DNA of 64,000 nt from the NCBI GenBank assembly GCA_963664395.2, contig OY761159.2:96001-160000 (forward strand), written 5' to 3'. The position numbers were made by a program, and so were the translations under genes. Positions 1 through 64,000 of the stretch are shown here, piece after piece. Position 1 is the first letter of the stretch, and every line of letters starts with the position of its first letter. The notes beneath the pieces were generated by a model. The model was not told the origin of the DNA. It ran no database searches and saw only the letters and a program-made list of their open reading frames with translations. This stretch comes from Candidatus Binatia bacterium (GTDB taxonomy: Bacteria > Desulfobacterota > Binatia > Bin18).

Positions 1-263
1 CGAATCAGGACGCCCTTGAGTTCGCTATAGGCATCGCCGGATTCGACCATGACCGCAACCTTGGGATTTCTTTTGGCATTCACGACTTTTTGGGCCTTCT
101 TGAAGGACGACATATAAATAAGGCCGTCCTTGGCCATATACGACATGGCCACCACATGCGGATAGCCGTCCTTGCCGATGGTACACAGCGCCATATTCCG
201 CGCTTCATTCAGGTAGGCGGAGAGTTCTTCTGTCGTCATGGCAATTTTATTTCGTCGGTTCAC
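1..263 (-). CDS. Pyridoxamine 5'-phosphate oxidase-like (PPOX class, probably F420-dependent) protein, truncated by window edge
   Basis: Manual minus-strand translation from GTG at 263 (RBS AGGGAG): MNRRNKIAMTTEELSAYLNEARNMALCTIGKDGYPHVVAMSY...KAQKVVNAKRNPKVAVMVESGDAYSELKGVLI; split-barrel flavin-binding pattern; not in the ORF track. Confidence 0.8.
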   Translation of the reverse strand, partial: MNRRNKIAMTTEELSAYLNEARNMALCTIGKDGYPHVVAMSYMAKDGLIYMSSFKKAQKVVNAKRNPKVAVMVESGDAYSELKGVLI

Positions 264-297
264 TGTCGTTCTCCCTTCTGTGTTACTAGCTTCGTTA

Positions 298-480
298 CCG
301 GGCAAACCAGCCGCCGTCGATGACCCAGCGATGTGAGTTGCTAACCCTCACAGAGAAGACCCACCCCCTGACTCGCCCCGTCTGCGGCCGTTCTGAGAGT
401 CGGCCAACTCGGTCCGCACCTTAGCTGGGGCGGTTTCTTCACGCAAGGAATCCGACGGCGACCCAAAGCGCCTCCCGCAG
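298..480 (-). ncRNA. Candidate structured RNA / cis-regulatory element, family unknown
   Basis: Nested complementary segments (GGUCGCCGUCGG/UCGACGGCGGCU; GAAGA..CCGCCCC/GGGGUGGGUCUUC; UGCGG.CCG/CGGCCGCA; UGUGAG/CUCACA); several mismatches become G-U pairs only on the minus strand. Confidence 0.35.
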
Positions 481-547
481 CGTGGGGAGGAATTGGCAGA
501 GCCGCAGTCAAATGGTAGAGATGAGGCGCACGCAGGAGGATTTTCTT

Positions 548-1714
548 ATGGATTTTCAGTTGACGGATGAGCAAGAAGAGATTCGCAAACAGGTCCGTGC
601 GTTATGTTCGCGTTTTCCCGACGAGTATTGGCGGGAGCGGGATGAGAGCGGGGAGTTCCCCTGGGAGTTTTACCGGGCTATTGCAGATGGCGGTTGGCTG
701 GGGATCACGATTCCGAGAGAATACGGCGGGGCCGGTCTGGGCATTACCGAAGCCGCGCTCGTCATGCAAACCGTGGCTGAATCTGGCGGCGGCACCCAGG
801 CCTGCTCAGCCGTTCATTTGGGTATCTTCGGTCTTGAGCCGCTCATCAAATACGGCACCCAGGCAGCCAAAGACAAATACCTCGCGCCCATTCTCAGGGG
901 CGACATTCATGTGTCGTTTGCCGTGACCGAGCCGGACGCCGGCACGAATACGACCCAGATCAGCACCTTTGCCACCAAGAGCGGTGACGGCTATCTCATC
1001 AACGGTCAGAAGGTCTTTATTACCAAGGCCCAAGAGTCCAAGAAAATGCTGCTGCTGACGCGGACCACACCGTTTGATCAAGTGGAAAAGAAAACGCTGG
1101 GTATGAGTCTCTTCTTTGCCGACATCGACCCCGAGGCCGTGGAAATCCAGGAACTCCACAAACTCGGACGCAAGGCGGTTGATACCAATATGCTGTTTAT
1201 CGACAACCTGTATGTGGAGAAAGACGATTTAATTGGCGAAGAAGGCCGGGGCTTTTATTACATTCTTGACGGCATTAATCCGGAACGCATTCTGATTGCG
1301 GCCGAGTGTATCGGCATGGGCAAACGGGCGATCGAAAAAGCGGTCCAGTATGCCAAAGAGCGCGTAGTCTTCGGGCGCCCGATTGGCAAGAACCAGGGCA
1401 TTCAATTTCCGCTGGCCGAATCCTTTGCCAAGCTTGAAACCGCTGAACTCATGGTCCAGAAGGCCGCTTTTCTGTACGACCAGGGTCAGCCGTGCGGCAA
1501 AGAAGCCAACATCTCAAAGTATATGGCGGCGGAGGCCGCCTGCGAGGCGGCCGACCGGGCTATTCAGGTCCACGGCGGCTACGGCTATATCAAAGAGTAC
1601 GACGTGGAACGCTATTGGCGCGAGGTGCGGCTCTTTCGCATCGCTCCTATCTCGCAGGAAATGGTGCTGAATTACGTGGGCGAACACGTGCTCGGGCTGC
1701 CGAGGTCGTACTAG
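548..1714 (+). CDS. Acyl-CoA dehydrogenase
   Basis: MDFQLTDEQ start after GGAGGA; FAVTEPDAGTN, INGQKVFIT, IQVHGGYGY motifs. Confidence 0.95.
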   Translation: MDFQLTDEQEEIRKQVRALCSRFPDEYWRERDESGEFPWEFYRAIADGGWLGITIPREYGGAGLGITEAALVMQTVAESGGGTQACSAVHLGIFGLEPLIKYGTQAAKDKYLAPILRGDIHVSFAVTEPDAGTNTTQISTFATKSGDGYLINGQKVFITKAQESKKMLLLTRTTPFDQVEKKTLGMSLFFADIDPEAVEIQELHKLGRKAVDTNMLFIDNLYVEKDDLIGEEGRGFYYILDGINPERILIAAECIGMGKRAIEKAVQYAKERVVFGRPIGKNQGIQFPLAESFAKLETAELMVQKAAFLYDQGQPCGKEANISKYMAAEAACEAADRAIQVHGGYGYIKEYDVERYWREVRLFRIAPISQEMVLNYVGEHVLGLPRSY

Positions 1715-1770
1715 CCCAGTGCTCATAATCGAATCCCGACCAGTTGTCATTCCGAGGAGAGAGACGACCC

Positions 1771-2811
1771 ATGAAAATCGGCTATATGCCTGACACCCAC
1801 GGCGGCCCGTATAATCAGCCCGAGCCCTCACCCGAGGCGGCAGCACAGTTCTGCGACCAGTTGCTGAACGAAGGCATTGAGGCCGAGCAAGCCGGCTTTG
1901 ACGGCATCTTCCTGCCCGAGCGGCATCACCGCACCGAGACCATGTTCCCGCCGCCGTTGGTCATGCTGGCCGGCTATGCCACGCGCACCGAGCGGGTTGA
2001 CCTTGGCACCTTTGTCCTGCAAACGCCGTATTACAATCCCATGCACTTGGCTGAAGATGTGGCCATGATTGACCTGATGTCCAAAGGCCGGGTCGTGTTG
2101 GGCGTTGGGCTCGGCTATCACCCCGATTATTTTCGGCTCTTCAACGAACCCTACAAGCAACGCTTCTCGCGCTTTGAAGAAAGCCTCGATATCCTGCGTC
2201 TGGCCTGGAGTAGCCACACCCCATTCTCCTACCACGGGCAGCGCTTTCAGTTTGACGATGTCATGTTGACCCCGAAACCCTATCAGGCGGGGGGTCCACC
2301 GCTGTGGATTGGTGCCGCTTACCCCGAGGCCATCAAACGCGCCGGACGGCTAGGTGATGCCTGGGGCATTCTGCCCTTCTGGGACCCCATACCGAATTTG
2401 CGGGCCCAGGCCGCCCAGTATCGCGAGAGTGCAGCGGAGCACGGTCGCTCCCCCAAAGTTGTCCTCATGCGGGATGGCTGGGTAGCGCCCACCCGCAAAG
2501 AGGCCGAAGACACTTTTGGTCCGCTGTGGGTTGAAGAGATGCTCTTCTACTGGCGCTGGAAACTCCTCTCACCAAACGAAGCATTTACCTCAGAGGCAGA
2601 CTTCACCATTGAGAAGCTGAGCCCATACCTGGTCATGGGCTCACCCAGCGAATGCATACAGCAGCTTGAAATGTGGAAAGAGGTGGTAGGGGCGGACTAT
2701 ATTATTATGCGCTTCCGGCTTCCGCTCGGTCCGGCACCGGAGCGGGTTATCGCCTGTATCCGTCAATTTGGAGCCGAGGTCATTCCGCACTTCAAGCCGC
2801 ACTTCAAGTGA
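1771..2811 (+). CDS. LLM-class flavin-dependent oxidoreductase
   Basis: AEQAGFDGIFLPERH, SKGRVVLGVGLGY, PPLWIGA luciferase-like motifs. Confidence 0.9.
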   Translation: MKIGYMPDTHGGPYNQPEPSPEAAAQFCDQLLNEGIEAEQAGFDGIFLPERHHRTETMFPPPLVMLAGYATRTERVDLGTFVLQTPYYNPMHLAEDVAMIDLMSKGRVVLGVGLGYHPDYFRLFNEPYKQRFSRFEESLDILRLAWSSHTPFSYHGQRFQFDDVMLTPKPYQAGGPPLWIGAAYPEAIKRAGRLGDAWGILPFWDPIPNLRAQAAQYRESAAEHGRSPKVVLMRDGWVAPTRKEAEDTFGPLWVEEMLFYWRWKLLSPNEAFTSEADFTIEKLSPYLVMGSPSECIQQLEMWKEVVGADYIIMRFRLPLGPAPERVIACIRQFGAEVIPHFKPHFK

Positions 2812-2815
2812 TCAT

Positions 2816-3409
2816 ATGCCATCTAAAAAAAGCCCTCCCCATCTCATCTTGGCTTCGGCCTCGCCTCGGCGTCGAGAGTTGTTACAAAAAACTCAACTCC
2901 GGTTTCGAATCATCCCAAGCCAAACAGAGGAAACCCATCGCAGTGGGGAAACGCCGGAGACCTATGTCACGCGTGTTGCAGCAGAAAAGGCAGGCGCGGT
3001 TGCCCAACATCATCCAGGCTTCTGGGTCTTAGCCGCAGATACCATAGTCACGTTTGAGGGGCAAATTTTTGGCAAGCCGGCAAATCCGGACAGCGCTCGA
3101 CAGATGCTCACCACCCTCTCGGGGCAAACACATCAAGTCCTGACGGCTTTTATCTTATTGGATAAAGCAGGCAATACGACCACCGCTGAAGTGGTGACCA
3201 GTCAGGTCACCTTTAAGGCGCTGTCGGAGACGGGGGTTGCAGCCTATCTCACAACCGGAGAGCCCTTTGACAAGGCAGGCGCCTATGCCATTCAAGGCAA
3301 GGGGCGAGACCTCATCGCTCGGGTCTCCGGTTCACGCACCAATGTCATCGGCTTACCAATGGACGAGGTAACAGCTGCCCTGCGTACGGTCGGCCTGCTG
3401 TCAGCGTAG
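2816..3409 (+). CDS. maf: Maf family nucleoside triphosphate pyrophosphatase
   Basis: LILASASPRRRELL, LAADTIV, DKAGAYAIQG, NVIGLP. Confidence 0.95.
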   Translation: MPSKKSPPHLILASASPRRRELLQKTQLRFRIIPSQTEETHRSGETPETYVTRVAAEKAGAVAQHHPGFWVLAADTIVTFEGQIFGKPANPDSARQMLTTLSGQTHQVLTAFILLDKAGNTTTAEVVTSQVTFKALSETGVAAYLTTGEPFDKAGAYAIQGKGRDLIARVSGSRTNVIGLPMDEVTAALRTVGLLSA

Positions 3410-3431
3410 CGTACGCATCGAAAAAAAGGCC

Positions 3432-4118
3432 ATGGATGACATAGCCAGTAATTATGCCCGCGTGTCCGAGCAGGTCGCCCGGGCTGCCGAGCGCGCGGGG
3501 CGGCGCGCAGACGAGGTCACTCTCGTTTGTGCGGCTAAGACAAAAGGACCCGAGTTCGTACGTGCCGCATTACAAGCCGGGGCAACGGATATTGGGGAGA
3601 ACTACGTCCAGGAAGCGCAACACAAGGTTCCAGCCGTTCCAGAGTCGGCAACCTGGCATCTCATCGGCCATCTTCAGCGCAACAAGGCCAAGATTGCCGT
3701 CTCGCTTTTTCATCTCATTCATTCCCTTGATAGCCTTTCACTTGCCAAAGAACTGGACCGGCAGGGCGCAAAACGGGGAGCAACGGTGCACGCCTTAATT
3801 GAGGTGAATCTTGCGGCAGAGGAAACCAAGGCCGGGGTACGTCCCGATGCTATTGACGCCCTGCTCGAAGGGGCCAGTTCCTTGTCTCACCTCCGGATTG
3901 ACGGCTTTATGGCTATTCCTCCGGCGGTCTCAGCTCCTAACCAGGCGCGTCCCTACTTTCGTACCCTGGCGCGGCTTCGGGAGCGCTATGCTACAGTGGC
4001 AGCAACCAAGACTCCGTTGCGCGAGCTTTCGATGGGCATGACGCAGGATTTCGTTGTTGCCATTGAAGAGGGCGCGACCATCGTCCGTGTTGGACGAGCT
4101 ATTTTTGGCGAGCGGTGA
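3432..4118 (+). CDS. yggS: PLP homeostasis protein (YggS family)
   Basis: [36 protein letters not shown]; synteny with proC/yggT. Confidence 0.95.
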
Positions 4119-4157
4119 CAACGAACACCGCAAAAGGCGCTAAGAGAAAGGACCAAG

Positions 4158-4967
4158 ATGAAAAAAGTTGGCTTTATTGGCGCGGGGAATATGGCTGGAG
4201 CTCTGATTAAGGGCCTCATCAATGCACAGCTCTACACGCCCCAAGAGATTGTCGTCAGTGACGCCCTCCCCGCACAACTGCGCAAAGTCAAACGCCGCTA
4301 TCAGGTCGATGGAACGAAGGATAATCAAGCAGTTGTGCAGCAGGCACAGACCATAGTTCTTGCGGTAAAGCCGCAAATCATTGATCGGGTCTTGGCTGAA
4401 ATTCAGCCCGTGGTGACACAGACGAAGCGCTTTATTTCTATTGCCGCCGGCGTCACGCTCAAGCGTTTGGAAAAAGGCTTGGGAGGGAATGCCAGAGTGA
4501 TACGCGTCATGCCGAATACACCGGCGCTTCTGGGGAAAGGTATGACGGTTGTCGTCCGCGGCACGAAAGCGAAGGCCGCGGACGAAAAACTTGCCCTCCG
4601 GTTCTTCCGGGGCGTTGGCGATGCGTTAGCCGTACAAGACGAGAAGTTGCTCGACCCGGTGACCGGACTGAGCGGCAGTGGGCCAGCCTATGTGTATTTA
4701 TTCGCGGAAGCGCTGATTGCAGGAGGTATCAAAAAGGGTCTCAGCCCGGCGGTTGCCGAACGCCTCACCTTCCAAACCCTGGAAGGCGCGGTGGCCATGC
4801 TCAAGGAAACGAAACAGAGTCCCAAAGAACTCCGTGAAATGGTCACCTCACCCGGCGGCACAACTTTGGCTGGTCTCACCCGCCTCGAAGCAGGCACATT
4901 CTCCAAGACCGTCAGTGCAGCAGTCGATGCCGCCACACGGCGGTCACGCGAACTCGGACGAGGCTAA
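4158..4967 (+). CDS. proC: Pyrroline-5-carboxylate reductase
   Basis: [33 protein letters not shown]. Confidence 0.97.
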
Positions 4968-4986
4968 GGGGAGGAGGGAGAAGAAT

Positions 4987-5292
4987 ATGTTTATTCTCGG
5001 GAATCTTTTACAAGCAGTGGCCAGCATTTTGGGCTCTTTACTCTGGCTCTATTTCTGGATCTTAGTCATCCGTATTGTCCTGTCCTGGGTCAATGCAGAC
5101 CCCGACAACCCCATTGTCCGCTTTCTCTCTTCTGTGACCGACCCCGTCCTGTATTACCTGCGTCGGCTCCTGCCGTTTCCAACCACAATCGGCTATGTTG
5201 ATCTGACGCCGCTCCTGCTCATGCTCTTTATCCAGTTTCTCCAAATTTTTCTGGTTCAAAGCCTCGTAGATTTGTCCCTTGCTCTGCGCTAG
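4987..5292 (+). CDS. yggT: YggT family membrane protein
   Basis: LSWVNADPDNPIVRFL..VTDPVL, DLTP motif; follows proC. Confidence 0.92.
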   Translation: MFILGNLLQAVASILGSLLWLYFWILVIRIVLSWVNADPDNPIVRFLSSVTDPVLYYLRRLLPFPTTIGYVDLTPLLLMLFIQFLQIFLVQSLVDLSLALR

Positions 5293-5327
5293 ACATAATG
5301 CCGAGCTGCCGCCCAAGGCCGTCAGTC

Positions 5328-5356
5328 TTGACAATCAATACGGTGATGATTAGCGT
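5328..5356 (+). promoter_or_regulatory. Putative sigma70 promoter of the FmdB-like gene
   Basis: TTGACA-17 nt-TAGCGT. Confidence 0.5.
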
Positions 5357-5399
5357 TCCGTAGTAGGATAATCCCCCAGGGATTTGGAGGCCTGCGGTC

Positions 5400-5780
5400 A
5401 TGCCGATTTACGAATATGCCTGTAAAAAATGTGATGGAGAATTTGAAGTCTCTCAGCGAATTACCGACGAACCGTTGAACCGCCATCTGTGCCCGCACTG
5501 CGGAAAGAGGACAGTCGTCACCAAACTGATCTCCCGGTCCTCCTTTCATCTCAAAGGCAGCGGCTGGTATATGACCGATTATGGCAAGAACGGATCAAAA
5601 TCGTCCGACTCAGACGATGCCAAGAGCGGTGAATCCAAGAGCGAATCCAAGAGCGAGTCTAAAAGCAGCGAGTCCAAGAGTGAGACCAAAAGCAGCGAGT
5701 CCAAAGGCGAGACCAAAAGTTCCAGCTCATCTTCGAAAAGTGAGAGTTCGTCTCAATCGACGAGTTCTTCCGCCTCATAA
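5400..5780 (+). CDS. FmdB-family zinc-ribbon protein with Ser/Glu/Lys low-complexity tail
   Basis: [11 protein letters not shown]...CPHCG...[13 protein letters not shown]. Confidence 0.9.
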
Positions 5781-5846
5781 TACCAGGCCGCCTGCTAGTC
5801 GCCCCTCTTACACAAGTCGCATTGCCATGCTAGGAAGTCTCCTTAT

Positions 5847-5920
5847 GGTCGCATAGCTCAGCTGGCTAGAGCGCTTGCTTCACATGCAAGAGGTCCGGTG
5901 TTCAAGTCACCGTGCGACCA
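5847..5920 (+). tRNA. tRNA-Val (CAC)
   Basis: Cloverleaf GGTCGCA/TGCGACC-A; anticodon arm CTTGC-TT-CAC-AT-GCAAG; T-loop GTTCAAGTC; CCA not encoded. Confidence 0.95.
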
Positions 5921-5925
5921 TGCAA

Positions 5926-5951
5926 GAGCCCGCCTCAGCGCGGGCTTTTTT
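5926..5951 (+). terminator. Rho-independent terminator after tRNA
   Basis: AGCCCGC...GCGGGCT stem followed by a T run. Confidence 0.8.
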
Positions 5952-6072
5952 GCTAGCTGAGAGTGATATATCTCACAGTGCGCGTCCTTGACCCTCTTTT
6001 GCGCCACTCAAATAAATATGCTACATCTGGCAGCTCATTTTGCCTTGAGAAGGGTGAGGGAGGTCGTGCATC

Positions 6073-6495
6073 ATGGCTGATAAAAATTTTGGACGGGTGA
6101 TTGAAGATCGACGCCGTGAGTTAGGCCTGACACAGGAGATGATCGCGAAAAAAGTCGGCGTCCGAGCGAATTATATCGGGTATTTGGAGCGCGGGATGCG
6201 CCACCCAAGTCAGAAAGTCGTCGAAAAATTATCAAACGCGCTCAAACTCGATGCACAAGACCTCTACCTTCTGGCTAACCCGCGCGTGCGCTCGCTTCTT
6301 AGGAAAGCAAAGCCGACTGCGCCGGGCGTGTCTCCGTGGCAGAAGTTCATTCGTAATGCCTCTCTCCAGCAGAAAAACGGATTAAGTAAAACGGAGCGTG
6401 ACGCCCTAGCCCACATTGCCAAAGCAGAAAGAGCAACCAGCATGTCCGGCGTCATCAAGGCCGTCCGCGCCTTGCGCAAGGGGTTCAAGGGTTGA
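6073..6495 (+). CDS. XRE-family HTH transcriptional regulator
   Basis: RRRELGLTQEMIAKKVGVRANYIGYLERG HTH_3 pattern. Confidence 0.85.
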   Translation: MADKNFGRVIEDRRRELGLTQEMIAKKVGVRANYIGYLERGMRHPSQKVVEKLSNALKLDAQDLYLLANPRVRSLLRKAKPTAPGVSPWQKFIRNASLQQKNGLSKTERDALAHIAKAERATSMSGVIKAVRALRKGFKG

Positions 6496-6521
6496 CCGCC
6501 CAGCCCAAGGCTCAGATCAGG

Positions 6522-8543
<2,022 letters not shown>

Positions 8544-8584
8544 TTACAAGCAGCATTGATGTACGATGGAAATGTTGAGACATC

Positions 8585-8683
8585 GTGCTCCCTTCGCTGG
8601 CATTACCCAGATCAGGTTCCAGGGGTCGATACACTGCACAACACAGTGCCTCCTCTCAGCCGAAAATCCAGCTCCCCCAACAC
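8585..8683 (-). promoter_or_regulatory. TPP riboswitch
   Basis: Minus strand GGGGAGC...GGCTGAGAG...GACCCCTGGAACCTGATCTGGGTAATGCCAGCGAAGGGA upstream of thiC. Confidence 0.95.
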
Positions 8684-8784
8684 CTTAGGATCAATGTCGG
8701 ATTATGCTACGCCGCCCGTCTCGGGCTGTCAACGCAGGCTTACATTCCGAAGATGCAGGTGCTACGCCTGCCCCTCTATCCCTA

Positions 8785-9996
8785 TTAATCTTGTTCTCTT
8801 TCATCCGGTCCCTCTATGTCCAGGCTGCCGTAGACAAACGTTTTTTCGGCCGGGGTATGCTTGAGTTGGCTCTCTTCCCACATCCAGTCTATGGATTGAT
8901 CGGTGTGGTCCCGCTCGCGGGCTAAATAGTCGCTGACCGCTTCGTGCAAACGCGGATCAGTCAAATAGTGCATACTCACGGTCGGCTGGGGATCAAATCC
9001 GCGCAAACGCTTGAAGTCACCACCCGCGCCGGGTTCAAACCGAATGAGGCCATTTTCAATGCAGTGCCGAATGGCGGCATAGTAACTCACATTGAAATGC
9101 ATATGCCGTTGCTCGCGCAACACGCCCCAATAGCGGCCATACAACACGCCGCTCTTTTGGACATTAAAGGTCCCGGCGATGATCTCACCATGTTGACGGG
9201 CAATCACAAAGCACAGGTTGCGCTTAAAACGTTTGGCCAGCAGGTCAAAGAACTCGGGTAAGAGGTACTGGCGTCCCCAGTACAGATTGTTCACCGTTGC
9301 TTGATACAGGTTGAACATGACCGGGAACATCGCATCCGGAATAGCCTCGCCACTCAGGACTTCGATCTCTATGCCGAGCTTGTCCATCTCACGTATTTCA
9401 CGCTTGATCTGGTTGCGCCGTTTACTACGGAAATGCCCCAGATAGTCATCAAACGTCCGGTAGTGATGATTCAGCCATTGATACTGAATACCCAGACGTT
9501 TGAGATAGCCAATCTGAGACAAGGCTTCGGCTTCGTCCGGCAAACAGAAATTGACATGCACCGAGGACAGCTTGTTGCGTTCACACACCTCGCGCAGGGT
9601 TCTGCCTAATATGTGAATTAAATGTGTGCGGTCGGCGCCCGCCGCGGTCAGAAACCGCACCCCCGTTGCCGGCGAGAATGGGGACGCCACCAAGATTTTG
9701 GGATAATAATTGATCCCGGCGCGCTGGGCGGCATCAGCCCAGGAGTGGTCAAAGACAAACTCGCCCATGCTGTGCCCCTTGAGATACATCGGACACGCCG
9801 CAATCAGGCGCTCGCCGTCATAGACGGCCAAATGCTGGGGCTGCCAGCCGGTTTTGGCTCGGACACAGTGCGACTCTTCCAGACACGCCAGCCAGTCCCA
9901 TTCGAGAAACGGCGAGCCCCGCCCGAGCAGACTATCCCACTCCTCCCGCCCCACATCCTGCATGCTGTTGAGTATTGTGACTTTCAGCTCGGCCAT
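8785..9996 (-). CDS. FemAB-like GNAT family protein (DUF482 type)
   Basis: YLKGHSMGEFVFDHSWADA, PFSPATG, LYGRYWG, FEPGAGG..K..RGF. Confidence 0.9.
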   Translation of the reverse strand: MAELKVTILNSMQDVGREEWDSLLGRGSPFLEWDWLACLEESHCVRAKTGWQPQHLAVYDGERLIAACPMYLKGHSMGEFVFDHSWADAAQRAGINYYPKILVASPFSPATGVRFLTAAGADRTHLIHILGRTLREVCERNKLSSVHVNFCLPDEAEALSQIGYLKRLGIQYQWLNHHYRTFDDYLGHFRSKRRNQIKREIREMDKLGIEIEVLSGEAIPDAMFPVMFNLYQATVNNLYWGRQYLLPEFFDLLAKRFKRNLCFVIARQHGEIIAGTFNVQKSGVLYGRYWGVLREQRHMHFNVSYYAAIRHCIENGLIRFEPGAGGDFKRLRGFDPQPTVSMHYLTDPRLHEAVSDYLARERDHTDQSIDWMWEESQLKHTPAEKTFVYGSLDIEGPDEREQD

Positions 9997-10109
9997 AATG
10001 AATCGGTAAATGAGGAATCGATACTTCGCGTTTCCCAACGCGGCTCAAGTCCGGCTACTATAGCGTAGAATACGGAGCCCAACACCCCTGCCTGAGCGAT
10101 CCGTTTCCC

Positions 10110-10150
10110 GTGGGGCGACTGGTACTGTCGGCCGCCGAATTCGCCTGCCC
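10110..10150 (+). pseudogene. 3'-end remnant of a third LuxR-type regulator
   Basis: Encodes RLVLSAAEFA versus RLVLSVAVLA* and RRVLSVATFV* at the ends of the two intact regulators; followed by the same palindrome. Confidence 0.65.
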
Positions 10151-10167
10151 CGCTGCGGTGCGATTTT

Positions 10168-10211
10168 CCTATAATTTTATAGGAGACGGGGGGCACGGAA
10201 TTGGGTACAGG
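10168..10211 (+). promoter_or_regulatory. Palindromic operator copy A plus putative -10
   Basis: CCTATAA-TT-TTATAGG (10168-10183), then AGACGGGG; TACAGG at 10206. Confidence 0.7.
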
Positions 10212-10431
10212 GAGGGGGTGATTTGTGCGAACACGAGGAGTGAAGCGCTGACAGGCGCATGCAGGCCAGCCGTCCGGCTTTTCATAGACACCATACGGAG
10301 ACGCTGTCGCAGGGATACTCCGTTCGAGAGTGTCCTTTCTTTTCCTTTCCATACTCCATGAACTGTCTCCAAGAAACGGATTTCCATCATGACTGCACCC
10401 CACTGGAAAAACCGGACAAGGACGCACCGGC

Positions 10432-11568
10432 ATGAGTGACCAAGATGCACTCGAACGTATCCTGGCGGCGTTACATGACGCCATGCTCGACGATAGCCAG
10501 TGGCCGGCCACCTCAGCCCTGATCGATGAAGCCTGCGGGATGCAGGGCAATGCCCTGCTGGTCCGCAACGGCCCACAGGACAATGCCCGGGTCCTTTTCG
10601 TCGGGCTCTATTACCGGGGGGAGCGCCGCGAGGACTGGGAGCGCGAGTACCTCGGGGTCTACCACCCCATCGACGAACGCGTGCCGCGGCTGATGCAACT
10701 GCCCGACAGCCGCCTAGTGCGGATCGCCGACCTGTACACCGAACAGGAGTTGCAGACCTCGCTCGCCTACAACGAGGGATTGTCCCGGGGGAGTGCCCGG
10801 CAGGGCGTGAATGTGCGGCTGGACGGGCCGGACGGCTCCCACATCTCCTGGGTCACCGCCGACCCCGTCTCCCCGAACGGCTGGGCGTCCTCGCAGCTCG
10901 CGCTGCTCAAAGCGCTGCTGCCCCATATCCGGCAATTTGTCCGCATCCGGCAGGCGCTGGCCAAAGCCGAGGCGCTGGGCGCGTCCCTGACCGCCCTGCT
11001 CGGCACCTCTCGGATCGGGGTCATCTGCTTGGACCGGCGCGGGCGGGTCGTGGAGGCGAATGACCGTGCCCGTGCCATCCTGCGGCAGAGCGACGGGCTG
11101 ATGGACCGGGGCGGCGTGCTGGCCGCCCGCGTGCCGGCTGACCATGCCTGCCTGGAGCGGCTGGTCGCCGACGCGCTGCCGACCTCCAGTGCGCCCGCCG
11201 TCAGTGGGTCAATGCGGCTCCACCGCGCGTCCGTGCAGCCACCGTTCGTGGTGCACGTCAAACCTGTGGGTATCCGGCAGATGGACTTCGGGGCGCGGCG
11301 CGTAGCTGCCCTGGTGCTGCTTGTCGAGCCGGGGCAAGTGGCCCGCATCGATCCCGCCCTGGTGGCCGCGACCCTGGGGCTGACGCCGGTGGAGAGCGAG
11401 ATAGCGGCCTGGCTGGCGGAAGGCCGGACGGTCCGCGAGATTGCGGGGGCGAGGGGGCATACGACAGGCTCCGTCTATTGGTACCTGAATCAGATTTACC
11501 GCAAGCAGGGCATTGCCCGGCAGGCGGACTTGGTGCGGCTGGTGCTGTCGGTCGCCGTGCTCGCCTGA
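10432..11568 (+). CDS. LuxR-type HTH regulator with N-terminal GAF/PAS-like sensor region (copy 1)
   Basis: C-terminal GLTPVESEIAAWLAEGRTVREIA...LNQIYRKQGIARQADLV; central PAS-like LDRRGRVVEANDRA. Confidence 0.85.
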   Translation: MSDQDALERILAALHDAMLDDSQWPATSALIDEACGMQGNALLVRNGPQDNARVLFVGLYYRGERREDWEREYLGVYHPIDERVPRLMQLPDSRLVRIADLYTEQELQTSLAYNEGLSRGSARQGVNVRLDGPDGSHISWVTADPVSPNGWASSQLALLKALLPHIRQFVRIRQALAKAEALGASLTALLGTSRIGVICLDRRGRVVEANDRARAILRQSDGLMDRGGVLAARVPADHACLERLVADALPTSSAPAVSGSMRLHRASVQPPFVVHVKPVGIRQMDFGARRVAALVLLVEPGQVARIDPALVAATLGLTPVESEIAAWLAEGRTVREIAGARGHTTGSVYWYLNQIYRKQGIARQADLVRLVLSVAVLA

Positions 11569-11588
11569 CCTCCGGCTGGTGCGATTTT

Positions 11589-11632
11589 TCTATAATTTTA
11601 TAGGAGACGGGGCTGCGCCAGTGCCTTATAGA
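11589..11632 (+). promoter_or_regulatory. Palindromic operator copy B plus putative -10, upstream of the LRR gene
   Basis: CTATAA-TT-TTATAG then GAGACGGGG; TATAGA at 11627. Confidence 0.75.
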
Positions 11633-11732
11633 ACCTTCTCTGGGCGTCGGTGACCGCAGATTCCACACCGACCGCCTTGCTACCGCCCGACAAGAGAGGA
11701 CGGAGAGGTGGCTGGAAGAGGAGGAAGGTCAC

Positions 11733-14700
11733 ATGTTCTTGACACACCTGTGGTGCATGGCAGCCGGACGACCCGCCCCTGTCCGTTCAGATTCTGTCGG
11801 TCCGGGTGCCCTGCGGCAGGCCGTTCGCCCAGGCGGACAGAATCTCGGCGCGGGTCCCGGCAGGTGGGCGCGCGCTCTTCTCTGCGCGAGTGTCCTGCTG
11901 CTCCTCGGCTGGCCCGTCCCCGGCAGCGCCCAGACGACCTGCACCTCGACTAGCACGGCCGTCAGCGGGTTCACCGGTACCTTGGATGCCTTGGTGACAG
12001 ACTGCACCACCTTGCTGGGGCTCAAGGACGAGCTGCGTGGCACGGCGACCCTGGACTGGGCAGAGACTCTCGCCATGTCCTCGTGGGACGGCATTACCGT
12101 CGCAGGAGCCCCACCGCGGGTGACCCGTCTGGTAGTCCCCAATAAGAGCCTCACCGGCGTCATCCCCGCAGCGTTGGGCGACCTCACGAACCTGGCAGAG
12201 TTAACGCTCAACGGGAATGAACTCACCGGCACCATCCCCGCGGAGTTGGGCAAGCTCACGGACCTGGCGACCTTAGGGCTCTACGAAAACCAACTCACCG
12301 GCACCATCCCCGACCGGTTGGGCGCCCTCACGAGCCTGACACAATTATACCTCCACGATAATGAACTCACCGGCGCCATCCCCGCGCAGTTGGGCGCCCT
12401 CATGAACCTGCAACACTTATGGCTCAAGGGGAATGCACTCACCGGCGCCATCCCCGCGGAGTTGGGCGCCCTCATGAACCTGGAACAATTAGACCTCACC
12501 GAAAACCAACTCAGCGGCACCATCCCCGCAGCGTTGGGCGGCCTCATGAACCTGCAACACTTACACCTCGGTTTCAACCAACTCAGCGGCACCATCCCCG
12601 CAGCGTTGGGCGGCCTCATGAACCTGCAATACTTATTGCTCCACGATAATCAACTCACCGGCACCATCCCCACGTGGTTGGGCGCCCTCACGAACCTGGA
12701 ACAATTATACCTCCGCGAGAATCAACTCAGTGGTTCCATCCCCGCAGCGTTGGGCGCCCTCATGAACCTGCAATACTTATGGCTCAACGATAATCAACTC
12801 ACCGGCACCATCCCCGCGCAGTTGGGCGACCTCACGAACCTGGAACAATTATACCTCCACAGGAATGACCTCAGCGGTGCCATCCCCGCGGAGTTGGGCG
12901 CCCTCACGCTCCTGAAAGTGTTATGGCTCAACGAGAATGACCTGACCGGCCCCATCCCTAATGAGTTACAAACTCTCGCCGCCATGGAAGACCTGGACTT
13001 TTCCTTCAATGACCTGAGCGGCCCCATCCCCACGTGGTGGGGCTCCCTTTCCAACCTGCAATACCTCTACCTGCGCTTCACCGGCCTCAGCGGCCCTATC
13101 CCCACCGGGTTGGGCACCCTCACGAACCTGGCAGAGTTACACCTCGCCGCAACGGACTGGACCGAGACGATTCCGCAGGCGTTACTGACTAAGCAGACGA
13201 ATGGCACCCTGAGTTTGTGGACCAATCGGCGGCCCACCCCCCCGGAGGCTGAAGCCCCGGAGGCCGTAGTGGGACATGCGTACCAGTACACGGTGCCCTT
13301 CAGTGACCGAGATCGCGACCCGCTCCTTTTCCGCGCCAGCCAAGCCGGCGCCGGCAGCGCCCTGCCGGGCTGGTTGGCCTTTGACGAGCCGACGGGCACC
13401 CTCAGTGGAACCCCGCCCCGAGTAGGAGAGCGGGTCGCGGTGCAAGTAACCGCCACCGATGAGGACATGTTGGCCGCTGGGGACCTCCCCTGCGACCCCG
13501 ACAGAGACGAGGCCGCTACTGAGATGAACCCTCCCCGGCTGTGCGCCACCGTCACCTTCGAGCTCACCGTTGTCGCGAATCAGCCGCCGGTCGCCCCGGA
13601 ATTGACAGCGATCCTTTTTGAGCCGGGGCCGCACGTGTATCCGGTGACCTTCGAGGACGAGGGGGAAGTGACCTTCCAGGTCGCGCCGGCCGCGGGGCAG
13701 GCGCTGCCTGAGTGGCTTGAGTGGAGACCGGAAAGCCCCGGCGGTTTTTTTCAGGAAACATTGTGGTTCTTTATAGACGACACGGCTGTCAACCCAGCGG
13801 GAGGCTCCTGTGTGGTGGTGACGGCCACCGACCAGGGCGGCCTCAGCGCGTCGGTCGTCTTCGCCGCTCTCCTTGCCGCCGACCAAGGCGAGAACCCCTG
13901 CTTGGGAGTAGTGCCACCACCGCCTGGTGGCGGTGACGGTGGTGACGGTGGTGACGGTGGTGGCGGTGGTGACCGGTGGTGGCGGTGGTGGCGGTGGTGG
14001 CGGTGGTGGCGGTGGTGGCGGTGGTGGCGGTGGTGGCGGTGGTGGCGGTGGTGGCGGCGGTGGCGGTGGTGGCGGTGGTGGCGGTGGTGGCGGTGGTGGC
14101 GGTGGTGGCGGTGGTGGTCTCAGCAGTGACGACCACGGTAACACGGCTGCCCAGGCGACCCCCGTCCCCCTGGACTCCACCCGCATGTCCTCCACGACCG
14201 GCCAGCTCAATCCGGCGACCGACGTAGATTACTTCACCGTGGCCGTGCCCTACGCCGGCGTCTTGGTCGTCGAGACGACCGGCTCGACCGCTACCGTAGG
14301 CACGATATGGCAAGACGGCGAGGAACTGGCGAGTGCGGAGAGTGGCGGGGCGGGGCAGAACTTCCGACTCAGCGTGCGGGTCCAGGCCGCGCCGGTGGTG
14401 ATTGCCGTGCAGGGCAATGGGCAGCAGACTGGGGCGTACACGCTCCAGACGACCCTCATCGTGGGGTATCTGGAGAATCCGGGGGCGGCGTCCTTTCAGA
14501 GCGGCATCGGCGTCCTCTCGGGCTGGGTGTGCGAGGCCGACGCCGTGGAGATTGCGTTGAACGGCGTGCGGCAGCGGGCCGCGTATGGGACGGAGCGGCT
14601 CGATACGGCAGACATCTGCGGCGACACGGACAACGGCTTTGGGCTGTTGTTCAACTGGAACCTGCTGGGCGAGGGGGAGCATGACGTGGTCGCGTTCGTG

Positions 14701-15318
14701 GATGGGGTGGAGTTGAGCCGGACGACGGTGACCGTCACCACGCTGGGCACGGAGTTTCTGCGGGATGTAGCGGGCGCATGTGCGGCCGAGGACTTCCCGA
14801 TGCTGGGCGAGACGGTGACGGTCGCGTGGCAACAGACACAGCAGAACTTTGTGCTTGCCCACGGCCCGGCCCCGACCGGGGAGAGTCGGGCCGGAGCGAT
14901 TGACGTGGGGTTTCTGGAGAATCCGGGGCCGAACTCGTTTCAGAGTGGCATCGGGGTGATTTCAGGCTGGGTGTGTACGGCCGACGAGGTCGAGGTCGCG
15001 ATTGGGGACACCGGGCGGCAGCTCGCTGCCTATGGGACGGAACGGGTAGACACGCTGGATGCGTGTGGCGATACGGACAACGGCTTTGGGTTGTTGTTCA
15101 ACTGGAACCTGTTGGGGGACGGCGAGCATGCGGTGGTCGCTTATGTGGACGGCGAAGAGTTAGGCCGGGCCACGGTGCGGGTGACGACGTTGGGCGTGGA
15201 GTTTCTACGGGGAGCCGAAGGGGAGTGTGTCGTTGAGGACTTCCCGGCTCTGGGGCGGACCGTTACGCTTGAATGGCAACAGAGTCTTCAGAACTTTGTG
15301 ATTACGGATGTGGAGTAG
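11733..15318 (+). CDS. Secreted LRR protein: long signal peptide, 14 plant-type LRRs, He_PIG/Ig-like repeats, poly-Gly linker, PPC-like domain, 2 conserved C-terminal domains; interrupted by a +1 frameshift at ~13974
   Basis: ORFs 11733..14129 and 13927..15318 join if one C is removed from GACCGGT at 13971-13977; LxGxIPxxLGxLxxLxxLxLxxN repeats; LPGWLAFDEPTGTLSGTP; DDHGN...DVDYF. Confidence 0.8.
12150..13157 (+). repeat. 14 x 72-bp LRR-coding tandem repeat
   Basis: Recurring CTCA(C/G)CGGC..CATCCCCGC...GTTGGGC..CCTCA.GAACCTG units. Confidence 0.9.
13926..14118 (+). repeat. GGTGGTGGC/GGTGGTGAC 9-bp microsatellite encoding a poly-Gly linker
   Basis: Directly visible; 48 consecutive Gly codons at 13975-14118. 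Confidence 0.95.
14831..15318 (+). repeat. 488-bp imperfect direct repeat, copy 1 (partner 17333..17820)
   Basis: Both copies start AACAGACACAGCAGAACTTTGTGC and end GTGGAGTAG; same length and colinear. Confidence 0.85.
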
Positions 15319-15322
15319 AAGA

Positions 15323-17173
15323 ATGGGAATTAAAATGTTGTTTACCATCTTGTTTGTTCTGGTCCTTTTCCTGGTTCCCCAGGCGGAAGCTCATGTCGGT
15401 AATCCTTGTTTGGCGTCTGAACATTTGGATGAATCCCATGAATTCTGTTTTATAACAGACGAAGAAGCGGTTGACGTGCCACCGATAACAGAAAAAGTAA
15501 AACCCGCCACCGACCACTTAGACAGTACACGACTTTATGATCAAGAAGGTGACGCGGACCATCGTCATAAAATTCGTGCTATTGGAGTTCCGGGCGAAAA
15601 CTATGACAAGACTCATTTAGAGGATGACGGTCTTGGTACTAGGATAGTTTCTATTCCGGTATTTGATAGGGACTTTAATTCTTCTACTGGGTCTCCAAGC
15701 CCCTGTTATGAAATCAATTCAGACAGACTCGGGACTTTCTATTCCTACACGCATCGAAGAAATCCTCATCCTTTTGCCGACGAGGGAATAACGTACCCGC
15801 CGCTTAATCCGCCACATAATGTGAGCGTCATAGCTGTAGGAGTAGAAATTAAGTGGGATGGTGGTGCAGGTCCAGGATTGGATTATGAGACCGCTTCTGT
15901 CGATGGTGATGGAAATCATTACTATGATTATACTATCACCGCGTGGGACGCAGTTGATGAGGGGCGATCCTGTGAGAACTCAGTAGACCCGGCATGGAAG
16001 TTATCGGAGACTTTTCGTTTATACGTCACTGACGTAGATGAAACGATAAATTATCCCCCGACATTTGATACTCAGATGGACCAAATGGCGGTGTTTGAGA
16101 ATGCCGATCCTGATGTAGAGATATGTTGTTCCATAGTTGATGTTTCTGACAGGGATACCGCGCCCGAGGACTTGGTATACTCGTTACGTGGTGACGACGC
16201 TGATTCTTTTAGAATCACTACCGGCGCTATGTATCCTTCTGGAAACGGTCAACCAAATGGATTTATCTTTGCGACACGAACGTTTGATTACGAGACGAAG
16301 AATAGGTATGAAGTGACGGCTCGTGTAGAAGACCCAGAAGGACTATTCCTTGAACGTAGTTTTACAATACATGTCGTAGACGTAGTGAACGAAGGGTGCG
16401 GTCCTCCTCATTTCCCTGGAAATGGAATTAGTCCATTTGATGTACGGGTTCATTTAAGTAATACAGATTCAAATGGAAACATACGCTCGTATGATGATGG
16501 TAATTGTACTGTGGAGCCCCCGCCAGTAGAAGAGGAAGTAGAAAATACTCCTCCTCCAACAACTGGTAGAACTTCTCCTCCTCTGGTGAGTAATCCTCCT
16601 TCTTCTAGTAATTCAGATGGAGGTGGTGGTGGTGGATCCGGGGGTAATTCAGGCGGTGGAGGCGGAGGGTCCAGTAGTAGTTCAGGAAATGGAAATTCTT
16701 CTTTAACAAATACGACCCCTAACTCTGACGAGGAAACTCAACTGGGACCGGAATCGCCCGTTTATTCTCTGGAGAATCCGGGACCGAATTCCTTTCAAAG
16801 TGGAGTGGGACTCATATCCGGTTGGGTATGTGACGCCGAGGTTGTCGAGATCGAGTTGAATGGTGCGCCGCAGGAGGCGGCGTATGGCACGCTTCGGTCC
16901 GACACGGAAGCTGTCTGTGGCGATATCGACAACGGCTTTGGTCTCTTATTCAACTGGAATCTGTTGGGGGATGGAGAGCATACTATTGTCGCGTTTTCTG
17001 ACGGAGAAGAGTTCGGACGGACTACCTTCACTGTCACTACCCTGGGTCAAGAATTTGTGAGTGACGTTCCCGAAAGGACCGTAACTATTGAAGACTGGCC
17101 AGGATCGGGTGAAACGGTCACGCTTGAATGGCAACAGAGTCTTCAGAACTTTGTGATTACGGATATGGAGTAG
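15323..17173 (+). CDS. Secreted cadherin-domain protein with Pro/Gly/Ser linker and the conserved C-terminal domain; low GC
   Basis: Signal peptide ending AEA; NYPPTF, FDYETKNRYEVTARVEDPEG, VVDVVNE cadherin motifs; ends LENPGPNSFQSG...WQQSLQNFVITDME. Confidence 0.85.
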   Translation: MGIKMLFTILFVLVLFLVPQAEAHVGNPCLASEHLDESHEFCFITDEEAVDVPPITEKVKPATDHLDSTRLYDQEGDADHRHKIRAIGVPGENYDKTHLEDDGLGTRIVSIPVFDRDFNSSTGSPSPCYEINSDRLGTFYSYTHRRNPHPFADEGITYPPLNPPHNVSVIAVGVEIKWDGGAGPGLDYETASVDGDGNHYYDYTITAWDAVDEGRSCENSVDPAWKLSETFRLYVTDVDETINYPPTFDTQMDQMAVFENADPDVEICCSIVDVSDRDTAPEDLVYSLRGDDADSFRITTGAMYPSGNGQPNGFIFATRTFDYETKNRYEVTARVEDPEGLFLERSFTIHVVDVVNEGCGPPHFPGNGISPFDVRVHLSNTDSNGNIRSYDDGNCTVEPPPVEEEVENTPPPTTGRTSPPLVSNPPSSSNSDGGGGGGSGGNSGGGGGGSSSSSGNGNSSLTNTTPNSDEETQLGPESPVYSLENPGPNSFQSGVGLISGWVCDAEVVEIELNGAPQEAAYGTLRSDTEAVCGDIDNGFGLLFNWNLLGDGEHTIVAFSDGEEFGRTTFTVTTLGQEFVSDVPERTVTIEDWPGSGETVTLEWQQSLQNFVITDME

Positions 17174-17177
17174 AAGA

Positions 17178-17332
17178 ATGGGAATTAAAATGTTCTTCAT
17201 TGTTTTCTTAATGATCGTATCTTTTTTGACGCCCTAAGCAGAAGCTCATGTCGGCAACCCCTGTTTGGAGGCGGATTACGCCGATGAAAGTCATACTTGT
17301 TACATAACCGAAGAGGAGAGTTTAGCCGGGGT
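17178..17332 (+). pseudogene. Truncated paralog of the cadherin protein N-terminus
   Basis: MGIKMFFIVFLMIVSFLTP*AEAHVGNPCLEADYADESHTCYITEEE versus MGIKMLFTILFVLVLFLVPQAEAHVGNPCLASEHLDESHEFCFITDEE; TAA at 17235; breaks off at 17333. Confidence 0.8.
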
Positions 17333-17820
17333 AACAGACACAGCAGAACTTTGTGCGTGCCCACGGCCCGGCCCCGACCGGGGAGAGTCGGGTCGGGGTG
17401 CCCGGCGTCGGCACGCTGGAGAATCCGGGGCCGAACTCGTTTCAGAGTGGCATTGGGGTGATCTCGGGCTGGGTGTGTGCGGCCGACGAGGTCAAGGTCG
17501 CGATTGGGGACACCGGGCGGCAGCTCGCTGCCTATGGGACGGAGCGGGTGGATACGCTGGATGCGCGTGGCGATACGGACAACGGCTTTGGGTTGTTGTT
17601 CAACTGGAACCTGTTGGGCGAGGGCGAGCATGAGGTAGTCGCCTTTGTGGACGGCGAAGAGTTAGGCCGGGCCACGGTGCAAGTGACGACGCTGGGCGTG
17701 GAGTTTCTACGGGGGGTTGAAGGGGAGTGTACGGTCAAGGACTTCCCGGCTCTGGGGCAGACGGTCACGTTGGAGTGGCAACAGAATAGTCAGAACTTTG
17801 TGATTACGGCCGTGGAGTAG
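17333..17820 (+). pseudogene. Orphan copy of the conserved C-terminal domain (repeat copy 2)
   Basis: ORF 17353..17820 nearly matches the last domain of the LRR protein; no signal peptide; the conserved Cys of CGDTDNGF is replaced by Arg. Confidence 0.7.
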
Positions 17821-17876
17821 GGGACCGACCCGCCCCCTTGATACCTATATCATTCCCGAAAGGGAGGAGCACGTTT

Positions 17877-18137
17877 ATGGCCCGTGGATTATCTGTACCG
17901 GCAAGAGATCGTCACCTGGCAGACCGTCTTGTGCAAGCGCTCCTGCCCCTCATCGAGGAACGCTTGGCCCACAAATTTGCGGCCTTTGAGCAGAGAATCG
18001 ATGAGCAGGTGCAAGCAGGTGAGAAGCGCAGGGGTCCTCGGTTCGAGGTCTTTTCCGATCTGTACTACCCCCATAGTCAAAGCGGTACACTTTGCTCGGG
18101 CCTTTGGTACACTTTCGCCCCTCACTGGTACAAATAG
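17877..18137 (+). CDS. Small hypothetical protein (possibly a remnant)
   Basis: GGAGGAG RBS before ATG; helical-looking N-terminal half; 3' part runs into an IS-end-like repeat. Confidence 0.35.
   Translation: MARGLSVPARDRHLADRLVQALLPLIEERLAHKFAAFEQRIDEQVQAGEKRRGPRFEVFSDLYYPHSQSGTLCSGLWYTFAPHWYK
18084..18137 (-). mobile_element. Possible orphan IS21-like terminal repeat
   Basis: GGTACACTTT at 18084 and 18106 and GGTACAAAT at 18127 (22/21-bp period); no transposase nearby. Confidence 0.35.
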
Positions 18138-18601
18138 AAAGAGGAATGTCGATGAGTAAGCCTGACCGCCTATCGATAATCAGGAGAACGACCTGTTTAG
18201 TAGAGAGAGGCCGACTCAGTGGCAATGGACTACTGGGTGGTCGCGTCCGACGCTACAATCTCCGTTCTTCTCGGTACAGGACTCTACCCGGTAAGCAACT
18301 CAGTAGACGACGGCCGCTTGCCTGGCTCAAATACGCCGCCCACTGATCCACGAGTGTACGCCAGCGCTCAAATAAGTCTGAGCGCGCATAGGCCGCTTCT
18401 ACCTTGTTTGTTTAATATAGAGGGGAACATCTCGGACCTGCTGAGACCTGCTATCCCAACAAGAGGGATAGACTATCCAGGAACTTCTCTTGTGAAGGGC
18501 TGAAGGCATATGGGGGCGCTTCGTCCGAGAATATCCCTTCTTTTCCTGTCCATACTCCATGACTGCACCCCACTGGAAAAACCGGACAAGGACGCACCGG
18601 C

Positions 18602-19738
18602 ATGAGTGACCAAGATGCACTCGAACGTATCCTGGCGGCGTTACATGACGCCATGCTCGACGATAGCCAGTGGCCGGCCACCTCAGCCCTGATCGATGAA
18701 GCCTGCGGGATGCAGGGCAATGCCCTGCTGGTCCGCAACGGCCCACAGGACAATGCCCGGGTCCTTTTCGTCGGGCTCTATTACCGGGGGGAGCGCCGCG
18801 AGGACTGGGAGCGCGAGTACCTTGAGGTCTACCACTCCCTGGACGAAAGCGTGCCGCGTTTCCGGCAACTGTCCGACAGCCGCGTGGTGCACGTCACCAA
18901 CCTGTACACCGCCGAGGAGTTAAGGACCTCGCCCGCCTATAACGAAGGGTTCGCTCGGGCCAGCATGCAGGATGGCGTGAAGGTGCGTCTGGACGGGCCG
19001 GACGGTTCCCATATCGCCTGGGCGACCGCCGACCCCGTCTCCCCGAACGGTTGGGAGTCCTCGCATCTCACGCTGCTCAAAGCGCTGCTGCCTCACATCC
19101 GGCAATTTGTCCGGGTCCGGCAGACGCTGGTCAAAGCCGAGGCGTTGGGCGCGTCCGTGACCGCCCTGCTCGACACCCCTCGGGTCGGCGTCATCCATCT
19201 GGACCGGGACGGGCGGGTCGTGGAGGCGAATGACCGGGCCCGCGTCCTCCTGCGGCACGGCGATGGGCTGTCGGACCGGGACGGGGTACTGTCCACCCGC
19301 GTGCCGGCCGACCGGGCCCGCCTGGAGCGGCTGGTGGCCGCCGCGCTGCCGACCTCCCGCGCCCCCGCCGTCAGTGGGTCGATGCTGCTCCACCGGACGT
19401 CCACGCTGCCGCCGTTCGTGGTGCACGTCAAACCCGTGCGTGTCCGGCAGCTGGACTTTGGGGCGCGGTACGTCGAGGCGCTAGTGCTGATTACCGAGTC
19501 AGGGTACGTGCCCCGCATCGATCCCGCTCTGGTGGCCAAGACCCTGGGGCTGACGCCAGTGGAGAGCCAGATGGCGGTCTGGTTGGCGGAAGGCCAGACC
19601 GTGCGCGAGATTGCCGGGGCGACGGGGCGCACGGCCGGCTCCGTCTATTGGCACCTGAATCATATCTACCGCAAGCAGGGCCTCTCCCGGCAGGCGGACT
19701 TGGTACGGCGGGTGCTGTCGGTGGCTACGTTCGTCTGA
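18602..19738 (+). CDS. LuxR-type HTH regulator with GAF/PAS-like sensor region (copy 2)
   Basis: Paralog of 10432..11568, also 378 aa; 10388-10652 is identical to 18558-18822. Confidence 0.85.
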   Translation: MSDQDALERILAALHDAMLDDSQWPATSALIDEACGMQGNALLVRNGPQDNARVLFVGLYYRGERREDWEREYLEVYHSLDESVPRFRQLSDSRVVHVTNLYTAEELRTSPAYNEGFARASMQDGVKVRLDGPDGSHIAWATADPVSPNGWESSHLTLLKALLPHIRQFVRVRQTLVKAEALGASVTALLDTPRVGVIHLDRDGRVVEANDRARVLLRHGDGLSDRDGVLSTRVPADRARLERLVAAALPTSRAPAVSGSMLLHRTSTLPPFVVHVKPVRVRQLDFGARYVEALVLITESGYVPRIDPALVAKTLGLTPVESQMAVWLAEGQTVREIAGATGRTAGSVYWHLNHIYRKQGLSRQADLVRRVLSVATFV

Positions 19739-19758
19739 CCCCCGGGCGGGGGAATTTT

Positions 19759-19802
19759 TCTATAATTTTATAGGCGACAGGGGCCGCGGAATTGCGTATA
19801 GG
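19759..19802 (+). promoter_or_regulatory. Palindromic operator copy C plus putative -10
   Basis: CTATAA-TT-TTATAG then GCGACAGGGG; TATAGG at 19797. Confidence 0.75.
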
Positions 19803-19940
19803 AACCTTTCCTCAGACGCCGGCGGGCGGAGAGGTGGTAGGAAGAGGAGAAGCCTCACATGTTCTTAACCAGCCTGTGGTGCACGGCCGCATTACAAGGT
19901 GGGACGGCCTTGGCCGTCGCCGGCGCGGAAGGCGGAGGGC

Positions 19941-20555
19941 GTGACGACCCGACTCTCGAACGCTGAACGCTCTCACCGGACCCGGCGCGCCCTGCTTGAC
20001 GTGGGTCGGGCGTTGTTTGCCGACGTGGGCTATGCCCGCACCACGACGGAAGAGCTTGTCCGGCGGGCGGGCGTGACCCGCGGGGCGTTGTACTATCACT
20101 TTCCCGACAAAACCGCGCTCTTCGAAGCCGTGTTTGAGGAAGTCCACCAGGAATGCCTCCAAGCGATGAGCACAGGCATGGAGACGGCTGAGGGCGACCC
20201 GTGGGAACGGTTTATGGCGAGTCTGCGGGTGTTGATTGCACAGCTTGGACGCCCGGACGTCCAGCGTATTGTCGTTGATGGTCCGGCGATCCGGGGTTGG
20301 TCCAGCACACGACAGGGGCCGCTGGGTCCGCAGAGCCTGCGTGCCGTTTGTGAGCAGTTGGTCGCCGAGGGGGTGATTACACCCCTGCCACTCGATCCCC
20401 TGTGCCGCCTGGTGTGGACGGCCTGCTCCGAGGCGGCGCTCCACATTGCCCAGCCCGAGACGAGCGGTGGGGACCAGCAGGAAATGATCGCCACGCTGAT
20501 GTGTCTGCTCGGCAGACTGCGGTGCAAGCAGGAGGCTGGGGACAGGCAGGAGTGA
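19941..20555 (+). CDS. TetR-family transcriptional regulator
   Basis: TRRALLDVGRALFADVGYARTTTEELVRRAGVTRGALYYHFPDK; GTG start after GGAGG. Confidence 0.92.
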   Translation: MTTRLSNAERSHRTRRALLDVGRALFADVGYARTTTEELVRRAGVTRGALYYHFPDKTALFEAVFEEVHQECLQAMSTGMETAEGDPWERFMASLRVLIAQLGRPDVQRIVVDGPAIRGWSSTRQGPLGPQSLRAVCEQLVAEGVITPLPLDPLCRLVWTACSEAALHIAQPETSGGDQQEMIATLMCLLGRLRCKQEAGDRQE

Positions 20556-20699
20556 CGCACATGGGCCGGTGGGGGTCGCGTATGCCTAGCCTCTCTCTCC
20601 GAGAGAAGCGGCGACGAGAATTTTGGTAGGGCTCTCGCAAGTCGAATAGATTCGAAGGTGGCGAAGAGGGTCAGCGTATTTCGGGGTGGGAATCTCATT

Positions 20700-20819
20700 C
20701 ATCTCCGTATCACCTGGGAGGGGCAGGAATTCATCGACAGCACCCGAAATGAAGATGTTTGGAAACGCGCAAAAGAGCAGTGCGGTGGACGTTCGGGCTT
20801 ACGCAGTCTCGACGAGTAA
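20700..20819 (+). pseudogene. DUF2513-like gene fragment
   Basis: Manual translation HLRITWEGQEFIDSTRNEDVWKRAKE resembles the LTW.GH.FLD..R...VW...K motif of DUF2513. Confidence 0.5.
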
Positions 20820-21665
20820 GGGTGGCCGCGCAGTTTGAAAGCCGGCGGCATTCCGATGTCCGCCTCCGCCATAGTGCTTGGCGACCGCACTGACATCGAA
20901 GTCTCCCACCGAGCGGAGACTCCACTCCCGGCGGTCCTCGGCAGTATCCCGATAGCTGGCACTGAACGCCGCCGCGGGAAACATCTCGCATAATCGATGC
21001 CCCAGGTCGGAGGTATTCCCGGTGGCATTGACGACGGGGACCCGGTAGCCACCCAGCTCCATCCACATCACTGCGGCCAGCAATTCCTCTACGTCGTGGG
21101 CTTGTTTGCGCAGAATCGCCTCGCCGTCCGCAAGAAGCTGCGGCAGGGCATCCGCCGCGGCTAATTTTTCCGCCCAGACGCTAAAATCGTACGGATAGCT
21201 TCGGATGGCCGCATTGATCGCCTGACTGCCCGGCAAGGCATGCTGCCACAGGTCCCGATCTTTAATATAGCGCAGGAGTTGCGGGCAATCCATCTCGGGA
21301 TGAAAATACTGCCAGGCCAGGGTCGCGCCCGACTCATCCATGTCAAAAAGGGCAAAAAGACCTGACTGTGCCTGGTCAGGATCAAACCGAGGAGGTTGCT
21401 CCCGGATATCCGCAAGCGCGGCCTGCGCCGATTTATGATGATCCAGGATGGTAATGTGGGCAACGCTCTGCCTCAGTTGCGCGAGTTGTTCTGCCGGATA
21501 GGCAAAATCAACCATGAAGAGGCGCGCACAGTTCGGGAGGGGCGGCGGCGGCACACCGTGACGAACCGGCACATAGGTCGCCGTCTCGCCCAGTCGATTC
21601 CAGGCGGCCCAGGCTGCCCCAAAGCCGTCCGGACAATGGGCGTGGTAGAGAACATAGTCGCGCAT
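20799..21665 (-). CDS. DHH/DHHA1 phosphoesterase (nanoRNase-like)
   Basis: YHAHCPDGF, ILDHHKS, DRDLW, GGGGHRNAAGF. Confidence 0.9.
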   Translation of the reverse strand: MRDYVLYHAHCPDGFGAAWAAWNRLGETATYVPVRHGVPPPPLPNCARLFMVDFAYPAEQLAQLRQSVAHITILDHHKSAQAALADIREQPPRFDPDQAQSGLFALFDMDESGATLAWQYFHPEMDCPQLLRYIKDRDLWQHALPGSQAINAAIRSYPYDFSVWAEKLAAADALPQLLADGEAILRKQAHDVEELLAAVMWMELGGYRVPVVNATGNTSDLGHRLCEMFPAAAFSASYRDTAEDRREWSLRSVGDFDVSAVAKHYGGGGHRNAAGFQTARPPLLVETA

Positions 21666-21930
21666 CAGCTACTCCCGCATCATATTTGGGCGATATTGAC
21701 TATCCTGACGATATTGCACAAGCGTATAATTAGTATAGCAGTTCGGGCGACAGGCAGACGCCCGTTATTAGAATGCCCGAATACTTCTCTTTTTGATACC
21801 GGCCCAGACTCAGCGGCCCAGGGTATTTCTCTGGCCAATCCGAACAGGTATGTAGTACAATTCCATTCCGTCAGGACTCGGAACGGGCGGAAGAGCAGGC
21901 AGTACGATAAGCAAGAAGATTGAAATCCTT

Positions 21931-23982
21931 ATGCAACCTGGATCCATAGTTATTTACCGTGAACGTGGGCACCTCGCGCTGGGCGTTGTCCAAAAAGTAA
22001 GCACACTAGGAAAAGGCAGTCTGGAGCTGCTTGGAGAAAATGACAAAAAACTCTCCTTATCGAGGGATCGTATTTTCTTTGACTGTCGGTCGACGTTTCC
22101 ACTCGACCAGTCTCCCCTAGACCGCAAAAGACGCCTCACAGAGCTACGGGATCAAATACAGCATTACGCTCAAACTACCGATCTCAAAGAGCTGTGGGAA
22201 CTGTTGGAAGCGGACCATACGGCTGTCTTCACCTGGCAGGAATTAGCCGAATTTGTTGTTTCTGCTGATGAGCCGTTCGCCATGGCCGGTGTCCTCGATG
22301 CACTCTGGAACCAGTCTTTGTATTTTAAGGAAAAACAAGCCGGCTCTTTTTCTCCACGAGACGTGCAGGGTGTGGAAGAGTGTCTGCTTCAGCAGCAACG
22401 AGAATACGAAAAGGACCGGGAACAGCAAGTCTTCCTCACCTGGGTCGAAGCGCAGCTGCAAGGACAGCCCGCCGGTGAGCCACCTCCAGGCCATAAACAA
22501 TTTCTCTCACTGATTCAGGGCCTTGCTTTATACGGCGAGGGATATGACAAACGACTCCAAGCCCTTCAATTATTGAATGTCATTGGCTTTCAAGGCAAAG
22601 GACAGCCCTGGTATGTTGCGTTTCAGTTGCTCGTTCAGCTCGGAATCTGGCAGCCGGACGAAGAACTCTGCCTGCTGCGCTATCATATTCCGACCCAGTT
22701 TTCTGAGGAAGCACTCCAAGCGGCTCACGACCTGCCAACCTTTTCGCTGGAGACGGCAGACAGCAGCGAGCAAGACCAGCTGGAAGACCTGACCGCTTTA
22801 GAGACGCTGACGATCGATGACGCCGATACTGACGAGATCGACGACGCGCTCAGCCTGACCGAGCAGGACGGGCAGGTACTCATCGGTATCCATATTGCCG
22901 ATGCTGGCTATTATGTTCGCCCACACAGCATTCTCGACAAATCCGCATTGGCACGCGGGACGACCATTTATCTGCCGAGCGGCAAGTTCCCCATGCTGCC
23001 GCCCGTCATTAGCGAAGATAAAGCCAGTCTCGTTGCGCAGGCGGAGAGACCGGCGCTCAGCTTTTTTGTGCGTATTGATGATACGGGGCAACTCCAGCCC
23101 GAACGCATTACACGCAGTATCGTTCGGGTGTCACATCGCCTGTCCTATACTGAAGCAGACGCAGCCTTAGCCGCAGGCAGTACAGCATCCTATCGCTCGA
23201 CCCTACAGCGCCTCGCCCAACTCGCCCGGAAACGGAAAGAGCAACGGATCGCCCAAGGGGCCATTCTGATTGACGGAGACGAGGTCAAGGTCAAAGTCAG
23301 AGATGGAAGCATTACAACGACCTTGCTCAGCAATGACTCACCGTCTCGTGGTCTGGTGAGTGAATGTATGATCATGGCCAATGAAACAGCGGCCCGCTAT
23401 TGCCACGCCAACAACCTCCCCGCACTCTATATCGGCCAGCCGCCTCCGGATGAAACGATTCCGGTCCGATCCGATTTACCCACACGGCAAACCCATGTCC
23501 ATGCTGCCAGACGCTTGATGGCCCCGTCCCAGCTCGGCACCCTGCCAGAGGCGCATACCGCCTTAGGGCTCCCCTTGTATACCCAGGCAACCTCCCCACT
23601 CCGGCGTTATACCGATCTCCAGATGCATCACCAGATCAAGCATCATCTTACGCATGGCAGCCCCTTGTTTCAGGAAAGCCAACTCCAAGTCGTTGCGGCC
23701 AGTGCCCAGGCCGCGATTGGAGATGCCCGCCGCTGCGAGCGCGAGAGCACGCGATTTTGGTTACTGCGTTTACTTGAGGGGCAGCAAGGAGAGGTCGTCA
23801 GCGGTCAAGTCGTGCGCGCCCAGCACCGCCGACTCTTTGTCGAGTTGGACGAGACGCTGCTGTTCGTCCCCATTAACAATGCGCCGCCCTTACCCCTCGG
23901 AACGCCAGTCCGAGTCAGCCTCAACCACGTCGATGCCCGACGCGACACGCTGAGCGTGAAGCTCGTTGAGAGCGAGGAGTAA
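21931..23982 (+). CDS. RNB-domain exoribonuclease (RNase II/R family)
   Basis: TIDDADTDEIDDALS, IHIAD, MIMANE, TSPLRRYTDL. Confidence 0.93.
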   Translation: MQPGSIVIYRERGHLALGVVQKVSTLGKGSLELLGENDKKLSLSRDRIFFDCRSTFPLDQSPLDRKRRLTELRDQIQHYAQTTDLKELWELLEADHTAVFTWQELAEFVVSADEPFAMAGVLDALWNQSLYFKEKQAGSFSPRDVQGVEECLLQQQREYEKDREQQVFLTWVEAQLQGQPAGEPPPGHKQFLSLIQGLALYGEGYDKRLQALQLLNVIGFQGKGQPWYVAFQLLVQLGIWQPDEELCLLRYHIPTQFSEEALQAAHDLPTFSLETADSSEQDQLEDLTALETLTIDDADTDEIDDALSLTEQDGQVLIGIHIADAGYYVRPHSILDKSALARGTTIYLPSGKFPMLPPVISEDKASLVAQAERPALSFFVRIDDTGQLQPERITRSIVRVSHRLSYTEADAALAAGSTASYRSTLQRLAQLARKRKEQRIAQGAILIDGDEVKVKVRDGSITTTLLSNDSPSRGLVSECMIMANETAARYCHANNLPALYIGQPPPDETIPVRSDLPTRQTHVHAARRLMAPSQLGTLPEAHTALGLPLYTQATSPLRRYTDLQMHHQIKHHLTHGSPLFQESQLQVVAASAQAAIGDARRCERESTRFWLLRLLEGQQGEVVSGQVVRAQHRRLFVELDETLLFVPINNAPPLPLGTPVRVSLNHVDARRDTLSVKLVESEE

Positions 23983-24041
23983 TACCCTCGTCCGGTTTTA
24001 CGTCCTACCGGACGACCAGTCCCAGGCAGCTGCGGGCAGTA

Positions 24042-24854
24042 TCACCACATGACCACGCCGCCGTCGATATTGAGGGACTGGCCGGTAATATACGACGCCT
24101 CAGGCGTACACAGATAAGCCAGAAATTTGCCAATCTCCGTATCGGAACCGGGCCGATTCAGGGGGATCAACTGCTGAACCGTTTTGTTCCAGGTTTCATC
24201 ACGTCCGAGATCGTCCATACGCGAGGTATCAATGATGCCCGGACAGACCGCGTTGACCCGAATATTATGCGTGGCCAATTCCATGGCCAGGGCTTGGGTA
24301 AAACCCTGAATGCCGAAGTTCGACGTACAGTAGGCCACCATATTCGGGTTGCCCTTTTTGCCCGCAATGGACGAGACATTCAGGATACTTCCCCCCTGGC
24401 CTTGCTGAATCATGGTCGGCACCACAGCCTGACTCATCAAAAAACTACCGGTGAGCTTAATGTCGAGGACCTTACGCCACACGTCTTCGGGGAGTTCGGT
24501 CAGGGGCACCCGGTCCGGCCCACGTGCAAAAGCGGAATTGTTGATCAGGATATCAATCCGGCCGAATTCCTTGAGCGTTGCGTCCACGCTGTCTTGTACC
24601 GCCGCACTGTCGGTGATATTGGCAACCACAGGTAAGCAGCGCCTCCCAACGTCCCGAACCTGCTCGGCAGTACTCTCAATATCCCGCCAGCCAGCGGCCT
24701 TTTCATCTTCCGGATAATATTGGGGATCGCGCCCGGTTCCAGTGACAACAACGTCAGCTCCAAGTTTAGCCAGCGCCAGCGCGGCAGCGCGGCCGATACC
24801 GCGTAAGCGCCCTGCCCCGGTTATAATCGCTACTTTTCCATCAAGGCTGCCCAT
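24042..24854 (-). CDS. Short-chain dehydrogenase/reductase
   Basis: ITGAGRLRGIG, NAVCPG; catalytic motif reads YCTSN rather than YxxxK. Confidence 0.9.
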   Translation of the reverse strand: MGSLDGKVAIITGAGRLRGIGRAAALALAKLGADVVVTGTGRDPQYYPEDEKAAGWRDIESTAEQVRDVGRRCLPVVANITDSAAVQDSVDATLKEFGRIDILINNSAFARGPDRVPLTELPEDVWRKVLDIKLTGSFLMSQAVVPTMIQQGQGGSILNVSSIAGKKGNPNMVAYCTSNFGIQGFTQALAMELATHNIRVNAVCPGIIDTSRMDDLGRDETWNKTVQQLIPLNRPGSDTEIGKFLAYLCTPEASYITGQSLNIDGGVVMW

Positions 24855-24879
24855 CGTTCTCTCCCCGGTCAGCGGTACG

Positions 24880-25620
24880 CTACGCACCAAGCGCTTCGGC
24901 AAACAGTTTTTTCACTCTATCCCAGGCGTCAGTCGCCGCGGCCTCATTATACGACCCGCGCTGGTTACAGAAAAACCCGTGATCGGCGTCAGGATAGACA
25001 ACCACTTCATGCCGAATGGCGTTGGATTCAAGGGCGGCCCGGATCGTATCCACATCGGTCATAGGGATGTGGGCATCCTTGCCGCCGAACAGACACAGCA
25101 TGCGGCCCTCAATGTGCCCGGTCCGGCCGACGGTTGACGGCTGGCCGCCAAAGCCTTGCGCCCCGGCAATCCCGCCGCCGTAGAAGCTGGCTGCTGCGAC
25201 CACATCGGTTTCACACGCCGCTAAATAGGTCATGTGCCCGCCAACACAAAATCCCATGGCACCAATTTTGTTGCCAATCACAAAGTTCTTTCGTTTGAGA
25301 AAAGAGACGGCCGCCAGCGCATCAGCCGCCATTTCATCTGCGTTGAGCTGGTTCAGGAGCTTAATGCCCTCTTCCATACCTGTTTCGTCATACCCGTACT
25401 CCACCCCAGGACCGGTACGATGAAAGAAGTCCGGCGCAAGCGCGACATAGCCCTCTTTTGCTATCCGTTCGGTGACATCCTGAATATGGGAATTTACGCC
25501 AAAAATTTCCATAAAGACGAGCACTGCCGGACGGGGCGTCGTGTCAGCCGGCCGGACCATATAGCCGCCCATAGTCTGCGCGTCAATATTGATATGAACG
25601 CGCTCAGTCGTAATCTCCAT
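24880..25620 (-). CDS. Dienelactone hydrolase family protein
   Basis: EIFGVN, GFCVGG, YPDADHGF. Confidence 0.93.
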   Translation of the reverse strand: MEITTERVHINIDAQTMGGYMVRPADTTPRPAVLVFMEIFGVNSHIQDVTERIAKEGYVALAPDFFHRTGPGVEYGYDETGMEEGIKLLNQLNADEMAADALAAVSFLKRKNFVIGNKIGAMGFCVGGHMTYLAACETDVVAAASFYGGGIAGAQGFGGQPSTVGRTGHIEGRMLCLFGGKDAHIPMTDVDTIRAALESNAIRHEVVVYPDADHGFFCNQRGSYNEAAATDAWDRVKKLFAEALGA

Positions 25621-25785
25621 CAGATTCTCCTTATGCACTGTCCTATTTTCAGGCGTGACCTTACTACGAGCATGTACCAGCAGCAATGGTCGCCTCCGTT
25701 TTTCTCACATACCCGTACACCCTCGTCAAGGCGCTGGGGGTGTGATACAGCGGGGCGGTGGTCATCACATTATAAGGAGGGCGCT

Positions 25786-26583
25786 ATGCCGCATGTTCAT
25801 CGAGATGGAGTGAATATTTATTACGAAAGCTATGGATCAGGAACGCCGATTGTTTTTCTCCATCCTTTTTCGACTAATGGCTATATTTGGTATTTTCAGA
25901 CCTTTTCGTTTGCACAGAATTATCAATGCATCAGCGTCGATCACCGTGGACATGGGCGTTCGGACAAGCCCGAGTCCGGCTATGCCATTGCAGAGATGGC
26001 GGCTGATGTCGCAGCCATTCTTGATGCAACCGGCAACGAGAAGGCGGTCCTGGTCGGCAATTCGATTGGCGGCATGATTGCCATGCAGTTCAACCTCGAC
26101 TTTCCGGATCGAGTCCTGGGCACGGCCATCGTCAGCAGCGGAACCAACCTCGCAGCCGGCATGCCACCTGAAGCCATGCACGCCTTTCAGCAGGACCTCA
26201 ACGGCGCGTTCGGTGGACTGATGGAAGGGGCAGTCTCGGCGAAGACCAAGCAGGACAAGCCGGAAATTTTAGACCTGATAAAAGCCAGTTTCGCGGTTGA
26301 TGACAATTTCACCGAGCAGGTTTTCTTTGCCAACGCGGCCGACCCCAACGGGGTCTTTAACTGGAATATTTCGGATCAACTCAAGAACATTACAAAGCCG
26401 ACCATCATTTTTGCCGGTGAAGAAGATCACGCCACACCAGTCGAAGCCAACCAGTTCCTGGCTGATAATATTCCCAATGCCCGCATCAAAATCCTTAAAG
26501 ACGTTGGCCACTTTTACCAATTGGAAAAACCGGCGGATTTCAACGCGGACTTAGCTCAGTTCTTGAAACAGGTCGTTGCGTGA
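25786..26583 (+). CDS. Alpha/beta hydrolase
   Basis: DHRGHGRS, GNSIGG, GH near C-terminus; AAGGAGG RBS. Confidence 0.92.
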   Translation: MPHVHRDGVNIYYESYGSGTPIVFLHPFSTNGYIWYFQTFSFAQNYQCISVDHRGHGRSDKPESGYAIAEMAADVAAILDATGNEKAVLVGNSIGGMIAMQFNLDFPDRVLGTAIVSSGTNLAAGMPPEAMHAFQQDLNGAFGGLMEGAVSAKTKQDKPEILDLIKASFAVDDNFTEQVFFANAADPNGVFNWNISDQLKNITKPTIIFAGEEDHATPVEANQFLADNIPNARIKILKDVGHFYQLEKPADFNADLAQFLKQVVA

Positions 26584-26625
26584 CGCGCAGTTCCGGCTCG
26601 TTTCTTCATTGATGAGAGTTGAAAC

Positions 26626-28428
26626 ATGAGCGATGCTTCACTGGCCGGCATGGTTCTTGACCGGGCCGCGCGGTACGGCTCAAAGCGCGTTTTCATGCGC
26701 AAACGCGGCAGCTCTTGGGAAGACGTTTCCTGGCAACAGTTCGGCGATCAAATTGTTCGCGCCGCCCAGGGGCTGGCGGCCATAGGCTTTCAGCCGGGCG
26801 ACCGGCTGGCCATCCTGGCCGACAATCGACCCGAATGGCCGCTGATTGATCTGGCCTGTCTCTATCTCGGGGGCGTCGATGTTCCGCTGTATTTGACCAG
26901 CCCTCCAACTGATCTGGCCTATATCCTGAAAGACGCCGGCGTGACTTTCCTCGCCCTCGCGGGCGATGATCAACGCAAGAAAATTGAGCAGATAGCCTCA
27001 GACGTTCCCAGCCTGACACAGGTCATTCATCTCGACTCCGAGTCCACCCCAGACGCCGGACAGCTCGCCCACCTTCCCGCGCTCAGCCTGCAAGAACTCC
27101 TCGTGCAAGGCGAAAAAACGGCTGGCGCCACACAGCCAGTCCCCCATCCCGACCTGGCCACCATCATCTATACCTCAGGCACCACTGGCCAGCCCAAAGG
27201 GGTCATGCTGACCCACGCGAATATGCTGGCGAACGCCGAGGACGCCAGCGCCATCCTGCCGATTGCCGAAGACGACCTGAGCCTGTCCTTTCTGCCCCTG
27301 TCGCATGGCTTCGAGCGGACCGGCGGGCTCTACACGATATTGCGGGCCGGCGGCAGCATCGCCTACGGTGGCGGAATCGCCAGCCTGACCGATGACCTGC
27401 GCCAAGTCCGACCGACCATGCTGGGCTGCGTGCCGCGTGTGCTGGAGCGGGTCTACCAGCACGTGCTGGGCGAAAAAGAGAGTGCGTCCTTGGTGAAGCA
27501 GAAAATTCTCGGCTGGGTGCTGGACGTCGGACGAGCAGCCGGCCGGGTGCGCACGGCCGACACAACGCACGAAACGGCCCTGCCGTTTCCGCTCAGGCTG
27601 CAACATCACGTGGCCGACCGGCTCGTGTTCCGCAAGCTGCGTCAGGCACTCGGCGGGCAGATCCGCTTCCTGGTGTCCGGAGGCGCTCCGCTCAACGCGG
27701 ACTTGGCCTGCTTCTTTCACGGCGCCGGCATACCCGTCTATGAGGGTTACGGCCTGACCGAGGCCGGGCCGGTTGTCACCTGCAATGCACCGGGCCGCAG
27801 CCGGGTCGGCAGCGTCGGCCCTGCCCTGCCCCAGGTATCCGTGCGCATCGCCGCTGACGGAGAGGTGTGCGTACGCGGCCCAAACGTCATGCGCGGCTAT
27901 TACAACCGGCCGGACGACACGGCCGAGGCGCTGGATGCCCAGGGCTGGCTGCACACCGGCGACATCGGAGAGGTCGACGCGCAGGGCTTTCTGACCATCA
28001 CCGACCGCAAGAAAAACCTGCTCATCACCTCGCAGGGCGAGAACGTTGCCCCGCAGTCCATTGAAGGCTGCTTTCGCCAGGAGCCACTGATTGAAGAGGC
28101 CTGTCTGATCGGAGACCAGCGCCCCTATCTGACCGTGCTGCTGGTGCCCGACCGCGAGTTCGTGGAGATCACGGCACGCAAGCACGGGCTCAGCGGAGAG
28201 TGGCCGGGCCTGCTGGACCATCCCACCATCCGGGCACTGTTTGAGCAGTGTTTCGAGACCGTGAACAGCAGCCTGCCGCGGCATGCCCAGCCCCGCAAGT
28301 TCGCACTGCTCCCCGAGCCGTTCTCGCAGGAGCGCAATGAGCTGACTCCAACCCTCAAGGTCAAACGACGTACAGTGCTGCAAACGCGGCAGGCCGAGAT
28401 TGACGGCCTGTACCCGGACCAGCAGTGA
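26626..28428 (+). CDS. Long-chain fatty acid-CoA ligase (AMP-dependent synthetase)
   Basis: IYTSGTTGQPKG, YEGYGLTE, GWLHTGDIG, ELTPTLKVKR. Confidence 0.93.
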   Translation: MSDASLAGMVLDRAARYGSKRVFMRKRGSSWEDVSWQQFGDQIVRAAQGLAAIGFQPGDRLAILADNRPEWPLIDLACLYLGGVDVPLYLTSPPTDLAYILKDAGVTFLALAGDDQRKKIEQIASDVPSLTQVIHLDSESTPDAGQLAHLPALSLQELLVQGEKTAGATQPVPHPDLATIIYTSGTTGQPKGVMLTHANMLANAEDASAILPIAEDDLSLSFLPLSHGFERTGGLYTILRAGGSIAYGGGIASLTDDLRQVRPTMLGCVPRVLERVYQHVLGEKESASLVKQKILGWVLDVGRAAGRVRTADTTHETALPFPLRLQHHVADRLVFRKLRQALGGQIRFLVSGGAPLNADLACFFHGAGIPVYEGYGLTEAGPVVTCNAPGRSRVGSVGPALPQVSVRIAADGEVCVRGPNVMRGYYNRPDDTAEALDAQGWLHTGDIGEVDAQGFLTITDRKKNLLITSQGENVAPQSIEGCFRQEPLIEEACLIGDQRPYLTVLLVPDREFVEITARKHGLSGEWPGLLDHPTIRALFEQCFETVNSSLPRHAQPRKFALLPEPFSQERNELTPTLKVKRRTVLQTRQAEIDGLYPDQQ

Positions 28429-28444
28429 CGTTCCGCACCGTCTC

Positions 28445-29974
28445 ATGAGCCTGGAAACAGTTGACGACATTGAGGTACTGCTGGACGTTTTTCCGCCAGC
28501 GCTGCGCCAGGCCGTGTTGCAGGAAAGCACCCTGCACGACTTGCTGGAAGTCATTCTCGACCTGGGCCGCCCGCCCGAGGCGCGTTATGTCGCCAAGACC
28601 ACCGACCTGGCCTCCGAGCCGGTCGCTGCCGAGACCATCGCCTTCGTGGTGGAACGCATCGGAGCGTTCAGCCACGATAACCGGGCCGGCATTCCGCGCA
28701 CCCTGCACCGCATCTCCGCGCTGCGCAACCGCACGGGCGGCATCATTGGGCTGACCTGCCGGGTCGGCCGGGCCGTGTTCGGGACGCTCGATATCGTTCA
28801 GGACTTGGTCCACCAGCCGGACAAGAGCATCCTGCTCTTAGGCCCACCAGGGGTTGGCAAAACCACGTTGCTGCGCGAGGCGGCCCGCGTGTTAGCCGAC
28901 GAGGACGGCAAACGGGTCGTTATCGTGGATACCTCAAACGAAATTGCCGGCGACGGAGATATTCCCCACTCTGCTATTGGGCGCGCCCGTCGGATGCAGG
29001 TGCCCTCACCGGACCGTCAGCACCGGGTGATGATCGAAGCGGTCGAAAATCACATGCCCGAAGTCATTGTGGTGGATGAGATAGGGACAGAAGCTGAGGC
29101 CGAGGCTGCCCGAACGATTGCCGAGCGCGGAGTCCGGCTTATTGCCACGGCCCATGGTGGAACGCTGGAGAATTTAGTCCTCAATCCCACCCTGTCGGAC
29201 CTCCTTGGTGGCGTGCAGTCGGTGACCCTGGGCGATGACGAAGCCCGTCGCCGCCGGACCCAAAAGACCGTTCAGGAACGGAAAGCGCCGCCAACATTCG
29301 ACGTGCTGATTGAAATCCATGCTCGGCACCGCTTTGCCGTACATCCTGACGTGGCAGCCGCGGTTGACGGCTTGTTACGGGGCTGGAGTTCCAGCCTGGA
29401 GATACGTACCCGCCAGGAAGACGGCAGCATTACAACCGAACAACTGACGGATACGGATTCCTCTGTCCAGAGCAATACCGCAGCCCACACGCAGAGTACG
29501 CACCACACACAAGCGCGTCAAGTATTACGGATTTATCCCTATGGCATTAATCGACAGCGTCTTGAACACGCCATCCACGATCTGGATGTCCCCGCTCGCG
29601 TTGTCACCCAACCGACATATGCAGATGTCATTCTCACGGTCAGGGGCCAGACCAAACGGCAGCCAAAAGCGCTCCGTTTGCTGGTAGAACGCGGAATGCC
29701 GCTCTCCGCCTTACGGAGTGACACGGCATCTCAAATGGGGAAATTTCTACGCGATCATCTCAGCGAGGAATTTCCCGAGGACCGGGCCGCACTGGCCGAA
29801 GCAGAAGCAGGCGTGCAACGGGTGATTGCCCAAAACGAGCAGTGTGAGCTTTCTCCGCAACGCGCCCGGCTGCGCCGCCTGCAGCATCAATTGGTGAAGA
29901 GCTATGGCTTGATTTCACACAGCGAAGGGGAAGAGCCGTTTCGGCGGCTTATTGTCTATCCGGTCGGGCGCTGA
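28445..29974 (+). CDS. Ycf45/SpoIIIAA-like AAA ATPase with C-terminal R3H domain
   Basis: GPPGVGKTT, DTSNEIAGDG, ENHMPEVIVVDEIG, RRLQH...SEGEEPFRRL. Confidence 0.9.
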   Translation: MSLETVDDIEVLLDVFPPALRQAVLQESTLHDLLEVILDLGRPPEARYVAKTTDLASEPVAAETIAFVVERIGAFSHDNRAGIPRTLHRISALRNRTGGIIGLTCRVGRAVFGTLDIVQDLVHQPDKSILLLGPPGVGKTTLLREAARVLADEDGKRVVIVDTSNEIAGDGDIPHSAIGRARRMQVPSPDRQHRVMIEAVENHMPEVIVVDEIGTEAEAEAARTIAERGVRLIATAHGGTLENLVLNPTLSDLLGGVQSVTLGDDEARRRRTQKTVQERKAPPTFDVLIEIHARHRFAVHPDVAAAVDGLLRGWSSSLEIRTRQEDGSITTEQLTDTDSSVQSNTAAHTQSTHHTQARQVLRIYPYGINRQRLEHAIHDLDVPARVVTQPTYADVILTVRGQTKRQPKALRLLVERGMPLSALRSDTASQMGKFLRDHLSEEFPEDRAALAEAEAGVQRVIAQNEQCELSPQRARLRRLQHQLVKSYGLISHSEGEEPFRRLIVYPVGR

Positions 29975-30029
29975 AACGGGCGACCTGTCCGTCGCCCCTC
30001 CAAACCTTGGTCTATCCACTGGTCACCGG

Positions 30030-31259
30030 CTACGAGCCAATGACCAGCGCCACGCTCGTCGTGCCCGAGCCACCAATATTCAAGGTCGCGATCTTTTTTG
30101 CGCCTTCAATTTGGTATTCTCCGGCCGTTTCCGTCACTTGGCGGAAGGCATCCAAGGCTTGCCGCGTACCTGTCGCGCCAACGGGATGGCCACAGCCGAT
30201 CAAACCACCGCTGGCGTTGATCGGCAGCTTACCGCCGAATTCAATCACGCCGTCTTCAATGGCTCGCCACGATTCGCCCGGGTCGGTTAAACCGAAATGA
30301 TCAATTGCCATATACTCTGACGTGGTAAAGCAATCGTGCGTCTCAATGCCCTGTACATTCCAGACATCGGACAAACCAGCCCGCTGGAAGGCATCGACAA
30401 TGGCCTGCCGCGTATGGGGCAACACGTAGGGATTGCCCTTGCTCTGGGCGATTTTGGTGTCAAATTTGATCGGCGCGGTGTGATGGCCCCACCCCAGAAT
30501 CTTGGGCAGACTCGCCAAGGCCCGGCCTGTACGTTCGGCGTATTTTTTCGCAAAGGATTCAGAGGCCAGGAAAATCGAAGCCGCGCCGTCTGTGATTTGC
30601 GAACAGTCGCGCACCCGCAGCCGACCGGCCACTGGATTCACATATTTCCCAGAGTCCAGGTTTTGCGACTCGTCCGAAAACCAGCCTCGGGTTTGCGCTC
30701 TGGGGTTGCGGCGGGCGTTTGAGTAATTGACCTCGGCAATCCGAGTGAGATGCTCTTCCTGAAGCCCATAGCGTTCTTCATAGACATCGCCGAGCCGGCC
30801 GAACAGCTTTGGAAACGCAAACTCGACCCCTTTGGCTTCCTGGTCGTACCAGGCCGCAGTTCCGAGAAAATCGCCGCCCGTTGCCGGATCGACGGTCTTC
30901 ATCTGTTCGACCCCAACGACCAGCGCCAGCTCATACCGTCCGGCTTCGATTTCAGCCGAAGCCATGAGCATGGAAATACTGCCTGACGCGCAGGCGGCTT
31001 CGTGTCGAGAGGTTGGAATACCTGAGAGTGCCGGATCGATTTCGGCCAGAAAGGCGCCGAGATGGCCTTGCTTGCAGTAGAGTTCAGCAGCGAAATTACC
31101 GACATGCGCGACATCGACTTCATGCGGGTCAATACCCGTTGATGTGAAGCCATCCGATACGGCTTCTTTGATCATATCGACAATGTCGTTCCCTTCTTTC
31201 ATCCAGTTGCGGGCGAAATCGGTCTGATGCCCACCAAGCACATATACGGGTGCCGCCAT
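30030..31259 (-). CDS. Thiolase (SCP2/lipid-transfer-type acetyl-CoA acyltransferase)
   Basis: HEAACASG, ETHDCF, GHPVGATG, NIGGS. Confidence 0.92.
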   Translation of the reverse strand: MAAPVYVLGGHQTDFARNWMKEGNDIVDMIKEAVSDGFTSTGIDPHEVDVAHVGNFAAELYCKQGHLGAFLAEIDPALSGIPTSRHEAACASGSISMLMASAEIEAGRYELALVVGVEQMKTVDPATGGDFLGTAAWYDQEAKGVEFAFPKLFGRLGDVYEERYGLQEEHLTRIAEVNYSNARRNPRAQTRGWFSDESQNLDSGKYVNPVAGRLRVRDCSQITDGAASIFLASESFAKKYAERTGRALASLPKILGWGHHTAPIKFDTKIAQSKGNPYVLPHTRQAIVDAFQRAGLSDVWNVQGIETHDCFTTSEYMAIDHFGLTDPGESWRAIEDGVIEFGGKLPINASGGLIGCGHPVGATGTRQALDAFRQVTETAGEYQIEGAKKIATLNIGGSGTTSVALVIGS

Positions 31260-31379
31260 AATACTCCTCCTCATACGCTAGACGTTTGGTTTCCTTTTAG
31301 ATAAAGAGGGCGGTCGTTTGACGCAGTCGTCCTATCCTGCTCATAGGACAAGGTCAATCAGCACTCGCATGGCAGAGCA

Positions 31380-31817
31380 TCACACATCGCTCGCCGGTTG
31401 CCGCGCGTCCACCGCTTCGAATGGCGGCGAGGTCCCACCTACGGCTTCGAGCATTTCAACGACTTTGGCTTTGCTATTTTTCTTCGCAAAATAGAGTGCT
31501 GTCTGGCCGTAGTCATCCTCGGCGTTGACATCAGCGCCACGCGCAAGCAGCATTTCTACAATGTCAATGTGGCCGAGCCGCGCGGCCACGATGAGGGCCG
31601 TAGGGCCACCGAAGGGGCTGTGGGCATTGATGTCAACGCCTTGCTCCAGCATATCCATCATGGTCCTCATATCACCCAAACCGGCCGACCCAATAAAAAT
31701 GTCCCATTCTATCACTTCCGGCGGGACATCCGATGAGGACCCGGAACGGAGCCATTCCAGGGAAAAGACTATCACCACGATAAGCAATCCAACTGCAATA
31801 AGCATTTTCTTGTCCAT
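31380..31817 (-). CDS. Membrane-anchored ankyrin repeat protein
   Basis: N-terminal hydrophobic helix; TALIVAARLGHIDIVEMLLARGADVNAEDDYGQTALYFA. Confidence 0.9.
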   Translation of the reverse strand: MDKKMLIAVGLLIVVIVFSLEWLRSGSSSDVPPEVIEWDIFIGSAGLGDMRTMMDMLEQGVDINAHSPFGGPTALIVAARLGHIDIVEMLLARGADVNAEDDYGQTALYFAKKNSKAKVVEMLEAVGGTSPPFEAVDARQPASDV

Positions 31818-31964
31818 AGGGAAAGTCCTCCTTTCCTACAGCTGTATGGTATAATGTAGCGTCGAAAAAGAGGGGCTGTAAACCGTCCTGGCCGTTCTGC
31901 CGAGATATTGGGCGAGGCCGAATATCGTACTATGCGAGAGTGAGAGCAGCCTCTGGAGTCCGAC

Positions 31965-32930
31965 CTAGTCGAGGCCAGTAGCGGCGCGCAACAGCACCTT
32001 GCGCGCCCCACGCCGTGCGGCATGGTTGAAGGCCTGAATACCATCGGAAAGCGGATACACCGTTTCAATCAGTGAGGCAATCGGAATCCGGTTGTGGGCC
32101 AACGCGTCCAGGGCTGGGGGAAACGGGCCGCAGCGCGAGCCTACGACAGTGACTTCGTTTATCACTAACGGTGCAAGCGAGAGGGTATGATTCTCCGCGA
32201 CCGTACTTTTCAGCACCAGCGTGCCACGTGGCCGGACGGCAGCCAGGGCACGCTGTAGGCCGGCGGGAGAGCCGGTTGCTTCAACCACCAGATCAACTGC
32301 GTGAGATTGCCAGTCGGACAGGTCAACCCCTCTCATGCCGGCATTCCTCACCAGGGCGAGTTTCTTGTCATGCCGACCAACAACCGTCACAGCCGCGCCG
32401 GCTTGATCCAGCACAAACGCGCACAGCAAACCCAGCTTGCCATCGCCAAGCACCACCGCCTGTATCCCAGGCTGGATATGTATTTGTTCTAAGATCTCAA
32501 ACGCGGCAGCAAGCGGCTCGGTGAAAACCGCGGCTTCGTCAGAAACAGCGTCCGGGACGGGATGCAGATTGGCAATCGGCACCGCCATATATTCGGCAAA
32601 ACTGCCGTCTACCCCCAGGATGCCCATGACCTGGCGTGTTGGGCAGTGGCGTTTCAGGCCGCTCAGACATGCTGCACATATACCACAGCCGAAATTGATC
32701 TCACCAACAATACGCTTGCCTGAAAGGTCGCCAGGTCCCTCCGTGACTTCGCCCACAAATTCATGGCCAGGAACCCCTGTGAAGCCCATATAGCCTTTGA
32801 GAATCTGGAGATCCGTCGAACACACCCCCGCCAGCCGCACCCGCACCAGCGCCCGCTCATCGCTCGCGTGCGGCGTGTGATACTGCCCCTGCACACGCAG
32901 GTTTTGTCCGTCCCAGTGAAGCGCGCGCAT
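31965..32930 (-). CDS. Zinc-dependent alcohol dehydrogenase (MDR family)
   Basis: GVCSTD, GHEFVG, CGICAAC..HC, GDGKLG. Confidence 0.92.
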   Translation of the reverse strand: MRALHWDGQNLRVQGQYHTPHASDERALVRVRLAGVCSTDLQILKGYMGFTGVPGHEFVGEVTEGPGDLSGKRIVGEINFGCGICAACLSGLKRHCPTRQVMGILGVDGSFAEYMAVPIANLHPVPDAVSDEAAVFTEPLAAAFEILEQIHIQPGIQAVVLGDGKLGLLCAFVLDQAGAAVTVVGRHDKKLALVRNAGMRGVDLSDWQSHAVDLVVEATGSPAGLQRALAAVRPRGTLVLKSTVAENHTLSLAPLVINEVTVVGSRCGPFPPALDALAHNRIPIASLIETVYPLSDGIQAFNHAARRGARKVLLRAATGLD

Positions 32931-33010
32931 GATTCGCTCAATATAGGGGCAGGGCTGCCCCCTCCCCTCACCGGCACCCCCATGGGGTCGCCCCGCCGAG
33001 GGTTGTGCAA

Positions 33011-33904
33011 TTACGACTCCAAATTCGACTTTTGGGCGAAGTCCTCCATGAACCCCACGCCTTCTTCCAATTTGTCGCTCCATAGCGGCAGCGGCGCAAG
33101 AAAGGAATCATAGCCCAGGTCCTGATAGCGTTTGGTCTCTTCAATGAACGCATCAACCGAGGTCGTGTAGGCCGGAGCAACTAAAATTTTGATGCTGTTC
33201 ATGTCACGTCCGGCTTTGTCCGCGGCGACTCTAATCATCTCCACGCCTTCTTTGAAGCCGGTATAACTCTTGGCAACCGCAACCCAGCCGTCGCCGAGTT
33301 CAACTACCCGCCGCATGGCACGAGCCGAATGACCACCAATCCACACCGGCAGTGGATTCTGCACCGGCTTGGGTTCACATTTAATATCGCTAAACTGACA
33401 AAATTCTCCGTCAAACTGCGGATCAGGGTTGGTCCATAACTCGCGCATAGCGCGCAGATACTCATCGCTGAGTTTTCCGCGTTTCTTAAACGGAGCGCCG
33501 AGCAAACTGATTTCCTCTTCCATCCAGCCAATACCGGCCCCCAGCATCATACGTCCACGCGATAGTACGTCCAGGGTCGCAAACATCTTGGCGGTGACAA
33601 TCGGGTTGCGGTGCGGCAGCACGAGCACCCACGTCCCCAGCCGCACCCGTTTGGTTGCGCCGGCCAGATAGCCCAAGAGCGCTAGAGGTTCAAGCAGGCC
33701 ATCGGCAGGGTCGGCTGGGAAGTCACCCGTGTCATTATACGGATACCGAGACTTGATATTGGTCGGCATGATCACATGGTCTGCGACCCAGAGTGCATCA
33801 TAGCCCAGCTCCTCCGCCTTCGTAGCAATAGTGGTGACCACGTCAACCGATCCAGGTCCGGTGGCCAAAGGACCAAGATTGGGAACCAGTAATCCTACTT
33901 TCAT
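33011..33904 (-). CDS. LLM-class (probably F420-dependent) oxidoreductase
   Basis: AEELGYDALWVADHV, LSRGRMMLGAGIGW, PVWIGG. Confidence 0.9.
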   Translation of the reverse strand: MKVGLLVPNLGPLATGPGSVDVVTTIATKAEELGYDALWVADHVIMPTNIKSRYPYNDTGDFPADPADGLLEPLALLGYLAGATKRVRLGTWVLVLPHRNPIVTAKMFATLDVLSRGRMMLGAGIGWMEEEISLLGAPFKKRGKLSDEYLRAMRELWTNPDPQFDGEFCQFSDIKCEPKPVQNPLPVWIGGHSARAMRRVVELGDGWVAVAKSYTGFKEGVEMIRVAADKAGRDMNSIKILVAPAYTTSVDAFIEETKRYQDLGYDSFLAPLPLWSDKLEEGVGFMEDFAQKSNLES

Positions 33905-34063
33905 GGCATTCTCCTCCGTTGAAAAATTGATCTGAAAAACCAAGGCTCCTTTCCTATAGCGTCGCAGCCCGTTCGACAAGCGCGCGTTTCGGCTCTGTTG
34001 GCCACCTCTTCGATAATGCTCCGCTTTCCGCTATACAGTCGCTCAGCAAAAGGGAGGACTGCT

Positions 34064-35290
34064 ATGACACAGGAAAACACGCAACCATCAATGCTGGCCG
34101 GCACTACGGTACTCGACTTTACTCAATATCTGGCCGGACCAACCGCAACCCGACTGATGGCCGAACTCGGGGCAAACGTCATAAAAGTCGAACAGGCCAA
34201 GGGGGGCGACCCGGCGCGATCCCTCCCGTTTGTGAAAGACAATCGCAGCATCTATTTCATCCAGCAGAATCGCGGCAAGAAGAGTCTGTGCGTTGATTTC
34301 AAGCGGTCCGAAGGCGTCGAACTGATCCGGGCGCTGATCCCGCAGGTTGATGTCGTCATTGAAAACTACGGCCCTGGAGTGATGGAGCGGCGCGGCTGGG
34401 ATTACGCGTCTCTCAAGGCAATCAATCCCGGCATTGTCATGTGTTCCATCTCAGCCTTTGGACGCAAGAGTCCGCTCTCCCATTTGACCGGATACGATTA
34501 TATTGCTCAAGGCTTTTCCGGCATCATGCATATGACCGGCGACCCGGACGGACCGCCGCGTTTTGTCGGCGTGGCCATTGCCGACGGTATTGCCGGAGTG
34601 AGTGCCTTTGGCGCATTGGGGTATGCCTTGCTGCACCGCGACCGGACGGGCCAAGGTCAGCATATTGATATCTCCATGGTCGATGCGCTCTATCATCTCC
34701 AGTCCGTTGAGGTCCAAGCCTTTGCCGCCAGCAACGGCAAATACAAACCCATGCGTTTTGGTTTACATCACTATGCCTCGTGCCCGTTGGGCGTATTCAA
34801 AAGTCCGCAGGGCTATTGTGTACTCTTGGCGCTCAACCGCCAGTGGCCGAATGTGGCCAAAGCGCTGGGCAAGCCGGAACTCGTAGACGATCCCCGCTTT
34901 GCCACAGCCAAAGCGCGCGGCCAAAATCAAAAAGAACTCATTGCCATGATCGAAGCCTGGCTGCAATCGTTTCCAACCGATGCGGCCGCCCTCAAAGCCT
35001 TGGCAGAGCATCGGGTGCCGGCCGGCCCCGTACTCTCCATTGAAGAGACGGTTGCACATCCGTATTTTGCCGCCCGCAAAATGGTCCGTCAGGTGCCGGA
35101 CCAGATTCTGGGGGAGGTGACCATTCCGGGCTTTCCCTTCAAATACTCGGCCTTCCCGGATGAACTCGACCTGCGCGCGCCGCTGCTGGGCGAGAACAAC
35201 GATGAAATTCTCAGCCACTATCTGGGCCGGTCTCAGGATACGATTACGGCTCTATACGATCAGGGTGTTTTGTATAAGGGAGAGCGGTAA
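34064..35290 (+). CDS. CaiB/BaiF family III CoA-transferase
   Basis: LAGPTATRLMAELGANVIKVE, NRGKKS, APLLGE. Confidence 0.93.
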   Translation: MTQENTQPSMLAGTTVLDFTQYLAGPTATRLMAELGANVIKVEQAKGGDPARSLPFVKDNRSIYFIQQNRGKKSLCVDFKRSEGVELIRALIPQVDVVIENYGPGVMERRGWDYASLKAINPGIVMCSISAFGRKSPLSHLTGYDYIAQGFSGIMHMTGDPDGPPRFVGVAIADGIAGVSAFGALGYALLHRDRTGQGQHIDISMVDALYHLQSVEVQAFAASNGKYKPMRFGLHHYASCPLGVFKSPQGYCVLLALNRQWPNVAKALGKPELVDDPRFATAKARGQNQKELIAMIEAWLQSFPTDAAALKALAEHRVPAGPVLSIEETVAHPYFAARKMVRQVPDQILGEVTIPGFPFKYSAFPDELDLRAPLLGENNDEILSHYLGRSQDTITALYDQGVLYKGER

Positions 35291-35335
35291 CGCCCGGCCT
35301 GACGCCTGGTCAAGTAGAAAAGCGCCAGGATCTCC

Positions 35336-37072
35336 TCACGCCGGCCGCAAGCCGTCCCAGCGCCGACACCACTGCCTGCGTTCCTGGTCCGAGAGCGCGA
35401 ACAGACGCCCGGATTCAGACCGTGGCATGAGGGTGCAACGGTTCCGCGAAAATTGTACGATCAACCTGTCCAGCAGAGCCTCGCCCACTGGAGCCTTATC
35501 TTGAGCGGCCTGTGCCAGAATAACCCGTTCGGGCTGCCGCGACAGCTTTGCTATCAGCGTGTCCAGCAGTGCTTCGCCCTGACCTGACTGATCTGGGTCC
35601 GCCAGGAGCCTGTGCTCGGGAACTGACTTTCTCCTGAGTTGGGAAGATCGGGCAGACTGGGAAGATCGGGCAGACTGGGAAGATCGGGCGGACCGGGAAG
35701 CCGCGTAGCCGGCAAAGCCGCCATAATCTCGGGCCGAGGCTACACTGACCGCGTGCGCGGCACCGGACGCTCCGCTAGCCGTTTCCGACGGGCCGAGCAG
35801 ACGCGTCATCTGAAATCCGAAGACGTTCATGGCCAAATCGTAACGACCGGGGAAAGAGGGGTTTTCCCCGACAGCCGCACGCCGCGTCTCGACGCGAGGA
35901 GCCGTGCCGCCGATCACGTCGAAAATCCACGGGCCGTGCTTGTACTGACCGCCGAAGGCAACCATCATATCGGTATGGTCGGCCAGCGTGGGCTTGAGCG
36001 CGTCGTCCTTGATGGCCCACGGCTCATACGAGAACCCGACACCGAGCATGAGGTTTTCGGATATCTGGTAGGTGAGCCCGGCACCGGTCCGCCAGCGGTC
36101 CTTGGCCCGGCCCACCGCGGGTTGATTCAGCGCAGTATACTTCTTAAACCGGACGCGCGTCTCATCGAACACGGACAGATGGCTCCAGCGCGCCTGACCG
36201 GCAAACGTCAGACGGTCGGTGATCCGGTACGCAAAGCCGAACTTGACGTTCTGCGGGATATTAAAATAGACCGTGGCGTCGTCGCCCATCCCGTCAACGC
36301 GCGCGTTGCCGAACATCCAGATTTTGCCGGGCGTCTTATAGGTCAGCCCCAGGTTGAGCCGGTCCGTGGGTTGATACATCAGCCCGATAGTCCCGAACAC
36401 GCCCGGCCCGCGCACATCGAGATCGAGCCGACCGAGCGGAGTGGGCGATTTGGTCTTCAGCCGCCCATAGGTCGGGTTGATGCTGGCGCCGATGTGCAGA
36501 TTCGACGCCAGCGAATAGGACAGGGACGGCGCCAGCGACACCGCTACCAACTCGGTAAAGAAATTGTTGGGGACTCCGTGCTCGGGCCTGGCCTCATGGT
36601 TGAAGGCGAAGCCCAGAGAGCCATACATGCCGATACCGAAGGCAAAAGGGGCGAACCGGTCGGTCCGATAGCCGAAGTTCGGCGCTATTGGGAATTCGCG
36701 GCTGGTGCTGTCATAATACCCGCGGCGGTCAGCGTCCGGACGAAACCCGAGCGCCCCTCGCGCCGGCCCGGGCAGTTGGTTGAAGAGACCCTGTCTGTTC
36801 TCATAGGACGGATGGAACATGATGTTGAACGAGCCGGTGGAGAAGGAGTTCGGCAGCAGGCTGAGTTGGGCCGGATTGTGGAACAGCGCGGTCGCCGCGT
36901 TGAATGGATAGGCCACCGCGTTGCCGACCACCATACCGTCACTGGCGGCCAGCCCCGGTGCGGTGAGCTGGCTGGCCTGCGCGAGGGAGCCGGTAGAGAG
37001 GACCGCGATCAGCGCCAGCGTCCATATCCCCGACTGCGAACGGCCTCTCAGAAGCTGTACCTTCCTCATCAT
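35336..37072 (-). CDS. OmpP1/FadL/TodX-family outer-membrane transporter with long C-terminal extension
   Basis: Signal peptide; ATALFHNPAQL (FadL NPA motif); alternating beta-strand pattern; ~150 extra residues after the barrel. Confidence 0.8.
   Translation of the reverse strand: MMRKVQLLRGRSQSGIWTLALIAVLSTGSLAQASQLTAPGLAASDGMVVGNAVAYPFNAATALFHNPAQLSLLPNSFSTGSFNIMFHPSYENRQGLFNQLPGPARGALGFRPDADRRGYYDSTSREFPIAPNFGYRTDRFAPFAFGIGMYGSLGFAFNHEARPEHGVPNNFFTELVAVSLAPSLSYSLASNLHIGASINPTYGRLKTKSPTPLGRLDLDVRGPGVFGTIGLMYQPTDRLNLGLTYKTPGKIWMFGNARVDGMGDDATVYFNIPQNVKFGFAYRITDRLTFAGQARWSHLSVFDETRVRFKKYTALNQPAVGRAKDRWRTGAGLTYQISENLMLGVGFSYEPWAIKDDALKPTLADHTDMMVAFGGQYKHGPWIFDVIGGTAPRVETRRAAVGENPSFPGRYDLAMNVFGFQMTRLLGPSETASGASGAAHAVSVASARDYGGFAGYAASRSARSSQSARSSQSARSSQLRRKSVPEHRLLADPDQSGQGEALLDTLIAKLSRQPERVILAQAAQDKAPVGEALLDRLIVQFSRNRCTLMPRSESGRLFALSDQERRQWCRRWDGLRPA
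35641..35700. repeat. 18-bp tandem repeat x3 (SARSSQ)
   Basis: GGGAAGATCGGGCAGACT-like units at 35641, 35659, 35677. Confidence 0.9.
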
Positions 37073-37183
37073 CCCTGCTCCTCCTTGCTGTTGGAGCGGC
37101 CTAGCTTATGCGAACGTCGGGGGTTACAAAAGGGGGGTAGGCCGGATTAACACTCACCTCGGGACACGGAGAGGAGACACGGC

Positions 37184-39211
37184 ATGAACCCACAATTGGA
37201 ACGTATCCGAACGAATTGTCCACGCGACTGCTATGATGGCTGCGGTATCGTGATCGAGCGAAGAGACGGCGCAATTACTCGCGTGCTGGGCGACCCGGAC
37301 CATCCGGTTTCGCGCGGCGCGTTGTGTGGTAAATGCGCGACGGCCTATAACGGCGTCTGGCAGGATGAGCAGGCACGTTTGTTATATCCGCTCAAACGGA
37401 TCGGCCCCAAAGGCCACGGCCAGTTCGAGCGGATCAATTGGGACGAAGCCTTAGAAACAATTGCCTCGAAACTCCAGAACATTGTGAATACGACCGGCCC
37501 GGAAGCCATTATTCATACCCATTACACCGGCACGCTGTCTCTGCTGGCCTATATGTTTCCCCTGCGTTTCTTTCACCGCCTGGGTGCAACCGAAGTCGAG
37601 CCTGACACGATCTGCAATATGGCCGGACATGTTGCCTGGGGGCTGTTGTTCGGCAGTTCGTCCGTCGGCTTTGACCCCCGCACGGCCGCGGACTCGCGCT
37701 GTATTCTGGTCTGGGGCGCGAACCCGGCCCATTCCGCCCCACATGCGCACAAGCATTGGTTGCCCGAATCCCCTGCCCACAAGATCGTTGTCGATCCAAT
37801 CCGGACGGAGACCGCAGCGCAGGCAGACCTCCACCTCCAGCCTTTTCCTGGAACTGATGCAGCTCTCGCCTTCAGCCTGTTGCACGTTCTGCACCGAGAC
37901 GGATTTTTTCAGGCTGACTTCATAGCCAAGCACACCGTGGGCGGCGATGAATTGCTGCCCTTGTTAGCGCCCTGTACGCCCGCCTGGGGAGAGCAGAAAA
38001 CCGGTGTTCCGGCAGATTTGATTGAACAAGCCGCCCATCTGTACGGACCCGGCCCTTCCCTGCTGTGGGCCGGACAGGGACTCCAAAGACAAACCACCGG
38101 CGGCAACATCATGCGCGCCTGTGGGCTGCTGCCGGCTCTGACCGGGAATATCGGCAAACCCGGCGCCGGCTTTTACTATCTGAATATCACCCCCGCCATT
38201 GCGGGCCTGGACTTTGATGCGCTGGCGGGCGGCTCGTTGGCAAATGGGAGACCGCCAAGCATCAGCCATATGGACTTTGCCGCGCGGCTCGAAGACGCCA
38301 GTGCCTCACAGGCCCTTCTGTGTTGGAATACCAACCCCGCGGCATCCGCCCCGCAGCAGCAACGCCTGCACGCCGCCCTCAAACGAGACGACCTGTTCAC
38401 GGTGGCCATCGATTGTTTTCCCACAGACACCACGGATCTCGCCGACATTGTGCTGCCGGCGGCGAGCTTTCTCGAATTCGACGACCTGACCTTCAGTTAT
38501 TTTCATCTCAACATCGGAGCGCAATCCAAAGCGCGCGAGCCCATGGGCGAGTCGCTGCCCAATCAGGAAATTTTTCGTCGTCTGGCCAAAGCTATGGGAT
38601 TTGAAGAGCCGGCCTTATTTGAGTCGGACGCTGCTATCATCAGTCAACTCCTCACTGAGATGCGGCTCGGCTGTGACTTCAGCGCGTTACAACGTAAAGG
38701 CTGGCATTCCCTCAGCGACACACCTCTGATTTTCCATGAAGACCTGACATTCGATACGCCCAGCGGCAAGATCGAAATCGCCTCGGACAAGGCCGAGCAA
38801 AAAGGGCTGCCGCGGCTGCCTCAGCCCTGGGCCGACACAAAGCCAACGAACAACCGTTTCCGACTGCTGAGTCCGGCCTCGCGCTGGCGGCTCAACGACT
38901 CGTACGCCAACGACGCAAACATTCAGCAACGCGCAGGTCAGGCCGACGTCACCCTGCATCCGGACGACGCCGCTCGGCTGGGTGTGACGGACGGGACGCG
39001 CGTTCGGCTTGAAAATGAAACGGGCCAGCTTGAGTTGACCGCTACCATTGACGCTCTCGTTCCCCAGGGCGTGGCCCTTACGCATAAAGGCCGCTGGCCC
39101 AAGCTCGAAGCAGGGCGTCACAATGTGAATACGCTGAATCCAGGGACTCGGTCTGATATGGGCGAGAGTTCCAGCGTGCACAGTGTGGAAGTCACGATTC
39201 GTCCGTGTTAG
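37184..39211 (+). CDS. Molybdopterin-dependent oxidoreductase (DMSO reductase family)
   Basis: CPRDCYDGC...LCGK Fe-S motif; ADIVLPAA; LHPDDAARLG. Confidence 0.92.
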   Translation: MNPQLERIRTNCPRDCYDGCGIVIERRDGAITRVLGDPDHPVSRGALCGKCATAYNGVWQDEQARLLYPLKRIGPKGHGQFERINWDEALETIASKLQNIVNTTGPEAIIHTHYTGTLSLLAYMFPLRFFHRLGATEVEPDTICNMAGHVAWGLLFGSSSVGFDPRTAADSRCILVWGANPAHSAPHAHKHWLPESPAHKIVVDPIRTETAAQADLHLQPFPGTDAALAFSLLHVLHRDGFFQADFIAKHTVGGDELLPLLAPCTPAWGEQKTGVPADLIEQAAHLYGPGPSLLWAGQGLQRQTTGGNIMRACGLLPALTGNIGKPGAGFYYLNITPAIAGLDFDALAGGSLANGRPPSISHMDFAARLEDASASQALLCWNTNPAASAPQQQRLHAALKRDDLFTVAIDCFPTDTTDLADIVLPAASFLEFDDLTFSYFHLNIGAQSKAREPMGESLPNQEIFRRLAKAMGFEEPALFESDAAIISQLLTEMRLGCDFSALQRKGWHSLSDTPLIFHEDLTFDTPSGKIEIASDKAEQKGLPRLPQPWADTKPTNNRFRLLSPASRWRLNDSYANDANIQQRAGQADVTLHPDDAARLGVTDGTRVRLENETGQLELTATIDALVPQGVALTHKGRWPKLEAGRHNVNTLNPGTRSDMGESSSVHSVEVTIRPC

Positions 39212-39429
39212 GCCAAGGCGACGAGATTTTGTGGGCAAGATGCCCGCATTCCCATCTGTCGCGGGCGCTTCAGAGAGGCGCTTCTTGGCGACCCATAGGC
39301 GAGACTTCCCTGGCCTTTGTCCTTCTGTGTCGAGCCGAGGGACATCGACAGATGAGAGGCAACAGACTAATCTGGCCGATCTCACGCAATCGCTTACGCA
39401 AGAGAAACACCACGATAAAGGAGGGGCGT

Positions 39430-40728
39430 ATGTCCTGGGGGTTTGAAACCGAGCCGGAATTTCAAAAAGAACTGGATTGGATTGCAGAATTTGTCCGTGA
39501 AGAGGTCGAGCCGCTGGACCATATTTTAGGTAATCAGTACGATATTCAGAATCCGCGTAACAAAAAAATTGTTCCCAAGCTCCAGGAACAGGTCAGGCAG
39601 CGCGGCCTGTGGGCCTGCCATCTGGGGCCGGAACTGGGCGGCCCCGGCTACGGCCAACTCAAGCTCGCTCTGATGAACGAGATACTGGGTCGCGCGCGCT
39701 TTGCGTCCATCGTCTTCGGCTGCCAGGCACCGGACACGGGCAACAGCGAAATACTGGCCCACTACGGCACGCCGGAACTGAAAGAACGCTTTCTCACACC
39801 CTTGCTCAACAATGAGATCGTGTCGTGCTTTTCCATGACCGAGCCGCACGCCGGCGCCGACCCCAAGATGTTCAAGTGCAAGGCTGAACGCGACGGCGAT
39901 CAGTGGGTTATCAACGGCCAGAAGTGGTTCTCCTCAAACGCACGCTGGGCCAGCTTTCTGATCGTCATGGCCGTGACCGACCCGGACGCCGCGCCGTATC
40001 AGAGCATGTCCATGTTCGTTGTCCCGGCCGACACACCGGGTATCAACATCATTCGGAATGTCGGTATTGGCGACGAACGCGAAGACGAAGGCGACCACGC
40101 CTATATCAACTATGAAGACGTCAGGATTCCCGCGGATCACATCTTGGGCGGTCCCGGCCAAGGCTTTGAGGTGGCCCAGACGCGCTTGGGTGGCGGGCGG
40201 ATTCACCACGCCATGCGCACTATTGGGCAGGTCAAGAAATCGTTCGATCTGATGTGTGAGCGGGTGTTGTCGCGCGAAACCCAGGGTGAAATCCTGGCTA
40301 ACAAACAGATGGTCCAGGAAAAAATAGCGGACTCGTGGATCGAAATTGAGCAGTTCCGGCTACTCGTTCTACAAACGGCCTGGCGGATCGATAAATTCCA
40401 AGACTACCGCAAGGTGCGCAAAGACATTGCCGCGGTCAAGGCCCAGATGCCCAAAGTCTTTCACGACGTGGCGTGTCGGGCGCTCTACCTGCACGGTTCG
40501 CTGGGCGTGTCCAACGAGATGCCGTTCTCCAAACAGATCACCGAATCGTTCGTCATGGGCCTGGCCGACGGCCCGACCGAAGTGCACAAAGTCACCGTGG
40601 CCCGCCAGGTTCTGCGCGAATACGAAGGCACCAAGGGCCTGTTCCCCACCGGCCATTTACCGGCGTTGCGCGAGCAGGCGATTCGGAAATACGGAGAGTT
40701 GTTGGAGTTGGAAGTAGAGAATTTGTGA
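39430..40728 (+). CDS. Acyl-CoA dehydrogenase
   Basis: QAPDTGN, FSMTEPHAGADP, AQTRLGGGRIHH, LADGPTEVH. Confidence 0.95.
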   Translation: MSWGFETEPEFQKELDWIAEFVREEVEPLDHILGNQYDIQNPRNKKIVPKLQEQVRQRGLWACHLGPELGGPGYGQLKLALMNEILGRARFASIVFGCQAPDTGNSEILAHYGTPELKERFLTPLLNNEIVSCFSMTEPHAGADPKMFKCKAERDGDQWVINGQKWFSSNARWASFLIVMAVTDPDAAPYQSMSMFVVPADTPGINIIRNVGIGDEREDEGDHAYINYEDVRIPADHILGGPGQGFEVAQTRLGGGRIHHAMRTIGQVKKSFDLMCERVLSRETQGEILANKQMVQEKIADSWIEIEQFRLLVLQTAWRIDKFQDYRKVRKDIAAVKAQMPKVFHDVACRALYLHGSLGVSNEMPFSKQITESFVMGLADGPTEVHKVTVARQVLREYEGTKGLFPTGHLPALREQAIRKYGELLELEVENL

Positions 40729-40760
40729 GGCCATCCCACCCAGGAGCACCTCGCAGACCG

Positions 40761-41021
40761 TCACCGATGGCGATAAACCTCTCGGCGGTGCGCAACTCGC
40801 ACTACGAGTACGACAAGCGATTCGTTGAGCACCTCATACACGATACGATAGTCGCCCACACGCACTCGCCGAAGCCCCCGAAGTTCTCCTTTCAGTGGGC
40901 TCCCGGCGAGTGGCTGCTCGCCCAAACGATCAATGGCATGCACAATGCGTAGACGGTCGTGGTGCGGGATACCGGCCAGTTCCTTGGACGCGCTCCGCTT
41001 AATCCGAACCGAGTAGCTCAT
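40761..41021 (-). CDS. RelE/ParE-family toxin
   Basis: LKGELRGLRRVRVGDYRIVYEV...VAHRREVYR. Confidence 0.92.
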   Translation of the reverse strand: MSYSVRIKRSASKELAGIPHHDRLRIVHAIDRLGEQPLAGSPLKGELRGLRRVRVGDYRIVYEVLNESLVVLVVRVAHRREVYRHR

Positions 41022-41220
41022 GTCTGACCTGATCCCAGTCCAATACCGAGTCTGTGGGATCACGGAGCCGTTCCAGAGCTACAGTGAGGTCGTCAAAATC
41101 CTCCAGATATCGTTCAACCGCCTGGCGAACGATATCCGTGCGGCTCCGGTTCAACTCCTTTGCAGCCGTGTCCAGCGCTTCGACTAATGTATCTGGTAGG
41201 CGTGTGGTTATCTGGTGCAT
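40999..41220 (-). CDS. Ribbon-helix-helix antitoxin
   Basis: ITTRLPDTLVEALD..AKELNRSRTDIVRQAVERYLED; overlaps the toxin start. Confidence 0.88.
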   Translation of the reverse strand: MHQITTRLPDTLVEALDTAAKELNRSRTDIVRQAVERYLEDFDDLTVALERLRDPTDSVLDWDQVRHELLGSD

Positions 41221-41329
41221 GAAAGACCCTCCAGTTGATTTCATGTGACCCTGCTTACTGTACCGTATTGTATGCTTACCCCTCTTAGCCCCTAACAAAG
41301 TCGAGGGGCAGTTTTCTATCCAGGCGGTG

Positions 41330-41404
41330 GGGTGGGTTTCTAGCCGGTTCAGGAACCCACCCCGGCCCTTCGACAAGCTCAGGACCACCCCTCCGAGGAG
41401 GAGA
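41330..41404. repeat. REP-like element (inverted partner at 43791-43845)
   Basis: ACCCACCCCGGCCCTTCGACAAGCTC...ACCCCTCCGA is the reverse complement of TCGGAGGGGT...GAGCTTGTCGAAGGGCCGGGGTGGGT. Confidence 0.75.
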
Positions 41405-41429
41405 GTCGATTCGGCAGGAGGTATCTCGT

Positions 41430-41876
41430 CTACGACGAGGGCGGCTTTCTCGCCGTCGGCAACTGATCGTCAGGGGAGAAGAACTCCACGAAGTTGCCCT
41501 CATGGTCGTAGATGACGGGTACGAGGTGGGGTAGACCGCGTTCTTCTTCGAGGATTTCAACGTGGTGCTTGGCTGCAATGGCGGCCAGTTGGTCGAACGA
41601 CTTGTCGGTCGTAAACGCGACGTGCCCGAAGTGGTGATCCTGGCCTGCCGTGCGGTCGGTAAACTCGCCCTGGGCCCAGTGTTTGTCCAGCGGCCAGAAC
41701 TCCAGGATGTCGTTCAGCCGGCCGGGCTGCCAGTCGCCGAATACGACGGTGCGCACGCCGATGCTGTTCAACTGTGGCCCCGAGCCAACTACCTTGCCGT
41801 CGAGCAGCTCGGCGTACAGCTCGGCAGAGTGTTGCGGGTCATTCACGCGAAACGACATGTGCAGTAGTGTGGACAT
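41430..41876 (-). CDS. VOC/glyoxalase-family protein
   Basis: HMSFRV, LEFWP, GHVAF, DHEGNFVEF. Confidence 0.8.
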   Translation of the reverse strand: MSTLLHMSFRVNDPQHSAELYAELLDGKVVGSGPQLNSIGVRTVVFGDWQPGRLNDILEFWPLDKHWAQGEFTDRTAGQDHHFGHVAFTTDKSFDQLAAIAAKHHVEILEEERGLPHLVPVIYDHEGNFVEFFSPDDQLPTARKPPSS

Positions 41877-41888
41877 TGCAAACCTCCT

Positions 41889-42878
41889 CTATTGCAGATG
41901 AGGCAGGACCTCAGCGGCAAACTTTTCCATAGAGCGGCGTGAGATGTTGCGATCCATGCCGGGAAAATGGAAGAACAGGACGAGTTCGTCCAGCTTGGTC
42001 TTTTCTTCCAGCTGTTTGATTTCATCGAGCACTTTTTGAGCAGAGCCGGAAAAGAAATTATCCACACTCCGGAAGCCATCCGATTGCAGCTGACGGTCTT
42101 CAGGTTTGTCGTTCGCCTCGAACATCCACTGCGCGTAGCAGTCCATCTGATATTTGACGTGGGGCCAGACTTTTTCCCATTCCTGGTCATAATCATCCGT
42201 CACCAGGCAGGAGCGCAACATGCGTACCTGACCGGGTTCACGGCCCTCCGCCCGACACGCCTGGCGATAAATCTCAATGTCATTATCGTCACCAATGGGG
42301 AGGAAGTGACAACCCATACGCGCGACGCGTTTGATGCCCTTCTCACTCCGCGCCCCGATCATCAGCGGCGGACCGCCTGCCTGCGCCGGGGCTGGGGTAA
42401 CGGTGATATTCGTGTACCGCCAAAACTTCCCCTCGTGAGAAAAAGGCTTTCCCTCCCACGCCTGGCGGAGTACTCGGATGCCTTCGGTCAGTGCTTGGCC
42501 ACGCCGGGTGTGATCTTTTTCAAAACCGATAAACTCCCCAACCCGGTAGCCCTGCCCCAGCCCGAGGACCAAGCGCCCGCCGGAGATGAGATCGACGACT
42601 GCGGCGTCCTCCGCAACGCGCACCGGATCGTGTAAGGGCAGCAGGAGCACGAACGTGCCGAGTCCCACCTTACTGGTACGAGCAGCAACAGCGGACAGCA
42701 CCGCCAGTTGGGAGGGTAAATATCCATCATCAAGAAAATGATGCTCTGTGGTCCACACAGTGTTAAACCCCAGCTCTTCGGCAGAGACCATGTCGTCCAG
42801 CGTATCCTTGTACAGGTCCGGATAAGGCTGGACCCATTGGGGCGGATTACGAAAATCATACAAACAACCAATTTGCAC
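41889..42878 (-). CDS. LLM-class flavin-dependent oxidoreductase
   Basis: AEELGFNTVWTTEHHF, ISGGRLVLGLGQGY. Confidence 0.9.
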   Translation of the reverse strand: MQIGCLYDFRNPPQWVQPYPDLYKDTLDDMVSAEELGFNTVWTTEHHFLDDGYLPSQLAVLSAVAARTSKVGLGTFVLLLPLHDPVRVAEDAAVVDLISGGRLVLGLGQGYRVGEFIGFEKDHTRRGQALTEGIRVLRQAWEGKPFSHEGKFWRYTNITVTPAPAQAGGPPLMIGARSEKGIKRVARMGCHFLPIGDDNDIEIYRQACRAEGREPGQVRMLRSCLVTDDYDQEWEKVWPHVKYQMDCYAQWMFEANDKPEDRQLQSDGFRSVDNFFSGSAQKVLDEIKQLEEKTKLDELVLFFHFPGMDRNISRRSMEKFAAEVLPHLQ

Positions 42879-42957
42879 ACTACACCTCCTGCTTACGGTC
42901 GATTATTTTGTTCTCTGGAAATTTGACTGGGCGGCACTTTATGCCTGCAGCCCAAAA

Positions 42958-43758
42958 CTATCCAATACGGGCGCTCTGTCCACCATCAACCGGTAGCAGA
43001 ACGCCGGTAATAAACTGAGCTTCGGCGGATGCCAGGAAGAGCGAGGCGTTGGCAATATCCCAGCCCGTGCCCATTTTCGCCCTCAAAGGCACGGAGGCGT
43101 CACGTTCCTGACGCAATTGCTCCTTGGAGATGCCTCGGGCTTGTGAAATACCCTCAATGGCCATGGGCGTATCCATCAAACCGGGCATAATACAATTCAC
43201 CCGAATGCCGTGTTTGGCGTTGCCTAGGGCCATCTGATGCGTAATCGCGTTCACCCCGGCCTTTGAGGTCTTATACGCCAGAATGCCCACCGCGCAGACC
43301 GCGGCTATTGAAGAAATATTAATAATCGCCCCGCTACGCTGGCCGCGCATAATGGGAAGAACGCATTTGCTCGGCATAATAACGCTCTTCATGTTGACGC
43401 TGAGAATGCGATCCCAGTTTTCTTCCTGCATATTGGTCACACCCGAATCGCCGTCGCCAATGCCAACGTTATTATGCAGGATATCGATACGGCCATAGCG
43501 TTCGACGCAGGCTTCCACCATTTTCTTGCAGTCGGCCTCACTGGTCGCGTCCGCGGCAAAAGAAGACGCGACCCCGCCTTCTTGCTCAATCATGGCCCGC
43601 GTGTCTTGGGCGGATTCAAGCCGACGGTCCACCAACAGCACACTGGCTCCCTCACGGGCATAGACAATCGCCGTGGCCCGGCCATTGCCAATTGTCTCCC
43701 CCGGCGTCTGCCCAGCCCCGACCACAATGGCCACCTTATCCTTCAGTCGATCTCCCAT
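42958..43758 (-). CDS. Short-chain dehydrogenase/reductase
   Basis: NNVG, YKTSK, PVDGG. Confidence 0.92.
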   Translation of the reverse strand: MGDRLKDKVAIVVGAGQTPGETIGNGRATAIVYAREGASVLLVDRRLESAQDTRAMIEQEGGVASSFAADATSEADCKKMVEACVERYGRIDILHNNVGIGDGDSGVTNMQEENWDRILSVNMKSVIMPSKCVLPIMRGQRSGAIINISSIAAVCAVGILAYKTSKAGVNAITHQMALGNAKHGIRVNCIMPGLMDTPMAIEGISQARGISKEQLRQERDASVPLRAKMGTGWDIANASLFLASAEAQFITGVLLPVDGGQSARIG

Positions 43759-43790
43759 ACTCTCTCCTTTTTAATCCCCTCCTTTTTAAT

Positions 43791-43893
43791 CCCCTCCGTC
43801 GGAGGGGTCGCCCGGAGCTTGTCGAAGGGCCGGGGTGGGTTTCCCTTAATCAGTCCCCTCTCCCTCTGGGAGAGGGCCAGGGTGAGGGTCCCC
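43791..43893. repeat. Composite REP-like palindromic element
   Basis: Partner of 41330-41404, plus CCCTCTCCCTCTGGGAGAGGGCCAGGGTGAGGG, which is related to 55511-55597. Confidence 0.75.
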
Positions 43894-43909
43894 TTCAGTG
43901 AGGTTCCCC

Positions 43910-44458
43910 TCAAAACCCCTCCAAGCCCTCATCCAACTGCACGCCCAAAGTATTCAGCGCCATGGACACCAAGTTGTACTGCCCCACGGCAAAGACCACA
44001 TCCATGAGCTGTTTCTTATCAAAATGCTGAAGTAACCCGTTCCAGGTCGCATCGGTGATAAACGCATCCTTACGCAGTTCATCCGTGGCTTGCAGCAAGA
44101 GCTTGTCGGCCTCGCTCCAGCCTCGCGCATTCGGACCGGCTTTAATCCAATCAATCTCCTCAGCAGTCAGTCCGGCTTCCTTGCCAATCAAAACATGCTG
44201 CGCCCACTCATACTCGGCTTCACACAGCCAGCCAATGCGCAGAATGACCAATTCTCTCTCGCGGGGCGGCAGTGTAGATTTGAACAACACGTGATTGCCG
44301 AATACGAGCCAGCGGCGAAATAGATCAGGATGGTGGGCGAGGGTTTTGAAAATATTAAAAACCGTGCCCTTTTCGACATTGGGCTGCAAGGTCTTCTTGA
44401 TCTCCTCAGTCCAGTCTTCAGGTTGAATGGGCTCCAAACGGGGTGTATCGAGCTTCAT
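43910..44458 (-). CDS. Carboxymuconolactone decarboxylase/AhpD-like protein
   Basis: TLAHHP, LPPRERELVILR, YEWAQH. Confidence 0.88.
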   Translation of the reverse strand: MKLDTPRLEPIQPEDWTEEIKKTLQPNVEKGTVFNIFKTLAHHPDLFRRWLVFGNHVLFKSTLPPRERELVILRIGWLCEAEYEWAQHVLIGKEAGLTAEEIDWIKAGPNARGWSEADKLLLQATDELRKDAFITDATWNGLLQHFDKKQLMDVVFAVGQYNLVSMALNTLGVQLDEGLEGF

Positions 44459-44568
44459 GCAGGTCTCCTTTCCTCATCCTTATTTGAGTGAAGGGAACAT
44501 AGCTTGTTCGATATTCCTTTGGAAGATCGCCAGAATAATGATAGAGCGAAACTTATGGGAGATAATCT

Positions 44569-45216
44569 ATGAAACTGTACGAACACCCGGAATCCGGCAA
44601 TAGCCATAAGGTCCGACTCCTGCTGTCCTTTCTCGGCCTTGAATATGAATCCGTTGTTGTCGATCTCATGACCGACGAGCAGCACCAAGCCCCGTTTCTG
44701 TCCGTCAATCCGCGCGGCGAGGTGCCGGTTCTGGTTGACGATGATGTCACTTTGCGTGACTCCATGGCCATCCTGGTCTATCTGGCGACCCAGCATGATG
44801 AGCGCCGGTACTGGCTCCCCAAAGACAGCGCCGACACGGCCGCCGTCATGGAATGGCTGGCCTTTGCGGCCAGTTGGATTCAGTTTGGTGTGTTTACAGC
44901 ACGCGCTCTCGTGTCGTTCGGGATTGCCGGTAATGGCATGCCGCATACGTTCAGCGGCAATGTTGAGGAAGCCCGCCTACGGGGCACGACGTCGCTGACG
45001 ATCATGGAGAAGCAGCTATCCGGGCGAGACTGGCTGTGTGGAGAGACGCCGACGATTGCCGACGTTGCCTGTTTTCCGTATATCGCGCTCGCGCCGATGG
45101 GCGATATTTCCCTGGAGCCCTACCCCGCGGTCCAAGCCTGGATTGCTCGGTTCAAGAAATTGCCCGGCTATCTCACCATGCCGGGGTTGGAGAACCCGGA
45201 CTATCGAAAGGGCTAA
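44569..45216 (+). CDS. Glutathione S-transferase family protein
   Basis: SGNSHKVRL, NPRGEVPVL, DSMAILVYL, PTIADVA. Confidence 0.92.
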   Translation: MKLYEHPESGNSHKVRLLLSFLGLEYESVVVDLMTDEQHQAPFLSVNPRGEVPVLVDDDVTLRDSMAILVYLATQHDERRYWLPKDSADTAAVMEWLAFAASWIQFGVFTARALVSFGIAGNGMPHTFSGNVEEARLRGTTSLTIMEKQLSGRDWLCGETPTIADVACFPYIALAPMGDISLEPYPAVQAWIARFKKLPGYLTMPGLENPDYRKG

Positions 45217-45313
45217 GGCGCCGGCATTCCTGCCGGTGACCGGCCTGGCGAGTGCTTGAACCCGCGGGCAAAGAACCATAGGCTGGGCGCGAATAAAGAA
45301 GGAGTAATCGCGT

Positions 45314-46331
45314 ATGAAAGCAAAGAAGGAGGGTCGGACGCCCCCCGCTATCTGGCCCCTCATGCTACTGCTGACAGGATTGATTGCCCCACACGCTGCC
45401 AGCGCCCACAGCGTCGCCCACGAGCAAGACTCGAACAACGACAGGGTCATGGCCGCGCAGAAATACGGCGGGGTGCGCAAGAGCAGCGGGGAGGTGACCG
45501 TCACCTATTACGGCCACATGGCGTTCAAGATCACCTCGCCGCGCGGTATCGAGCTGCTCATTGACCCGTGGCGCAACGATCCGACGCATATGTTCGGCAT
45601 GTGGTATCAGATGCATCTGCCCAAACAGCAGACCGATATCGTGCTCGTCACCCATGCCCACTTCGATCACGACGCAACCGAACGGATCGACGCGAGCATG
45701 ATTCTGGACCGCATGGCCGGGACGTTTGAGTTGGGCGATGTCAAGATTCTCGGAATTGCCGAGAAACATATGTGCGAAGCCCAAGGCAAGTATCCCTTTC
45801 GGAGTGCGGTCATTGCCGCCACCGGCAATGACCCCTGCCCGCCCGACGAGAGGCACCCAATGGAACAATAACCTGTACGTGATCGAAACCGGCGGACTGC
45901 GCTTTCTGCACTGGGGCGACAACCGCCAGAACCCGCCCGAGCATATCTGGGACATGCTGGGCGACATCGACGTAGCGTTTTTGTCGGTCAGCGACGACGG
46001 GCATATCCTGACGCCCAAGTGGGCCGACGTGGTCATGAAAAAGCTCGGGGCCAACATCGTCATTCCGTCTCATTACTACGTCCACGGGATCGGAGTGCCG
46101 CACGCCGGCGGTCTGGAACCGGCGTTGGCGTGGACCAAGACGCACGAACACACCCTGCTTGACAGCCCGACGCTCGTGCTGACACCGGAGAAGGTGAAGC
46201 CGTACAATCAACATGTGATGTATTTTGGCAACCACGTCCCCTTTGCCGTGCCCGGCACGCCACCGGAACCGCAGCCGGACATCCCGCCGGTACCGGAACC
46301 GGCCAAAGCCTGGGAACGCTTTGCCCATTGA
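45314..46331 (+). pseudogene. Secreted MBL-fold metallo-hydrolase, frameshifted near 45851
   Basis: 45314..45871 has a signal peptide and THAHFDH; 45726..46331 has LHWGDN and IPSHY; removing one base in GAGAGGC joins them. Confidence 0.75.
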
Positions 46332-46379
46332 CCCGAATTTTCCCATTGACCCGAAACATTACCCCGCAAGGAGAATCGT

Positions 46380-47255
46380 ATGAAATTAGTGACCTTTACC
46401 CAGTCCGGAGCGACCCGTATCGGAGTTGTGGACGGAGACAACGTTGTTGACCTGTTCGCCGCCGCCCCAGACCTTCCCACCGAGATGTGCGCCTTTCTGG
46501 CCGCCGGCGCGGATGCCCTGGCAGGCGCACGGCAGGCCGCTGAAAAGAGCACGGCCCGGATTGCGTTGGCCGAAGTGACCCTGGAAGCGCCCATTCTCCG
46601 CCCGCCAAAGATTCTTGCGGTCGGCCTCAACTATAAAGATCACATTGAAGAAACCGGTATGAAGACGCCGGAAGTTCCCATGATCTTTAATAAGCAATCC
46701 ACCTCAGTGACCGGACCGGGCAAAGGCATCCACGTCCCACGCGCCTCGGACAAAGTGGACTACGAAGGCGAACTTGGGGTAGTCATTGGTCGCTATTGCC
46801 GCCATGTACCAAAGAACCGCGCCGCCGAAGTGATTGCCGGCTACACCATCGCCCACGATGTCAGCGTGCGTGACTGGCAAATTCGCGTTCCAACCTTCAC
46901 CATGGGCAAATCATTCGACACCCACTGTCCGCTGGGACCCTACATCGTGACGCCGGACGAAGTCGGCGACCCGCATAGCTTGGACCTCAAAACCTGGGTG
47001 AACGGCGAGCTGCGGCAAAGCTCGAATACCTGTCAGTTGTTGTTCGACTGCTTTGAGCTGATCGAGCACCTGTCAACGAGTTTCACCTTAGAGCCGGGGG
47101 ATGTCATCTCCACGGGCACCCCGAGCGGTGTGGGTTTTGCCATGAAGCCACCCAATTATCTCAAGCCGGGTGATACGGTCAAAATTGCCATCGACAAGCT
47201 GGGCGAGTTGGAAAACCCGGTAGTCGCCGAGCCGGAGAACACGGTCAGGATGTAG
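46380..47255 (+). CDS. Fumarylacetoacetate hydrolase family protein
   Basis: VGLNYKDH, DYEGEL, DVSVRD, GKSFDT, TGTPSGVG. Confidence 0.95.
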   Translation: MKLVTFTQSGATRIGVVDGDNVVDLFAAAPDLPTEMCAFLAAGADALAGARQAAEKSTARIALAEVTLEAPILRPPKILAVGLNYKDHIEETGMKTPEVPMIFNKQSTSVTGPGKGIHVPRASDKVDYEGELGVVIGRYCRHVPKNRAAEVIAGYTIAHDVSVRDWQIRVPTFTMGKSFDTHCPLGPYIVTPDEVGDPHSLDLKTWVNGELRQSSNTCQLLFDCFELIEHLSTSFTLEPGDVISTGTPSGVGFAMKPPNYLKPGDTVKIAIDKLGELENPVVAEPENTVRM

Positions 47256-47321
47256 GCAACTTCTCCTAAACAGCCCCCTACCTGAAGCTATACTGCGACA
47301 CCCAGCAACGGAGGACACACA

Positions 47322-48194
47322 ATGAGACTTGAAGGAAAAGTCGCGGTTATCACAGGTGGGGCCAGCGGTATGGGACGCTCGACCGTACTCCGTTTTCTCG
47401 ATGAAGGCGCTCGTATTGTGATTGCGGATTTCAACGAAGAAAATGGCACTGGGGTAGTGGCTGAAGCAAAAAATGCCGGTCATGGCGACGCGGTTCGTTT
47501 TATTAAAACAGACGTTGCCAAAGAAGCCGACGTTGAGGCCATGATCAGCCTGGCAACCTCTGAATTTGGCCAGATCGATATTGTGTTCAACAATGCCGGC
47601 GTAGGCGGAGCGGTGGGGCCGATCTGGGATATCGAGGTTGAGGAATGGGACTATACGTTCGATGTGCTCACCAAAGGTGTTTTCCTTGGCATCAAACACG
47701 CCGCCCGAGCCATGAAGCAGCAAGGCCACGGTGGGGCAATTATTAACACCGCCTCAACCGCAGGCTTAAGTGGCGGCAGTGGGCCGCTCGTCTACTCAGC
47801 CGCAAAGGCCGCTGTTATCAATCTGACAAAGGCTGCTGCCGTTCAACTCGCACCCGACCGGATTCGCGTCAACGCGATTTGTCCCGGCGGGATTTTGACC
47901 GGCCTGACCGACCAAGGTGATCCGGCCACAAGCGCAAAATTCCTCGATACGTTTCAGCCCTGGCCCGAACATGGCACAGGCGAAAACATTGCCGGCGCAG
48001 CCCTGTTCCTGGCGAGTGAGGACTCTACGTTCGTCACAGGTGAGGCACTCGTCGTTGATGGCGGACTGACCGCTATTGGACCGGACATGTGGCGACGCTT
48101 TGGTCTGAAACAGGAAGCCCAGGCTCGCAACAGTCACGTCAACCGGGGCTCGACGGGCGAATCGATTACTGCCCGGCGGGTCAAGCCGATATAG
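47322..48194 (+). CDS. Short-chain dehydrogenase/reductase
   Basis: TGGASGMG, NNAG, YSAAK. Confidence 0.93.
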   Translation: MRLEGKVAVITGGASGMGRSTVLRFLDEGARIVIADFNEENGTGVVAEAKNAGHGDAVRFIKTDVAKEADVEAMISLATSEFGQIDIVFNNAGVGGAVGPIWDIEVEEWDYTFDVLTKGVFLGIKHAARAMKQQGHGGAIINTASTAGLSGGSGPLVYSAAKAAVINLTKAAAVQLAPDRIRVNAICPGGILTGLTDQGDPATSAKFLDTFQPWPEHGTGENIAGAALFLASEDSTFVTGEALVVDGGLTAIGPDMWRRFGLKQEAQARNSHVNRGSTGESITARRVKPI

Positions 48195-48248
48195 ACAGCC
48201 CTTGGTAGGAAGAGATGGGAGCGGTCACAAGGACAGCGGAGGTGGAGT

Positions 48249-48686
48249 ATGAGGGGACGGAGAGGCGCGTACGGACTGCTGATGGTAGTGGCACTTGGGC
48301 TTACGTGCTTGACCGGTTGTGCATCGTACGAAAAGCGTACCATGGTGGTGACCGCCTACTCGTCCGACAAAATCAGTACCAATTGGCGCCGCGGACGCAT
48401 CCTTTTCTGGCGGGCGTATGTGGCCAGCGGACCGAATAGGGGCAAGCGGAAAATCGTTGGACTGACCGCCAGCGGAACCAAAGCCAAGCATGGCACCGTT
48501 GCCGCGGATACTCGCTATTATCCGTATGGAACGGTTATGAAAATCCCCGGTTATGGCAAAGGCGTAGTCGAGGATATAGGCAGCGCGATTAAGGGCTCTA
48601 ATCGGCTGGATGTCTATTTTTCCACCCGCAAGAAAGCGCTCAAATGGGGGCGGCAAAAGGTGGTTGTGAAAATTCGGCAAGATTAG
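48249..48686 (+). CDS. 3D-domain lipoprotein (peptidoglycan-related)
   Basis: Lipobox LTGC; VTAY, TASG, VAAD..YYPYGT, EDIGSAIKG.RLDVY. Confidence 0.88.
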   Translation: MRGRRGAYGLLMVVALGLTCLTGCASYEKRTMVVTAYSSDKISTNWRRGRILFWRAYVASGPNRGKRKIVGLTASGTKAKHGTVAADTRYYPYGTVMKIPGYGKGVVEDIGSAIKGSNRLDVYFSTRKKALKWGRQKVVVKIRQD

Positions 48687-48695
48687 AAAGCAGCA

Positions 48696-49118
48696 ATGCC
48701 TAACGAAACACCTTTTCTCCAGCAGCAACTCAGGGCGCGGCCCTGGTGGATGAATATCCTCTTTGTCTGGTGTGCCTTCCTGGCTCTTGGCGTTCCGGTT
48801 GAACTGATAGTCAAGCCGGTGGCAGAGGACATTGAAGTGTGGTTCGGCTTTGAACTCATGGGCTGGCCGGCAAAGGCCGGCGGCCTGCTGCATGCCCTGA
48901 TCTTTGCCGTGGGGACCTGGGGCTTCTGGAAAATGCGGCCCTGGATGTGGCCCTGGGCCGCGCTGTATGTCGCCCAAGTCGCCCTGAGCCATCTGGTCTG
49001 GAGCGAACTCAGCCCACACGGTCGGGGCTGGCCCATCGGGCTGCTACAAACAGCCGGGATTTCGATTATTGTCGTGCTGCTGTGGCGGGCGAGGCCGCTG
49101 TTTCAGAACAACGAGTAG
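48696..49118 (+). CDS. Hypothetical membrane protein
   Basis: About four hydrophobic segments; sits directly after the 3D-domain gene. Confidence 0.75.
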   Translation: MPNETPFLQQQLRARPWWMNILFVWCAFLALGVPVELIVKPVAEDIEVWFGFELMGWPAKAGGLLHALIFAVGTWGFWKMRPWMWPWAALYVAQVALSHLVWSELSPHGRGWPIGLLQTAGISIIVVLLWRARPLFQNNE

Positions 49119-49142
49119 GGGCGACGCATGCGTCGCCCCTAC
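49115..49142. repeat. GTAG-type REP palindrome between convergent genes
   Basis: Perfect palindrome GTAGGGGCGACGCATGCGTCGCCCCTAC; contains both stop codons. Confidence 0.8.
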
Positions 49143-52100
49143 CTCACATCCGTAATGACAAAATTCTGACTATTCTGCTGCCACTCCAACAGCACGTTCT
49201 GCCCCAGGCGGGGGAAGTCCTCTACTACACACTCCCCCTCGGCCCCCCGTAGAAACTCTTCCTCTGCCCCTTCCCCCACGGTCGTCACCCGCACCGTCGC
49301 CCGGCCTAACTCCACCCCATCCACGAAGGCCACGACTTCATGCTCCCCATCGCCCAACAGATTCCAGTTGAACAACAGCCCAAAGCCGTTGTCCGTATCG
49401 CCACACACGCTGGCCGTGTCCAGCCGCTCCGTCCCATACGCCGCCACCTGCGGGGCTCCGTTCAACTCCAGTTCCACCCGGTCGGCGTCACACACCCAGC
49501 CCGACAGGACGCCCACCCCACTTTGGAACGAGAGATCGCCGGGGTTCTCCAGATAGCCCTGCACAAAGGTGACGACCACATCGTAGCCCCCGGTTGCCCC
49601 CCCCTGCCCTTGTACGGCCACGACGACTGGGCCGGCCTGCACGAGGGCACCAAGCCGGTCGTCTTGCGGATCGCCACGCGTGGAGCCGGACGCCAATATC
49701 CTGTCGTTCTGCCAGATGGTCCCGCGGGTCTGTACTCCGCCGAAGGTGTCCACAAAGACCAGTCCTCGGCCGGGGGCGGTCACGGTCAAATAATCTACGT
49801 CGGCGGCCGGACAGATGGCTCCGGCAGTTGTAGCAGACAAGGCAATATCAGTGGCTTGCGCCGCGCTGTTACCGTGTAAATCCTCCGTGCAGTCAGGACC
49901 ACGACCGCCGCCACCACCACCGCCACCACCACCGCCACCAGGACCAGGACCAGGACCGGGCGGTCCTGGCGGTCGGGGCGGCGAAGACGAGACGGTGATG
50001 AAGACGGGGACTTCGTCGGATTCCCCGGACGGGTCAGAGGCGATCACGGTGACCTGGTAGGGCTTCTGGGGTTCATCAGCCTTCGTGCTGATCGTGCGCT
50101 GCCCGAGTGACCGCGTCACTTGGTCCGCACAGGGCGATAGTCCCCCTGGACCTACCGTGATCTGTCCGCTGATCCAGTCGATATCGAAACAGGCCGCGTC
50201 CGCGTCCTTTTCGTCCAGCGTGTAGGTGAGCGGGTAATCCTCTGGGTCCTCGGCCCTCACCGTCCCGACGCGGCTCCCCGCCCCCGCGTTGGCTCCGACG
50301 GTGAGGGTGGCCGAGGGCGCGGGAAATGCCGGGGGAGCATTGTTGACCGGCGCCGTCCGCACCGCATGGGGCGCAACGATCTGCGCGCTCTTGGTCTCGT
50401 TGAGGTCGGCTCCATCGGTATACGTCACCGTGACACGCAGGTACCAGCCCTCATCATCAGTCTCCGGCGTATAGCTGGCGGCGGGCGTCCCCCTGACGGC
50501 CTCCCACGTCTGCTTATCCTGTGACCGCTCCCAGACCCAGTCGGTGGAGACGAGGCCGTCGGGATCGGTCAGGATGGCAGTCAACGCGGTATCGACCTGC
50601 GGCTGCACCGACGACAGGGTCAGATTGCCTGCTTCATCCTCGTTGGTCACGGTAACAGTCACGGGCAGCCCAGCCGTCAGCTCTCCATCGAAGGCCTCTA
50701 CGGTCACCTCGTAGTCGTTGTCGCGGTTGAAGTCGGTGGCCTCTTCGCGGTTGGGCGGGATGAGAAAGGTGAGGACGCCGTTGTTGATCGAGAAGGTCGT
50801 CCTGTCAGCTCCCGACAGCACCCACCGAATCGGGTCGTGCTCCGGGTCGGTGGCACGGTAGGTGGCAACTGGTCCCGTGTCGTTCTCCTCGTAGTCGTTA
50901 ATGGCAATCGGCCCAGTCAGCGTGGGCGACTCGTTGACGTTGGTGACACTGACGGTGACGGTCTGTCTCGCGGTATGGCTCCCGGCGGAGGCTTCCACGG
51001 TCACGGTGTAGCTGCTAGCCGCCTCGTAGTCGGGCGGGGTGAGGAAGCGCAGGATGCCGCCGTTGAGATTGATGTCTTCGAAGGCGTTGCGGTCAGCTCC
51101 CGCCAGCGCCCAAGTGAGCGGTTCCTGCTCCGGGTCGGTCGCGCTGAAGGTAGCAACTATCCCGGTGTCGTTCTCCTCGTACGGGACGCTGGTCCGGCCG
51201 GTCAGCGTGAGCGGTTCATCTACGTCGGAGATGTCGATGGTCACAACGATGGAGGCGGAGGCTCCAGAGGGGTCGGTGGCCGTCACGGTGACGGCGTAGC
51301 TATCCTTTGTCTCGCGGTCCAACTCCGTCCCCTCGGCCACCGTCAGTTGGCCGGTATCGGGGTTGAGGTCAAACGAACCGGTGTCAGCGCCCGAGAGCGT
51401 GTAGGTCAGCAGGTCTTTGTCCACCTCGTCCGCATCCGTTGCCGTCACCGGGGCGCCGACGGGACTCTCTGCTGCCGCGTTCTCCTGGACGCTCCGGGTC
51501 GTGGTAGCAGCCGGGAATTGTGGTGGGTTCCTGCCCTGCTCATCCCTTACCGGATTGGCGGCCATACGCTGGAGCTCTTTGCTGACGGGATCATCATATC
51601 CATCGGTGTAGGTCACCCTGACCCGCAGGGAGTCGCCCACGTCATCGCTCGCCGGTGTGTAGCTGTTTGAGGTCTCACCATCAATGACCGTCCACGTGCT
51701 CCTGTCCGAGGAGCGCTCCCAGACCCAGGTGGAGTCGGAGACGATGTCGGGATCGCTCAGGGTGGCCGTCAGCGCGGTGGCCTCCTGTGGCTGCTCCGAC
51801 GACAGGGTCAGGCTGCCTGCTTCGTCCAGGTTGTTGACGGTGACGGTGAGGGGCTGCGGCGTGGTGAGGTCTCCATCAGAGGCGACCACGGTCACTTCAT
51901 AGTTGTTGTTGCCGTCGGCGTCGGCGCGCGCCTCGAAGTTGGGAGCAGGGGCGAAGTTCAGAACGCCGTTGGTGATGGTGAAGTCGTCATCGTCGTTTCC
52001 GGTCACCGACCAAATGACGGTCGCGCCCTCCGGGTCCGTGGCGGTGTAGCGGGCGACCTGGGCCGTGTTGTTCTCGTCATACAGTGGAACGCTGGTCGGT

Positions 52101-55100
52101 CCCGTCAGCGTGGGTGGTTCATCCACATCGGTGACACGGAAAGTGATGGCGTGCCGTCTGATGTGAATCCCAGCGCGGGCGGTCACGGTCATCTCATAGA
52201 CGTTGTTGCGGTTGGCATCGGCGGGTCTCTCGTAGTCGGGCGGGGTGCGGAAACGCAGGACGCCGCGGGTAATAGAAATGTTAAAGACGCCACGGTCGTC
52301 TCCGAATCCTGACCATATTGGGGACACGCCCTCCGGGTCGGTGATGATGTATTTCGCAACCGGCCCGGTGCCGTTCTCGGCATACGACGAGACGCGGAAC
52401 AGCTCTGTAAGCGTGTGTACTTCATCCACGTTGGTGACAGTGACGGTGACGGGCAGTGTAGCGGGGCTGGAGGTCCCATCCGAGGCGACCACGGTCACTT
52501 CATAGACGTTGTTGTCACCGGCGTCGGTGGGCAACTCGTAGTTAGGAGCGGTACGGAAGCTCAGGATACCGTTGCTGATGGAGAAGTCATCGTGGTCGGT
52601 TCCAGCTAGCGGCAACCAAGTGAGTGCCTTCTTCTCCGGGTCGGTGGCGTCGTATTCAGCGACCGGGAGAATGTTGTTCTCGGCATACGGGACACTGTCT
52701 TGGCCGCTCAGCGTGGGCGATTCATCCACATCGGTGATGGTGATGGTCACGGTGATGGAATCGGCGTCGGCGGTGGGATCGTCGGTCGTCACGGGGTCGG
52801 TGGCCGTCACGATGACGACGTAGCTGTCCTTGGTTCCCTCGTAGTCCAGCGCCGTCCCCGAGGCTACCGATAGTTGGCCGGTGCTGTCATCGATATCAAA
52901 CGAGCGGACGTCGGTGCCTGAAAGCGTGTAAGTCAAAGTCTCATTGTTGGGATCGGTCGCCACGACCGGGACACCGACGTTGGTGCCGGTGGTCGCACTC
53001 TCATCGACGCTCCGGGTGGCGGCGGCGCCGTCCGCAAAGTAGGGCGTGTCGCTTGAGGGCGTCTCGGTGGCCGTGTCTGACCACACGCCGTCGCCCTGGG
53101 CGTTGACCGCCTGCACCTGCACGTCGTAGGCCACGTCATCGTCCAGGCCGCTGATAGTGTATTGCAGAGCGCCGGAGGTCGCGGGGTCAACGACGGTCCA
53201 GTTGGCGGCGGCCGTCTCGTCATCCGTGGTCTTGATAGAGCGCACATCGTAGGCGGTGACGGCGGAGGCGCCGCTGTTGTCCGGCGCCTGCCAGGCAACG
53301 GTGAGTGCGCCGGGCCCCGGCGTCACTGCGTCGATGTCCGGTGCGTCGGGGGTGAACCGGTAGCCGTAGACGGTCAGGCTCCACGACTTCAACGTGCCGG
53401 AGGAACCGGATACGCGGTCGCTGATGCGCAGTGTCCACTCCCCGGCGGGATTCTCGCCCAGGTGCTTGGCCGAGCCGAACCGGAAGCTCCTCCGTAAGCT
53501 GTATTCCTCCTCTATGATTATGGCGGCGGTTCTATGATCGTAGGGAACGGACAGGACAGAAATCTTCCCCGACGGGGAGGTCAACTCTACCTGTAAGTTA
53601 CGGAAGTATCTGTGGTCGAAGTCAGTATTGATTTCGACGAACTCGATGAACTCGACCGTCGAGTCCATAGTGATGCTACTCGTGACCCAGGAGCGCGAAT
53701 CGGGAATACTCAGAGAGCCACCGGTGAAGGGTGCGGCGTCTGTGGTAGCCTTGGTCAGTTCCGGAACAAGGGTCCAGCCGTCGGCCAAATCCACGGCGGC
53801 CTTGGCGTCCACCACCCCGAAGCCGTACTCGTGGTTGAAGTGGTAGCGCTCCGTGTCAGAGTCGTATTGCAGCGCCCCGTCCTCCCAGCCGGTGTTGTCC
53901 GGGTCGTTCTTGCGGGCGGACGCGGCCAGGATGAGCTTCACGTCCCGCCAGCTCAGGGCGGTATTGGCGCTGCGTACCAGCGCGGCCACGCCGGAGACGA
54001 TGGGAGCGGCCGCACTGGTGCCGCCAAAGTCGTTCCTGTAGAGGTCGTCGTTGTCGGTGGTGGTGATCCCGTGGCGACCGCGGGTGCGGTCATTCGACGG
54101 CGCGCAGACCCACAGGTTGGCACCCTCTTCCGAATACGCGGAGCGCTCGCCCTGGTCGTTCACCGCGCAGACCGCAGTCACGCCGTAGTGGTTGGCGTAC
54201 CCGCCTAAGTTGGAGTTGTCTCTCCGCAAGGCCCCGTTTCCGGCGGTCCAGACATAGAAGATGCCCTTGTCGTCAAAACCTTCTGTGATGCCTTTTTCTA
54301 TCGCCATCTCCCAGATTCTGGGAGCGGCGTCCAGTCCGGGCCCGTCGCGCGGTCCCCAACTGTTGTTGGAGACGGCTGTGGTATCCAGATTGCGTTTCGC
54401 GGCGTCCGCTTCGTTTTTATCGGTGAAATCCAGGAGGAGGTTGTAGCCGTAGATCGTCGCCTGGGGCGCCACTCCCCGCACGCCCAGGCTGTTATCCCGC
54501 GCCGCGATGATGCCCGCCACCGCCGTACCGTGGTCTTCGGCGGGATCGTAGATGTCGTTCCCGCCGGTGTAATCGTGGTTGCGCGCTGTATTCACGTTGG
54601 CGCTCAGATCCTCGTGCGTATAATCCATGCCGTCGTCGACCACGGCCACATTGATACCAGCCCCCAGGTTGTTGTCGTCCCAGACCTCTTCGACGTTGAT
54701 GTCCTCGCCTGACGTCCCGCCTGTGAGCTGCCCCGTGTTGTTCAGATGCCACTGACAACCGTACAGCAGGTCGCTGATTGTGTCATCGATATCCGCACAG
54801 TCGGCTAGAAATCTGTTGTAGCTCGCGTCTTCAAACGCGCGAATGGTGTACGGCCCGGTGTCGTCACTGTCAATCACCGTGCCGCTACTGTTCTGGAGTT
54901 CGCCCACGGTATCGAGAGCGCCGGTCGTCCAGATGAGCAGGCCGGTCTCTTCGGTCAGGGTGAACGTGAAGTAATCCACGTCGGTCCCTGGGTCGATCAC
55001 CCCTTCCATAGCGGTGTCCAGCGTCAGGCTCGTCGCCTCCGAAGCGCTGTCCCCATGATCCGGGGCGCCCGTTTCCGTGGTGGACCAGGTGCCGTCGCCG

Positions 55101-55471
55101 GTGGCGTTGACCGCCCGTACCTGCACGTCATATTCCGTGCTGTCGGTCAGACCGGAGAGGGTGGTGGACAGGGCGCCGTCGCCGGATTCCCAGACCTTTT
55201 CTTCCACGATCCAGTTGGCGTCGTCCGTCTCGTCGTCGGCAGTCTTGATAAAGCGCACATCGTAGGCTTCGATGGCCGAGCCGCCGGTGTCGGCGGGTGC
55301 GGTCCAGGTCACGACCAGGGTGAGACCGAGCGAACTGCTGCTACCCGCCGTAACCGTGGTGATGCTGGGCGCGCCGGGTGCAGTCTGCGCCCAGGCGTCA
55401 CCAGCGACCAGCAAGCAAAACAGCACCCAGCCTGCCGTCCGTAGTAGAGTTTTTCCCACGAGTAAGCGCAT
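49139..55471 (-). CDS. Giant secreted kexin/furin-like S8 protease: FN3, PPC-like, S8, P-domain, FN3, multiple cadherin/Ig repeats, Pro/Gly linker, PPC-like domain, conserved C-terminal domain
   Basis: VAVVDDG, HGTAVAG, GGTSAAAP triad; WTAGNG; GENPAGEWTL P-domain; LDYE/PDYE/DVDE cadherin motifs; ends WQQNSQNFVITDVR. Confidence 0.92.
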   Translation of the reverse strand: MRLLVGKTLLRTAGWVLFCLLVAGDAWAQTAPGAPSITTVTAGSSSSLGLTLVVTWTAPADTGGSAIEAYDVRFIKTADDETDDANWIVEEKVWESGDGALSTTLSGLTDSTEYDVQVRAVNATGDGTWSTTETGAPDHGDSASEATSLTLDTAMEGVIDPGTDVDYFTFTLTEETGLLIWTTGALDTVGELQNSSGTVIDSDDTGPYTIRAFEDASYNRFLADCADIDDTISDLLYGCQWHLNNTGQLTGGTSGEDINVEEVWDDNNLGAGINVAVVDDGMDYTHEDLSANVNTARNHDYTGGNDIYDPAEDHGTAVAGIIAARDNSLGVRGVAPQATIYGYNLLLDFTDKNEADAAKRNLDTTAVSNNSWGPRDGPGLDAAPRIWEMAIEKGITEGFDDKGIFYVWTAGNGALRRDNSNLGGYANHYGVTAVCAVNDQGERSAYSEEGANLWVCAPSNDRTRGRHGITTTDNDDLYRNDFGGTSAAAPIVSGVAALVRSANTALSWRDVKLILAASARKNDPDNTGWEDGALQYDSDTERYHFNHEYGFGVVDAKAAVDLADGWTLVPELTKATTDAAPFTGGSLSIPDSRSWVTSSITMDSTVEFIEFVEINTDFDHRYFRNLQVELTSPSGKISVLSVPYDHRTAAIIIEEEYSLRRSFRFGSAKHLGENPAGEWTLRISDRVSGSSGTLKSWSLTVYGYRFTPDAPDIDAVTPGPGALTVAWQAPDNSGASAVTAYDVRSIKTTDDETAAANWTVVDPATSGALQYTISGLDDDVAYDVQVQAVNAQGDGVWSDTATETPSSDTPYFADGAAATRSVDESATTGTNVGVPVVATDPNNETLTYTLSGTDVRSFDIDDSTGQLSVASGTALDYEGTKDSYVVIVTATDPVTTDDPTADADSITVTITITDVDESPTLSGQDSVPYAENNILPVAEYDATDPEKKALTWLPLAGTDHDDFSISNGILSFRTAPNYELPTDAGDNNVYEVTVVASDGTSSPATLPVTVTVTNVDEVHTLTELFRVSSYAENGTGPVAKYIITDPEGVSPIWSGFGDDRGVFNISITRGVLRFRTPPDYERPADANRNNVYEMTVTARAGIHIRRHAITFRVTDVDEPPTLTGPTSVPLYDENNTAQVARYTATDPEGATVIWSVTGNDDDDFTITNGVLNFAPAPNFEARADADGNNNYEVTVVASDGDLTTPQPLTVTVNNLDEAGSLTLSSEQPQEATALTATLSDPDIVSDSTWVWERSSDRSTWTVIDGETSNSYTPASDDVGDSLRVRVTYTDGYDDPVSKELQRMAANPVRDEQGRNPPQFPAATTTRSVQENAAAESPVGAPVTATDADEVDKDLLTYTLSGADTGSFDLNPDTGQLTVAEGTELDRETKDSYAVTVTATDPSGASASIVVTIDISDVDEPLTLTGRTSVPYEENDTGIVATFSATDPEQEPLTWALAGADRNAFEDINLNGGILRFLTPPDYEAASSYTVTVEASAGSHTARQTVTVSVTNVNESPTLTGPIAINDYEENDTGPVATYRATDPEHDPIRWVLSGADRTTFSINNGVLTFLIPPNREEATDFNRDNDYEVTVEAFDGELTAGLPVTVTVTNEDEAGNLTLSSVQPQVDTALTAILTDPDGLVSTDWVWERSQDKQTWEAVRGTPAASYTPETDDEGWYLRVTVTYTDGADLNETKSAQIVAPHAVRTAPVNNAPPAFPAPSATLTVGANAGAGSRVGTVRAEDPEDYPLTYTLDEKDADAACFDIDWISGQITVGPGGLSPCADQVTRSLGQRTISTKADEPQKPYQVTVIASDPSGESDEVPVFITVSSSPPRPPGPPGPGPGPGGGGGGGGGGGGRGPDCTEDLHGNSAAQATDIALSATTAGAICPAADVDYLTVTAPGRGLVFVDTFGGVQTRGTIWQNDRILASGSTRGDPQDDRLGALVQAGPVVVAVQGQGGATGGYDVVVTFVQGYLENPGDLSFQSGVGVLSGWVCDADRVELELNGAPQVAAYGTERLDTASVCGDTDNGFGLLFNWNLLGDGEHEVVAFVDGVELGRATVRVTTVGEGAEEEFLRGAEGECVVEDFPRLGQNVLLEWQQNSQNFVITDVR

Positions 55472-55510
55472 GGTCTTGGGTCAGTGGCTAGTAGTGCCTC
55501 ACTTTGTATT

Positions 55511-55597
55511 GCCCCCCTCACCCCAGCCCTCTCCCTCCAGGGGAGAGGGAGTAGGACATTCCCTCCCCCCCGTGAGGGGGAGGGCCAGGGAGGGGGG
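55511..55597. repeat. REP-like inverted pair
   Basis: CCCTCACCCCAGCCCTCTCCCTCCAGGGGAGAGGG ... CCCTCCCCCCCGTGAGGGGGAGGGCCAGGGAGGGGG. Confidence 0.7.
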
Positions 55598-55651
55598 AGC
55601 TGTGCAGGCAGAGGTGAAGGGCGCTGTGAAACTGAGACATTACCCGGTCGC

Positions 55652-56245
55652 TCACCTTGTTGTATGTTCTCTCCACCAGTTGGGGCTGGAGATGCGCACC
55701 CCGTCCTGCGCGGCCAGCGTGTTGGCCAAATTCAGGGACGCAAAGCCCGGCGCGGTCTCCACAAAAAAGCTGTTGGCGGCAACCTCCAAGTCTGACACCC
55801 GGCTCAGCTTGACCCGGTTGCGGGCGAAAAAGGCATTGGTCTGCGTCTCGCTCCACTCCGCCTCCAGCACCAGCAGGACACCGCCGGGCAAGGTCATCAG
55901 GGTGCCCGAGGATTCGGACCGGAACACCGGTTGCCCGGTGCTCCGCCTGGAGCTGTCGTTGGTCACGATGTGCTCCCCGCTGCCTCTGGCGACGCTGCTG
56001 TCCCCGCTCACCTCCAGGTCGGACTGCAACTGCACCCGCACGGTGCGATCGCCATCTTCGTAGGTGTAGATCTGCCCCTGGCTACTTTGGCCGGAGTCGC
56101 CGCGCGTTTGGGGACTACGCTGTTTCAGGGCGGGAGAGCGCTTGTCTGCAGAAGGCGGGTCGATTGATTCAAACTCAAGCGGCTGCGCCCACGCACCTGG
56201 CGAGGCAACCACTGCCACAACAAATAGAACGATACGAAGGTCCAT
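55652..56245 (-). CDS. Secreted protein resembling a stand-alone S8 propeptide / external chaperone
   Basis: Signal peptide ending AWA; PVF...TLPGGVLL...SLNLANTLAAQDGVRISSPNWW pattern; directly upstream of the protease. Confidence 0.6.
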   Translation of the reverse strand: MDLRIVLFVVAVVASPGAWAQPLEFESIDPPSADKRSPALKQRSPQTRGDSGQSSQGQIYTYEDGDRTVRVQLQSDLEVSGDSSVARGSGEHIVTNDSSRRSTGQPVFRSESSGTLMTLPGGVLLVLEAEWSETQTNAFFARNRVKLSRVSDLEVAANSFFVETAPGFASLNLANTLAAQDGVRISSPNWWREHTTR

Positions 56246-56524
56246 TAACCGTCTGTACAACGACTACCGGCCATCCGCTACTGTCAAATGATAGATAAAT
56301 GCGTTTCCCGGCGCTCCGTCCCCGCTCCTCTCTTGCGCCAGCCCCAGGCTCTCAAGACGGGAGCGGGACTCAACTTTTTTCAAAGGGAGACACTACCCAT
56401 TCTCGGTATTGTGGCAGACCAGATTATCCAGCAATCGGAGATAAACATGAGACAGCAGAGATCAGCGTATCAGTGGCCAGCCACCCCACCGGGGCGGCTG
56501 GCATAGACACAGCGACCTGCGCCT

Positions 56525-57931
56525 CTACACCTTGGGCTGTCTGGTATGCCATTCGGTTGCTTGTTCGTAGGCGTGGGCGGCCTGCATGATCGTGCCCTCT
56601 TCTCCATGACGCCCAACAAGCTGAAGGCTGAGCGGTAAGCCCTCGTCCGTAAATCCGCACGGCAGGTTGACCGTCGGACTTCCACTGAAATCCATAGGCG
56701 CGGTAAAGGCCAACAAGGACGGAATGTTTTCAGGCGGTAAGACAGATTGCGGCGAGAAATCTTTGATCGCCATTGGCGGGGTCGCCATAGCCGGGCACAG
56801 CAGTATATCCACCTGCTGCAAGACCTCGTCAATCAGCCGGCGGGTGTGCTGCCGGGCAATATGGACTTTGACGTAGTGGGCGCCAGTGACTTTGACCCCG
56901 TCTTCTAAGAGAGCCCGGAACGTTGGTCCATATTCATCGGCCCGAGACGGAAAGGTCTCTGCGTGCGCAGCCGCAGCTTCTGCCGCGCACATGGCGTACC
57001 AGAGCGGCGTGGCATCATTGATCCCTGACACATCAACCTCGTGAATCTCAGCCCCCAAGTCCTTAAAAACCTGGACCGTGGCCAGCACGGCGTTGCGCAC
57101 GACCGGGTCAACGCCTTTGGTACAGTAGGCTTCGTCCACCCCAATTTGCAGACCCTGGGCGCCGTTGTATACGGTGTCCATGTAATCGCGCACCGTTTCG
57201 CGACGGGTGGTTGGATCGTTGGGGTCAAAGCCGGCAATCGTTCGTAGAATCGCTGCGGCGTCAGCCACCCTGCGCGTCATTGGCCCAACATGATCCAGGC
57301 TTTCTCCCAGGGGAAAGACGCCATAGCGGCTGACTTTGCCATAGGTTGGTTTTACCCCAACAATGCCGCAGGCAGCGGATGGGAAACGGATCGAACCGCC
57401 CGTGTCCGAGCCTAATGAGCCAAAACACAAGGAGGCTGCGGTCGCAGCGCCCGACCCACTCGACGACGCCCCCGGCCAATGGTCTGCGCTCCACGGATTT
57501 ATTGGCGGTTGCATGGATGGGTGGTAGCCGGACAGAGCAAACTCGGTCATCGCCAGTTTGCCCAGCATGACGGCGCCGGCTGCATAAAACTTATCAACTA
57601 CGGTTGCATTGAAGTCAGGTTTGAAATCCGCATACATCGGCGACGCCGCAGTGGTTGGAATCCCTTTGGTGTAACACAGGTCTTTGACCGCAATCGGCAC
57701 CCCATGCAGCAACCCTCGATACCTGCCGTTTTGGATTTCTTGTTCAGCCGCTTTGGCCTGTTCCAAAGCAAGGTCTGCCGTTACCGTAATATAGCTGTGG
57801 AGCGTGCCGTCGAGATCGTTAATGCGTTCGAGCATGGCCTGGGTCAACTCGATCGGCGAGACCTTTTTTCTCCTGATCAGCCCGGCAACCTCAGTCAGCG
57901 TTTTCGTACACAGTTCAGAAACGTCCGCCAT
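56525..57931 (-). CDS. Amidase (amidase signature family)
   Basis: HGVPIAVKD, GASSSGS, GSDTGGSIRFP. Confidence 0.95.
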   Translation of the reverse strand: MADVSELCTKTLTEVAGLIRRKKVSPIELTQAMLERINDLDGTLHSYITVTADLALEQAKAAEQEIQNGRYRGLLHGVPIAVKDLCYTKGIPTTAASPMYADFKPDFNATVVDKFYAAGAVMLGKLAMTEFALSGYHPSMQPPINPWSADHWPGASSSGSGAATAASLCFGSLGSDTGGSIRFPSAACGIVGVKPTYGKVSRYGVFPLGESLDHVGPMTRRVADAAAILRTIAGFDPNDPTTRRETVRDYMDTVYNGAQGLQIGVDEAYCTKGVDPVVRNAVLATVQVFKDLGAEIHEVDVSGINDATPLWYAMCAAEAAAAHAETFPSRADEYGPTFRALLEDGVKVTGAHYVKVHIARQHTRRLIDEVLQQVDILLCPAMATPPMAIKDFSPQSVLPPENIPSLLAFTAPMDFSGSPTVNLPCGFTDEGLPLSLQLVGRHGEEGTIMQAAHAYEQATEWHTRQPKV

Positions 57932-58000
57932 AGTGTGGTCCTCCTTCTACGTCTCCCTTAGCACTTTCTCTTATCAAAGGAAAAGCTACAATGCCTGACC

Positions 58001-58555
58001 ATGGCATATCACCCTGCCCTGCTCAGGGCAGTTAAAGATTTTAATTCCGGTCGCTATTTTGAAGCCCATGAACATTTGGAAGAAGCTCTGGATGACGTGG
58101 AAGACGATGACAATACCTGGGAGATGTTCGTCGGCCTCATTCAAATCGCGGTGGGCTATCATAAATATGTCTCTGGCCATCCGGGGGGAGCAAAAATGCT
58201 GGGGAAGGGGTTGAAGAAAGTCTCGCCCCTCCCAGAGGAGTGTGCCGGCGTCCGGTTGGAGTCGCTCCGCCAGCGCGTTCGGCAAGATGGAGAATCTGGA
58301 GAATCTGGAGAATCTGGAGAATCTGGAGAATCTGGAGAATCTGGAGAATCTGGAGAATCAGATACATATCCGGGCGTCTTCACCAAGAATTCAATTAGTG
58401 CGCACGTAGGCACGGCTGAGAGGAGATTTCATGGAGTACGGAAGGAATATTTGCATACCCACAAACGCGAAGGTCTGGCTCATGACAACACTCATCGTCA
58501 CCAGCTTCGGTTTCCAGCCTGCCCCTTCGCATGGAGACCAGCATGCGTCCGCTGA
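58001..58555 (+). CDS. DUF309-domain protein with GES repeat; C-terminus uncertain
   Basis: FNSGRYFEAHEHLEE, GLIQIAVG.H; the tail overlaps the next gene by 125 nt. Confidence 0.75.
   Translation: MAYHPALLRAVKDFNSGRYFEAHEHLEEALDDVEDDDNTWEMFVGLIQIAVGYHKYVSGHPGGAKMLGKGLKKVSPLPEECAGVRLESLRQRVRQDGESGESGESGESGESGESGESGESDTYPGVFTKNSISAHVGTAERRFHGVRKEYLHTHKREGLAHDNTHRHQLRFPACPFAWRPACVR
58288..58359 (+). repeat. Perfect 9-bp VNTR (TGGAGAATC)x8
   Basis: Directly visible. Confidence 0.97.
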
Positions 58556-59216
58556 CAAAGGAGGGGTGCAATCCGCCCCACTTGATCTTGCCGTTGTCGA
58601 TAAATTACTGACGACCACGCGCACGGTGCGGAGACGGCTCGACCTGACCCGGCCGGTTGAACCGGAGATTATTGAAGAGGTCATAGGGATCGCCCTCCAG
58701 GCACCGAGCGGCAGTAACCGGCAGAATTGGCGTTTTATGGTCGTGACTGACCCCGACAAGAAAAAGATCATCGGGGATCTGTACCGACACAGTTTTGAGA
58801 ATTATGCCGGTCCACGTCCCACTGGCTCACCGACAACTTCGGGTCAGCGCATTGCCGCCTCAGCGTGGCATCTGTCCGACCATATGCATGAGGTGCCCGT
58901 GCTGATTATCGGCTGCATTGAGGGTCGGCCGGACGACCCGAGCCCGGTGGCACAAGCTGGTCTGTACGGCTCGATCCTGCCGTCGGCCTGGTCGTTGATG
59001 TTAGCCCTGCGCGCCCGCGGACTCGGTTCTGCCTGGACAACGTTGCACTTGGTTGAAGAACGCAAAGTTGCTGAAGCCCTCGGCATCCCCGACTCCGTCA
59101 CCCAGGCCGTCCTGCTGCCGGTTGCCTATTACACGGGAAAAGACTTCAAGCCCGCAAGGCGGCGACCAGGGAAAGAGGTGACCTATTGGAATACCTGGGG
59201 GGCAGGCCGCAAATAG
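58431..59216 (+). CDS. Nitroreductase family protein
   Basis: LLTTTRTVRRR, QAPSGSNRQNWRF, ALRARGLGSAW. Confidence 0.9.
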   Translation: MEYGRNICIPTNAKVWLMTTLIVTSFGFQPAPSHGDQHASADKGGVQSAPLDLAVVDKLLTTTRTVRRRLDLTRPVEPEIIEEVIGIALQAPSGSNRQNWRFMVVTDPDKKKIIGDLYRHSFENYAGPRPTGSPTTSGQRIAASAWHLSDHMHEVPVLIIGCIEGRPDDPSPVAQAGLYGSILPSAWSLMLALRARGLGSAWTTLHLVEERKVAEALGIPDSVTQAVLLPVAYYTGKDFKPARRRPGKEVTYWNTWGAGRK

Positions 59217-59278
59217 ACAGGGTTAGTGGAAAATGTTCCGTACCTGTAGCGGACAAATCTGAGCGGGCTTCCTCGGAC

Positions 59279-60553
59279 TCACAGCCGCAAAATCGCCCCC
59301 CGGCCTTCGAGTTGCTGTTGGAGCTTTTTCACATCCAGCGCTTTTGGGTCGAGCCCGTTTTGCACGGCCAGAGCCGCCGCCGTCCCTGCGGCTTCGCCGG
59401 TTGCCATGCAGGCCGGGATTTCCTTGGTGGCGTGATGGACGCGATGATCGACGGAGATGCAGCGACCGGCCACAAGCAGATTTGAGAATTCTTTGGGGAG
59501 AAGTGAGCGGTACGGAATATAGTAGAGACTTTCGTATTGGGTCCAATGACCGGTGATGGCAATCACGTCCTCACAGGGTGTATCCATCTCTGCTCGGCTG
59601 AGCATATGCTCGCCGACTAAGCGCCGGCTTTCGGTGATGCCGAGTTGGTCGGCAATGTGGCACAGGTAGGCATTCCGAAAGCCGGGAGCCTCTTTCCGCA
59701 AACGATCAACCTCTGCCATGACCTGCTTACGGCATTCCAACTCAGCATAGGTCAGATCGTCGGGATCAGTCGCATCAATCTTTCTGGAAATCTTGTCGGT
59801 CGCGCCCCACGGCAACAAGACTTTGTCCTTACCGATAGTATGGAAAAACCAGCCGCCAGCGCGAATAGCGGCATCAGTGTTTTCTACCCCGCCCATAGAG
59901 AACCACAGCCAGGGCAGCACTTTTTCTTTTTCGTACTCAGACCCGGCTGAGACAAAAATATCGCCATCCCCGCTGGCGTCGATGACGACGTCTGCCAGGA
60001 TAGCAAAGCGGCCGGATTTCCCCTGAAACGTTACACCGGTAATGCGGTCATCCTCTACGAGGGCATCACAGGCATGCGAGTGCATAAGCAATTGCACCTG
60101 AGCGTCTTCAACCATGCCGTTCAGGGCAAACTTCAGCTCTTCAGGATCATAGGCGACCGAATAGCGCACGCGATGCGGTCCGTGCCCCCAGACCAGCCCC
60201 CAGGACTGGTCACGTTGGACAAGCGCTTCATCCTCGCGGCCCCATTCGTCTTGTGATGGAAATTGGGCCGCGCCGCGCTGGTCCAAGCGCTCGGTCACTT
60301 CTTGACATAAACCACCGACCACCTGCCGCCCGCGGCCGTCATCAAGCGTCAGCAGCAGAATAATCATGCCACCCGTGGCCAGGCCGCCAAGATATCCGAG
60401 GCGCTCAACCAGGATAACGTCAGCCCCCTGGCGTGCCGCAGCAACAGCGGCCGATACGCCGGCCGAGCCGCCGCCAACAACGAGGACTTGGGTTTCGGCC
60501 TTAACGGGTGTTGAGCGCGGAGGCTCTTCAATGAAACGGAGCGGCTTCGCCAT
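59279..60553 (-). CDS. FAD-dependent oxidoreductase
   Basis: VVGGGSAG, IDASGDGD, IPYRSLLP..NLLVAGRC, GEAAG. Confidence 0.9.
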   Translation of the reverse strand: MAKPLRFIEEPPRSTPVKAETQVLVVGGGSAGVSAAVAAARQGADVILVERLGYLGGLATGGMIILLLTLDDGRGRQVVGGLCQEVTERLDQRGAAQFPSQDEWGREDEALVQRDQSWGLVWGHGPHRVRYSVAYDPEELKFALNGMVEDAQVQLLMHSHACDALVEDDRITGVTFQGKSGRFAILADVVIDASGDGDIFVSAGSEYEKEKVLPWLWFSMGGVENTDAAIRAGGWFFHTIGKDKVLLPWGATDKISRKIDATDPDDLTYAELECRKQVMAEVDRLRKEAPGFRNAYLCHIADQLGITESRRLVGEHMLSRAEMDTPCEDVIAITGHWTQYESLYYIPYRSLLPKEFSNLLVAGRCISVDHRVHHATKEIPACMATGEAAGTAAALAVQNGLDPKALDVKKLQQQLEGRGAILRL

Positions 60554-60579
60554 ACAGGCTCTTTTCTCGGTCCGATTGC

Positions 60580-61695
60580 CTACCACATCTGCCGGAGCAG
60601 TCCGAGCAGCGCCTCCTCCCCACCCTGTTGGTTATGCCACAGGGAACTCTCTTTAATTACTTCCTCGGCAACGATAGACAGTTCGTCTTCTTTGGCACCG
60701 ACATCGCGCAGGCGGGTCGGTACGTCGAGCGACCGAATAAAGGCTTCAACCGTGTCAGCCGCTTCAGCCGCAACGGCCTCAGGACTGCGTCCGTTCATCT
60801 GAATACCCAGCGCCTCGGCAATCATGCCCTGCTGCTTCAACGTTTGCGGAGCCAGAAAGCGCATACAGTGTGGGATAGTGATGCACGAGGTCACCCCGTG
60901 TGGAACGTCCCAACGCGCGCCGATCTGATGCCCGAAAATATGACTTAAGCGTACCCCAACATTGGTCAATCCAAATATGGACAACCAGGCTGCGACCTGA
61001 CATTCACCCCGCGCTTCGAGATTATCGGGTTCTTCGATGGATACAGGAAGATACCGATGCAGCTTGCGGATTGCCTCCATAGCCAGCACGTCAGTCACCG
61101 GCTGTGGATTGACCGACCAAATAGCTTCAATGGCATGATCCATCGCTTTCATGCCGGTGGCGGTCCAGAGCTGCTTGGGCGTGGGCAGAGTAACTTCGGG
61201 ATCGAGAATCACTGTCTTGGGACAAATGCGCGGGTCCGTTCGCAGCCCTTTAACCCGTGTATCTTCGTCAGTGATGCCGGCGAAGGGCGTAAACTCACCC
61301 GCAGACAGGGTCGTAGAAATCGCAATCTGGGGCATAGCCTCTTGGGGCTGGCCCTCCTGGAGTAGTTCCATGGCCACAATCTTGGCCGCATCAATCGGGC
61401 TGCCACCGCCAAAAGCAATAATTGCGTCGGCCCGGACCTCCCGCGCTTGCGCGACTGCGGCGGCGACAGTCTGACTCGGTACATGTTGGCGGATACCGTT
61501 ATTCGTGCCGGCCCAGCGCTCACCCAGCAGGTTTTCCAGCTTTTTCACAAGATCGGTCTTGGTCGAAAGACTGTTGCCCGTCAGGACGAGCGCTCGTTTT
61601 TTGCCCAAGCGGTCCAGTTCTTCAGTGACTTTTTCCAGCGCTCCAATCCCAAAGATCACTTTCTCCAGCATGGGAAATTTATATTCGCGAATCAT
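60580..61695 (-). CDS. Iron-containing alcohol dehydrogenase (maleylacetate reductase-like)
   Basis: GGGSPIDAAK, TTLSAGE, DHAIE, H..GH..G...PHG. Confidence 0.9.
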   Translation of the reverse strand: MIREYKFPMLEKVIFGIGALEKVTEELDRLGKKRALVLTGNSLSTKTDLVKKLENLLGERWAGTNNGIRQHVPSQTVAAAVAQAREVRADAIIAFGGGSPIDAAKIVAMELLQEGQPQEAMPQIAISTTLSAGEFTPFAGITDEDTRVKGLRTDPRICPKTVILDPEVTLPTPKQLWTATGMKAMDHAIEAIWSVNPQPVTDVLAMEAIRKLHRYLPVSIEEPDNLEARGECQVAAWLSIFGLTNVGVRLSHIFGHQIGARWDVPHGVTSCITIPHCMRFLAPQTLKQQGMIAEALGIQMNGRSPEAVAAEAADTVEAFIRSLDVPTRLRDVGAKEDELSIVAEEVIKESSLWHNQQGGEEALLGLLRQMW

Positions 61696-61901
61696 GTTGC
61701 CTCCTTACGACTCTAGCTCTGCTTTGATTCTAATGCGCCGCCATTATTCGGGTGAGGCTTTGGGTTTGTCAATCGCTATGCGGGCATCTTGTCTGTACTC
61801 CCAGGGCTATGCTCAGGCATGACGCAGGCTTGCATGCCGAGGTCTTCTTCGACACAGTATATTCAACCCACCACACTTAATACACTTGAGGAGGACGACA
61901 T

Positions 61902-62681
61902 ATGAAACGGCCCCTGACATTATTGGCGCTGTTTGGCCTGTGGCTGATGAGTATGCCGGGTCTGGCATTCGACGAAAGCAAAATTATTGACCTGACGTAT
62001 CCGTACAATGAACACACCATCTCGTGGCCAACGGCCAAGCCGTATGAACTCGAAGTCGTGGCCGCGCGAAGAACGGACGCCGGCTATTGGTATGCGGCCA
62101 ATAATATCTGTCTGGCCGAGCATAGCGGCACCCATATGGACGCGCCGATTCATTTTGCGGAAGGAACGCGGACCATCAGCGAGGTGCCGGTTGAGCAGCT
62201 CATCGGTCCGGCGGTTGTGATTGATGTCAGCGCCAAGGCCGCTCAGGATGCCGATTACCGCGTCAGCGTGGCGGATATCCAGGCCTGGGAGTCCGTCCAC
62301 GGTGAGATTCCCACAGGAGCACAGGTGCTCATGTTGAGTGGCTGGGGAAAGTACTGGCCGGATAAAAAACGCTACCTGGGGACAGACAAGTCGGGTGATG
62401 TCGCCAATCTCCACTTTCCGGGCTTTTCACGCGAGGCGGCTGAGTTCCTTATCTCGCACCGCGAGATAGATGCGGTGGGCGTGGATACGCCCAGCATCGA
62501 CTCCGGCCAGTCGAAAGATTTTATTGTCCACCAGATTGTGAATGGTGCAAACAAGCCGGGTCTGGAAAACATCGCCAATCTGGATAAGCTGCCGCCACGC
62601 GGCGCAACGCTCATTGCCCTCCCGATGAAAATCGCCAAAGGCTCAGGCGCGCCGGTTCGGATTATTGCGATTCTGCCGTGA
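61902..62681 (+). CDS. Secreted cyclase-family (kynurenine formamidase-like) protein
   Basis: EHSGTHMDAPIHF, GVDTPSID, LENIANL; signal peptide. Confidence 0.92.
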   Translation: MKRPLTLLALFGLWLMSMPGLAFDESKIIDLTYPYNEHTISWPTAKPYELEVVAARRTDAGYWYAANNICLAEHSGTHMDAPIHFAEGTRTISEVPVEQLIGPAVVIDVSAKAAQDADYRVSVADIQAWESVHGEIPTGAQVLMLSGWGKYWPDKKRYLGTDKSGDVANLHFPGFSREAAEFLISHREIDAVGVDTPSIDSGQSKDFIVHQIVNGANKPGLENIANLDKLPPRGATLIALPMKIAKGSGAPVRIIAILP

Positions 62682-62766
62682 GAAAAATCAGGATAGCCGA
62701 TCCACCTGGGAACGTAGTGCATCAAGCTACAAACGGTCGAGTTTAGCTTCTAGTGTGTAAGGTCTT

Positions 62767-63420
62767 ATGTCCAACCAGAAACCTCTGACAGTGTATCTGG
62801 TCCGTCACGGAGAAACAGCCTGGAATGAAGAAGGACGCTGCCAAGGCGTTACGGATATCCCGCTGACCGATAAGGGCCTACGCCAAGCTCGGGCAGTGGC
62901 GAAAGCTCTTGAGCGCGAGCCCATTTGTCGGCTCCTCACCAGCCCATTGCAACGCGCTCGCGACACCGCCGCTTTAATCGCACACCCGCACGCTGTCTCA
63001 CTTGAGTGTTATGACGAACTCAAGGAGTGGGATCAGGGCAGATTAGAGGGGCTGACCGGCCCGGAGTTAATGAAAGACTATCCGGGCTTCTTTGAGCGCT
63101 GGCTTGCCGACCCAGCCGGGACTGCTCCACCGGGGGGTGAACCTTTGAAAGATTTACAAGAGCGCGCTTGGCCGATTCTTGACCGGCTGCGGCAACACGA
63201 TCCAAACGAGCAGACCGGGCCGGTTGTCGTAGTCAGCCACACACTTACGACCGCGGTCATTATATGCGCCGCGCTCGGTCTTGATCTCGCTCAGGTCCAT
63301 CGTCTCAAAATTGATCTGGCCTCGATCAGCCGCCTGATTTTTACCGAGTTTGGCCCTTTTACGATGTGGCGGCTCGCCGCACTGAATGACCGGCATCATT
63401 TGTCCACTGAGTTGTCTTAA
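62767..63420 (+). CDS. Histidine phosphatase family protein
   Basis: LVRHGET, SPLQRA, VVSH. Confidence 0.92.
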   Translation: MSNQKPLTVYLVRHGETAWNEEGRCQGVTDIPLTDKGLRQARAVAKALEREPICRLLTSPLQRARDTAALIAHPHAVSLECYDELKEWDQGRLEGLTGPELMKDYPGFFERWLADPAGTAPPGGEPLKDLQERAWPILDRLRQHDPNEQTGPVVVVSHTLTTAVIICAALGLDLAQVHRLKIDLASISRLIFTEFGPFTMWRLAALNDRHHLSTELS

Positions 63421-63693
63421 TCACAATCCCCGTAAGAGTCGTTCGAGGTCTTTTCGATCTATCACTCTCAAAATGACGATGGTCTGCCCGCGCTCCTCAA
63501 AAATCGACCGATATGTTCCGGTTCTGAGACGATAAAGTTCGTATCCCCTGAGCTTTCTAATCTTTGGCGGTCCAGGCCAAGTCGTTGTTTCGAGAATCGA
63601 GAAATCTTCGAGAATCTGCTTCCTTGCAGAGGGGGGAAGCTTGCGCAGGTCTCGGAGGGCACGCGGGGCGATCTCAACCAACCGTTGCGCCAT
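63421..63693 (-). CDS. RelE/ParE-family toxin
   Basis: KLRG..LYRLRTGTYR...VIDRKD; TAATG coupling to the antitoxin. Confidence 0.85.
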   Translation of the reverse strand: MAQRLVEIAPRALRDLRKLPPSARKQILEDFSILETTTWPGPPKIRKLRGYELYRLRTGTYRSIFEERGQTIVILRVIDRKDLERLLRGL

Positions 63694-63947
63694 TAGTCCG
63701 CCAACAGCTCTTTTGCCTGCTGGAGCGATAGGCCACCCTCTTCTTCGTATTCCTGCTTTGCTGCATCGATCTCCTCAAGAAAATGCGGCTGACTGAGAAC
63801 GAGATCGTCAATATCGTCTTCGGTCAGTTTCACCAGAGCAGCCTGCGGTTTTCCATGTTTCGTCACGATGACTTTCTCTCCTTTGGCCACTCGCTTGAGC
63901 ACCTCGGGCGTTTGAATCCGGAGTTCTCGAACACTGACAAATTTCAT
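63693..63947 (-). CDS. Phd/YefM-family antitoxin
   Basis: VSVRELR....VLKRV..GEKVIVTKHGKPQAAL. Confidence 0.9.
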   Translation of the reverse strand: MKFVSVRELRIQTPEVLKRVAKGEKVIVTKHGKPQAALVKLTEDDIDDLVLSQPHFLEEIDAAKQEYEEEGGLSLQQAKELLAD

Positions 63948-64000
63948 GCAACTATCCTTTATTATGTTACTCAAATGTTCAACTAGAACTAACATTCCGA

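Follow-up and report, generated by a model that had tools for sequence, protein, structure and literature searches.

Palindromes beside LuxR-type regulator genes of a Candidatus Binatia bacterium as probable operators of a large regulator family

The region analyzed here (the window, a stretch of 64,000 nucleotides) contains two intact LuxR-type regulator genes, the relic of the 3' end of such a gene, and three palindromes that all read CTATAATTTTATAG on the forward strand (Table 1). Scanning the window with the pattern CTATAANNTTATAG, with up to one mismatch allowed, returned three matches, which are the cores listed in the table, against a chance expectation of 0.01 and with three or more matches in 0 of 100 shuffles. 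The genome-wide scan suggested in the original prediction located exact CTATAATTTTATAG sites only at these three positions of the 5,036,955-base (5.04-Mb) genome, and the reversed control pattern had no match across the same genome. Thus, the three predicted palindromes were borne out as far beyond chance and unique to the window within this genome. They are centred at 10175.5, 11596.5 and 19766.5, and from each centre it is 30.5 nt to the start of a hexamer, TACAGG (10206), TATAGA (11627) and TATAGG (19797), respectively, in agreement with the fixed distance claimed. Likewise, the expected position about 20 bp past regulator 3' ends was found, with the two intact genes stopping 21 nt before palindromes 2 and 3, and the relic lying before palindrome 1. 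All three palindromes belong to one duplicated cassette (repeat families D8 and D9) and therefore do not represent independent events; independent support for an operator function comes from other paralogs and other genomes, not from the three window copies.

Table 1. Features of the regulator cassettes in the window.
Feature	Position	Strand	Remarks
Relic of a LuxR-type regulator gene, last ~13 codons	10110..10147 (about 40 nt)	+	TGC at stop-codon position; aligned with the 3' end of either intact regulator gene
Putative operator 1, 7-2-7 palindrome CCTATAA-TT-TTATAGG	10168..10183, core 10169-10182	+	Upstream of regulator 1, putative autoregulatory site
Putative promoter 1	10183..10211	+	-35-like GAGACG (10183-10188), 17-nt spacer, -10-like TACAGG (10206-10211); predicted start near 10218; geometry fixed across paralogs and phyla
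Upstream ORF, 16 codons (MTAPHWKNRTRTHRHE)	10389..10439	+	Stop overlaps regulator 1 start (ATGAGTGA)
Regulator 1, 378 aa	10432..11568	+	LuxR-receptor-like domain (residues 1-178), PAS (about 186-300), GerE/LuxR-type HTH (313-376); recognition helix GSVYWYLNQ
Putative operator 2 (core)	11590..11603	+	21 nt past regulator 1 stop
Putative promoter 2	11604..11632	+	GAGACG, 17 nt, TATAGA (11627-11632); predicted start near 11639
Shared leader, ribosome-binding region and first ~10 codons (MFLTHLWC...)	11698..11764	+	81% identical to 19824-19890; repeat family D9
LRR + He_PIG protein, 798-aa ORF	11733..14129	+	Cargo of operator 2; stretch resembling a signal peptide around residues 45-66
Upstream ORF, same 16 codons	18559..18609	+	Before regulator 2
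Regulator 2, 378 aa	18602..19738	+	80% identity with regulator 1; recognition helix GSVYWHLNH
GC hairpin resembling a terminator (19739-19752), plus T-run	19739..19758	+	Directly before operator 3
Putative operator 3 (core)	19760..19773	+	
Putative promoter 3	19774..19802	+	GCGACA, 17 nt, TATAGG (19797-19802); predicted start near 19809
Leader ORF, 35 codons (MFLTSLWC...)	19859..19966	+	Homologous to TetR-locus leaders in other genomes
TetR-family regulator (TetR_N + TetR_C_41)	19941..20555	+	Conserved partner; GTG start at 19941 by homology; mechanical ORF from 19899

No operator was found within 450 nt upstream of regulator 2. Four paralogs of the genome have the peptide of the 16-codon upstream ORF, three of them without any difference and one with a single substitution; silent differences among the copies were read by eye from the DNA, and the ORF is confined to the subclade of the window regulators. 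An Rfam search of the whole window at the gathering threshold yielded only a tRNA and a TPP riboswitch, with nothing at the cassettes.

Each window regulator is a three-domain protein in which a LuxR-receptor-like fold is combined with a PAS domain and a GerE HTH. The HTH is of the LuxR/NarL type, according to GerE matches and superposition of the predicted model. Indeed, GerE (PF00196) matched 27 out of 27 aligned regulators (best E 6.1e-10), with regulator 1 scoring 23.2 bits, just below the 23.5 cut-off, and regulator 2 scoring 24.9, and residues 313-376 of the predicted model superposed on the DosR C-terminal domain (Z 11.4, rmsd 1.1). Sequence matches in the PDB were the DNA-binding domains of NarL, DosR, VraR and LiaR; NCBIfam holds no family for the regulator and gave sub-threshold HTH matches only. 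The original prediction described the sensor as GAF/PAS-like rather than AHL-binding, which holds for the middle domain (PAS_8 in 26/27 members; PAS_4, PF08448, in 11/27, best E 6.3e-05) but not for the N-terminal one, for which the autoinducer-binding domains of LuxR-type proteins are the nearest match to the predicted fold. The N-terminal model (pLDDT 81, residues 7-177) aligned with the ligand-binding domain of LasR over 158 of 167 residues (Z 15.1, rmsd 2.7) and with CepR2, CviR, QscR, TraR and SdiA at Z 12-14.6, compared with 10.3-11.6 for generic GAF domains. The Pfam family Autoind_bind (PF03472) matched none of the 27 members at E up to 10 and nothing else in the genome, the E. coli control being positive, and a search of the PDB with the N-terminal 180 residues gave a single meaningless match (E 0.35). 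No LuxI-type synthase (PF00765) was detected in the genome, which is 95.93% complete, nor in 14 control genomes. Seven intact paralogs of the regulator are present in this genome, and the family comprises at least 3368 unnamed sequence clusters among relatives.

The genes behind the three palindromes differ from what had been anticipated, namely a secreted eukaryote-like cargo at each site: palindrome 1 precedes a regulator gene and palindrome 3 a TetR-family gene, and only palindrome 2 is followed by an LRR/He_PIG protein gene. The LRR/He_PIG ORF is interrupted by a frame shift within a 9-nt repeat array, and the reading goes on in ORF 13927-15318. The putative remnant of a cargo gene after palindrome 3 is, judging from leader homology, an ancestral TetR-locus leader that was copied onto the LRR gene. 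The TetR-family gene (TetR_N 68.6 bits, cut-off 24; TetR_C_41 61.2 bits, cut-off 27) is the most frequent conserved partner, accounting for 15 out of 85 downstream ORFs. Candidate targets in the genome are genes for LRR, cadherin, fn3, Calx-beta, LapA, GLUG, PPC, GH97 and arylsulfotransferase proteins.

At the corresponding position, further paralogs of this genome and of relatives have 7-2-7 palindromes of differing sequence, frequently both upstream of the paralog's own gene and ahead of the following one (for instance, CTATCA-TT-TGATAG, CCTCCCA-TT-TGGGAGG, CCCGTAA-AA/TT-TTACGGG and CCCCCAT.ATT.GGGGG). A palindrome on both sides, with at least 6/7 pairs and at least 12/16 identity, was found for 23 out of 101 regulators, compared with 12 out of 303 controls in which the upstream region of one locus was paired with the downstream region of another. 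A test for shared upstream and downstream 16-mers (at least 14/16) discriminated weakly, with 25/75 against 19/150 in control pairs; these pairs include related loci, and the palindrome-based test was therefore preferred. Recognition-helix residue 349 tracks half-site position 2 over 47 sites: Arg349 occurs with G (half-site TG) in 20/21 sites, Tyr349 with T in 9/10 and His349 with T in 14/16, so that Tyr or His goes with TT in 23/26, counts that overstate independence because paralogs and orthologs are kin. In a quick tree, the clade that is sister to the window type (Tyr, TTATAG) is of the Arg, TGATAG type, a difference of exactly this kind. Portability of the cassette is likewise supported by sequence comparison, with more than 30 oriented copies in the genome, at least four of which, outside the window, keep a relic of the regulator 3' end ahead of the operator copy.

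The distance between palindrome and hexamer is also conserved beyond the window. Among 304 palindromes flanking 87 unique regulators, a TA lies exactly 22 nt past the 16-nt palindrome in the direction of the gene in 48 cases and in the reverse direction in nine, the other forward offsets giving TA counts of 1-28. The second base past the palindrome is G in 43 of these 48 sites, and position 6 of the hexamer is T in 21; the window hexamers end in G, A and G, whereas the usual -10 ends in T. The TA at +22 is kept in records titled Binatia, Acidobacteriota/Vicinamibacterales and Alphaproteobacteria despite unrelated spacers, and the asymmetric extended motif always points at the following gene, including copies that face divergent genes. 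Under a strict rule, a site was present in only 36/86 loci. Among the 48 sites, a few consist of palindromes made up of G and C alone or of an N run, and are probably noise.

When the whole genome was scanned for 7-2-7 palindromes of any sequence, G at +2 and TA at +22 being required, no excess was seen (33, versus 15-41 at other offsets). The architecture thus shows up only close to regulators or where the half-sites are known, and this generic scan was not used for sizing the regulon. A consensus sigma-70 scan found no promoter-like site at the window cassettes, as expected if the promoters are activator-dependent, as proposed below. Provided that the hexamer is the -10, the comparison supports the predicted -42.5 placement, the fixed TA distance fitting the class-II geometry of LuxR-type proteins, in which the operator is centred about 42 nt upstream of the transcription start, here a predicted one. 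Overall, comparison supported the operator role, the -42.5 geometry and the portability put forward in the original prediction, but not a cargo per site, the remnant cargo or the simple GAF/PAS sensor.

Paralog-specific palindromes, residue-349 covariation and the fixed TA distance suggest that the palindromes are most likely DNA-binding sites of the neighbouring LuxR-type regulators. In the reading we favor, with a probability of roughly 70%, each is a 7-2-7 operator bound by a dimer of the adjacent regulator, which would activate in a class-II manner from about -42.5. The regulator would receive its input through the N-terminal LuxR-receptor-like ligand domain and the PAS domain, and deliver its output through the GerE-type HTH. 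Directly adjoining the operator is a weak -35-like GnGACn, and a -10-like TAnnnN comes 17 nt later, which would place the operator centre at about -42.5; the regulator, once bound to a putative ligand, most likely activates these otherwise poor promoters, as LuxR, TraR and LasR do. Regulator 1 would thereby act on itself (operator 1) and on the LRR/He_PIG surface-protein operon (operator 2), and regulator 2 on its TetR-family partner (operator 3); cross-talk would be expected between the two, as they have the same type of operator and of helix.

LuxR proteins of the EsaR type are repressors that occlude RNA polymerase, and the strongest alternative, in our opinion unlikely, is that the regulator acts in this way, with the palindrome overlapping the true -10 (TATAAT inside CTATAAT). 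This perfect -10 is present in all three copies, and variants of sister paralogs (TATCAT, TACCAT) retain A2 and T6, so that the window (type-A) palindrome on its own would fit. However, there is no -35-like hexamer 16-18 nt upstream, the sigma-70 scan recovered no site, and the operator types CCTCCCATTTGGGAGG and CCCGTAAAATTACGGG lack a -10-like hexamer, yet retain both TA at +22 and G at +2. Considerably less probable is the lack of any regulatory role, the repeats being either neutral remains of segmental duplication or a site of recombination. Membership of all three copies in one duplicated cassette and the regulator 3'-end relics beside many copies would agree with such an origin, but dyad symmetry is retained while the half-sites change along with the regulator helix, the TA distance is kept across phyla, and Pfam, run on 13 ORFs from the 6.5-24 kb interval, identified no integrase or transposase.

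Palindrome binding is a general property of TetR proteins, and the 15/85 cases mentioned above, operator 3 included, are those with a TetR_N + TetR_C_41 gene behind the regulator. Nevertheless, autorepression by this partner as the function of the palindrome is slightly less plausible still: there is no TetR gene next to operators 1 and 2 or at the alphaproteobacterial and Vicinamibacterales loci, and the TetR recognition helix (G-V-T/S-R-G-A/T-L-Y-Y/H-H-F) is nearly invariant across operator types, indicating that TetR is not the specific binder, in contrast to the covarying LuxR-type helix. Least probable of all is an RNA hairpin acting as terminator or attenuator of the regulator transcript, compatible with the position 21 nt past the stop codon, a T-run ahead and the GC hairpin next to operator 3, but contradicted by an A/U stem followed by GGAGACGGGG without a T-run, by folding energies like those of shuffles (z -0.20, +0.34 and -1.79), and by copies upstream of regulators or far from any regulator gene.

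The analysis bears on the regulation of the numerous eukaryote-like and adhesin-type proteins of uncultured animal-associated bacteria; a literature search on this question found no paper describing such a regulator, and a further one returned only background on Binatota and LuxR solos. The present comparisons point, most likely, to a large unstudied family in which each copy has its own matching operator and promoter before regulator genes and big secreted proteins. The analysis provides a testable circuit, consisting of the regulator family, operators, a one-residue/one-base specificity rule and candidate targets, and the natural paralogous regulator-operator pairs could serve as orthogonal parts for synthetic biology. 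A tentative and rather speculative extension is that regulator, private operator, activator-dependent promoter and leader form insulated, horizontally exchanged switch cassettes, by which unrelated bacteria of lineages linked to sponges in the literature might turn on eukaryote-like surface or secreted proteins upon host or community small molecules; new circuits without cross-talk might arise by duplication and a single replacement of Tyr/His by Arg as residue 349, with a corresponding T-to-G change in the half-site.

Control from a LuxR-type dyad at -42.5 is in itself a well-known mechanism. The window regulators share the C-terminal GerE/LuxR-type HTH with the quorum-sensing activators LuxR, TraR, LasR, RhlR and CviR, which act from a lux-box dyad near -42.5, as well as an N-terminal domain of the same predicted fold, a dyad operator that adjoins a weak -35 and keeps a constant distance to a -10-like hexamer, and an operator before the regulator's own gene. 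They differ in having 378 aa with an inserted PAS instead of about 240 aa in two domains, in lacking the Autoind_bind match, and in a 16-bp 7-2-7 dyad, the lux box being 18-20 bp long. Operators of NarL/NarP consist of inverted heptamers 2 bp apart (7-2-7) bound by a GerE-type HTH dimer, and this arrangement is probably shared by the window family, which, unlike NarL/FixJ-type proteins, has no receiver domain and would be controlled through ligand-type domains rather than by phosphorylation. VqmA (PAS + LuxR-type HTH, DPO receptor) and EL222 (LOV + LuxR-type HTH) have the same one-component PAS-to-HTH design but a single sensor domain each, and are weak matches (VqmA, TM 0.23-0.36; EL222, E 0.0017 on the HTH alone). 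The PAS4-LuxR solos found in Photorhabdus, as far as the accessible part of the source describes them, also combine PAS and LuxR-type HTH without a synthase and form strongly expanded, clustered paralogs in a host-associated bacterium, with host signals proposed as ligands and with operators described there for canonical LuxR only, not for PAS4 solos (PMC4235431). Compared with these solos, the window family has an extra 178-residue LuxR-receptor-like domain before the PAS, matches PAS_4 in only part of its members (the 11/27 given above), spans several phyla and has identifiable operators.

Three copies of a 14-nt palindrome, CTATAATTTTATAG, were found in the window, all on the + strand (0.01 expected by chance), and each is followed by a TA-starting hexamer located 30.5 nt from its centre. 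Both the copy number and the constant distance of the original prediction were thus borne out. No further copy of this sequence was found in the whole 5.04-Mb genome. The two LuxR-type regulator genes of the window are 80% identical, encode proteins of 378 aa each and end with a stop codon 21 nt before a palindrome, and about 40 nt from the 3' end of such a gene, lacking the stop codon, stand ahead of the first copy. The three copies represent one duplicated cassette, which means that the weight of the argument must come from elsewhere.

Coordinates of the features discussed (window positions unless a contig, C1 or C3, of the genome under study, G000, is named)
Feature	Position	Strand	Remark
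thiC	6522-8540	-	
TPP riboswitch	8573-8688	-	Rfam RF00059, 61.6 bits
Operator 1	start 10169	+	hexamer TACAGG 10206; regulator 1 itself behind it
Leader hairpin, regulator 1	10311-10346		T/C-rich tail
Upstream ORF, regulator 1	10389-10439		16 codons
Regulator 1	10432-11568	+	
Operator 2	start 11590	+	hexamer TATAGA 11627; LRR + He_PIG protein behind it
LRR gene	11733-14129	+	
9-nt repeat array	13901-14153		about 21 units
Repeat-bearing ORFs	13927-15318; 15308-17173; 17353-17820		repeats within and between
Direct repeats	14469-17805		300-nt units, 61-91% identical
Leader hairpin, copy	near 18519-18562		
Upstream ORF, regulator 2	18559-18609		16 codons
Regulator 2	18602-19738	+	
Operator 3	start 19760	+	hexamer TATAGG 19797; TetR_N + TetR_C_41 regulator behind it
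TetR partner gene	19941-20555	+	
2110-aa ORF	49139-55471	-	
Paralogs with upstream ORF	G000:C1:2816358-2817488; 3274784-3275911		second inverted repeat upstream of the latter (L007)
L008; L009	G000:C3:17533-18654; G000:C1:2009388-2010509		

In the genome under study, each paralog has a palindrome of its own at a constant location behind its stop codon, and usually also one 130-300 nt upstream of its start. Among all 304 flank palindromes of 87 unique regulators (101 before deduplication), TA was found at +22 after the 16-nt palindrome 48 times in the direction of the regulator gene versus 9 in reverse; other forward offsets yielded 1-28, the next highest being the second TA of TATA at +24, with 19 at +28. 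The hexamer composition of these 48 sites is T48 A48 T27 A26 n T21, and the second base past the palindrome is G in 43 of them, giving a GnGAC-like stand-in for the -35 element, 17 nt before the hexamer. Spacers between palindrome and hexamer are unrelated across phyla, and the extended motif is always oriented toward the following gene, including second copies that face divergent genes. If the hexamer is taken as the -10 element, the dyad would be centred at -42.5, the position established for the LuxR operator. A consensus sigma-70 scan of the cassette promoters gave no match, which fits activator dependence. Repression from a palindrome lying over a TATAAT -10 is possible for the operator type of the window alone, but not for the other types, in which the downstream TA is kept. 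Under a strict rule, which misses degenerate dyads and admits a few matches that are noise, 36 of 86 loci had a site, which lay only upstream in 21 of them, on both sides in 10 and only downstream in 5.

The palindromes differ between regulators. Types found here and in relatives include CTATCA-TT-TGATAG, CCTCCCA-TT-TTAGG and CCCCCAT.ATT.GGGGG, and relatives also carry CCTCCCA-TT-TGGGAGG and CCCGTAA-AA/TT-TTACGGG. Palindromes of 7-2-7 form on both sides (at least 6/7 pairs and 12/16 identity) were detected in 23 of the 101 regulators with 450 nt on each side, some of which are the same gene fetched twice, versus 12/303 when the upstream flank of one locus was paired with the downstream flank of another. 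The recognition helix varies together with the operator type: Arg at residue 349 accompanies G at position 2 of the right arm in 20/21 sites, whereas T accompanies Tyr in 9/10 and His in 14/16, although these 47 sites are not 47 independent events, since the regulator sequences are kin. The exceptions are GC-only palindromes, which are probably noise. The window type (Tyr, TTATAG) and the sister clade (Arg, TGATAG) differ exactly in this residue/base pair, and the rule recurs in loci from records titled Binatia, Vicinamibacterales and Alphaproteobacteria. Were the palindrome instead the operator of the TetR partner encoded behind operator 3, the TetR helix would be expected to vary too, but it is nearly constant across loci with different palindromes, and many loci have no TetR gene. 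Against a terminator speaks the A/U stem, which is followed by no T-run and folds no better than shuffled sequences; a separate GC hairpin with a T-run precedes operator 3 and may end the regulator transcript. A neutral relic is at odds with the symmetry, the covariation and the fixed spacing. The palindrome is therefore best regarded as a putative operator of the adjacent LuxR-type regulator, with a probability of roughly 0.85; that it is this operator and also serves for activation from about -42.5 is likely, with somewhat less assurance.

The longest ORF starting within 700 nt past each of the 87 unique regulator genes was present in 85 cases. Fifteen of them encode regulators of the TetR_N + TetR_C_41 type, all in records titled Binatia, Binatota or 'Thermodesulfobacteriota', two encode another regulator paralog, and nine encode repeat, adhesin or eukaryote-like proteins (ankyrin/TPR, LRR, cadherin, fn3, FG-GAP, autotransporter, Calx-beta, GLUG/reprolysin, MAM/BACON); 44, some possibly spurious, had no Pfam match at E up to 1e-05, and the remainder were varied. 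Between operator 3 and the TetR gene lies a leader with homology to TetR-locus leaders in other genomes, and the LRR gene begins with a copy of this leader. The conserved core is therefore regulator-operator-TetR, whereas the LRR fusion is derived. Elsewhere in the genome, specific half-sites revealed 9 exact copies of CTATCANNTGATAG, which cluster no farther than about 25 kb from the two regulators with that operator type, 10 dispersed exact copies of CCTCCCATTTTAGG, and additional sites with one mismatch, all with the same oriented architecture. Of 18 ORFs behind these other copies, 11 gave Pfam matches (fn3, SWM_repeat, cadherin, Calx-beta, LapA, GLUG, PPC, filamin, LRR, PKD, GH97, arylsulfotransferase). 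Thus, the predicted secreted eukaryote-like cargo holds for the regulon of the family in this genome, whereas in the window it applies to only one of the three sites.

The ORFs after the LRR gene lie in a region of long internal direct repeats and gave only a weak cadherin match; they resemble repeat-protein genes and probably form one operon with it. At the 9-nt array (GGTGGTGGC-like units, with one 10-nt step inside), the LRR protein shifts into a frame rich in Trp and Arg, while the Gly-rich frame goes on in the overlapping ORF. The cause is a genuine change of frame, an error of the assembly or a tract prone to slippage.

A Pfam search of the regulator detected an HTH of GerE/LuxR type and, weakly, a PAS domain; among 27 aligned relatives, GerE was found in 27, PAS_8 in 26 and PAS_4 in 11, and Autoind_bind in none even at E up to 10. 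In the AlphaFold model (pLDDT 81), the HTH comes after two alpha/beta domains. Residues 7-177 fit LuxR-type ligand-binding domains best (LasR: Z 15.1, rmsd 2.7, 158/167 residues; CepR2, CviR, QscR, TraR and SdiA: Z 12-14.6), with generic GAF domains below them (Z 10.3-11.6), and residues 313-376 can be superposed on DNA-binding domains of the DosR and VraR type. The protein thus combines a LuxR-receptor-like domain with an HTH, and a PAS domain is inserted between the two. The regulator agrees with quorum-sensing LuxR receptors in the fold of the predicted model and in the HTH, but differs in ligand-domain sequence membership and in the two-domain architecture. A LuxI-type gene was not found in the genome, in a search in which control genomes were equally silent. 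The regulator would work in the manner of LuxR-type class-II activators, on a dyad that has the 7-2-7 form of NarL-type sites. The closest biological parallel is provided by the expanded PAS4-LuxR solos of Photorhabdus, described as having unknown ligands, with host signals proposed (PMC4235431).

The genome contains seven intact regulator paralogs and a broken one. No NCBIfam family exists for the regulator, and it is matched by at least 3368 sequence clusters with E below 1e-10; the 120 listed among these all lack a name. A literature search aimed at the family or its operators found a description of neither, and further searches on Binatota and LuxR solos gave background only. The arrangement appears to be a real regulatory module of ordinary mechanism, from a branch of LuxR-type regulators that is large, undescribed and characterised by three domains. 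Its paralog-specific operators form a clean natural set, and a connection with the control of eukaryote-like surface proteins is plausible.

Within the class of the window, 14 of 24 genomes from the same genus contain clear homologs, a single genome having as many as 14 matches, and other families of the class gave only matches of 27-33% identity or fragments. Public records yielded 189 relatives, of which the best 80 were retained; relatives with 48-73% identity come from entries titled Candidatus Binatia, Vicinamibacterales/Acidobacteriota, Tectimicrobiota/Entotheonella, Alpha- and Gammaproteobacteria, Spirochaetia, Bryobacterales and Nitrospira sp. bin75. A quick tree of 67 sequences, built without the loci of unnamed relatives (L015-L042) and one sequence containing a stop codon, required 12 phylum-label changes versus a minimum of 6 and nested a 17-member Acidobacteriota clade among Binatia sequences, suggesting exchange between phyla followed by expansion within lineages, although fragmentary MAGs may carry bin errors. 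Sponge-associated Binatota have been reported (PMC9999580), and the Nitrospirales genus 'bin75' is described as predominantly sponge-associated (PMC11812461).

Further features were observed around the regulators. The TGA of a 16-codon upstream ORF (MTAPHWKNRTRTHRHE) overlaps the regulator ATG (ATGAGTGA); its peptide is identical in three of four paralogs and changed at one residue in the fourth, with silent DNA differences between copies, suggesting translational coupling or a leader peptide. Such a short ORF precedes 7 of the 87 regulators, all within this subclade. A terminator-like hairpin in the 5' leader, common to regulators 1 and 2 and two other paralogs, is a possible attenuator. TGATAG-type autoregulatory promoters (L007 and, similarly, L015, L037 and L040) carry a second inverted repeat (e.g., CGCATATGCG), located at the -10-like hexamer or directly behind it. 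A second factor, perhaps the TetR partner, may bind there. The regulator loci L008 and L009 are near-identical across gene and flanks, one being on a 22.7-kb contig; the locus was either duplicated recently or left uncollapsed in the assembly. Elsewhere in the window, the TPP riboswitch lies directly upstream of thiC, an ordinary arrangement, and the stretch of the 2110-aa ORF is G+C-rich and strongly AT-skewed.
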